Of a stretch of DNA of 64,000 nucleotides, positions 1 through 64,000 are shown in pieces. The translations under genes were made by a program, and so were the position numbers. The notes under the pieces were generated by a model. It saw only the letters and a list, made by a program, of their open reading frames with translations, was not told the origin of the DNA and did not search any database. Position 1 is the stretch's first letter, and each line of letters starts with the position of its first letter. The stretch covers positions 17,422,001-17,486,000 of the forward strand of contig CM022675.1 in the NCBI GenBank assembly GCA_012295275.1, written 5' to 3'. This DNA comes from Chrysomallon squamiferum (Eukaryota; Animalia; Mollusca).

Positions 1-11376: not shown

Positions 11377-14300
11377 CTTGAAATTGATTAATGGTCAGAT
11401 ATCCGACCATAGGCACACGACAAGAAGGCGTACACAGGCGGAGCAAATAAATAAATTCAGTTAAATTCGTCTAATGTTAATGTGGAATAGCGGCAGTTTT
11501 ATATGCAGTAGACATTGAAGAAAAGCCTTTGGCAATCTTTTAAGACGACCACATATTACATCTTGTCAGTTTAATCTTCAAACGGCCTTTTCATTCCAAA
11601 GCGATTTATCTGCTACTGTTTCCAAGGAAATGAATTTCATTTTCTGCTAATCGAGTACTTAAATTTTCAGTGTGTTCCGTATAGTTTAACGAAATTTTGA
11701 AAACAAATGAAATACATGAAAATATATTAAATAATAAAAATAATAAGTTATTTGTTGGTGATTATCAGTCTTTTTAATTTAAATTGTTTCACGGTGGAGA
11801 GGAGATTAAGAAAAATTATTATTTTGATATTTTTCTTTTAAGTCACCTATTTAATTCATTTGTTCGTTTTTAAAATTGTCTCAGTATTTATTATCTCTTG
11901 TTGCTGACAAATTAAACATTTTCTAATGTTCTTTGAATTACGTAATGTTTTACACACAATATAATAAATGTGTTGAAGTGTTGTTGACTATTTATATCAA
12001 TGTTTAATTTATCAAATACAAACTACTAACTGTGAGAAAGGAAGAAATGTGTATTTAACAACGTACTCAGCACGTTGTCTACAACAACTTAGCAACAAAT
12101 ATATGATTAAAGCAACACTGCCATTTACAGAGTAAACGCACCATCATCAGGCTTTGACATACTGTTTTGATAAACAGGAATCAGAAGGAACATTAGCTAC
12201 TGCAAGAAATAGTATCATAACAGTACCAAGGACTGATCCTGCAACCAGTTGGCAAAGAGCTATTCTCACAAACATTGTTATAGCAAAGACTGAAACTGGA
12301 TAAAGAGTTTCATACTTGTAATTCCTATCACGTTTTTCAATCTAGCAATACGAAAGACAAGAGACACTGGCATTTAAATATATAACTTAAAAGGGATTAG
12401 TGTGTAGGAGAGCTGAAAAAATTGATGCTGATGACATGCTTAAAATAAAATTAGTCACACGGATTTCTCTACATCTTTACAGTCGTACAAAAATGTGGGT
12501 AGTATATTTCTTTTTACATCAAAATCTTGATCAAAATCTTGACATGTGAAAGAAGAGATTCTCTTTCTTTTTTCTTCTTTTCAAATGTTTTATTGAAAGC
12601 AACCAGAGTTTTGGACAAATCTTGAATGAGTGGAATATGTGTTGTGCGTTTGTGTTTCAATATATTTAATTTTTATTTATTTATTTATTAAATGAAGATC
12701 GTTTTTTAAATTTCATTAGTTTCCAGTTATAGGTAAAATGCTGGTTTTTATTATTATTGTAAATATATAAAACACAAAAAATTGTATTATTCAGGTCAAA
12801 AGAATATGTTGTCTGTTATCATCCACCCAAGACTGGTTCTCAAAGACAATATTTAGGGTCCATGTAAGTTCAGAATTTCAAAAGGCTGCAGTATAAAACG
12901 TATAAGGCTGATAAAAATAAACTTTCAAAGTTTTACATATCTAGTAACATATATCTTTTAGATCAAATATAAAACTTGGAAAGCAAATTTGTCAGTTAAA
13001 TTCATTTGAATACAAATCATATAATGCTCATGTCAAAAAACACACCATATCTCTTCCTTTTATTTTCTACTATGATATTATAACCAGTAAATTGTGTTAG
13101 AGTTTCTTGTGTTGAGAAGGTAGTTGGCATTGACATTTTGCACAGACAATTACTCTATACTAGGTACAAATCATTCACATATGGTATATATTTAGAACCA
13201 AAAATGCAGCCTGGCTCATGGTATAGTATTCTTGTGGTTATATATATATATATATATATATACATATATAGACACCAACAGTCATACCAGAAAAAGAAAA
13301 AAAAGGAATACAAGTTGTATTTATGTTGCATTTTTATAGCAAATTTGTTACAGAATTTTTCGATGTAATATCATATCTTAACTTTCACAAAATTAATAAT
13401 TGATAGACATATATTTTTATATTCCAAAAATTTCTAGTGAACAACATAAATATATAAAATATAAATGAATTAATAAAAAATATGTTCATTCTTATGTGCA
13501 TCAACAACATAGATCTTTACCATAGTAACCATTCAGAAGGAAAGTAATATTAGAACTATCACAGGCTTGTTGAACAATGCTGGTGATGTGGAAATGGATT
13601 TGGGGGAGAGTTGCATGGGGTTCGAAAATCTCTTTCATTTGCTTTTATCAGGTGGTTAAAATAATAAAAGCAAAGAACTTTAACACCTTATATATCAGAA
13701 TCCTCATTTTGAAACCTTCTAAACATTTGTATGATTGAAGACATGGATGTTGTCTGTAACTTGCCAACATTTCAAGTTTATAATTAAAGTATTTTTTTGT
13801 AAGGCCAAACTGAAAATTCAGAACCGGATTTAAACTGCGTTATGTCACCAAATGCTCCTGTTAATGAAGTGTCATCTAAGAATGCCATCTGGCTGGGGGG
13901 GGAGTATAGACAAAGGTTAATGGGCTAATAAATGATTTATAGCCAACTGAAGATTTTGCTCACTGAAAAGGAACTAAAAAGTAAAAGAAAAAAGTTGGAA
14001 AAAAAGAATAGGAAAGAAAATCTTGATGAGATTCAGAGCTACATTTCATCTTGCTGAAATCAACTACAAGCAGTCTGCACTGAAAATGGAGGGTCCATTG
14101 ATCCTCTCTTCAAGTAGACTAATGTTTGTTAAATTCTGTAACTGTATCACATTTAGGTTCTGGCTTAATGTAAAAACTAGTAAATATATTGACTTAAAAT
14201 TTTGGCCATTATCATGCAATATCTGTGTCTTTATCCATGTTTTGGGAAATATGAAGTGTTAAAGTTTAGTGGTACTTTTTTGTTTGTTTTTTTTGCCCCT

Positions 14301-15731
14301 GATAAATTAAATAAAACTTCCATATCTAAATAAAACGACGGTAAGAAAAAGTTGTAAGTCATTTACCAATGTGCCACTGTAATAAATCAGTAATAAAAAT
14401 TATAAGTGAGCTTATTGAATTCAGTACAGTTTTGATGACTATGCTTAATCAAGGTCCCAGTATCTTAATTATATAAATTTAAAAAAAAAGAAAAAAGAAA
14501 GAACAATTAAAAAAACATCTCACAAGCAAAGGGTAAAAGAAATCAAAAAATAGTTTTCTTATATTTATTTTTATTGCTATTTTTAATCTGTCTTCTTCTG
14601 GCAGTTACTGTTCTTGAAGGTTCTTATTTTATTTCCAACCCCTCCCTGCATTTTTTCATCTTTCTAATAGTTATTTTTTATTATTATTTTTGTATTATTA
14701 GTATTATTTATTTCTTTTTTTTGAAATCTTTTTATTTCTTATTTTGTATCTAAATATTTTCAATCTGAGAAATAATTAAGCAGAAAATAAATTTCAATAT
14801 TTATCACAACACATCTTTGGTGGTTTAAGCTAATTTGGTAAACAACTTTAAATACAATGATCAATATAATTAAATTTATAGAAAATAAACCCCCAAGTGT
14901 CAAAAAACAAAACACAAACATAAAGGAAAACTAGTACAAAATTATCACTGCAAATTTAAATTTATTTGGCAAGATCTAGTTGAAATTTTGTTATACAAAA
15001 AGATAATATAATTACATGCAGATTATTGACAGAAAAACCTCTGATTTTTGTACACAGATTTAAAATACTTAAGCTGCATATAATTCTGAAATAACTTCTT
15101 TATCTAATTGTAATGTTTTCAGCTGTTATATCATACCAGCAACAATCATCACATCTCATGCTATTAATACAATAACCTCTTTATTAGAAATGCCATAGAG
15201 TATCTTTATTTTTAGATGATGCTTAAAAAACCATTTACTTAATAGTATTTATAAACACTGGTTGGCCCATTATTTAAGCAATTGTGTATTTATAGATTAT
15301 GTTTAAAAGACAGGATTAAAAAGAAACTTACAAATCAATGACAAATGTAATACTGTTAACAATTAGAAGAGATATATCCATTTTTCGAATGATTCAGCTC
15401 CTGCTTTCTGGCAAGGATAACTAAAACCAGTGAGCAAAGGTACAAAATACTTTAGAAAATATTATATAGCAATATCACCGAACACAGTCCCCTGCACTGA
15501 GCTAGCTAATTTTTATTTAAAACAAATGAAACTAACTCAGTAACTGTACAAGTGGGTACATTAATGCACAAATTTTCTAATATTATATACAACTACTTAA
15601 CTTTGATATTACAAATCTTTAATTGTTATTCACCAAGAGTAAATTTTAATTTATTATTTTAGCATTTAGTTTTCATTTCAAAAGAATAGTATTTAGTATA
15701 ATAACATAAAAAATAAATATGTAAAAAAAAT

Positions 15732-15856
15732 AAGAAAAATAATATATTTCAAAAGTTATCTAGTGTAATTATATGATTAATTAAATAATTAACACACCAT
15801 GATTTAAACAACTTTTTAATTACACTAGATAACTTTTGAAATATATTATTTTTCTT
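15732..15856. repeat. Perfect 40-bp inverted repeat with 45-nt spacer
   Basis: 15732-15771 is the exact reverse complement of 15817-15856; weaker pairing extends outward. Confidence 0.9.
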
Positions 15857-16091
15857 GTTGTTTTTTTGCATATTTTATCATATATTTTGCCTTGATTTCT
15901 GATGCAACAAATTAAAAAAGAAACAAAACAGATTCAGATATTATAAAACAAACCATAACATAAAAATCAAAAATTGTAAGCAAATGATATGACAAGATTC
16001 AACACAAATATTAGTCTGTTCATTTTGGTGATAAAGATATCACTTCTCAAACTCTGAATGATAATAACATACATTTCTGTTTCACTGTGCT

Positions 16092-17337
16092 TTAAAATAA
16101 TGAAAAGTGACGATCAGTTTTGGCCATTGTATCAACAAATCTGAAAAGAAATTTAAAAAATCCAATGAAGCAGAATAAAATGTATTACTGTAAACTGTAT
16201 TTGAAATGGACAAAAACATAATTCTGTAATTTAACATCATCGTAACAAAAATGATAACATCAATAATACTGGCAAACAATATTTATGTAACATAATGTCT
16301 ATAATAATGATTTTATATAACAATAATAATAATAATAAATAATCATAACAACAGTGATGAAATAATGAAGAGATCTAGATAGCAATGTTTACAAAAGCTG
16401 GCCAAAACATGATATATAACTACAGTAAACCTACTTTGTCATTTCACTATGTATTTGAGGATAACGTTGTGTACGTGTCCATGGTTGTCTAACTCCTAGA
16501 GGTTCATCTTTGTGAAACCAGCCATACTGTGATGACGTAGTTATTGGAAATATGTAGATCTGATATGGATCTGTAATTTAAAATTATTATATTAGATACA
16601 ACATAAATGTATTGCCAACCTCGGAACTACAGCAGTTACGGGAGGGCTGACCGGTTTATTGAAAGCTATACTATGCATAATCCAGCATGCTGCTAATTAG
16701 TAGAACTGTTTATGGATATTACCGAAGAAACGGCCGTTGTGGGTTTATTTGTTGTTGTTTTTAAAACAAAATTTAACTATATCTCTGATTTTGATTAATA
16801 TAATTGAAAGTATTTGAATAATGTCACGTGACAAAGTCGCTAGCGTCAATATAAATGTCCCACGACTTTTATTTTTCGAATTGTGAGTGATGTTTGCATT
16901 TATCACTGAATGGTAAAATAAAAATACGTTCAAGATTATATGCTACAAGGAGCATATTTCATAAAAAAAAAATAATAATTAAAAAAAATATCCAGCATCT
17001 ATCACTCAAAAAACCTGAGAAATATTAATAGTAAAAATGTAAAATCTTATAAAGAAAAACATGTCGTTTATTTTTTTAAGTTTTTACCTTTTATATTTCT
17101 CGTATGTTTTGTCCTCATTCTTGTAAACTCAACGTACGATCCTCGAGGACCGGGTGGATAACCTGAAATTTGGTTAATCGGCAAAACAGATTTTGTTGGC
17201 ATATTACGGTCCATCAACGGTGGCAATGCCCGAAATCCCAACTCGGTCCTGGAGCGAATCGGACATTCCTGGGCCAAAACAGATGCTTTAGAAATTGTAT
17301 TCTGATAGCCTAAATGCGTCAGGTTAAAAAACGCCAT
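16092..17337 (-). CDS. TEX49: TEX49/SPMIP11-like sperm/ciliary microtubule inner protein, 144 aa
   Basis: Exons 17337-17088, 16570-16435 and 16140-16092; GT-AG introns of phase 1 and 2; total 435 nt. MAFFNLTHLGYQN..., LPP, PITTSSQYGWF, PW...RYPQIHSEMTKFVDTMAKTDRHFSLF* match the vertebrate TEX49 termini as I recall them (MAFFNLYLLGYQN ... SAMTRFMD...DRTFSLY). Confidence 0.85.
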
Positions 17338-17504
17338 TATAATTGTTTATAAGAATCTGCCCACGTTACAAAATCATATAAACTATAAACATGCAAGAAT
17401 ATTAAAACATTATTTCTGGTTGATATAGATTGTACCTCCGGTTTTGTTCTGGGATTTTTCTTTCTTTCTTTCTTTCTTTTTTTCTTTTTTTTTTCGGGAG
17501 ATTA

Positions 17505-17517
17505 GTTGCTATGGTTC
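17505..17517. promoter_or_regulatory. RFX X-box-like motif upstream of the TEX49-like gene
   Basis: GTTGCTATGGTTC compared with the consensus GTTNCCATGGNAAC; it lies about 170 bp upstream of the ATG of a ciliary/flagellar gene. Confidence 0.55.
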
Positions 17518-17602
17518 GATCAACATTTCATTCATTCACTGCGTACGAAAGTACTTTCTACAACATTATTCCTGTTAGACATACGCTAACGCTCTGAGAT
17601 AA

Positions 17603-17665
<63 letters not shown>
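17603..17665. repeat. (AAT)n microsatellite in the bidirectional promoter
   Basis: About 19 AAT units. Confidence 0.9.
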
Positions 17666-17948
17666 CAAAAATTAAAAATAAGAAAGAAAAATAAAGGAAA
17701 GCAATTTCTTATTTTTGTTTTCTACTGCGGAGACAATAAATGAAGAGAACTTTTTGAAATAATAAATAATTTTTATTGTCGTTTATATTACTTTTTGTAA
17801 TAAAATATTGTAAATGAAAGCAGCCATAAATCAAACATATTGCGAGAAAACATCCTGCAATGAATAATTCATTATTATTTCGAATTAAATATATAGCATG
17901 ATAGCTTATAAGACGTAGTATATGTAGTATACCTCAACCTGGATTGCT

Positions 17949-17957
17949 ACCGGAAGT
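17949..17957 (+). promoter_or_regulatory. ETS/GABP-type motif in the CCT5 promoter
   Basis: ACCGGAAGT about 110 bp upstream of the CCT5 ATG; typical of housekeeping and bidirectional promoters. Confidence 0.45.
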
Positions 17958-18061
17958 CTCGATATTTGCTAGATGCGGTAAATTGTTCTGGTGCCTTCCA
18001 TAGTGAAATGAAATAAAATCCATGCGAATCTGCAGAACTGTAATTCACAGAATTATACGAA

Positions 18062-21000
18062 ATGGCGTCGGCGGGTACTCTTGCATTTGATGAATACGGT
18101 CGTCCGTTTATAATCGTTCGAGATGAAGAAAAACAAGGACGTCTTTCTGGTAAAGAGGCACACAAGGTAAAACAACATAGGTTTCTCCTATTCGTAATGA
18201 GATTATTTAATGGTTGTAAAATTATATGAAATACAGAATTTTATTCCCCCCACCCCTCTATATAGGTATGTGCAGATAATCGCACTTAGCGGCTGCCGTT
18301 TCTTACCAATAACCTGTTCCACTGAAAACGTATTTCGCATGAGGGGGGGGGGGCGCCGTTTGTTCGCTTTTCATTGACTCGTGTTATATTCTTTTCTTTA
18401 GGTATGTGGATAAATTTTTCAAACCCCACTAATCTGAAAATAAATAAGACAGTTGGGTAGAGCTTGTAAACCACTTTAAAATGATACCAAGATCAAGTGA
18501 ATATGTAAAAAATTAAGGAAGTAGCAGCAATTTTAAACCCCCTGAAAAGCAATTTTTTTCTTCCGATTAAACGCTATATAAGTCATTAGAGGTTTGTGAC
18601 CAAAAATAGTAATATTTTAACATTTTCCCCTCAATCTTTGTTAATAAGCAAGCTTTCTTGATGAAATTTTCAGTGAAGACCAATGCCAATCTCTGCTATC
18701 GATTATATTTGTAAATATTAATTAAGAAGTTATTAATTAAGGTACCAGCAACCTAACAAACAATAATTTATGTGGACAAAAAATTCTACCAACTTCAACA
18801 CTACCAACTTCAACATAAATAACATTGCTGAAAAGAACTCTAAAAACCCTATAAAAAGACAACAAACATCATGTGATTCTGTTGAGTATTAAGGAAGTTA
18901 CAGCATTTTAACGTTTTCAATTAACACTAATTAATTGTCCTATTATTTAATGCATTTCCGCCATTTGCATTACAATGGCGTGACCAAAATCCTATTGTTT
19001 TTCACTAAAATGCATGTAACTTTCTTAATAATGAAATTTTATTAGTGAAATTTGGACTGAAGATAGATGGTAACTAGTCCTCTCAAATCAAGCTATTAAA
19101 AATGCAAGCTATTAAAAATTGAGGGTAGAAATCACTTCAGTTTCACTCGAATTTTCATCCGCCATGTTTGATTTTGAAGCCATTTCGATGTTACAGCTCC
19201 TCTTTCCGGCGTGTGCAGTTTTTTTCAGCTGTGTCAGATTTCAATATAAATTCACATATAATAAAATTAAATATTGTTCTTCGCCTCCATCTATCTTAGA
19301 TTATCCTCCGATATCGAAAACGACCGATTTTAACGTGTTGAATACGAAATTTTCGAACTCTCCTCCGAAACGAACCAATTGACCGAATTGAAAAATTCGA
19401 AAACGAGTGAGTATACGGGAATTTCCCGCTAATTATACCATCAGGGATAACCGAAACTCCCAACCCCTGAGTAACGAGAAGCGATTTACGCAGAGACACC
19501 ACTCGCCATCGGGGGAAATCCCGATCACACAGATTTGGCAGAAAATGGCGGACGCAGTTCCGGCAGAAATACACATACCTATTTACTTGGGATTTCTGCA
19601 TGCAAACTCAGACGGGATATTGATAAGTGCTCACGATTTCAAATATTTTGATTCCGTTGAGTTTTTCTGTGCCTACGCTGCTTTTTAGAAAATTACGAAT
19701 TTTCAACACACTAAAATCAGCTACGTGACACGAACGAAAGGTAATTGGACATTATAATTAGGTGGGTTTTTTTTTTAAATTTTATCAAAATGTATGGACG
19801 CATTCAATTGTTATGATTGCCTCGTGAAAAATGGTCTTTTGGTCATTTCGGTGTTCGATCGCCATCTTGACACTATTATGGAATTTTGAACATGCTACAA
19901 TCACTAAAACCGGTTACGTGACACGAACGAAAGGTAAGTGGACACAATAATTAGATTTTTATATTATTGTCTTTAAAATTTTATCAAAATGCTTGGAGGC
20001 ATTTAATTGTTATGATTGCCTCGTCAAAAATGGTCTGGGTGTCATTTCGGTGTTCGATCGCCATCTTGAAACTTTTATAGCACATGCTTAGCGAAATCGC
20101 CGTTAATTTACGTTTTCTACAGACCGAAATCGCGTTGATTTTATTTACAATCGCCGTAAATTGTTTCCTACCTAGTCGAGTTGCCGTAAATTTTATGTGC
20201 AACTACAAATAACTGGTGCTATTTGAAATGATTATATTTCTATAATCTATGTTGATTATAGTTTTAATAGCTTGTAGGATGCATGTTTTATTAAATGTTG
20301 TGACTTTTACTAAATATAATATGAATTCGTTCTGAAATAAACGAATTAATATTGTTTTGCCGATTACTAGCATTTGATGTTTAACTATAATCCTCTGCAA
20401 TACATAAACTCAGAAAGGTGTTGCCGGTCTTAATTAGGAACAATACAATGTGTATATAATCATGACATTAAAGATACAGGTATGGTAAGTGTCATTTGAA
20501 GCAGACAAAAGAATTTTCTTGGCATTGTGTTTGTACATCCTGTGATTTGACAGCAAACAAAAGATACCTATCAATGTATCATGTGACCATTGCACATGTT
20601 TTCTCTGATGGAGCAAATCAACACTTGAAGCAAAAATAACCTAAGTTTTAAAACTGAACACTTTATGATTTATCAGTTTATGGTTTTATGATAAAAAATA
20701 AAATTAAAAAAAAGGTTATACGTTTCTTATTTAATATTCTACGAATACCTCTGGTACTTAGATTCACAGAATACAGTCATTGTACTGTTCTGTAGTACAG
20801 TTTGTTATGCTTATGATTTTTAATTCACCATTTATCGCAAGAATTTTAAAAGCAAAACACGAAGTTAGTTTATTTCTGATTGTATTCATATTATAATGTA
20901 TATACTTTAGAAATCTGAACACTGGAGAAATCAGAACACAGGAGAAAACCATGCATCCCAAAAGTTATTAAAAATACGAACATCGTTTCTATCATTTTAA

Positions 21001-24000
21001 ATAGCAGTTTTTATATGTTTATTACTTTTTTTTCATTCTTTCTTTTTTTTTTTTTTTTTTTTTAATTTGTTTTAAGGCAAGCAATATACATTTGTTGACA
21101 TAACGTTTGTTATAAATTTATACGCCATTGGTATTGATAGCGACGTTGTTAGAAATATTGAGTTTTGACCTTCCTGGGTGCTAAAAATAGTTGGTGTTAA
21201 GCAAAGGTGACACCGTCTTTAGCTGTGCGCTTTGGAGAGCGACACAGCTTTAGCTTTAGGGATGTTCACAAAGTTCGTTTATCCCCACCACATTTAACAC
21301 TCATACAAACTTACTGATTTAACACATAACAAAAACATCACCAGTTAAGAGTGCATAATAATCTGTATTTGAGTGTAATTGTTTTTCATGTTATATTTTA
21401 CAGAAGGGATTTGGGAGTTGCTGGAAATGGACAAAATCAGCACTTTTGATAGCTTTTTCCAATTATGTTTGTTAGGCTGCTGGTACCTTAATTAATAACT
21501 TCTTTTTAATTTTTACAAATATAATCGATAGCAGAGATTGGCATGGGTCTTCACTGAAAATTTCATCAAGAAAGCTTGATTATTAACAAAGATAGAGGGG
21601 AAAATGTTAAAATATTACTATTTTCGGTCACAAACCTCTAATGACTTATATAGCGTTTAACCAGATGAAAATAAGTGCTTATTAGGGGGTTTAAAATTGC
21701 TGCTACTTCTTTAATTTTTAACATAGTCACTTAATCTTGGTATCATTTTAAAGAGGTTGACAAGCTCTACCCAACTGTCTTATTTATTTTCAGATTAGTG
21801 GGTTTTGAAAAATTTGTCCACATACCTAATGCATTCAATTGTTAGGATTGCCCTTGTGAAATATGGTCTGTAACAATTATATGACAGTCATTTTTATGTT
21901 TTTAATAGAAATGTTTTTATTTGAGGGAAAAGAGCTTGGATTCTACAGTCACATAAGTTGTGTGTCAGGAAAAGTTGTATTATTAAAAAAAAAATACATT
22001 TGTTCAATCACTTGGCAACAAGTACAGTCAGAATTGGTCTACAGCATACGCTGGGGTATCTTGCATAATCATCAGCTTCTGTTTTTTCGATCATCTGTTT
22101 TTATGTTCCTAGTGTTTTATATGGTAAAAAATAAAAAGAAGCTGGCAGTGTCCTAGGCAACAGCTGGACCAAAATTAAATTAGCTAATAGCCAAGATAAG
22201 GAGGCTATATGTATCCTTTTGGGAATTCTATCTTGCTTATTGAATAGCTGGATATCTGTGCAGATTCTCTGAATTCGGAGGTGTGTTTGTCAAATTCTTA
22301 GTGATTCAGTGGTGAATTGACATTCTTGATAGCATGTACATATAACATTAGCCCAAGTATCCTCTATCAGGGAACAGGTTAGATAGATATTTGAATGGAT
22401 ATCTGCCACAGCTTTGGCTTTATATTTCTTTGGTTTGGTTATTTTCAAGTTTGTTATTGCTATGGAAATACAAGACCCCAATCATATAATCACTGACTCA
22501 AAAAATGTTTAAACTGACCTCAGTGATGATATAAAGGTCAGTTGATTAAAATGTAAGCTTAGTAGCATGATGTATGCACATGGTCTTCTCAGTAAAGATG
22601 TCTGATAATGCAGAGGACTTTACTAATTATATTTTTAAGAATGCTGTTTAAATTTTGAAATAAGGAGCAAAAAGATGGATGATATTTGTTCAGTTTTAAA
22701 CTGGAGTAATATGAATGCTGTTTTTCCCACTGAATATGGCAAGACTTTATGATGGATAAAGTGTCAAAAGTTGATGTTTGTAAATATTAAATTTTTTGTA
22801 TCAAAACTAGTTACATAGAAACTATTTATTTTGTAAATGAAAACTGATTTTAAAACTCTTTTAATATGATTTGAACTTGCAATTAAACACCAAAGAAGTA
22901 ACTTTAAACAAATAACAAAATAAAGATAATTTAGTCCCAAGAAACTATATTTTATCTATACATCATATCTTGAATGCAGGGTAAATACATGTACATAGTG
23001 TGTATGTAATGCATTTAAAATTTTCTCATTCTGTTGAGTTTTAACCACCATTTAGCTTGCAGTTTAGCTTGCATTTTAGCTACCTTTGCTAGTTCTCCAG
23101 AACATATTGGCAACTCTTTGTAATTACTTTAACAGTAAATTTTAAAATTTATTTCTCCCAGACAAGAGAGATATATGCAAGCTGGTTGATCAAAGCAAAA
23201 TTATTTTAAATTTGGCACAAAAAGTAATGAAAGACTTGTGAATACTTCCTCTAAATTCTTCATGGCATCATGTACACTTCATTTATTTTTGATACTTTGG
23301 CAATCTTTGCTAGTTCTCTCACATACTGTATACTGAGATGACCTATCTCATGTCATCACACTGCAAAGATTTCACATGTTAATCAGCTGGCATTTATGAT
23401 AGGTTTGTTGGGTTCCTTTGTAGCTCATTTATATATGACAAAGTGGAATTTTCTATGGTACCAACAAACTCAATAATTACCAAACTAAAGAATTGTAAAA
23501 TCAAGATTATGGAATCATTGCTAATTGTTTGTTTTGCAAAGATTAAGTGAAAAACAATGTAGATGTATCTGTGGCAGACAACCCACTCTATCCATCAAAA
23601 TATCTGTTTTGTGTCAGAGGACACTTGGGCAAACAACTATGCAGTGTACTACTTGTTGGGTATCCTCTGGTCTGTAATGTGCCAGCTGGATTCACAGTAT
23701 GTAGGTACCAGCAGCCTAGCTGATATAACTGGTCGAAGCTGTTAAAAGTTCAGATTTTGTCCATATTCCTCCAATCCCAAATCATTATGTTCTCTTTTAA
23801 ATGGTGTTGTTCTTGTTGTATGTTAAATCAGTTCTTTGTACGAATGTGTTAAACACAGTGGGGGTAAATGCTCTTTGGTGCCTGTGGTCAGCAATTAACA
23901 GCGTGGAGTAAAAAGTCATAAAATATGGTCGCTCTACAAACGCCTGGTTTGTTTTCGCCAAAATGGCTTCAATGTTATTTTTAGCACAGATAGGAGGGTC

Positions 24001-27000
24001 AAAGTTCAATCTTTCTAACAGTGTGCATGTCGTCGCTGGCAATCGCTTATATCAAAAGTTGTGTCCAAAAATTTACGTTTTCATGCCTTTAAATCAATTT
24101 TGAAAAAAACTGGCTAAAAATAAAACCTGTGTTCATGGGATCAAATGAAAGATCATTCAATTACCTTTCAAACAAAGTGCGACACTACGGTGTGTCTTCT
24201 TTGGTGAAAAGAAGCTCCGCATTTGAACGTAGCACTTGCTTAGCGAAATCGCTATTATGTTATGTTTTTTACAGAATAAAATCGCCATAGATTTTATGTA
24301 CAGCTAGAAAGGTCTGGCACTGTTTAAAATGATTATATTTATATGTTGTTTATATTTTTAATAACTTGTTGGTTGTTTGTTTACTTTTAGCATATACATT
24401 ATAGCACATGCATAGCAAAATCACTTTCTGAAATAAACAAATTAACATTGTTTTGCTGATTACTATCTTTAGTTTAAAACCGTTGATTATTTTGCTTTCA
24501 AAATTCTTGATTATTTTGCTTTCAAAATTCTTGCGATGAACAAACAAATGTGGAATTAAGAATTAGAAACATAACAAACTGTACAACATAATAGAACAAT
24601 GTATTCAGAGGTATTGATGGAATGCTCAATAAAAATCTATCCACTTTTAAAAAAAAATATAGAATCATAAATTGGTCAGTTTTACAACAGATTATTTTTG
24701 CTTGTTGATAAGCTCTATCAGAGAAAATTTCAACAATGGTCTGATGATAGGTAACTTTTGTTTGCTGTAAATCGCAGCAAGTACAATGCTAAGAAATTAT
24801 TTATTCTGCCATGTGTCATTTTGAAGATTTTGGCATGTTTAGCATTTTATTGTGAACACACATATAAACATACAGGTCTGAAAAAAATTGAGCTCATTTA
24901 GCAAGTTGGTCCCATCACTCTTGTTGATCTTCAGCCTTTTGTGTCAGTTACTTTTCAAACTACAGTTGGCCAAAGTAGCCCTTTCTGCTAATTAGCCAAA
25001 ATAGGGCTAAAAAACAACCAAATACCTGTCATACTGATTTGCATATATATATATATTTTTAACCGCTGGAGATAGTCATAATTTTGTGTGTGTTTTCATT
25101 GTTTTTGCTGTAGCTTTCATTATGTGATGGTCTGATTATACGCAACTTTTGTTTGCTGTCAAATCACAGCAAGTACAAAGAAAATTATTTTATGTCTGCT
25201 TCAAATGACAGACCTATGACTTCAATTGCTGCTAGTCTCGTGATTACATTTCATTGGCGTGTAATTAATACCTGCAACACCTTGCTGGACTCTAAGGATT
25301 AGCTGAGTTTATGTATTGCAGGGGATTATGGTTAAACATCAAATGCTTGAAGTCCTTTTAAGTAACATTTATATATATATGATACATACATATGAGAGTA
25401 TCTTAACTTATTACTACTTATTATTTAATAGTGAAAATTCAAGCTCCTTATGTAAATAAAGTTGTGCTGTTCTAATAAATTGAAAATGTATTTTTTTTTT
25501 TATGGGTTTGGCAGGGGGGGAAATGCAATTTTTTTTATTAAAAATGTTAGATTCAAGTATGTCATTTGAAAGATCTTATTAAATTGTTCACAACACAGGT
25601 TGAATTTGACAAATAAGACAAAAATGTCAGTCTTTTGTGTCAGTTACTTTTATAACTACAGTTGGACAAAGTAGCCCTTTCTGCTAATTGGCCAAAATAG
25701 GACTGAAAACCAACCAGATACCTGTCATACTGATTTGCATACATCTTTTGAACTGCTGGAGATAGTCATAATTTTGTGTGTGTTTTGTTTTTTTCCTACA
25801 GCTTTCATTGTGTGCTAATTGTTTTGCATAGTATATGAATTGAAGTCAGAAAAAAATTTGCCTGCTGGTACCTGTTCTTGGGTATGTTGGTGAGGTTAAT
25901 ATTGAAACATTGATGTCATTGAAAGTTGGGTTCCTTTTGTTACATGAATGGATTGAGTTTCAGTTCCTGGTAATTCTATGTCAAACTGCCCCTAAAAAAC
26001 ACATGTGAAGTGGCACTATACTGAGCCAAAAAATGGGGACAAAGTCATTAAAAATGAAAAGTGCTTAAAATGATTAAAAAACTAGTTGAGATATTAGATA
26101 AAACTTGTTTTCAACTAATACTGAAGCAAAAGTTTTCATTTTCTTGTTCACTTGACTAGTGAGGGTGTGAAATCAGGCATCTACTGTTGGTGGCTTCAGT
26201 GCCTGAATATCTTTCAATGAAACCCATGACATGTCAAGTTCAGGAAAGCTGTAATAGTTGCCCCTCTTCTTCACAAACTGAACTTTGTGACTTCAAATCT
26301 GTCAGTTTGAAGAACCTTAAAAGAGATCAGTTATTATAAATTTCAGCTATTTATCAGAAACAATTTCTTTTTTTTTTTCAAATTCTCTATTCAGACATAG
26401 GATAGGGCAATCTTTGAATTGTTTCCGTGCATAAAGTGATCATTGTACAGTTAATATCTTAAAAACATACTAATTAGTTCAATACTGGGCTCAATTTACA
26501 ATGCACCAATTTGTAAATGAATGTGTAGTTACACCTGTGCAAGTCAAAAACAGACTGTGTAAATCTTGATAGTCTTATGTAACTAACATCAAACAAATTA
26601 ATTCAACTTCAAGACTGTTGGGGGTTTGTTGAAAGTATCAAATATATACATCAGAAAAAACCTACATTGTTACGTAATTTTATCAATTTTAACAATAAAA
26701 ACACAAAGAGTAGGCCGTTAAAATTGCTAGGGCTATGGCATTTGTTTTGGTTGATGCCAAAATGGTGGCCAAAATATGCCAGTATTACAATTTTTACTTT
26801 TGTCATTATTTTACGACCATTTTGCTAGTAACATGACTTTAACCTGTTGCTAAAAAAGAGCCTGCAAAACATTACACAACTTAAACATAACTCGCTGTAA
26901 AATATGATACAGAAATAAAAACTGTTTCATTTGTGCAAGACCACAGAAAGGCGCCAAAAATATTGCCCTGTGAAACAAACATCAGCTGACATAGAAATAA

Positions 27001-30000
27001 AAATACAATCGACTATTTCATTTAGCTTTCATACTTTGTATTAATTAGCTTTTGATTTTATTACATTAAAAACATTAAATCTCGAAAAAGCGATACACCA
27101 GCACTTAACAATCTACTTTTAAATGATGTTCGTTTCACAGGGACGCATATGCATGTGCAAATCTGCCCAGAGCAGTCACCCAAAAATTAGCTAAAAATGC
27201 TAAATTGTAAATAAAAATATATCAGAAATAAAGAGTGTTTTTTGCTTACCTGATTTTGTCAATTATCGAATCCAGCTGCACACAGATCATAAAAAAATAG
27301 CAATTACTAATTAGTCAAAGTTCAAATCAAGTTGCGTTTCCTGCGAATGTTGGACCATAAATAACATCCAGGTCACAATTATAGCCTCTATCCTTTGTTG
27401 GAAAAGGTAAACGGTCATTTTGTCACTTCCTGTGGAAATGTCCAGTCTTATATACCCCATTGACAAGTTTGTAAAGATTGTCGGCCACTTGGGGTGAGCT
27501 TTAAAATGTTCATTTCACATGAAACTTTGTTTACATCTGCTAGAAATATAGCTTGTCATTCTTATTAGGTTTTGCCGTTTTATTACGAATATGTTTGAAT
27601 GTAAATCATGGAAATAAAAGCTGTGTAGAAGTAAACAAAGAAAAAATGAGCCTGCTGGTACCTGTTCTTGGGTATGTTGGTGAGGTTAATATTGAAATAT
27701 TGATGTCATTGAAAGTTGGGTTCCTTTTGTTACATGAATGGATTGAGTTTCAGTTCCTGGTCATTCTATGTCAAACTGCCCCTAAAAAACACGTGAAGTG
27801 GCACTATACTGAGCCAAAAAGTGGGGACAAAGTCATTAAAAATAAAAAGTGCTTAAAATGATTAAAAAACTAGTTGAGATATTTGTTTTCAACTACACGC
27901 AATTAAATTGTTCTTGTCCACATTTCTGGCGAATTTTACCTCACACCGTCAACACAAAAAAAATAATTAAAAGAAACTAATTGCCAAACACTGTAATTTA
28001 ATCATATATATCATAATGTCAACATGCTATATACTTTGATCTTCAAAATCGCGTCTTTTTTTTAGGATTGTGAAGTTGAATGCACCCTTGCATTTTCCGT
28101 ATTTGGCAAAATAACGAGCCACTCCACATATATTTTAAACTCAACCACCTTAGATTTTTATGAGACTTGGTATACTTGTTGATTTAGATTCCACAGCATC
28201 ACATATTGAGATTTTCAGCTAAAAGGGGCACGCCAACCACTCTTTGTATCCTAATATCTCAGGAACTACTATGCCAGTCTTCGTGAAATTGGTATTGTTG
28301 GAAAGGCTGTTCAGATTGGAGAATGTTGGGTTGCAGTGACCTTTTGACCTTTGTTATGACCTGAAATTGACCTTGTGGATCACATGACATTGCTTTGACC
28401 TTTCTTGAAATTTAGTCTCTCCCACATTTTAACTAAAACATAATATTCTTTGTTTAGCAGCAATACACATTCAAAAATTGCATGTGCATGAAAATAAACT
28501 TAGGGTCAAACTTTTCAAGTATAGATCACAGATAATCAGTGTCAAGGTAGACCTTGTTCTCACTCTGTGCCAAAGACTGGGTGTACAAATACAATATGTA
28601 GTACATTACTGGTTTCAAACTGGGTTGTACTATAGTTGATTGAAATCTTGTTCAAAACCACTGGCAATTCCACATAAAAATATAAAATGACTTAATAGGT
28701 TTTATGAAGAAAGCTTCAGATTGTCAAAGAAATGCAGATCAAGAAACTTCTTTATTTTAAACATCTAATTGTCATCTGCTCAATGTAGATTTCACCAGGG
28801 GATTTCAAGGAGTCTCAGACATGCCTGAAGCCACACTTCCTGTTTATCTTTTGGGCCTGATTGTGTAGAACATCTCATGCCATTTGGCATCTTTTCATAT
28901 CCTTCAGACATATCAGTTGGTTTTGACTCCAAAGATGAGTTTTTGGTCTCAGAGAAGTCTATACATGTAGAAAATGTACATTGTAATGCATTGTATCCAT
29001 CATCCTTGCAGGTATGTACTTTTTAAATGTATATTGTGGCTAAACAAAAAAGATTACTCCTCTGAAACTTTTATGTTTTACTTAATGTGGGAGAGTAAAT
29101 TTCAAGAAAGGTCATCTCAGAGTTATGTGATCTACATGGTCAGTTTCAATGTCATAACAAAGGTCAAAAGGTCAACATACCCCAACATTCTCCAAAATGA
29201 ACAATAATTGCTTTTCCAACAAATCTCAAAATTTAGGGGTCTGAATCTCCTACAGTACTGTTCCAATTGGCCTTAAGTTTTTAATTTAGTGCTGTGGGAT
29301 CCCAATCAACAAGTATACCAAGTTCCATAAAAGTGTTAGATGGTAGGGTTTAACCCATTGGGTGATTCAACACAGAATGATCCATACATTGTTTGCTTTC
29401 CAAAATACAACTGCACTTACAGTTGATGCAAGGGATACAAACAAACAAGAAGAAATCCCCACCCTTGAAAAACAGCTTTATGGAGACTTGTTTTAAACTA
29501 GGTAGTCAATACAGAGATACCCAGTGAATGATGCAACATTCACACTAATATTTGTTTAAACAATTGTCATAATTTTCATAAAATTGTTTTTATATATTGT
29601 TTTCATAACCATTAATTTCATGTTATAAAAATATATTTTTTATGATAGTATTTAAATATATTAAAAATAAACACATACACATTGGTCTTATTAAAAAAAA
29701 TAATAATAATTTCTTTTTAAGTCTCATATTTTAGCAGCCAAGTCTGTGGCTTCTGTACTGAAAACATCACTGGGACCAAAAGGTCTTGACAAGATGATGC
29801 AGAGTCCAGATGGAGATATCACAATCACAAATGATGGAGCAACCATTCTTCAGCAGATGGATGTTGAACATCAGATAGCCAAGTTGATGGTTCAGCTTTC
29901 AAAGTCACAAGATGATGAAATAGGTGATGGCACGACAGGTGTCGTGGGTGAGTTTAAAAACTAATTTGGTGAATTCTGTGAAAGTATTGTTTATCTACTT

Positions 30001-33000
30001 GACATCAACTGAACTATACAAATAGATTAGCATTTCTTGTTGATAATTGGCAAAATTGTAAGTTTAATATGCAGTTTTATGTTCTTTAATTAGTGTTGTG
30101 TAATATTCTAAATTGATTTCTACAGGGTTTTTTTTCCCCCCCCCATTTGGTTTTTGGGGTATTTTGTCCATTAGGCACATGTATCCTTTTTACAGTATTT
30201 GTAATAATTTATTTTGAGGTTTGGAGTTACAGTTAATAGAAGGATTTAAAAATTAATTTAATGTTTTAGTATTGGCTGGAGCACTGTTGGAACAAGCTGA
30301 AAAACTGCTTGACCGAGGTATTCATCCAATCCGGATAGCTGATGGTTATGAACTTGCTGCTAAAGTAGCTGTGGAGCAGCTGGGCAAAATCAGTGAGAAG
30401 TTCGAAGTGGACTTGAAGAAACGTGAACCACTCATCAAGCTTGCGATGACATCTCTTGGTTCTAAAATGTAATTAACATCTTATTTGTGTTGCATAAGAT
30501 CCTAATTTTTAAGTTAATAATTTGCAATTTGCATATTTTATATGTATAAAAATTGTAATAAGTAACTACTATCTGCTTTTTTAGTTAGGATAATGACAAG
30601 TGATCAGCATTTGATACTTAATATAGCTATTTTCATAATTATAAATTTGTTTTTTAGAATAAATCGTTGTCATCGTCAAATGGCGGAGATTGCTGTTGAT
30701 GCTATTTTATCAGTAGCTGATTTTACTCGATCTGATGTTGACTTTGAGCTGATAAAGGTAGAAGGCAAGGTTGGTGGAAAACTGGAGGACACAATGTTGG
30801 TGAAAGGTGTAATAGTTGATAAAGACATGAGTCATCCTCAGATGCCAAAAGTAAGATGACATAATTTAAACAAGGTTCAAATATTAACCCTTTCAGACTT
30901 TTGTATCTAATGTTACATACAATAAATTTAATACATTCTGACTTAGATTTATGTATAGGGATTTTCTGTTCATAACTAAGTAATATATTAATGTATGCAC
31001 ATTGAACACTGTCAGCTTTTAGTGTTTGATTTGTTTTCATTGTTACATGATAATTTGCCTGTTTGTTTTGATATTTAAGTAGTAATATGATGGGGGATTT
31101 TTTTGAGTGAAGGGGATTGTAAATATTTGATATCTTCAAATCCAAGTCATTGGCATGAAGCCAATTAGTTTCATGGAGATGGCATTATGCATGTAAAACC
31201 AGATTATTGATAATTGGATAAATATATATATATTTGACATATTTAAAATTTTTGCCTCAGCTAAAAATGTTGTTGATCAAATTATAATATATAAAATAGC
31301 AGTCTTCCAGATTTCAGAAAATGCTTAATATAATTCACTGTCTTTTATTTTTTTACATTTTATCAAAAAAAGGCACTTCCATAGTTTGGTTTAATGCTAA
31401 AATCAAAAGTCTAAAAGGTTTAATCATTCATTGATTCATTCACGTCTTGTTCATTGTTTTCCTTGGAAATAACCAATTTCAGTTGATTTTTGATTAAAAA
31501 TACGGCCATTAAATGTTCATTGATCATTTCATTTCACTGTGATGCTCATATATTAAGTAACATAGCATATCCATTTATTCTAAATGCAGGAAATACTTGG
31601 GCTTTTTTCGGAAATAGTATGGTTCCAGTGTCATTATACAGTCGCATAATTCATACCTTATTTGATGTCACTGTGGATGTTTGGGTTATGACAGTGACAG
31701 CATGTCATGTTATTGCCAATTTAGTAATTGTGTGGATCAGACATCATGCTAGATAAATCTCACTCTGAACCATTGTCAGGTCTACACAATAGATCTGTCG
31801 CACTGATGGGAGTGGAACACATCTATAAAATCATCCTACCAGCTGCATTTCAATTGCCAGCAACTGATGGCAGTACATTTGCTCCCAAATTAGATGTTAT
31901 AAACTGCATTTGTCATCCAATAACCATAAAAAGAAAAATACATGTATTAAGCTGTCATAGAATTATAATATGAGGTTTGATGTTACCCCACAGAAACTGC
32001 AAGAACATGCAAAACTACTATCAATTCAAGTTTATTTCTGCTACAAGTAGATAAAGTATTGAGATACCTTTATTTTCAGGTGGTAAAGGATGCAAAGATG
32101 GCTATTCTGACATGTCCATTTGAACCGCCAAAGCCAAAGACAAAACACAAGCTTGATGTGAAGTCTGTTGAAGACTATAGAAAGTTAAGAGAATATGAAA
32201 TGCAGCAGTTTGAGAGTATGGTGAACATGGTAAACATTTTCTTTTTAATTAGCACATTTGGACACAAATAGCTCAGTTTCATTTGATGAATCTCTGTTAG
32301 CATGAATAATTTTGTTCATTTACTGAATCTGAAAAACATTTAAATTGTAAATTGGTCATTTTTATGTAAAAAGAAAATTTCATAACAAAATATATTTTGA
32401 TTTAAGCTGTTCAGAATAACAGTTCCCTAACACTATTACATGGAATTTCCACTTTTCCAAATTGTAAAACAAAATGCCAATTTGTTTCATCAAATTAAAG
32501 AGTTACTTATTAACAAATAAGTATATCCTTCTGCTTAACTGATCCTTTCAGCCATTAAAGCACAGCAGACAAAGTTACTCCACAAAATGTAAATAAGTTT
32601 CTGAACAGGTTTGGATGCTATTTTCTTTCTGTCATTCAGTTTATTTCAGGTTTGTTTTATTGGCTAATTGTTAGGTTATGTTCAGTTACCTAGATGCAGG
32701 AGCACCTGTTTGTTCTTCATATAGATTTGAAGACATGATACCAGAAAAAAAAAAGTTCAGGAATTTCCAATTTTATCAAATTCATATTGTGTAGCATGTG
32801 TTAATCATTCATTGATGCAAAGTTTATTGAAAATTTACTCATGTTTTAATACATACATATTCCAGCATATTGACAGAAAGCTCGGAGAAACATTTATATA
32901 ATATTTTATTATAATTTTTTTAAATATTCAGCCCTTTCAGTTAATTATTTGCTAGGAAAGGATACAGAAGTTAAAAAATTAGGTGTCTCTGATTGGCTAA

Positions 33001-33229
33001 AACATATCATGTGATTGCATTTCCATGTTTCTTTGTTGCCTTTGATTCATTTGGTCAACTCTTTCACTGCTATTTTAAAGAAATAAAATGTGAAACTTTC
33101 TGTGAAAACATTTATTTTCAGGAAAGATCTTGTATATAGAAAAGATAAAGTGTCAGTGCGCTTGGACAGCACACAAGTTAAACATCAGTTCGGCCTACAT
33201 ATACTGCTGGATATTTTTCAAACATTTCA

Positions 33230-33270
<41 letters not shown>

Positions 33271-36200
33271 CTTTCTGGTGTTATTTCTTTGTTTTACAAA
33301 GATGATATGCTGAAGATTGTACATGTGTAATTTGAGTATTTTTATATCAAGAATTATGCATTAGAGGCATTCCGTGTCAAATCACCCAGTGTGTTAAATC
33401 TGACCATCTCAGATTTTTATGAAACTTGGTATACTTGTTGATTGGGATCCCACAGCACCAGTCAGACCAGTGGTTTGGAAATTTAATCTTCCACCTGTTA
33501 ACTAAAACATATAAAAGTTTCCTGGGTGTTATTTTTTATTTAGCCACAATATAGATTTAAAAAATGCACATCCATGAAAATAGCAACTTTTCTGCCATTA
33601 ACATCTGATTAACTAAAACCTGAATGATCAATTCTGGATGCTAGGAATCACCATCTCTCTTGATCACTGATTAAGACACTGTAGGCCTACATGAATGCAT
33701 AAAGTTCACATAAATTCAAGAGAACTACGTGTTTCTGATGCATAACCTTCTCACCATCTTTGTTTCAAATGCTCACTGTATCCTTCATTCCCAACCACAT
33801 TCTACTGTTCTCGTCACTTTCAGAAAATTGGACTATTTCTTCCTTCAATTCATTTGACAGAACTTTCCCTTATTTCTGATCAGAGGGATAGAATTCTTTT
33901 CTCTTTCTTCACAGCACAGCTTTTTTTCACACGGTAATTCATTGTTTCAAATTCATTCATTGTCCTTTCAATGGTAAAGGGTGACAAAGTCAAGATTTAC
34001 ACATGCTCTGGGTAGGATTTAGACTTGATGATTTTGTCTTTCAACTCCTCCAACATGTTCCTGAATAAATGAAGGTGTGATTTTTTGATGAGTCCAGGTT
34101 ACTTTCAAGAGAATGAAGTGGAATATCATGGACTGTTTCAAGATGTCGTTTTAATGATACTGTAGCTGATGCTAGTTTTTTCAGTCGTTTCATTCGTTTA
34201 CTGGAACATGCTAGTGAATGGAGTTTAACAGGAGTTTCACCTAAACTCAACAGGGTAGAATTCAAATCAAAGTCCTTTTCTGGGGAAACAACAACAGGCG
34301 GTTTGTCTGGCAAGTTATCATCAAATTCTCCCATAGTAATACCACCCATACTAAAGCCATCCTCTACAGGGGTTTGGACCTTTGATTTCTGAAGGCTAAT
34401 CAGACAGTCACAGCACAACTTGTCTCCTGGCACTAATGTCTTTGGATTTACTAAGCATTTGTTAGTGCCCATGCTAACAATTCTTAAAGATCTACTGTGT
34501 GCTTGCTTAGGATGGCAATTAAGGGGATCACAACACTTTTTCTGCAATGTTGAAATCTTGATTAAAAGTTCTTGTTAGTGATGTGAACAGATACTCTTGA
34601 TATCCTGTGTTTTGATACCACTTCAAAGAGTGAGAAGTTAGACTGTTTATTCTTCATATAAATTTGCAACAACTCCTTTTTGGTATGATGGTGTTGATAA
34701 CACATTTTCAAGAGAGTATTTGCCATGTGCTTAATGGGGATTTCACCAGTCCCCAACATGCCTGAAGCATCACTTCCTGTTAACCCTTTGAAGCTGATTG
34801 TGTAGAACATGTTGTGCCATTTGGCATCTTTTCATATCCTTCAGGCATTCCTTCAGACATGTCAGGTGGGTTTTAAGGATGAGTTTTTGGTCTCAGACAA
34901 GTATACATGTAGAAAATGTACATTGTAAAGCACTGCATCAGTCATCCATGCAGGTATGCAATTTTTAAATCTATATTATGGCTAAACAAAAAATATTACA
35001 CCCAGGAAACTTTCATATGTTTTAGTTAACATGTGGGAGATTAAATATCAATAACGGTCACTTCAAGGTCACGTGATCCACAGTGTCAATTTCAAGGTCA
35101 TAACATAGGTCAAAAGGTCAGTGACCCCAAAAGTGACTCCAAACTGAACAATAATGGCAGATGTGGAATCCTTGTCATATTGCCTTTTCAACAATACCAA
35201 TTTTATGAAGATTGGACCAGTAGTTCCTGAGATATGAGAGTTCAAAGGTTGGTGTCATGCCCATTTTTCCAAAAATCTCAAAATTCGTGTGGCCATATCT
35301 CTCACACCACTGGTCCAATTGGCCTAAAATTTCAGATTTGGTGCTGTGGGATACCAAATTTCATAAAAATCTGAGACAGTTGGGTTTAAAATTGTTATTT
35401 TGGGTTGGTGATTTGATATGGCATGACCCATTATCAAAAATTACTGTCATTCACAGGTAAGATTCTTTAGGGTCATCCCATGTCAAATCACCCCACCTCC
35501 AAAAAAAAAAATTTAATCCCAACCATCTCAGATTTTTTATGATGTATATGTTGATTGGGATCCCATAGCACCAAATCCAAAATTTTAGCCAATCAGACCA
35601 GTGATGTGGGAGAAATGGCCCCCCAAATTCTGTGATTTCTGGCCAAAATGGGTGTGACCACCAACCTTGGAACCCTCATATCTCGGGAACTACAGGGCTA
35701 ATCGTCATAAAATTGGATTATTGAAAAGGCACTATGACAAGGTTTCCAAATCTGCCATTATTGTTCATTATTGGGGTATGCTGACCTTTTTACCTTTGTT
35801 ATGACCTTGAAATTGACCTAGTGGATCATGTATAAAAGTTTCAGAGGTGTAATCTTTTTTGTTTAGCCACAATTGTTGAAACTGCAATATATGACAAGGA
35901 TTCCAAATTTAATCTTCCACATTAACTAAAACATGTAAGTTTCAGAGGTGTAATATTCTTTGGTTAGCAGAAAAACACATTCAACAATTGCATGTCATTG
36001 AAAATATCACCTTTTCCGCCATTAACATCTGATTAGCTGAAACCTGAATGACCCATTCCTGATGCTAAGAATCACTAACTCATGATAACCAGGCCTACAT
36101 GCTATGATTTTATGATATCAAAATACTTCTCACCAGTTCAGCAGTCACAGAATCATTCAGTCACTGACTTCTTATCAGTGTTTTGATACCCGTAGAAGTA

Positions 36201-36564
36201 TTTGTATTCTAGTATTACAACTGCCAGTAATGATGATGATGATGATAATAATGATAATAACCATAATGATAATAAAAGCATATTAATGCAATATTAATGC
36301 TACAAGTAGCAGAAATCATGGAAGTCTCAGAAATATAATAATATAGAGGGAGTGTTAGTTTAATTAGTAGAAAAAGTGGTAGGATTAATTATAGTGCTAG
36401 TAGTGTCAGTAGAAGTAGCAAAATAAGAAATAGCTATGTAGTAGTTGAAATAATGATGATGCTAGTAGTAGAAGAGGTAGTAACAGTATTTATGATAATA
36501 AAAGTGGCAGTGATGGTAGAAGTACTAGTGGTGGTAGAATTAATACCAGTGGTGATGGTGGTAA

Positions 36565-36598
<34 letters not shown>

Positions 36599-39500
36599 CT
36601 GGAGGGAGTTATAATGGTAATATAATTGCCATGTGCCCAATGGGGATTTCACCAGGGGATTTCAAGGAGTTCCTGGCATGCCTGAAGCAACACATCCTGT
36701 TAACCCTTTGGGCCTGATTGTTTAGAACATGTCATGCCATTCAGCATCTTTTCATATCCTTCACACTATGGTTTCAGTTTTGGTTTTATTTGAAAAATTC
36801 AACCTGTGTTATGAACAATTTATCAAGATCATTCAATTGACATACTTAAATCTAACATTTTTAATAAAAAATCTGGGTGGGTTTTTTTTTTTTTGGGGGG
36901 GGTTGGGTTTTTTTTCTGCCAAGCCCATAACAAAAAAACTTATTCAATTTATATGGATCAGCACAACTTTATTTACATAAGCAGAAAGAATTTTCACTCT
37001 ATTAAATAATTAGCTGTAACAAGTTAAGATACTGTGATGTGTAAATATCATGTATGTGTATATATATAATGTTACTTAAAAGGACTACAAGCATTTGATG
37101 TTTAACCATAATCCTCTGCAATACGTAAACTCATACAAAAAGGTGTTGCTGGTATTAATTAGGGGCAATATTATTTATGTAATCACGAGACCATAGTGAA
37201 TTAAAGATACATGTCTGTCATTTGAAATACACAAAATAATTTTCTTAGCTTTATACTTGCTGTGATTTGACAGTAAACAAAAGTTACATATAATATGACC
37301 ATTGTTGATAGAGGTTATCAACAAGCAAAAATAATCTGTTTTAAAACTTGATCAATTTATGATTTTATATGTAAAAATGAATTTTTTTTATTGACCATTG
37401 TCAATACTTGTGAATACATTGTTCTATTATGTAGCATAGGTTGTTAGGGTTACTATTCTTAATTCGCCATTTATCACAAGGATTTAAATCAAAATAATCA
37501 ACTGTTTTAGATTGGAAGATAGTAATAGGCAAAACAATGTTAATTCATTTATTTAAGAACATACTCATATTATATTCAGTAAAAGTCATGACATATAATA
37601 AAACATGCATCCTACAAGTTATTAAAAAGATAATCAACATTGAAATATTATCATTTTAAATAGCACCAGTTCTTTTGAGTTGCACTTAAAATCTACAGTG
37701 ATTTGGCTATGAACATGCTGTAATGTATATGCTAAAAGTAGGAACAGTGAAGAAAAACAAACAGCCAACGAGTTATTAAAAATATAAACATCTAAATATA
37801 ATCATTTTAAACATCACCAGACCTTTCTAGTTGTATATAAAATCTACAGCAATTTCTGTTTGTAGAAAACATATCTTAATAGCAATTTCACTAAGCACGT
37901 GCTACTTTCAAATGCAGAGCTTCATTTTGCCAATGAAGGCACACCGAAGTGTCACACATTGTTTGAAAGGTATGAGCTTTCATTTGATCCTGTTAATTAT
38001 TTTCAGCCAATTTTCTTCTAAATTGGTTTGAAGGCATGAAAAAGTACATTTTTGTACACAACTTTTGATATATGCCATTGCCAGTGACAACCAACATGCA
38101 CACGGTTAGAAAGATTGAACTTAGACCCTTCTAGCTGTGCTAAAAATAACATTGACGCCATTTTGGCAAAAACAACCCAGGCGTTTGTAGAGTGACCCAC
38201 ATTTTAGGACTTTTTATTCCATGCTGTTAATTGCTGACCATGGGCGTCGAAGTGCATTTAACCCCAACACGTTTAACACTCTTACAAAGAACTGATTTAA
38301 GATATAACAAGAACACCACCACATAATGACTTTTATTTCCATATATTTGTTTTTTATTGTAGGTTTTATAGAAGGGATTTGATAGTGGAGGAAAATGGAC
38401 AAAACCTGAACTTTTAACAGCTTCGATCAATTATATGAGCTATGCTGCCAGTACCTTCTCGGCATAAATACAGTGTGGCCACTAATCTCAACTTTAAGAC
38501 TCTCCTTAATGATTGATTTTAGACTGTATGAAAGTATTACAGATGGATATAAATGTCTACCCATGATGTCATGAAGCCATATTTAATGTCGCTGGCCTTT
38601 AAGAGCAGGTTCAGAAAATCTGTCTTGGTCAATAATGTGTAACCTCAGCAGTGGCATACTTTAGTTTGGACTTTGTTACTAGGAAAATGTGCATCCCCAA
38701 CTGCATTTAGTGTCTGCTTAAAATCTTTCACTGAGGAGGCCAATGAATGTTTCATTTTTGGAGTTACATTTCAGTGGCATGTTGGATGTGTAATACTAGG
38801 TAACTAACATAATTGGACACAACTATTAAAAGTGCAAATTTTGTCCATTTTCCTCTACTCTAAAATCTCTTCTGTAAAAACTAGTATGAAAAATAAATAT
38901 ATGGAAATAAAAGAGTATTATGTGCTCTTTTAAATGGTGATGTTTTTGATGTGTGTTATGTCAGTAATTTGTTAGTGTTAAACATGGTGAGGGGTAAACA
39001 AACTGCCACCCATGGTCAGTCATTGACAGTGTGGAGTAAAGACCTAAAAAGATGTTGCTCTACAAAAACCTAGTTTAACTTTAGTGTTATTTTTAGCACA
39101 TCAGGAAGGTCAAAGTTTGATCTTTCTAACAGTATGCATGTTGTCACTGGCAATGGTTTATATCAAAATTTGTCTAAAAAACGTATTTTTGCTTGCCTTC
39201 AAACCAATTTTTGAAAACAAACAGTAAAATTGATAATCCATTGAAAGCTGTGGCACTGTCGTTTGCCATCTTTGGCATTGAACAGCTGTGCATTTGAAAG
39301 TAGCACCTGTTTAGCAAAACTGCCATAAATTACATTTTCTGTTGGCCAGATCACCATAGATGTACACTAGAAAGGACTGGCACTGTCAAAAATGATTATA
39401 TTTATGAATTGTTTATATTTTTAATAACTATTTTTAGTGTGTGTGTGTATGTATGTATCTATCTATCCACACACACACACACACACACATGTGCAGCAAA

Positions 39501-41987
39501 AGTGCATTAACTCTTGGACGAATTGCTGTAGATTTTAAGAACTGGAGTGATTTAAGAATTGTAAACATAACAAATTATGCTGCATAACAGTACAATATAT
39601 TCAGTGAGACCAGGTACCAGAGAAATTTTTAGAATGCTGAATAGAAAACTAATACATTTTTTAAAATCATAAATAGATCAGTTTTAAAGATTTTGTTTCA
39701 AGCTCCATCAGAGAAAATAACAACAGTGGTCAGATGATAGATTTCTTTTGTATGCAGTCAAATCACAGCAAGTACAAAGCTAAGAAAATTCTTTTCTGTC
39801 TTCTTCAAATGACAGCTCTGCCTTTAATTGCATTTATACAGAATTTATTGCCCCTACTTATACTGCAACATCTTTCTGGAGTAGACTCAAAGGTTTAGCT
39901 GAGTTTATATATTGCAGGGTTATAGTTGGCTTTTTTAATATAGTACCCCTTTTCAGGAACCTCAACAACTCAAACAAATATTACAGATGTTACTCAAACT
40001 GCTGGGGTTCATTGTAGACATGTCTTTTTACAAAATAACAGAAACAAATAGTTTTCAAACAGCTTCCTTTCCAACAAATGTTAGGATAGTACAAAAAGAT
40101 AGATGATAAATACAAATGAAGTTTTATAAACCATATTTCCACTTAGTATGCATCATTATGTAATCTGTATATATGAATCTCCTTTTGCAAAAACCTGAGA
40201 TGTTTATCTGAAAATATTTTATGTACATGTCAAAAACTAAAAAAATAATTTTATTATTCAAATTCAAACCATAAACAATAAATGTTAAATTCTAATCCTT
40301 TTTTTGTGTGTTTTGTTTCTTTTTGCTCTTATAAATTCAATTATTCAATATAAAAAAAATATTAGCTACATTTGATGTTTACTTTAATATGTGTCGACAA
40401 TGATTATAAAAATTATAAATCGAATAATACATTTAAAAAAAAATTAAAACATTTTGTATTTTTGTAGGTAAAAAACAAGGGAGCTAATTTGGTAATCTGC
40501 CAGTGGGGATTTGATGATGAAGCCAATCATTTACTGCTACAGAAACAATTGCCAGCTGTCCGGTGGGTTGGAGGACCAGAAATAGAGGTAAATATTCTCC
40601 TTCCTTTGTCCAGAGGCAGTGAAATATATTAAAACACATACTGAAGACCCAAAATTAAAATTGCCCTAAATCTTTTATTAATGTTACATTTTTGTACATT
40701 TCTGTCATGTTGTATGTTTCACTAGTGACAATTATTATCAAACAGATACGCAGAGATGGTGATGTTATTTGACAGATTCGTGCAACAATGAAAGTTTGTA
40801 TCTGATTTTGCATTACAGAGTAACCAATAAAAAATGTTGGCATTAAAACACCCAAAGGAATGTTTGAATTACCATTGGAGAGATTAAAAGACTGAAACTG
40901 TAAAGAGTAATATCAGTTTTGAAATAAAAATATTAATAAAATTAAATGTCAAGTTTTATTAGTGTCTGTTAAGCTTATTAGTAGCTAATGTTGCTGTTCA
41001 AAGATTATTTAAATATTTTTATTTAGCTGATCGCCATTGCAACTGGTGGAAGAATAGTTCCAAGGTTTGAAGAGTTGACACCAGAGAAGTTAGGTAAAGC
41101 TGGTATTGTCAGAGAACTGACCTTTGGAACAACCAAGGAGAGAATGTTGGTCATAGAAGAATGTCAGAACTCGAGAGCTGTTACAATTTTCATTAGAGGT
41201 GGAAATAAAATGGTAAATACTTCGTTTTAATGTTTGATTAAATGTTATGCCATTGTAAAAATACAATATGTACACAGTTAGGCTGAAAAAATAGAAGTGA
41301 GGTTTAGTGAGGGAAAAATGAGAATAAGATATCAACTTGTTATCACAAACATAAAATTAAACATCAACATGCATCCATCAATGTTTGTTTCTAATGAAAC
41401 TTTCTTTAATCAAATATTTCATACACTTATGCCATTAGTGGAAACATGTAACAAAAGGTTGTTATTCTGATGTTCTTCAGGATTATTTGCAGTCTTCTAC
41501 CGCAATATCAGATCCCTCTTAGGTTCATGTACAATCATGTACTACGTCCATCAATTTCTATACATGCTTACAATAGCAAAACAGTGCATTTTTGCACATG
41601 ATCACTCGATCATCAGTAATGGGCAGCTGTTTCTGTAGTACTCACTTTTAGATAATCTGTATCAGTTAACATAATGGCGTAAGAAAGATGTTTGTGTTAA
41701 TAGTAATTAAAAAATTCTATTAAGCATCACACAGAAACAAAGAAGTCCTATTAAGTATTTGTTCACCACCTTTGTATTTAAAATCTGTAATTGGAAAGGG
41801 TGACAGCATTATTTTTAATACTGTTTGTCATTGTTATTATTCAGCCCTTGAATTTATAAACATATAGATATAGAATAGCTGTAATATGTTTTGTTCTCCC
41901 CCAAAATAACAGATGCCCACTATCCATTCACAAACTATGGTTACATTATTGTACACAAATCAAAGGTAAAATGTACCTGAAGATATG

Positions 41988-42019
<32 letters not shown>

Positions 42020-45000
42020 TGAAAATGAAGTGACTTGAAAGTTTGCCATAGGTTAAATGTCAGGTTATGTTTAACAGGTGAAAGCACTTATTTTGCCCAT
42101 GTCAGCCCCTGCCACACTCCTTGTGTGTTCAAGACAATAGCAAGATAATTTTTCAGATATAATTGCAAGTTGTGAGTTCATGTAATTTATTCAGCTTAAA
42201 TGTTTTGTTTTCATTTGAACAGATAATTGAGGAGGCAAAGAGAAGTCTACATGATGCTTTGTGTGTTATACGGAACATCATTCGAGACTGTCATGTGGTA
42301 TATGGTGGGGGTGCACCAGAAATTTCATGTTCTTTAGCCGTAGCAGCTGCAGCCGATAAGGTGAGTTGTGATTTTAAAAATATTTAGTTTAGATATTAGG
42401 TGTATTAACTGCACCAATTAAACTGGTATTCATGTGATGAAATATAAAAAGACTAATATGTGTATGTAAAAAGACCAATTTTTACTAATGTTAACTAATT
42501 TTATTTTTCCTAATAAAGGAAATAAACACAGTCCTGATAATAAAAATCCATCAAATACACGTTCTGTTTCTGAAACTGAAATGTGACAAAAGTGTGATAT
42601 TGTATTAAAAATTGAAAATGAGATATTTAAATAATCCTATAGAGTTTGTTAATAGATTCACAAAACTACAAAATCTTTGTTGATACCTTAAGAACAGACA
42701 GAGCTTTGGCATTCTTAGTGTTACCAAAGTAACAGAATGATTAAACTAAGAAAAATAACCCTGAAGGCTTCCCTTAAATTCTATCTCCAAGTCCACACAA
42801 CCATGCATTTTTGGGGCACCTTAATCAGGCTTGAAATTGAAACCATTTGGATCACTGCATCCTGTTTTGTGAAATTCAGAATTTTACGTTTACTTTGATT
42901 TCCTCCTGTTGATGTTTGCTTTCTGACATGTTTCTTAAATGTTTTCTAGTTCTGGTGCTGATAAAAGTAAATGAATCCAATGTGTCAGTGTTGGTTAGAA
43001 TTTGTATATGAATTGCAAATTGAATAGTTGTGTGTATTTTATAACAGTTTCCAGTTAAATGTTTTGTAACTTAAATATCCATGAAATCACTACATATGCA
43101 TTCTTTTTGTTTATAACCAAGATAAAGCTAGAGATGTTGTAATGATTTGTAAAAACAATGATTTTGTCAGATGTTTAAGCATGTGGAATTTCTGCCAGTT
43201 TTGTAATTGTGTGGATCAGACAACATGCCAGATAAATCTCACTCTGAACCATTGTCAGGTCTACACAACAGATCTGTCACACTGATGTGAGTGAAACATG
43301 GATAGAATCATTATCTGAAAGCAAAATTCAGGGTCATTCAAAAGCCCTGCTACACTTTTAAGTTTTAATTAAATGAAAACAGCTTTATGGTTTCGAACAA
43401 AATTAGTCGTGAACTTTCTATAGACAGCTACAATTGTCCCATATCGAAAAAGTCCCTCTTCTGTTTTCTTAGGCTCCGTAAATTTCAACGTGAGCACCTT
43501 CTTTTTTGAGACACATTGCCCACCTTTTCAAGCATTCCTCTCCAACTCCAGTCAGCAGCTCCCTTGCAACAAGATTGCAGGCATTCCTTAGATGTTCCTG
43601 TAACTCTTCAAGACTCCTAGGCTTTGATGCATAGACTTCACTTTTCAGGAAGCCCCAGAGAAAGAAGTCACAGGGTGTCAAGTCTGGAGAATGTGGCACC
43701 CACTCCAGAGTTCCTCGATGACATACCCATCCGTTAGGGAACTTGTGATTCAAGAAATTGTAAACTGCTTTAGCATAATGTGGAGGAACACCATCTTGTT
43801 GGAGAAAACAATCACATTATGCTAAAACAGTTCGCAATTTTTTGAATCACAAGTTCCCTAATAGATAGCAGGTCGTCAACAAATCCCAATTGTAAACTTG
43901 TCATATAGGCAAAGCAGTTGCGTTACTTCTAATAGGTGAGCCACTCCACTAAAAGTGTGCTATTGTATTAAAAATTGAAAATGAGTTATTTAAATAACCC
44001 TATAGAGTTTATTAAAAGATTCACAAAACTACAAAATCTTTGTTGATACCTTAAGAATTGACAGAGTATGACATTCTTAGTGTTACCAAAGTAACAGAAT
44101 GATTAAACTAAGAAAAATAACCCTGAAGGCTTCCCTTAAATTCTATCTCCAAGTCCACACAACCATGCATTTTTGGGGCACCTTAATCAGGCTTGAAATT
44201 GAAACCATTTGGATCACTGCATCCTGTTTTGTGAAATTCAGAATTTTACGTTTACTTTGATTTCCTCCTGTTGATGTTTGCATTCTGCATGGACTGTTTC
44301 TGACATGTTTCTTAAATGTTTTCTAGTTCTGGTGCTGATAAAAATAAATGAATCCAATGTGTCAGTGTTGGTTAGAATTTGTATGTGAATTGCAAATTGA
44401 ATAGTTGTGTGTATTTTATAACAATTTCCAGTTAAATGTTTTGTAATTAAAAGATCCATGAAGTCACTATATAATGCTTTCTTTTTGTTTATAACCAAGA
44501 TAAAGCTAGAGATGTTGTAATGATTTGTAAAAACAATGATTTTGTCAGATGTTTAAGCATGTGGAATTTCTGCCAGTTTTGTAATTGTGTGGATCAGACA
44601 ACATGCCAGATAAATCTCACTCTGAACCATTGTCATGTCTACACAATAGATCTGTCACACTGATGTGAGTGAAACATGTATAGAATTATTTTTTGAAAGT
44701 TTAATATATTTGTCATCTTGCATATAAATCTGCACATTATATGCTGTTTTAAATGATAGTGGATATCTCAGTTGTTTTTTGTGCATATTCTATCAAATAT
44801 TTAGAAAATGAGATTAATTTTTAAATCTTTTCTTTTTTTCCTTTCTATCTTTCCAGTAATGAGTTCGGTATAGTGAATCTGCTGTTTACATAAAGGTTTC
44901 CTGTTTATACTGTAGATTATATTCATTGGACTATACAAGTTGTCAGCAATTCCGAGTTGTTGTTTTTATGTCATACTGGCAAAACAATTGTATTACTACT

Positions 45001-46724
45001 AATAAGTGAGCCACTCCAGCAAAAGTGTGCAGTTGCATTAAAAATAGAAAAAGAGATATTCACAAAACTACAAAATTTTTGTTGATACCTTAAGCTTTGA
45101 TGTTTTTAGTGTTGCCAAACGTGGAATTTCTCAATTATTGAATGATGTCCATGAGACTAATGACATCTGAAGCAAAATCAAGAATTTTCTTAGCATTATA
45201 CTTGTAATTTGAATACAAAGATATTTTCTGTGATGGAGCTAATCACCCAAATATACAACCAGGTTTTAAAAATTAATATGATATTTAAAAAATGTAATTG
45301 GTTTATTCTTCCATTCATAATACAAGCAGTACCACTGTTACTTGGCACTCACAGACTATATTGTACTGTGTTTTGTACTGGTTTTTGTGTTTATGATTCA
45401 AAAACCAAGTTTAATTTGCTGTTTATTGTGAGAATTTTGCAAACAAAATATTCACATGAGTCTTAGATTAGAAAAGATGGTAATCACCAAAACTCAAATG
45501 CACTGACTCACGTTCTGTCTGGCCAGTAAGCATACTTCTCAGCATGGACATAGCAACTGAACTGGATTGTTTATATGTAAATCATTGTGTTTCCTCCTCG
45601 TAACTGACCAAAACTATTACTATATCTTTTTAATAAAAAGTAAGATACCACACACAAAAAAGTTGACATCAGTCATTCTTTTGGTATGTGACTAATGGTA
45701 TCTGTCTGTCTAGCTGAGTAGAAACAAAATAAGAAAATTGGCAATTTTCCACAAGTTTGAGTTTAATTAGGCAAGTGTCATGAAAGTATGCATCAAAATA
45801 ATTATTTAGGATTCAAAAGAGGCTAGACACTTAAGAGAGAACAGAGGTTTGGTAAAGAAGAAATGAGACAATATATCATAAAATGTACTTCCAAGTAATA
45901 TTTATTTATAAAAATGGAAAAAGAAAAAAGACTTAATATTGCTCTGGATTAAAAGTGGCGGACTAATAGAAGGTGATTATTTGTATGAACAGTGATCATT
46001 TTATCTATCTTTCTTCATTTTTTCCTTCTAAAGATATCTACTCTGGAGCAATATGCAGTGCGAGCTTTCTCTGAGGCCTTGGAAAGTATTCCATTAGCTC
46101 TGGCAGAAAACAGTGGCTTTGCTCCGATACACACACTGGCAGACGTGAAATCTCGCCAGGTGAAAGAGAAAAATCCTCACTTGGGAATTGATTGTCTCCT
46201 GAAGGGAACAAATGGTATATTAGAAATTTTATTCTATAAATCTCATTTTATGTTTAGTTCAAACGTTAAACTTACAAATCTATATTCCTTTGCACATTGT
46301 TGGAAAGAAGTAGTAATAAAATATTAAGTTGCAATTAAAATTGTTTAAAAACAACAGATTTCAGTAAATATTGAATATTATTCACTAGAGTTGGTAAAGT
46401 TTAACTATTTCAATTAAGCAATAAATAAATTTATTTTGGATACTTGTAACTAGAAGTATAGCTATTGTTAAATTGTACCCAAAACTTGTAACACCCATAA
46501 AATAGAAGCTAATCACTTTTAACCAATGCCATTATTAAAATGTTTGATAAAATTTTCACTCATGATTCTACCAACTATTAATGGATGAATGTTATTTTCC
46601 AGATATGAAGGAACAAAATGTTATAGAGACCCTTACAGCAAAGACTCAGCAGTTGTTACTAGCAACACAGCTTGTTAGGATGATTTTAAAAATAGATGAT
46701 ATTCGAGCTCCTAATGACATGTAA
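18062..46724 (+). CDS. CCT5: T-complex protein 1 subunit epsilon (chaperonin CCT5), 539 aa
   Basis: Exons 18062-18166, 29722-29947, 30270-30468, 30658-30850, 32080-32229, 40468-40587, 41027-41212, 42223-42360, 46034-46214 and 46603-46724. All introns are GT-AG, phases are consistent, total 1620 nt. Motifs: [87 protein letters not shown] at 46933-46964. Confidence 0.98.
18401..21826. mobile_element. Composite non-autonomous DNA-transposon region bounded by about 365-bp inverted repeats
   Basis: 18401-18768 is an imperfect reverse complement of 21461-21826, with TA on both outer flanks. The inner unit 18741-21487 is flanked by TTAA with GGTACCAGCA ends. Internal tandem duplication of about 190 bp at 19710-20070. 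No recognisable transposase. Confidence 0.7.
22240..23700. repeat. Old degenerate inverted repeat pair (possible MITE remnant)
   Basis: About 22340-22412 is an inverted match to about 23568-23640 (CTGTGGCAGA...AGAGGA(C/T)ACTTGGGC); both ORF translations contain EDTWAN. Confidence 0.4.
23704..25872 (-). mobile_element. Non-autonomous DNA element with GGTACCAGCAG termini (family recurring in CCT5 introns)
   Basis: GGTACCAGCAG at 23704 and CTGCTGGTACC ending at 25872, with flanks TGTA/TGTT. The body is an inverted match to 36795-38457 and 20370-21487. Internal duplication of 24933-25125 at 25628-25812. Confidence 0.6.
25860..27895 (+). repeat. Near-identical direct duplication of about 250 bp (25860-26115 and 27650-27895)
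   Basis: GCCTGCTGGTACCTGTTCTTGGG...CTAGTTGAGATATT occurs twice with few differences. Confidence 0.85.
28135..29383. mobile_element. Internally deleted Sola2-like element
   Basis: Arms are homologous to the 33364-35429 element. The right end is GGGTGATTCAACACAGAATGATCC; the left end is eroded. Confidence 0.65.
31698..31822 (+). ncRNA. Box H/ACA snoRNA, SNORA42/SNORA80-like (copy 1, CCT5 intron 4)
   Basis: Hairpin AGCATG...CATGCT, H box AGATAA (31751-31756), second hairpin, ACA at 31817-31819. Pocket strands GAACCAT and CTGAT are complementary to conserved 18S rRNA AUCAG-UU-AUGGUUC, and CTGAT starts 14 nt before the ACA box. Confidence 0.8.
32857..33214. mobile_element. MITE-like element of about 360 bp
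   Basis: Imperfect terminal inverted repeats ATATTCCAGCATAT / ATATACTGCTGGATAT. Confidence 0.4.
33364..35429 (-). mobile_element. Sola2-like DNA transposon with a decayed transposase
   Basis: Ends GAGGCATTCCGTGTCAAATCACC and GGTGATTTGATATGGCATGACCC; 4-bp TSD ATTA (33360-33363 and 35430-35433). Minus-strand remnant CCDPLNCH...LR...PGDKLCCDC (34041-34547), then [28 protein letters not shown]...[14 protein letters not shown] with stops and frameshifts. Confidence 0.75.
35470..36763. mobile_element. Truncated second Sola2-like copy, interrupted by low-complexity (TAG/GAT)n sequence
   Basis: Starts GGGTCATCCCATGTCAAATCACCC; left-arm homology extends to about 36100 and a right-arm piece lies at 36640-36763. 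Confidence 0.65.
36795..39925. mobile_element. Two inverted copies of the GGTACCAGCAG-ended repeat family (36795-38457 +, 38805-39925 -)
   Basis: Diverged reverse-complement similarity between the two, and to 23704-25607 and 20370-21487. Confidence 0.65.
43177..43301 (+). ncRNA. Box H/ACA snoRNA, SNORA42/SNORA80-like (copy 2, CCT5 intron 8)
   Basis: GCATGT...ACATGC stem, H box AGATAA (43230-43235), CTCAC...GTGAG stem, CAGGTCT/AGATCTG upper stem, ACA at 43296-43298, and the same 18S guide pocket as copy 1. Confidence 0.8.
43329..43870 (-). mobile_element. Tc1/mariner DD41D (rosa/VS-type) transposase 3' fragment with one TIR
   Basis: FLQQD-x41-D counted directly ([53 protein letters not shown]). 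TIR-like CAGGGTCATTCAAAAG at 43329. An inverted partial copy lies at 43813-43870. Confidence 0.85.
44555..44679 (+). ncRNA. Box H/ACA snoRNA, SNORA42/SNORA80-like (copy 3, CCT5 intron 8)
   Basis: Nearly identical to copy 2. H box, ACA (44674-44676) and guide are intact; one G>T change in the 3' upper stem. Confidence 0.72.
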
Positions 46725-48059
46725 ACAGAAACTTTTGCCTAGCTGTCCACAATGTTATAACTTTAATATAAACAATTGTTTGTATTTCCATTGTGTTATT
46801 TCATCATCAGGAAGATTTTGATATTTCAATATCTAATTATTTCTGGTGTCTGTTCAGTCTGCAGTTCTTGTTTTTCTTTTTTCATTAAAAATGTTCTTTT
46901 CTCTTTTCACACAATGTAAAGATTATTTGATAAATAAATAAAAGATGTGCGATGTTATAATAAAACTTTCAAAAATGCAGGGATATTTTGGTTTGTTTTT
47001 TACTATTTTATCATTGGTGGATTTTGTCCTATTTTTACTGTTACTCAAATAGTTTAGAAAGGTTTATATGAAAGAACTGGTTGCTGGTCAGTATAAACAT
47101 TATGTACAGTTACTGTACCTCAAAAGAACAGTTAACATCAACACTTAAAATTGAGCATGTGAACTTTTTCGTTTTTTTTTTTTCAAAAACTGGCAGCAAC
47201 ATTACTTGAACTATGTGATGAATAAGTAAACAGTGTGATCAACAAAAACATTTTTGGTAAGAAAATCTCAGTAAATTAAATTAAGATGCTATAATCAAAA
47301 TGATAAACAATATTGATTTCTTAATGTTCTGATAGTGAAAAATAGAGAAATTAATTAAATGTGTGAATTTGCCATTACATGTATGATCTAAGTTTGTAGG
47401 TCAGATAGAAGGCACATAAAACAAAATGTTAATTAAAATTGAAACTATTGTAAAGATTAAAATTTTATAAATTAAGATTTGTTGGCCCTTTTTGAACAAT
47501 TGGTTGCAGATTGTGGGTTTTTTTTTTTTTTTTTTATATATGAAATATATTGCCTTCAGTGACATGTATATTGAAATAGGTTTCTTTCATTTAACATTGT
47601 CAACATTAACCTGTCCTGAAAATAAATAAAGTATATTTATTTCTCAAATCAAACTGTAGTCCTGATTATTCCACATTTATAAAATGTAAAATTCAGTGCA
47701 GGGTAGTGAGTATTTTGGTTTGATAATTTGTTATAATTACAGCCTTGAGCAGATGTCGGTTTCTATTCTAAAACTTGAAATGATGAAGTTAGTTTACATG
47801 ATAAATAGAAAAATTGTCTGCTGTTTCAGTTTTCTTTATTTCAGTACATAAACATTTTGACAACAGATGTAATTATTTCCAGTGTAGACCATTTTAACTT
47901 GCTGCCAAGTCTAAGTTTTCAGTGAGAAATTCAAGTGATTCTTTGGTTTAGTGATCAGCAAGTCCATTGCCAATAACATCAACGTGCTGGTAGCCATTCA
48001 TTGATTGATTGTTGTCAAACAGTATTTCTTTGTATGTGTTTTGTTATTGAGGGCAATGG

Positions 48060-48620
48060 CCCAGGACATAGGTAATATTTTATAAATGATCCCAAAATGA
48101 ATTCTAGTTTGCGGGACTTGTTATGGAGTACAAATTAGGATCTATATATGTCCCAGTACTCCTTAATTGCCCTATTACCTGGTTGAAGGTGTGTGTAGTC
48201 AAAAGGTAACACCGAACTATTCCTGTACCACAGTGCAGTTGTCAGTACTAAGAGTTAGTATTAAATAAAACAAAATTTTAATATGATATTCAACAATACC
48301 TTAGATTAAAAAAAAATCCAAAAAATCCTCAACTTTGTCCAGCGAAACCATCTGAAGGGTTGAAGCATGCCTTACCACCTTTTGTATATCATCGTTTTCA
48401 AGATAATCTGATGCTAGTATATAAAGGTTTCGCATGTCGTCGATAAAGAAAATGACTTGCACTGCAATGTTAAACTTGTAAACCAATGGGTACCTTCTAC
48501 TCCCCAACTCAAAGTAGACAATTTGTTTCCCACAAAGTATGATGTTAAATAAGAAGTAAATTAACATTTGGTATAATAGTTGAAACATGTAATTCATTTC
48601 TGTAGTATTAATCTAAGGAT
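48060..48620 (-). mobile_element. Probable MULE/Mutator transposase remnant
   Basis: ORF 48301-48597 contains FQLLYQ...YPLVY and LASDYLENDDIQKVVRHASTLQMVSLDKVEDF, resembling MULE motifs (QLY...PLVY; GL..Y......vr...L..vP.d.V). Degenerate. Confidence 0.4.
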
Positions 48621-49572
48621 ACAAGATCACTGTGTAAGTGCATTTCATTTCACTATAAACAATATCATGCCAGATACTAACCCCACTTCCAACATAAATT
48701 CTTTATTTTCCACAAAAGTGTGTACTGTTACCAATCGCTGAGGAAAACCTCCACATTTTTCACTGTTTATCTAGATGTGGAGCAACTGAGAAGCTCCTGT
48801 GCAATATATTAAAGTCATAATCATTATTTAGTTTTGTATAAAAACAAATTAAATAGATTGTATAATAAACTGAACATTTATTCTAACACTAATTAGTTAA
48901 TCCAAATAATAATCCAGTATTAGAATACCAATACAGACTATAATAACCGCTTGTGGGAGAACAGGGATTAAATCGATGAAACGTAAGTATTAACAGATCA
49001 GTTTTCTTCTAATCCATCCCAGTGCTTAATGGCCTTTTTTATCAACTGTATGCATTGCTTTTGTGGATGTTTTTTTTTTTTTTTTTTTTTTGCATTGATG
49101 GTGAATACATATGTAAGTACCTATTAAATCATTTGTGACCAAATTGAATAATATTTTATCAATTTCGTCAATAATATTAGTAACTTAAAGACCGTGATGC
49201 GTAATTAATGTTACATGCCCGCGGGATTATTTGAGTTTTGGCACGCACAATAATGCAACACCCGTCAAATTTACAACATACTTGAACATGTTTACCTTTT
49301 TACGTGTGACGATAAAATAACCTGAGATAAACTGATTCAGGTATTCTCAAACTATTTTGGAAATATTAAAACTGGTTTGGCTATACAGAAATCTACAGTA
49401 TTATTATATAGAAATGTTTATTGCTGCAGAGTGCCGTCATGCGTGCCTGTCTGTAAGTAGCAAATCCAAATCTAAATGAAGTAATAAATAATAAATACTG
49501 AGTCTTTCTGAAAAAAAAAAAATAATAATAATAATAATTTTAAAAAATTAGGTTCATATATATATATATATA

Positions 49573-49910
49573 TAGGTACCGGACCAATTATCCAGCGTCC
49601 TGAAATCCGGAAAGACCAGAAAACCGGATGATTTTTTCTGACGCTATTTTCATAGTTCGGGCGCACGGGTGTTGTCCTCACCAGACCGGAACTATTCTTT
49701 CAAGCCGCGTGGCGTTCATTCACTCGCCGTATTGTTTACATGTCGAGTCGCCACAGTTATGTATCGTCAATTTTCTTTAAGTTCTTAATTTTAAAATGTT
49801 TATGCCTAATTATTTATGTATTTAGATGATTTGGTACCAGAAAACGGGAAAATGCAGAAATGCGGAATGCCTCGGGCCCTAGGGAGTCCGGATAATTTGT
49901 CCGATACTTG
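49573..49910. mobile_element. MITE of about 340 bp (Tc1/mariner-pogo-like) upstream of the kinesin gene
   Basis: TIRs AGGTACCGGACCAATTATCC / GGATAATTTGTCCGATACTT, internal TCCGG/ACCGG motifs, inserted next to (TA)n. Confidence 0.6.
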
Positions 49911-50131
49911 TGTGTATATATTATATACATATATATATATTAAAATACACACGATTAATTTGTCGTTGCTTAAGAAAAGAAGAAAGAAACCTTCAAAATA
50001 CTATTGTAGGTAACACGACCTCCACCTTAGTTGACATTTCTGTAATCATTAAGTATATAACAGTGATATATCTGCTCAGCGAATCGAAACGGGTGCAGAC
50101 TACTAATCCATTTCAAGTCTCATTGATTTTT

Positions 50132-50218
50132 CTCCTAGCAACAGATAAACTGTTGGTCGGTTGTGGAAATAGACGTTTCGCATGTGCACCTCTTAGCAAC
50201 CGATAAACTGTTGTTCGG
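50132..50218 (+). promoter_or_regulatory. Duplicated 29-bp promoter module with RFX half-sites
   Basis: CTCCTAGCAACAGATAAACTGTTGGTCGG (50132-50160) and CTCTTAGCAACCGATAAACTGTTGTTCGG (50190-50218), 140-230 bp upstream of the kinesin ATG. Confidence 0.5.
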
Positions 50219-50358
50219 ATGAGAAGATATAAATAAGAACGTTTAATACAAGAATGCCTTTAATACTGTGTTTAGTAAAACGGTTCGTCGTCTCCCGTTG
50301 ACGGTCAGGAACACAGTTGAAGTTTCCCTAGTTGGTTTGGATTTTGTGATTTTTAACT

Positions 50359-52151
50359 ATGCCAGAAGAAAACTTGAAAGTTGCGGTGAGGGTACGCCCT
50401 TTTATATCCTCTTACTGAAGTTGTTTTGGTAAAATAATACTTAATATCTTCCTTTTTTCCTTCATAATTATAGTCATTTAATTTTTTACATATGTCATTT
50501 ATTTATGATGTAAAATCAAGAAAGAGCTTCGTGAGGCATCGACCAATCGCCCTTGTATCGCGTTTGCCGAGCGCTTGTTCAAAACGAATATTTGTTTATT
50601 TTTATTTATTATTATTATTTTTTTTTTTTTTTTTTCAATATTCCTTTTTCACTGAAGCCGACCTAAGACCTGACTTAAAAGTTTCATTTAGGTTACATTG
50701 TTAATAGTGTTTTTTAAATGAACGATTTTTTAATTAATTATTTTATTTTATTATTATTATTATTTTTTTTTTTTTCTTGTTGATTTGTGTATTTTAGGGA
50801 AAATGAAACTTGAAATGAAAATCATGAAAAATCTTTGGAAATTCAGTTGAAATTTAGTGATAAAATTTCAAGCCTTAATGGCCTTGAAATAATTAAAGAA
50901 ACACTGGTATTTACTTCTCCATCACATCTGTCCAAATTAATTAAATAAAGGAGAAGATCATTTTCCATTTCTTTCTTCATATTATTAGTCTACTTTTATT
51001 TTTTTATATTTATTCAAAAATTACTGTGATATGTGATTATTATATAAATATGTTACTTTTAAGTATTATTATTATTATTATTATGATTATTATTATTATT
51101 ATTATTATTATAGTACCTAATAATAATAATAATAATGTCCAATATTGGTTAGTCTTTGTGCTGATTAAATAAAATAGTTAGGTTAAATGTATCTTAAACC
51201 CAAACTATTATGAACTATTGTTAAATCAATGTTTATTTTGAAATAATATTGATATGCTGTTTTATTTGTAACCATGTTTTTTTAATCATAATTCGTTTTT
51301 CATTATGCACAGTATACAGTGAATGTCTGTTCACAAAATTCTGTTCGTCTGTATTTATGTGGAAAAACAAAACATAATTGTATGTGTTTGTGAGTGTGTG
51401 TATTTTATTTTACTTTGAATATTAAAACAATAATGATGACTTTGTCTGAAATACCAAATATGATCAGTAGATGAAAAAAAGTTACATTTCAGCATTATTT
51501 GTATATGATTCAAAAACATCCTTCAAAGTTAAAACTGGAAGTAATTTGTTTTTTAGTTGAATATTTGTTTCAGATTTATCAGACAGCCTGTGCAATTTTT
51601 GACTGCTGGGATTTATAAAAAAAAAAATAATAATAATAATGATGATGATGATAAAATAATATATAAAATATATATTTATGTATGTACATATGTTCTTGTA
51701 ACACCAAAATCATTCAAAAATTATCTTGACAGAAGTTTTTGTCAATATCCAGATACATAATCGCAATAATTGGCATATGGTTTTGCTGAACATATTTTCA
51801 ATCTGGAAATGCTAGTTTTTATATCATTTAGATGAACCTATCTTTCAAAACAGTATTATATTTTGAATAAAAGTAAGGATTTTAGTGTTTAGGGATGAAT
51901 AACAGGTTTTGTTTTGAGGGGTCATGTCACCCTTAAAATCTCTGAAGTCAGTCGAAACATTGTCAGACAGTCAAAAGAAATATTGTCAGTCAGACAAAAG
52001 TTGTGAAATACAGGTAACAAGATGAATGGAACATTGTCAAGCAAAAGATCGTTGATCATAATAGTGAAAAAGATTCTGTCAAAAGTACTGATAATCTTTT
52101 TTCTGTTTTTTTTCTTCTTCAGTTTTATTTTTATTTTTATTTTTATTTTTA

Positions 52152-52207
<56 letters not shown>

Positions 52208-55200
52208 TAGATGTATATTTTATTATTATTATTATTATTATTACTATTATTATTTATTGGGGGATGGGTGATGATGGGACTGAATACACTAACGAACATT
52301 AAAACAAAACAAAACAAAATGTTGTAAAAATTGTACTAAATGGCCTTGCAAAATCCTTGCAATGGATCTAATGATTTCTCATTAAGCATTTGTGCTGGAT
52401 GCATTATAATGTCAGATCCTCATCTGTATGTTAGTACTTGCATGACGTAAAAGTATATGATTCCTGCTGCTTTTACTCAATCTCCCACATAATTTGAAAG
52501 TGCTGTTAAAGGTTTTAAAAAATTCATTGCCAAAATACAATGAGCTATTTATCAAACAGCTGCAAGGTATGTAACTTAAGTACCTTCACATAGACAGGAA
52601 AATACCTCCTTTTTCCTTTGGTAATGTTGTCAGTCTACAAAATAATTCAGTGTAAGCATTAACTTTCAAGATTATTTTTTGGAGTAGTTACAAAAACTAC
52701 TTTTCAAGTTGTGAAATTGTATTAGGAAAACCTGGTTGTTTAGGTGCAAAGAAGACAAAATGTCAACCAAAAAAATCCCAACTATTGTAAATGTTAAGAA
52801 AAATTTGAGCAGTTTATTTTATATATGCAGTATTAATTTTAATCTTATTGTTGTTTCCTTTGAATTTAGATGGTAGAATATATAGTTAAAATTAAATATA
52901 TTTAACATACAAATATTGGAGCTATACAAAATACTTTTTGTATATGTAAAATTTTTAAATTTTGAAATGATCAATACCTGTATATGAATATTGATTCTAC
53001 AGTTCACATCTAATTCTTGCTAGAATCAAATGGGTTTTGTCCACATTTGTAGTAAATGTTGTGGTTTTAACCTGGATCTGATTGTTCATTTGCATTCAAT
53101 TTTTTTATTATTTATTTATTTATTTATTTATGTGATTTTAGTAAAAGTTTATATTAAAATCAGAAACATATTGCTTTGCAGAATGTTGTTAGAAGTCCAA
53201 TAACATTACTTCCATTTAGCTTTGTTATCAGAATAGCAAATTTACAAAATAGTTTGTGCTCATAATCATAACTCATATCAGAGTTTTTTAATTATTACAT
53301 CAGTCAACATCAGTAGAAATTTCTGACAAAAAAATTGGCATTATTAATAAATTATTAAGTTAACATTATTTACTTATTTATTCATTTATTTTTACTTTAC
53401 AAACTTTTTTACCGTCTAAAAACTTCACAATAAATATGATATCTCTGTTTCAAATATTTTTCTAAATGGTTGAAAAAACTGATTTCAGATAATAAATTTT
53501 GGTTTATGTGACCTAAATTTGGAAATAGAAACTACATAAAGCACAAATATATTCAGAGTTTTGCATCATTTCATATATCTATATATATATTTTTAAATTT
53601 TCTATGTAATTAAAAAAATAATAATAATAAATATATAATAATCCAACAAATAAATAAACAAAAGTAAGAACATTTGAAAAACCTGTTAATTACTAAACAG
53701 CTGAGACAAATGTGGAACAAATGATATGCTTCTGGATCTTTTCTAATTCCAAATAGTGCCCATTACAGCTGGTTTATCAAAGGCTGTAGCAAAAGCGTTT
53801 TGTATTATTTAGTGTGTGATGACAGTGATTTCCTCTTTCCATACTGATACAGTTATTAATATGGCATAATATAATCAAAAATGTAAAATATATTCAGATG
53901 ATCATTACAGAAAATGTTTCTTTCTTCCTTCCACATTATGTTTATAAACAAAAGTTAAATAAATACAAAACTGAGATATTCATCCTTAACTATTCCTACA
54001 ACAAACGTGAGCGAGATCGAAATGCCAAGCTAATTATTGACATGAATGGTCCTACAACCATCATCCAGAATCCAGAAGATAAAAATGATGAAAAAAAATT
54101 CGCTTTTGACTACAGCTACTGGTCACACGATGGATCTAAAGAGATGCCTGATGGTTACTATGGCCAAGATCCATCACACCCAAATGGCAAAAAGTTTGCT
54201 GATCAGGTAATAAACACTAATATTATTATAATAAAAACTTGAAAAAAAAAAAAAAAATGATTTAAAAATGTTAAAGTGAGTATAACATATCAGAGAAATA
54301 ATGAATATTAAAACAATTGAAATTTTTACACTCTGACATAATAAGATTATTACTTGTTTGATCAATCAGATTTTACAAATGTAGTATTTATCTGAAAAAA
54401 CCTTTTTACAGAATGAAAATAAAAACAGATAATTTAGAAATATATAATGTGCTTATCTTTAAATGTATAGAAATGTAAACAGTTATTTCCTAAAATTTGT
54501 TTTTAATTCTTCTAACAGTCTTCAAACTTTATTTTCTTTTGTTTGGATATATAGAAAAAGGTATTCAATGATTTGGGCATGGGTATTCTGACCAATGCTT
54601 GGGAAGGTTACAACTCCACTCTATTTGCCTATGGACAGACTGGGTCAGGCAAGAGCTGGTCTGTGGTTGGATATGGAATCAACAAAGGTAAATAATATTA
54701 TAACTGTCCAAAATGCTTTAAAAGCTGATATATATATATATTTAGTTCGTATTGTAGATTTTATTCCTTTTCGTAAATGATAAATAAACTGCAAAAAAGC
54801 TGATCCAAATGATTTCAGTTAAAGGATAGTAGATGTGAACTGCTAGGAGATCTTATGTTTTATGGAAATAAACCAGTTAATAATTATATATGAACCAATC
54901 TATTTTTATTAATTTTAGTGAATTGCACTTTTGTTATTGGTATGGAGTAAATTTCTATTTCCGTATTATTAGTTGTCACTAACTAATAAAACTGAAAAAG
55001 GCAACAGCAGTATGACAGAGAAACAGAAAGGCAGATTTTAATTAAGAATAAGGGGACATTAAAATAGTTTCCATTAGTTTTCTGTTTATATAATTAAGAA
55101 TTATATTTGTTTGTATTTTCGTTATCAGGCATTGTTCCACAGTTTTGTGAAAAGATTTACCAAGGAATAGATGAAAAAGTGGCAGCAGGTGATAAAACAG

Positions 55201-58200
55201 AATTTGAGGTATGTATTTAATTTAGTCACAATATTATTTCTCTGTAGGATATACTTTGAGACTGTAGTGACGTTCAAGGTCTGAGCTGAGTTTTAGTACT
55301 GTTGTGAGAAAAAATATGTTGTTAGATCAATACACTTTCACTGCATTCCTTTTACAGCCAGTGTTCCTCTGCTGATTTAACAAATTGTTTGTGTTTTCTG
55401 TCTATCCATAAAAGATTAATGGCTGTTAATTAATTCTGAAAGTGGTACCCACTCAGGTCATCATATACAATGTTTGACATTTAATATTTCTTCATAGTAA
55501 CTTTAGGGTAGCTACTGTTAAAATTCATTCCTTTTAGTGACTAAATTCTGATTTAGTGGGTTTTTCAATTGTCTTTACACTAGCAAAAATTAAATCCCAC
55601 ACACAGGGTTTAGGAGATATCACAATGAATATAGTTAGCTTAGTACAAAAATAAGAATAAATCTTTCTGATTTTTTTTAATACAAGGAAGAAGTATTTAG
55701 ATCAGAGGGAATACTCCTGAATTATGTCAGAAAGCATCTGTTTGTATGGATTTATGTTTTTAATTTTCTTAATAATAACAGTACATTTTTAATATTTAAA
55801 TGTTTTGTTTTACAGGTAACATTTAGTATGCTTGAAATCTACAATGAACAGGTGCGAGATTTACTCAATACAAAGACAAGACGAGGAGGTCTTCGAGTCA
55901 GACAACATCCAAAGGGAGGATTCTATGGTATGTATTAATTTATGACATATAAATGGCAAACCAGTGGTTTTATGTGTTACATTGTAAACTTAGTAGTATG
56001 TGTTAATTTATAAATATATATTATAAACTTAGTGGTATATGTTAATTTATACATATATATTATAAACTTAGTGGTATATGTTAATTTATAACTTGAACAT
56101 AGTAAACTTAGTGGTACGTGTTAATTTTTAAATATTTATAGTAAACTTAGTGGTATGTATTTTATAACATACACTGTAAACACACACATGTGCGCACATG
56201 CACACAGACACACACACACACACACACACACATGCACAGGAACATATTTCTGATGATTGAATACACTAAAATTAAAACTGTTACATGATTTGTAGCTGAG
56301 AATCTGAAAATAGTGCCTGTGAGGAGCTATAAGGACATTGAAAGTAAAATAGAAGAAGGAACTTTAAACAGAACTGTTGCCTCAACTAACATGAATGCAA
56401 CAAGCAGGTAACATTATTTACTGTTTACATCATTCTGTGGTATATTTTTTACATCAGTTGGGTTGTTCTTTATTCATGTTTATTATCATCACCATCATTG
56501 TTATTGCTTTCATTTTTGTTGTTATTATTAGTAGTAATAATTGTAATATCATAATTAATTAATTAATTTTCATAGATTTCAAATTAATTGTAATTCAGTT
56601 TGATAAAATTAATTTGATTTGAAAAAAAAAGGCATACCTTTTTTATTTTCATTTGTTAATAAACTTAATAGGGCAATCTTTTATTATTACCTTTATTATT
56701 ATAACCTTCAACTATTTTACTGACATGACCAATGTTATCTAATTTTTTTAGAACTGTATTAAAGAATGTATTTATTTAGATTTGTTATTTATAAATATAG
56801 ATTTATTACTAAAGATATTATAAACTATATTTCTTAATGTATAGGTCATATTTACATATAGCCCTGCATTATACTCATTTGCATATAATCAACAATATAT
56901 AGATTTACTATTGATATAAATTGTTAGCAATGTGAATCATAATTTTCAAGCAGCTCAGTATGATGGTTAGAATTTCTAAAGACCATTCAGATATATTACA
57001 ATAGTCACTGTGCCAACAAGTCAGTCAGTGGTAACACATTCTCACACTGACTGTTTGACTCACAGAGTTCTGCGTATGGTTGTGTACACTGTTGTATGGC
57101 TGTCATGACTTCAGCCAAATATTGTGATGTGATGGTTGTACTCTGTGAAAGTAGTTGTTCATCAAATGAGGCAGACTGCATTTCTGTCTTATACAGACAA
57201 TATTTGATTTACCTGTCCTAAGGTATAAATAAATTAGCAGATGTTATTTCATAATTCTGTCAAGAACTAAGAACAGTACTTTCTACTCTGGCTTCTTTTG
57301 TGTAAATTGTAAAAGATATTAATTTAGTATATAACACGTTTTTAACAGAATAGTCCATTTCAATTTTTATTATTGATTTTGTATTCATAAAAATAATGTT
57401 CATATGTACACATTGTGAATATGTGTTTTTCTTTTTGTTTGTGTATGTGTGGGTATATATGTGATACTACTTTTACATTTAACTTTTATCTATTATAATA
57501 GCTGTATATATCTGTTGTGTATGTACCAAACACACACACACATTTCCAAATCTGTGTGTTTGCATATTTACCTTAAGAATATAATGTTATAGTCATGTAG
57601 AGAATATATAATAGTGTACTTTCAAACAAGCTTTTTGTAAATTAATTTAATATAAAATTTGCAACACAGTTACAGATAGTAAAGCAGTAGGTGCTTTGTT
57701 TGGGTAATTACTATATTAATTAAATCAGCGAAGCATGCTTTTCACAGGCATAACTTATGAACTCAGCAGAGACAAACTTTTTATTATTATTTTTATTTGC
57801 CAATATTATCTCTCTCTGTAAAGTCAGTTTTAAATAAAACATACATGTAATTATGGATCTGGGGTTAGTTTGACTACATATTTCTGTGTTGATGAATAGA
57901 TTATATACACCAAATTTGGTTACTCCACACCACAGGTATTATCTACTTGGATATCAGTTCATTATGAGCTATGTTGTTATTGATTACTATCAGTAAGTCA
58001 TCAGTCAGTAATTGTTTCTGGGGTATAATACCAACAACAGAAACACAATATATAAGTCTTTGTTAATTATTTTTCAGTTCTGTATGGGCAGAGACATGTT
58101 TGCATATATTGATGTTAAGTGAATGTTATACAAGAAGTTAATTATATTACACACTCATGAAAAACTTTATACACATGACATATTGTTCCTTACTAGTCAT

Positions 58201-61200
58201 TTTATATGGAGAAAAGAAATCACAGAAAAGAGAAATTACACACACACATGAACATCAAAACACAAAAAAACAATATAATTTCTTCACAACAAAAAGATAA
58301 GAAAAAAAAGGTCCATTAGGATTCTTATTAATACTTTATTTATCCTGTTTTAATCTATCTAATTACTGTAAATAAAAACTAATGATATAAAATTAAGTGT
58401 GCACTGGTAAAAATAAAACATTGTTATCCATTACATTTTTTATGGATTAAAATCACAGGTTTGAACTTGGTTTGCAGTGTTTGATAACCTCCCCCACCAA
58501 CTACATATGACATCATCAGTGCTTCCCATAACTTCTCCATCCATCAATAGACATAAATGTAACAGCTTCTCAAAGGCTACAATATATGGTAATGAAATAT
58601 TTAACCAATGAATATTTAGTCACTTAGATTATTGTCTGGCAAAATTAATTATGAATTTTGGTATTCTTATATGAAATAGGAATTCAGATTTTGTCATCCA
58701 CAAAATGGTTTTATCAATTATCTGCAAAATTACTGTTTACTGTTCATCTTTCTACATATGATAAAACTATACACAACTAATGTAACATAGTAGTTATATA
58801 AGATACAGTTCAGTAATATGTTTTAATTGCAGTTTTATACACATATACAGTTTACTTCCAAACAGAAAATATATCTGGATTATTTTTGCCTTATGTAACA
58901 CTGAGTTGGTATTGTACCTGTAGACTAGTTGTTGTTTACTAGTTTCTAGTATTATATGCTTAGTTATCATTAGAGAGCTACAACCTTAAATTATTTCAGA
59001 TTATTCTAAAATCCAAATTAAATATGAACACTGTCTTTATGGATTTACCATTGTTACATTTGGTTTCAAAAGGGTTTTTGTTGTATTTAATTACGAGGAC
59101 TCAAAATTGACTTCTTGTTAATAAAGAATATCTTGGTTTAAAAATAATCATACATCCATTCTAAACCTAAAACTAATCCTTAACCTAATTCTAAATCTGA
59201 AAATTATTCTAAAACTAACACCATGACTATAAATCTGAAACTTACTCAAAAACTAACTCCAACAATTAGAATGTTATCTCAAACCTGAAACTAATTATAA
59301 AACTAAACCAAGTCTAGATGGTAAAATGGTTGGATTTCAAAAATGAGACACATCATCATTGTCAGATAAAATTCATGTAAAAACAGTCTAGCTTTTAATA
59401 ATCTTATATCAAGTATGGAAAAAAAGATAAGACAATTAAACAATTAATGATAACTTTAAAATAGAATCCTCCAAAGAGTGTAGATGGCCATGTATCAATT
59501 TTACAGTCTGTTAGGAATCATGAACTAAACAAAAACCTTAGCTAAGTTTTTTTAGACATTTGTAAGGCTTAAAATCCTCTAGAAGGCTTTTCAAATATGC
59601 CTGATAATCTGGAATATGTTTCAGGTCTATAATAAGTCAAGGCCATGCATGGAAGTCAAGGTCATTTTTGACTGGTTTCAAGTTGATTGGAGGTCAGATA
59701 TGCAGGAAGGTCATGATAAACATTCAGTAAAATCTAATTATAACAATTGTATAATGTTACAGGTTTGATTAATTACAGCATAATATTAGAATTCAGAGTA
59801 AAAACACCAAGGAGGGACATGTATATATAGATACAGAAGTTCAGGTTTATGATCAAATTCTGAATACAAATATGCAGATAGAAGTAATTATCAACAGTAA
59901 ATTGTACTGCATTTCAGACAACCTATTTAATTTTTTCCTGAAACATCTACAGAAGATACATAGGCAACACCCAGATTAACATTAAATTTAGGTGAAGAAA
60001 AAATGTTTAAAGGTTAGATTCTTTAAACATATGTATACAACACATATCATGGAACAGGCCATGTTGTTGATAGTGTCGTCCTTGTCCATCTTCCTGAAAC
60101 AGTCATACACCTTCTTTATATTCATCTGCTATCATCCTGCCATAAAGGTTGCTGCAATCAGAATTGTGGAAGTTTCATGAGCACTCATCCTTGCAAAATG
60201 TTTTTCAACCATAGTTGATCGGTTCCAAAATTACAGCTACTGCTGGATTGTAGACACTGACTGGGACATACTCATCCCTGACAAGCATCCACTCATTTTT
60301 TCTCTGAGGGCAGTAGGCACAGAAAAGATGTCGTATAGCTTTTGTTCCCCATAGCCACAGAGTTGGTTCATAAGACATGGGACATCAGAGTCACTCTGGT
60401 TTGAGGAAACTTCTTGGATAGCTCATTGTCACCCAGCTCATGATTGACAGCACCAGTCAACAATGATGTGTTCATCATTGTATGGTTTCACCATCCAATC
60501 CTTTCTCATCCAGGTGTGTCCTCCTTCACAGCTTCTGGAATCAGTTCTTTGATGACATGATGCTTTTCAGTGGTGCACCAACTTTGGGCATCCAATTTTT
60601 ATGGAATTAAATCTCAGTCTACACTAAAAAGTTAACCATTTATAATTAATAAATGATATCAACATAATAATAATAATGATAAAAAAAACCTTTAGAATTC
60701 ATTCAAAAGCACCACAACACACATTTATTTATTACTACTATTTCTAACTGAAGTAACATTTCTTTAATATACATATATTATTTGTAAAAAAAAATTGACT
60801 CTTCAGATATTGTGAAACAGTGTAATCTTTAATTTGTAATGATGTTTTCTATTTCTAGTTATTAATAATGAGTTATCTTATTTGTTGATTTTGTTGTTGT
60901 TGTTATTGTTATTATTACTGTTAATGATTAAGATTGATTTATGTTTAATACCACATAGTGGTTTCTTTTCAGGATGTGCATACCAAGCAATGACAATAAC
61001 ATCATGATATTACACCATTTGCTGTCTGACAAAAGTTCATTAGAGTGTTATCTAATAATATTATTTATTTCAAAAAGAAATAATTTTAATTGGAAATTAC
61101 TTTTGAATTCATTATTAAACTGTACATAAATTCTTTAAAAATTAAATTATATTTTTCTCCTTATTATTCTATTTTATTGTCACTATTATGCCAGACTAAA

Positions 61201-63571
61201 ATGAAATATTTATTTTTAGTCGAGCTCACACTATTGTAGGGATCACACTTGTACAGAAGTTTATCAATGCAGCTGGGGAAGAAACAACCAAATCTGCAGT
61301 GATCAACCTTGTAGACTTGGCTGGCAGGTAAGTGGGAAAGTTTAAATGAAAACTGTTGCTAAATATTGGTATCATATGTTAATAAAAAATTTTTTTAATA
61401 ATATCTTTAAAATGTTTGTTGTCACAATGTGAAGCAGTTTAACAAATATTATTTTAATAATAATACTTTATAAGTAAATAAATAATAAATAAAAAAACCT
61501 TTCAGAAATACAGTACTGTTTTTATATGTTTTTGCCTTTGTCAGACCACTAAAGTAGGCTAGAATGATGAAGATGTTGACTAGAATGTTGTCTGTGCATA
61601 ATAATGCTGGAAATTATAATTAAGATGAAAAAATGAATAAAATAACAAATGGATAGTAATTACCAAAGATAAATAATTTTATCTAACACACTTAATCACA
61701 GTGAAACTGATATAATACAACCTTTACAGATGTTGACACTCAGACATTCTAATTGTAATCTTTATCATATGATTACTGAACATCAGTTTACAGAATATGG
61801 GAACAAATGCTACACAAAGTATTCACTGAACATTTCATTACATTAACTTATCTTAATTTTTACTAACACATTCAAATATATATTCATATTAAATAATAAA
61901 GTAAGTTTAATATTTCTGATTATGCACAGTAGCCTTGGTGTTTGGCTTCACTGTTACTTTAAAGTATATCTGTGGAACAATAAAATAATGGCTTAAATAC
62001 TTTGTTACTACATCTATCTCCATTATTTAGTTGTTAATTTTGGATCTGGCATCCAATCTCTGCTAATAAAACATTGCAACTATGAATTTTTTTTTATTTT
62101 TTTTTGCCAGATTTTAGTTGAAATAATGTTACTCATTTACTGCATATTAAGAAATGTGTGTGTGTGTGTGAAAAACTCTTTACACATAACATATTGTTCC
62201 TGACTAGTCATTTTATCTGGAGAAAAGAAACCACAGAAAAGAGACATTACACATACACATGGGCATCAAAACACTAAAAACAATATAATTTAGTGTGTGT
62301 GTGTGTGTGGGTGGGTTGTTTGTTTGTTTGTTTATATATTTCCTCAAAGCCTCCTGGGATTAATAAATCACAAATGAAGACTGAAGTAATACAAACAAAA
62401 AAAACTGAAAAAATATTTAATAAAGGTATTTTCATGTATCAAAGCCAAATACAAAATGAAGAAACTTAGAATACACCAGTGGCATCATAATGTAGGCAAC
62501 AGAAATTCAGCCGACACTTTTAAAAATCACATTGTGTCATTTGCAGTGACTGTTTCTCAAGGAAATATTTATAAAATGTGATGTGAAGGCAGAGGTATCA
62601 TTTGACTAAAAATGCTGTACCAACTGTTAAAAACATTGATCTCTGAGAAAAATAAAAGGTAAATAAAAGGTCACCTTTACAACAATTTGTTGTTGACAGG
62701 TTTGCCCATTCCTGTTTTCACTAACATTTACCTCTTCAAATTAAGAAGAATCAGTGAAGTTGCTGTTGCTTTTCATATTTATGAAATTTGATTTCAAGAG
62801 CACTAGAAAAAACATGTAGAAAGCATACCTATATCACATCACATCTTAGCTACAAATCTAATGGGCATGAATAAAATTGCTAGATTTGATTAGCATAGTT
62901 TGGCTGTCAGGTGCAAATGCAACAGTAAGAGGGAAGTACATGCATAGATAATACATAGATAATATATTATAGTTCATTAGTTTCATTTGCATTCAGTGAG
63001 ACAACTGAAAGTGCTCTTTGTGTATATGTTAATAAAATAGTATATTCTTATTTTTAAATGGTATTTCCATGCAATGGTAAAGAAGTGAGATTGTGTATGT
63101 ATATTTAAGTTAATCTAAACATCTGGTTAATTTGGTTAATTTACAATGTTATATTTTACACAGTGAGAGAGCTGAAAGTACTGGTGCCACAGGAGACAGA
63201 CTGAAGGAAGGTGCTGCAATCAACCAGTCACTGTCATGTCTAGGCAACTGCATTGCTGCATTGGCAGAGAAGAGCAGTGGAAAGAACATCAGAGTACCTT
63301 ATCGCGATTCCGTACTCACAAAATTACTGAAAAATGCACTTGGAGGCAACAGCAAAACTATCATGGTGTGTAAAAAGAAATTTTCTCCATTTTCTGGAAT
63401 AACTGGCATTAGGTTGTAAACAAACTAAAAAAATGAAAAAACATATTTAATGATGCCATGATTAAAATGTAAGTTTAAATCAGTTTTGAGTTATCAGAGC
63501 TGGATGTATACATTATATGTCTAATTATAAATTAAAATTATTTTATATTTTATATATTTATATATACATAC

Positions 63572-63626
<55 letters not shown>

Positions 63627-63743
63627 TTTTAGTTTCAATTTTATCATTAATGTTAATTTCTAAATAATTAAACTATTTTTAGATAGCTGCTGTGAGCCCA
63701 GCTGATATCAATTATGATGAGTCACTTTCAACTCTTCGATATG
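50359..63743 (+). CDS. KIF28: Kinesin-3 family KIF28-like motor protein (5' part; continues beyond the window)
   Basis: Exons 50359-50403, 54000-54206, 54555-54687, 55129-55208, 55816-55927, 56296-56407, 61220-61327, 63164-63365 and 63683-63743. Motifs: KVAVRVRPF|[96 protein letters not shown] and the LTKLL..ALGGN context favour KIF28/KLP-6 over KIF1/13. Confidence 0.9.
50404..53999 (+). other. U12-type (minor spliceosome) AT-AC intron, 3596 nt
   Basis: Donor ATATCCTCTT, branch site TCCTTAAC (53983-53990), acceptor TATTCCTAC. Splicing restores VRPF-NKRE in phase 0. Confidence 0.93.
55984..56178 (+). repeat. Minisatellite of about 37-39 bp, about 5 copies
   Basis: Repeated TAAACTTAGTGGTATATGTTAATTTATA core. 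Confidence 0.85.
58158..62291 (+). repeat. Dispersed direct repeat of about 125 bp (58158-58281 and 62169-62291) flanking kinesin exon 7
   Basis: ACATATTGTTCCT.ACTAGTCATTTTAT.TGGAGAAAAGAAA.CACAGAAAAGAGA...CAATATAATTT in both copies. Confidence 0.8.
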
Positions 63744-64000
63744 GTAAGAATATGAAAACAGCCTACTGAACTTACAAGATGCATAACCTTTTCTACTTAG
63801 TTTAATTATATCCTGTACCTTGATCAAATTAATTTTTTAATTTAAAGAACATGACAGGTCAGGTGTTTTTTGCATGTTACACATAATTAACCATTAAACA
63901 AGATGTAAGATATATTTGTATCCAGTCTAATCATACAGTATCTGCAGGTAATGAAAGCATAATTATTTTAATTATTATAATTATTATTATTATTGACTGA

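What the first reader, a model, noticed from the sequence alone, without database searches (positions are those of the whole stretch)
43177..44679. Candidate snoRNA-capped lncRNA carrying antisense and fold-back transposon sequence in CCT5 intron 8
Seen: two intact-looking H/ACA snoRNA copies lie in the same intron and orientation, about 1.4 kb apart. Between them is a DD41D transposase 3' fragment antisense to CCT5 transcription, plus an inverted partial copy of it. Established: animal intronic snoRNAs are trimmed exonucleolytically from the debranched lariat, usually one per intron, and two in one intron can leave a stable snoRNA-ended lncRNA (PWS sno-lncRNAs; the H/ACA-ended SLERT). Inference: this housekeeping gene could continually make a stabilised RNA of about 1.5 kb containing antisense and double-stranded transposon sequence. 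That could be a nucleolar lncRNA or a source of small RNAs against the DD41D family. I know of no such arrangement in invertebrates, but it may simply be a neutral duplication.
Basis: partly seen in the sequence, partly recalled or inferred. Interest (0 to 1): 0.8.

Follow-up and report, generated by a model that had tools for sequence, protein, structure and literature searches.

The report
Duplicated guide RNA in chaperonin intron
One intron of a housekeeping chaperonin gene carries two tandem copies of a small RNA predicted to guide ribosomal RNA modification, with a transposon scrap between them; they are likely cut apart into two ordinary small RNAs, and such same-intron clusters are common in fruit flies, but a stable 1.5-kb RNA capped by both copies is not excluded.

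Summary
The anatomy is real. CCT5 intron 8 (42361-46033) holds a 734/749-nt tandem duplication (94.5% alike). Each unit ends in an H/ACA snoRNA with intact boxes and two pockets that pair with conserved 18S rRNA sites. Between the units lie the right end of a DD41D transposon, antisense to CCT5, and a 54-bp inverted piece that forms a strong hairpin. DNA runs of two studies hold both copies and both junctions, so an assembly artefact is unlikely.

Both point to birth-and-death of a snoRNA family. Tandem H/ACA copies in one intron are not new for invertebrates: 62 of 80 Drosophila H/ACA rows read in a published table are intronic clusters.

The two RNA runs exist only as contigs. They cover the spacer, but also intron outside it and intron-4 flanks, so they cannot show ends or level. 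Best reading: an ordinary intronic snoRNA cluster with a passenger transposon, likely matured through a short-lived snoRNA-ended intermediate (0.55). A stable sno-lncRNA is about 0.3; one that acts against the transposon about 0.07. The scan's index showed no earlier finding of this on other DNA.

The parts
42223..42360 (+). CCT5 exon 8
   Evidence: Pfam Cpn60_TCP1 E 3.4e-12; spliced to exons 7 and 9 in RNA contigs of X8 and X9; frame check
42361..46033 (+). CCT5 intron 8, GT-AG, 3673 nt
42588..43321 (+). Tandem unit 1
   Evidence: 94.5% to unit 2; 24 substitutions in 733 columns plus a 15-nt indel and small indels
43177..43301 (+). H/ACA snoRNA copy 1; H box 43230, ACA 43296; two pockets predicted to guide 18S pseudouridylation
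43329..43816 (-). 3' end of a DD41D (Visitor) Tc1/mariner element: terminal end at 43329, transposase C-terminal frame 43472-43816, truncated at its 5' side
43729..43866 (.). Hairpin: arms 43729-43782 and 43813-43866, 30-nt loop; the right arm is a sense-oriented piece of the same transposase (weak similarity runs on to about 43876)
43865..44699 (+). Tandem unit 2 (43951-44699 shared with unit 1; 43865-44090 shared with unit 3)
44555..44679 (+). H/ACA snoRNA copy 2; H box 44608, ACA 44674; pockets identical to copy 1; one change breaks an upper-stem pair
44933..45165 (+). Decayed third unit: start of the unit at about 81% identity, a deletion of about 450 nt, then a probable remnant of the snoRNA 5' hairpin (45120-45165)
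   Evidence: remnant score 35 against a maximum of 33 in 4924 background tiles; it runs into an unrelated repeat family from about 45160
31698..31822 (+). Third paralog of the snoRNA, alone in CCT5 intron 4, 257 nt from the acceptor; keeps boxes and 3' pocket, has lost the left strand of the 5' pocket
   Evidence: 89% over 121 nt

Best explanation
This is a tandem duplication inside CCT5 intron 8 that left two intact-looking H/ACA snoRNA genes predicted to guide 18S rRNA pseudouridylation, and they are likely released as two ordinary snoRNAs of about 125 nt, with the transposon scrap between them a likely neutral passenger. Shown: the duplication, the boxes, the pocket-rRNA pairing, the transposon end, the hairpin sequence, direct exon 8-9 splicing, and the presence of both copies in two DNA runs. 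Inferred from known animal snoRNA processing: the lariat is debranched and exonucleases trim in to the 5' end of copy 1 and the 3' end of copy 2, which would give a 1.5-kb snoRNA-ended intermediate. Inferred further: a cut in the unprotected spacer of about 1250 nt, possibly by an RNase III enzyme at the 54-bp hairpin, would open entry points, and trimming would then free both snoRNAs. The family turns over by birth and death within the gene: one paralog has lost a pocket and a third unit has decayed.
For: Pockets: the 5' pocket pairs 8+6 (up to 9+6) bases around a U in 5 of 5 Rfam-confirmed eukaryotic 18S sequences. The 3' pocket pairs 7+7 at position 109/110 in 2 of 5, the two whose sequence there has the matching type. 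Distances to the boxes are 15 and 14 nt; 1 of 300 and 0 of 300 shuffled pockets did as well. The whole 733-nt unit was copied, not the snoRNA alone, and the snoRNA is no better kept than its flanks: 3 of 123 against 21 of 610 substitutions, Fisher p 0.78, low power. A third unit has decayed and lost most of its snoRNA; the intron-4 paralog lost the 5' pocket. Paralogous H/ACA copies in one intron of housekeeping genes are common in Drosophila: 62 of 80 H/ACA rows in supplement part 8 of PMC11028025, such as Psi18S-640a-g in Arpc2 and Psi28S-3327a,b in RpS4. Pairing alone often gives no detectable sno-lncRNA (PMC4234469). Fold-back repeats are not special to intron 8: intron 5 has a palindrome of about 760 nt at 78% and arms of about 650 nt at 70%. 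RNase III cutting between co-transcribed snoRNAs is established in yeast (PMC10557570, passages) and proposed for DROSHA at human SNHG25 (PMC12508059, passages).
Against: In human constructs H/ACA ends suffice to protect a spacer, and no enzyme that separates intronic cluster members is shown for this animal. That Drosophila cluster members accumulate as single snoRNAs is recalled; the table read gives only their annotation as separate genes. RNA contigs cover much of the unique spacer: X8 558 of 629 nt (78 of them in a piece with 5 differences that may come from another family copy), X9 249 of 629 nt. They cover less of the unique upstream intron: 126 and 0 of 227 nt. That would fit a stable spacer, though contigs cannot show level. 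Only intron 8 has both pockets intact, and two substitution-free tracts of 258 and 158 nt between the units (p 0.0006 for the longest) suggest gene conversion, which weakens the no-selection test. Pocket pairing does not prove guiding: one Xenopus SNORA15 copy has a predicted 18S target that is unmodified (PMC8522698, passage). The 5' pocket test is partly circular because the 18S loci were fetched with that pocket's complement; the 3' pocket test is not.
Confidence: 0.55

Rival explanations
1. A stable snoRNA-ended RNA of about 1.5 kb accumulates as a by-product because nothing cuts the spacer efficiently. It would carry the H/ACA proteins at both ends and has no selected role of its own.
For: Both snoRNAs look intact and lie in one intron that is spliced out whole in both RNA runs. 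H/ACA ends suffice in human constructs (PMC4234469). The spacer is present in RNA contigs of 2 of 2 RNA runs. My scan found no polypyrimidine-AG acceptor between the copies that would split the intron.
Against: Intron upstream of copy 1 and the flanks of the single intron-4 snoRNA are in the same RNA runs, so unprocessed intron or DNA can explain the cover. Most known pairs gave no detectable sno-lncRNA. A 54-bp hairpin is a plausible cleavage site (inference).
Confidence: 0.24
2. The pair is in transit to a single copy. One copy, likely copy 2 with its broken stem pair or copy 1 lying 2.7 kb from the acceptor, assembles poorly, so only one snoRNA matures and no double-ended RNA forms.
For: Copy 2 3' hairpin -12.4 against -16.5 kcal/mol in copy 1. 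Distances to the acceptor are 2732 and 1354 nt against 257 nt for the intron-4 paralog. A third unit has already decayed. Duplication and loss of snoRNA paralogs balance in Caenorhabditis, 16 and 16 cases (PMC3342880, passages).
Against: Both copies keep both boxes and both pockets without change and differ at only 3 positions.
Confidence: 0.13
3. The snoRNA-ended RNA, or the hairpin cut out of it, is functional: a housekeeping gene continually supplies antisense and double-stranded DD41D sequence that feeds small-RNA silencing of the family or acts in the nucleolus.
For: The hairpin is strong (z -14.6). About 490 nt are antisense to a multicopy family with many copies at 90% or more in both DNA runs, and other copies appear in RNA contigs. 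The arrangement is present in DNA runs of two studies.
Against: Only about 54 bp are double-stranded, enough for two or three small RNAs at most. The arms have drifted at 6 of 54 positions, and the minus strand folds better than the transcribed strand (-90.9 against -82.0 kcal/mol). Larger fold-backs lie in intron 5 with no snoRNA ends. No small-RNA data were available and no conservation could be tested.
Confidence: 0.06
4. The duplication is an assembly or haplotype artefact.
For: Two long identical tracts between the units. No laid contig spans the whole stretch, and one of the DNA runs may be the source of the assembly.
Against: Both junctions are bridged without differences in X1 and X4, which belong to two studies (43271-43375/43378 and 43758-44046). 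Copy-specific pieces of both units (43017-43130, 44394-44508) are present in both runs. Junction pieces have about the depth of the single-copy flank (13.4 against 11.8; 128 against 144) and shared pieces about double (19.6; 338), though the tool warns that depth is no copy number.
Confidence: 0.02

Closest known systems
Drosophila intronic H/ACA snoRNA clusters (PMC3089462 passages; PMC11028025 supplement)
   Same: Tandem paralogous H/ACA guides in one intron of a protein-coding housekeeping gene of an invertebrate.
   Different: Here two intact copies lie 1378 nt apart, the duplicated unit is 0.73-0.83 kb, and a transposon end with a hairpin sits between them. Spacer lengths of the fly clusters were not looked up.
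sno-lncRNAs: PWS-region sno-lncRNAs, SLERT, LNC-SNO49AB (PMC4234469 passages; PMC11028025 passages)
   Same: Two same-strand snoRNAs in one spliced intron; H/ACA at both ends as in SLERT.
   Different: These are defined by a detected stable RNA, which is not shown here. SLERT arises by exon skipping between two different snoRNAs; here the pair arose by tandem duplication in an intron that is spliced whole. Known cases are mammalian.
Vertebrate SNORA42/SNORA80 (RF00406) and SNORA15 (RF00398)
   Same: The 3' hairpin resembles SNORA42/80 (E 5.5e-6) and the 5' hairpin resembles SNORA15 (E 0.82). The predicted 18S sites agree with the targets I recall for them (human 109 and 1367; recalled, from no call). 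Drosophila has a guide named Psi18S-110.
   Different: Both scores lie below the gathering thresholds (39.6 of 70; 21.9 of 47). The two pockets sit on one RNA here but match two separate vertebrate families. Homology to Psi18S-110 was not tested. CCT5 did not appear as a host in the first 300 of 389 pages of the published table.
DD41D / Visitor family of Tc1/mariner transposons (name from a search listing)
   Same: 41-residue spacing between the second and third Asp; 33-55% identity to 26 longer relatives, several with PF13358 or PF16087; other copies end at the same base, some behind TA.
   Different: Only the last 115 codons and one terminal end remain; the first Asp and the left end are gone, and TT stands where TA is expected.

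Membership tests
Box H/ACA guide snoRNA | ANANNA hinge box and ACA three bases from the 3' end | tested here: met
   AGATAA at 43230/44608; ACA at 43296/44674; definition in PMC11028025 section 3
Box H/ACA guide snoRNA | Two hairpins, each with an internal pocket | tested here: inconclusive
   Each half folds as a pocketed hairpin on its own, but the free fold prefers another structure by 2.9 and 3.8 kcal/mol; z -1.19 and -0.76
Box H/ACA guide snoRNA | Bipartite pairing to an rRNA or snRNA uridine 14-16 nt from the box | tested here: met
   8+6 and 7+7 pairs, 15 and 14 nt; 1 of 300 and 0 of 300 shuffles; tested on 18S of other eukaryotes, not this species
Box H/ACA guide snoRNA | Accumulates as a small RNA bound to dyskerin and modifies its target | not testable with these tools
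   Only contigs of two RNA runs are held
Rfam SNORA42/SNORA80 (RF00406) | Score at or above the gathering threshold of 70 bits | tested here: not met
   39.6 and 35.8 bits
Intronic snoRNA cluster | Two or more snoRNAs in the same intron of a host transcript, same strand | tested here: met
   Intron 8 spliced whole in X8 and X9; definition in PMC11028025 supplement methods
sno-lncRNA | Two snoRNAs in one intron | tested here: met
sno-lncRNA | At least 80% of the spacer covered in non-polyA RNA-seq, at 40% or more of the snoRNA level (criteria of PMC4234469) | tested here: inconclusive
   Unique spacer covered 558 of 629 nt in X8 and 249 of 629 nt in X9; level, strand and library selection unknown; intron outside the span also covered in X8
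sno-lncRNA | Discrete stable RNA whose ends coincide with the two snoRNA ends | not testable with these tools
   No raw reads held; contigs cannot show ends
DD41D / Visitor transposon | 41 residues between the second and third catalytic Asp | tested here: met
   41 in the fragment and in 22 of 26 relatives
DD41D / Visitor transposon | Two terminal inverted repeats, TA target duplication, full transposase | tested here: not met
   One end only, TT in place of TA, 115 codons: a relic, not an intact element

The most novel reading that the evidence does not exclude
A captured transposon fold-back has become the switch of a snoRNA pair. The lariat of a housekeeping gene is trimmed to a stable H/ACA-capped 1.5-kb RNA, the first invertebrate sno-lncRNA as far as my searches reach. 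An RNase III cut at the 54-bp hairpin both releases two rRNA guides and yields small RNAs against the DD41D family, tying ribosome modification to transposon control.
Probability: 0.07. Interest if true: 0.75.

Novelty: new member of a known kind. Interest (0 to 1): 0.3.

Why it matters
As it stands it is a clear example of a snoRNA family turning over inside one host gene: two intact tandem copies, one paralog that lost a pocket, one decayed unit. It also offers a simple natural test of an open point, namely what decides whether two snoRNAs in one animal intron are cut apart or stay joined. One Northern blot with three probes would answer that for this locus. If a stable capped RNA were found, it would extend sno-lncRNAs beyond mammals. 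Three literature searches showed no such report, but the library lacks most subscription papers and I did not read the one 2013 review that one search listed.

Tried and rejected
No whole genome is held for this window, so copy number and other snoRNA pairs in the genome could not be counted.

A metagenome scan with a motif shared by the three paralogs gave 8 matches; all 8 look like chance (alignment scores 20-35 against 182 for the true paralog, no CCT hit). Conservation in sister species is therefore untested.

Reads could be laid on 42100-44800 only, with 4 of the 9 holding runs (X8, X9, X1, X4).

Gaps in RNA cover are not used as evidence. RNA contigs stop at the hairpin base (X8 at 43729, resuming at 43879; X9 resuming at 43869) where DNA contigs cross it, and one X8 contig begins at 43172, 5 nt before the predicted 5' end. 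Both RNA runs are of one study. Neither RNA run covers 44700-44800, but the DNA runs have no depth at 44739-44800 either.

The X8 joint 42709-44072 is not taken as a haplotype without the duplication: 210 letters fit both sides, as expected from a collapsed repeat. The opposite-strand joints at 43677/43696 are taken as other family copies; the X8 one has the same depth (7.01) as a contig carrying a family allele at 43658. No A>G signal on the hairpin was listed for the RNA runs, but they barely cover it.

The idea that the unit start is a decayed copy of exon 8 was rejected: 233 and 166 of 500 shuffles scored as well. With the full snoRNA as query, two unrelated tiles (45 and 39) outscored the unit-3 remnant (36), so the remnant rests on its position and on the 5'-half test. 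The first pocket scan had mis-set pocket edges and was redone; a first exon join had two bounds off by one and was corrected.

Passages of PMC1821038 (a one-per-intron cluster), PMC6984369 and PMC10227372 gave nothing on this family. One paper asked for by id was not held.

Full report
Setting. The window holds a ten-exon gene at 18062-46724 whose exons join into an open 539-aa frame with GT-AG at all nine introns. Exon 2 matches chaperonin subunit epsilon best among solved structures, and three exons match Pfam Cpn60_TCP1, so CCT5 and the intron number are right. Intron 8 is 42361-46033. Contigs of both RNA runs join exon 7 to 8 and 8 to 9 directly. Unchecked notes of other agents on this genome call the animal a snail, perhaps from a vent; I did not test this.

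The duplication. 42588-43321 and 43951-44699 are 94.5% alike over 750 columns, with 24 substitutions in 733 columns and a 15-nt indel. The snoRNA is the last sixth of each unit, so a stretch of intron was copied, not the snoRNA alone. Substitutions are no rarer in the snoRNA (3 of 123) than outside (21 of 610; p 0.78, low power). They are clumped, leaving substitution-free tracts of 258 and 158 nt (p 0.0006), which suggests gene conversion between the units (inference). A third, older unit follows at 44933: its start aligns with 43865-44090, 81% over the best 100 nt. After a deletion of about 450 nt comes a probable remnant of the snoRNA 5' hairpin; it scored 35 against a maximum of 33 in 4924 background tiles, begins with an 11-nt exact match right at the break, and then runs into another repeat family. 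A further paralog lies alone in intron 4 (31698-31822, 89% over 121 nt).

Is it real DNA? Nine public runs from three studies hold the region. I laid two DNA and two RNA runs on 42100-44800. Both DNA runs, from two studies, bridge the unit 1-transposon junction and the hairpin-unit 2 junction without differences, and hold copy-specific pieces of both units. Junction pieces have about the depth of the single-copy flank and shared pieces about double. One run may be the source of the assembly and no contig spans the whole stretch, but an artefact is unlikely.

The snoRNAs. No Rfam family reaches its gathering score in the window. At E-value level both copies match SNORA42/SNORA80 (5.5e-6, 5.2e-5) through the 3' hairpin and SNORA15 weakly (0.82, 1.1) through the 5' hairpin. 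Both have AGATAA as hinge and ACA three bases from the end. To test the pockets I fetched 49 loci with an 18S-type motif and confirmed 5 of the 5 that I submitted as eukaryotic SSU rRNA. The 5' pocket pairs 8+6 bases around a U in 5 of 5, 15 nt from the H box. The 3' pocket pairs 7+7 at position 109/110 in 2 of 5, 14 nt from ACA; the other three differ at that site. Shuffled pockets did as well in 1 of 300 and 0 of 300 trials. The first test is partly circular, since the loci were fetched with that pocket's complement; the second is not. The human numbers 1367 and 109 for these sites are recalled. The intron-4 paralog keeps the 3' pocket but has lost the left strand of the 5' pocket. Against: free folding prefers another structure by 2.9 and 3.8 kcal/mol; copy 2 has a broken upper-stem pair; and pairing is not proof of guiding (PMC8522698, passage on Xenopus SNORA15).

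The spacer. A 115-codon frame at 43472-43816 on the minus strand is the C-terminal part of a transposase with 41 residues between the second and third Asp; 22 of 26 longer relatives agree. Pfam alone gave only DDE_3 at E 0.037. Other family copies end at 43329 in both DNA runs, and the family has many copies at 90% identity or more. At the truncation point a sense-oriented piece of the same transposase (43813-43866) pairs with 43729-43782: 51 of 54 positions paired as RNA, z -14.6. The arms differ at 6 of 54 positions against 24 of 733 between the units (p 0.013). The hairpin is therefore older than the last homogenisation of the units or was built from a second family member. Intron 5 of the same gene has far longer fold-backs, so double-stranded repeat sequence in this pre-mRNA is not special to intron 8.

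RNA evidence. Both RNA runs are held as contigs only, from one study, with unknown selection. They cover 558 (X8) and 249 (X9) of 629 nt of the unique spacer, and 126 and 0 of 227 nt of the unique upstream intron; 78 of the X8 nucleotides lie in a piece with 5 differences that may come from another copy. Both runs also hold flanks of the single intron-4 snoRNA. So intron sequence is in these libraries inside and outside the proposed span. The data fit unprocessed intron or DNA as well as a stable spacer and cannot show ends, strand or level.

How it likely works. Shown: the anatomy above. Inferred from established processing (PMC10557570 passages; PMC11028025 passages and section 3 part 1): splicing, debranching and exonucleolytic trimming up to the outer snoRNP ends, which would give a 1503-nt intermediate (43177-44679). 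What happens next decides the case. In human constructs H/ACA ends suffice to keep such an RNA, yet only 7 sno-lncRNAs were seen in H9 cells for 48 paired snoRNAs, and none in rhesus or mouse from annotated introns (PMC4234469 passages). In Drosophila H/ACA genes are generally clustered in introns, unlike the silkworm (PMC3089462 passages). In part 8 of the 118 parts of the PMC11028025 supplement, 62 of 80 H/ACA rows are intronic clusters, 16 mono-intronic and 2 intergenic (counted by me; fly rows in other parts were not counted). That these mature to single snoRNAs is recalled. RNase III separates co-transcribed snoRNAs in yeast, and DROSHA is proposed for a stem-loop in human SNHG25 (PMC12508059 passages). 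I therefore favour a short-lived intermediate that is cut in the spacer, possibly at the hairpin, releasing two guides (0.55). A stable but unselected sno-lncRNA (0.24), a pair with one copy failing (0.13), a functional anti-transposon or nucleolar RNA (0.06) and an artefact (0.02) follow.

Novelty. As an intronic H/ACA cluster it is a new member of a known kind. As a sno-lncRNA it meets the genomic prerequisite only. Searches for snoRNA, mollusc, intron, host gene and ACA box together gave 0 papers; sno-lncRNA with invertebrate and transposon gave 1 review, not read; sno-lncRNA with Drosophila and cluster or TGIRT gave 3 papers, two of them seen as listings only. The original Drosophila cluster papers were not seen. 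The scan's own index had no finding by words, sequence or place. Interest 0.3: ordinary as it stands, cheap to settle, and worth 0.75 if a capped RNA or hairpin-derived small RNAs appear.

Noticed in passing
window 31698-31822 (+), CCT5 intron 4: A third paralog of the snoRNA, 257 nt from the acceptor. It keeps the 3' pocket but has lost the left strand of the 5' pocket, so only the intron-8 copies could still guide that site.
   Followed up: yes
window 42709-42967 vs 44071-44344 and 43100-43258 vs 44478-44636: Two long substitution-free tracts between the tandem units (p 0.0006 for the longest), suggesting gene conversion; one covers the 5' half of the snoRNA.
   Followed up: partly
window 35071-35831 and 37771-39429, CCT5 intron 5: Large palindromic repeat elements (about 760 nt at 78%; arms of about 650 nt at 70%), with related pieces at 20000-25800, 28100-29400 and 45160-45450.
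   Followed up: no
window 18398-18768 and 21461-21829, CCT5 intron 1: A 371-nt inverted repeat at 93.5% enclosing about 2.7 kb; it may mark the ends of a young element.
   Followed up: no
window 25851-26095 and 27641-27883, CCT5 intron 1: A 245-nt direct repeat at 96.7%, 1790 nt apart.
   Followed up: no
window 34041-34574 (-), CCT5 intron 5: A 177-codon open frame with no convincing Pfam match (best E 0.049); perhaps a piece of a mobile element.
   Followed up: partly
run X9, record 29, on window 43523-43563: A 1543-nt RNA contig from another locus, at high depth, carries a piece of this DD41D family; several other RNA contigs do too.
   Followed up: no
window 53829-54242 (+): A frame whose end resembles a kinesin motor-domain exon (resemblance recalled, not tested).
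   Followed up: no
L027, L031, L033, L051, L054: Near full-length eukaryotic 18S rRNA genes inside contigs filed with bacterial genomes, likely contamination; about 310 stored stretches were estimated to hold the motif.
   Followed up: partly
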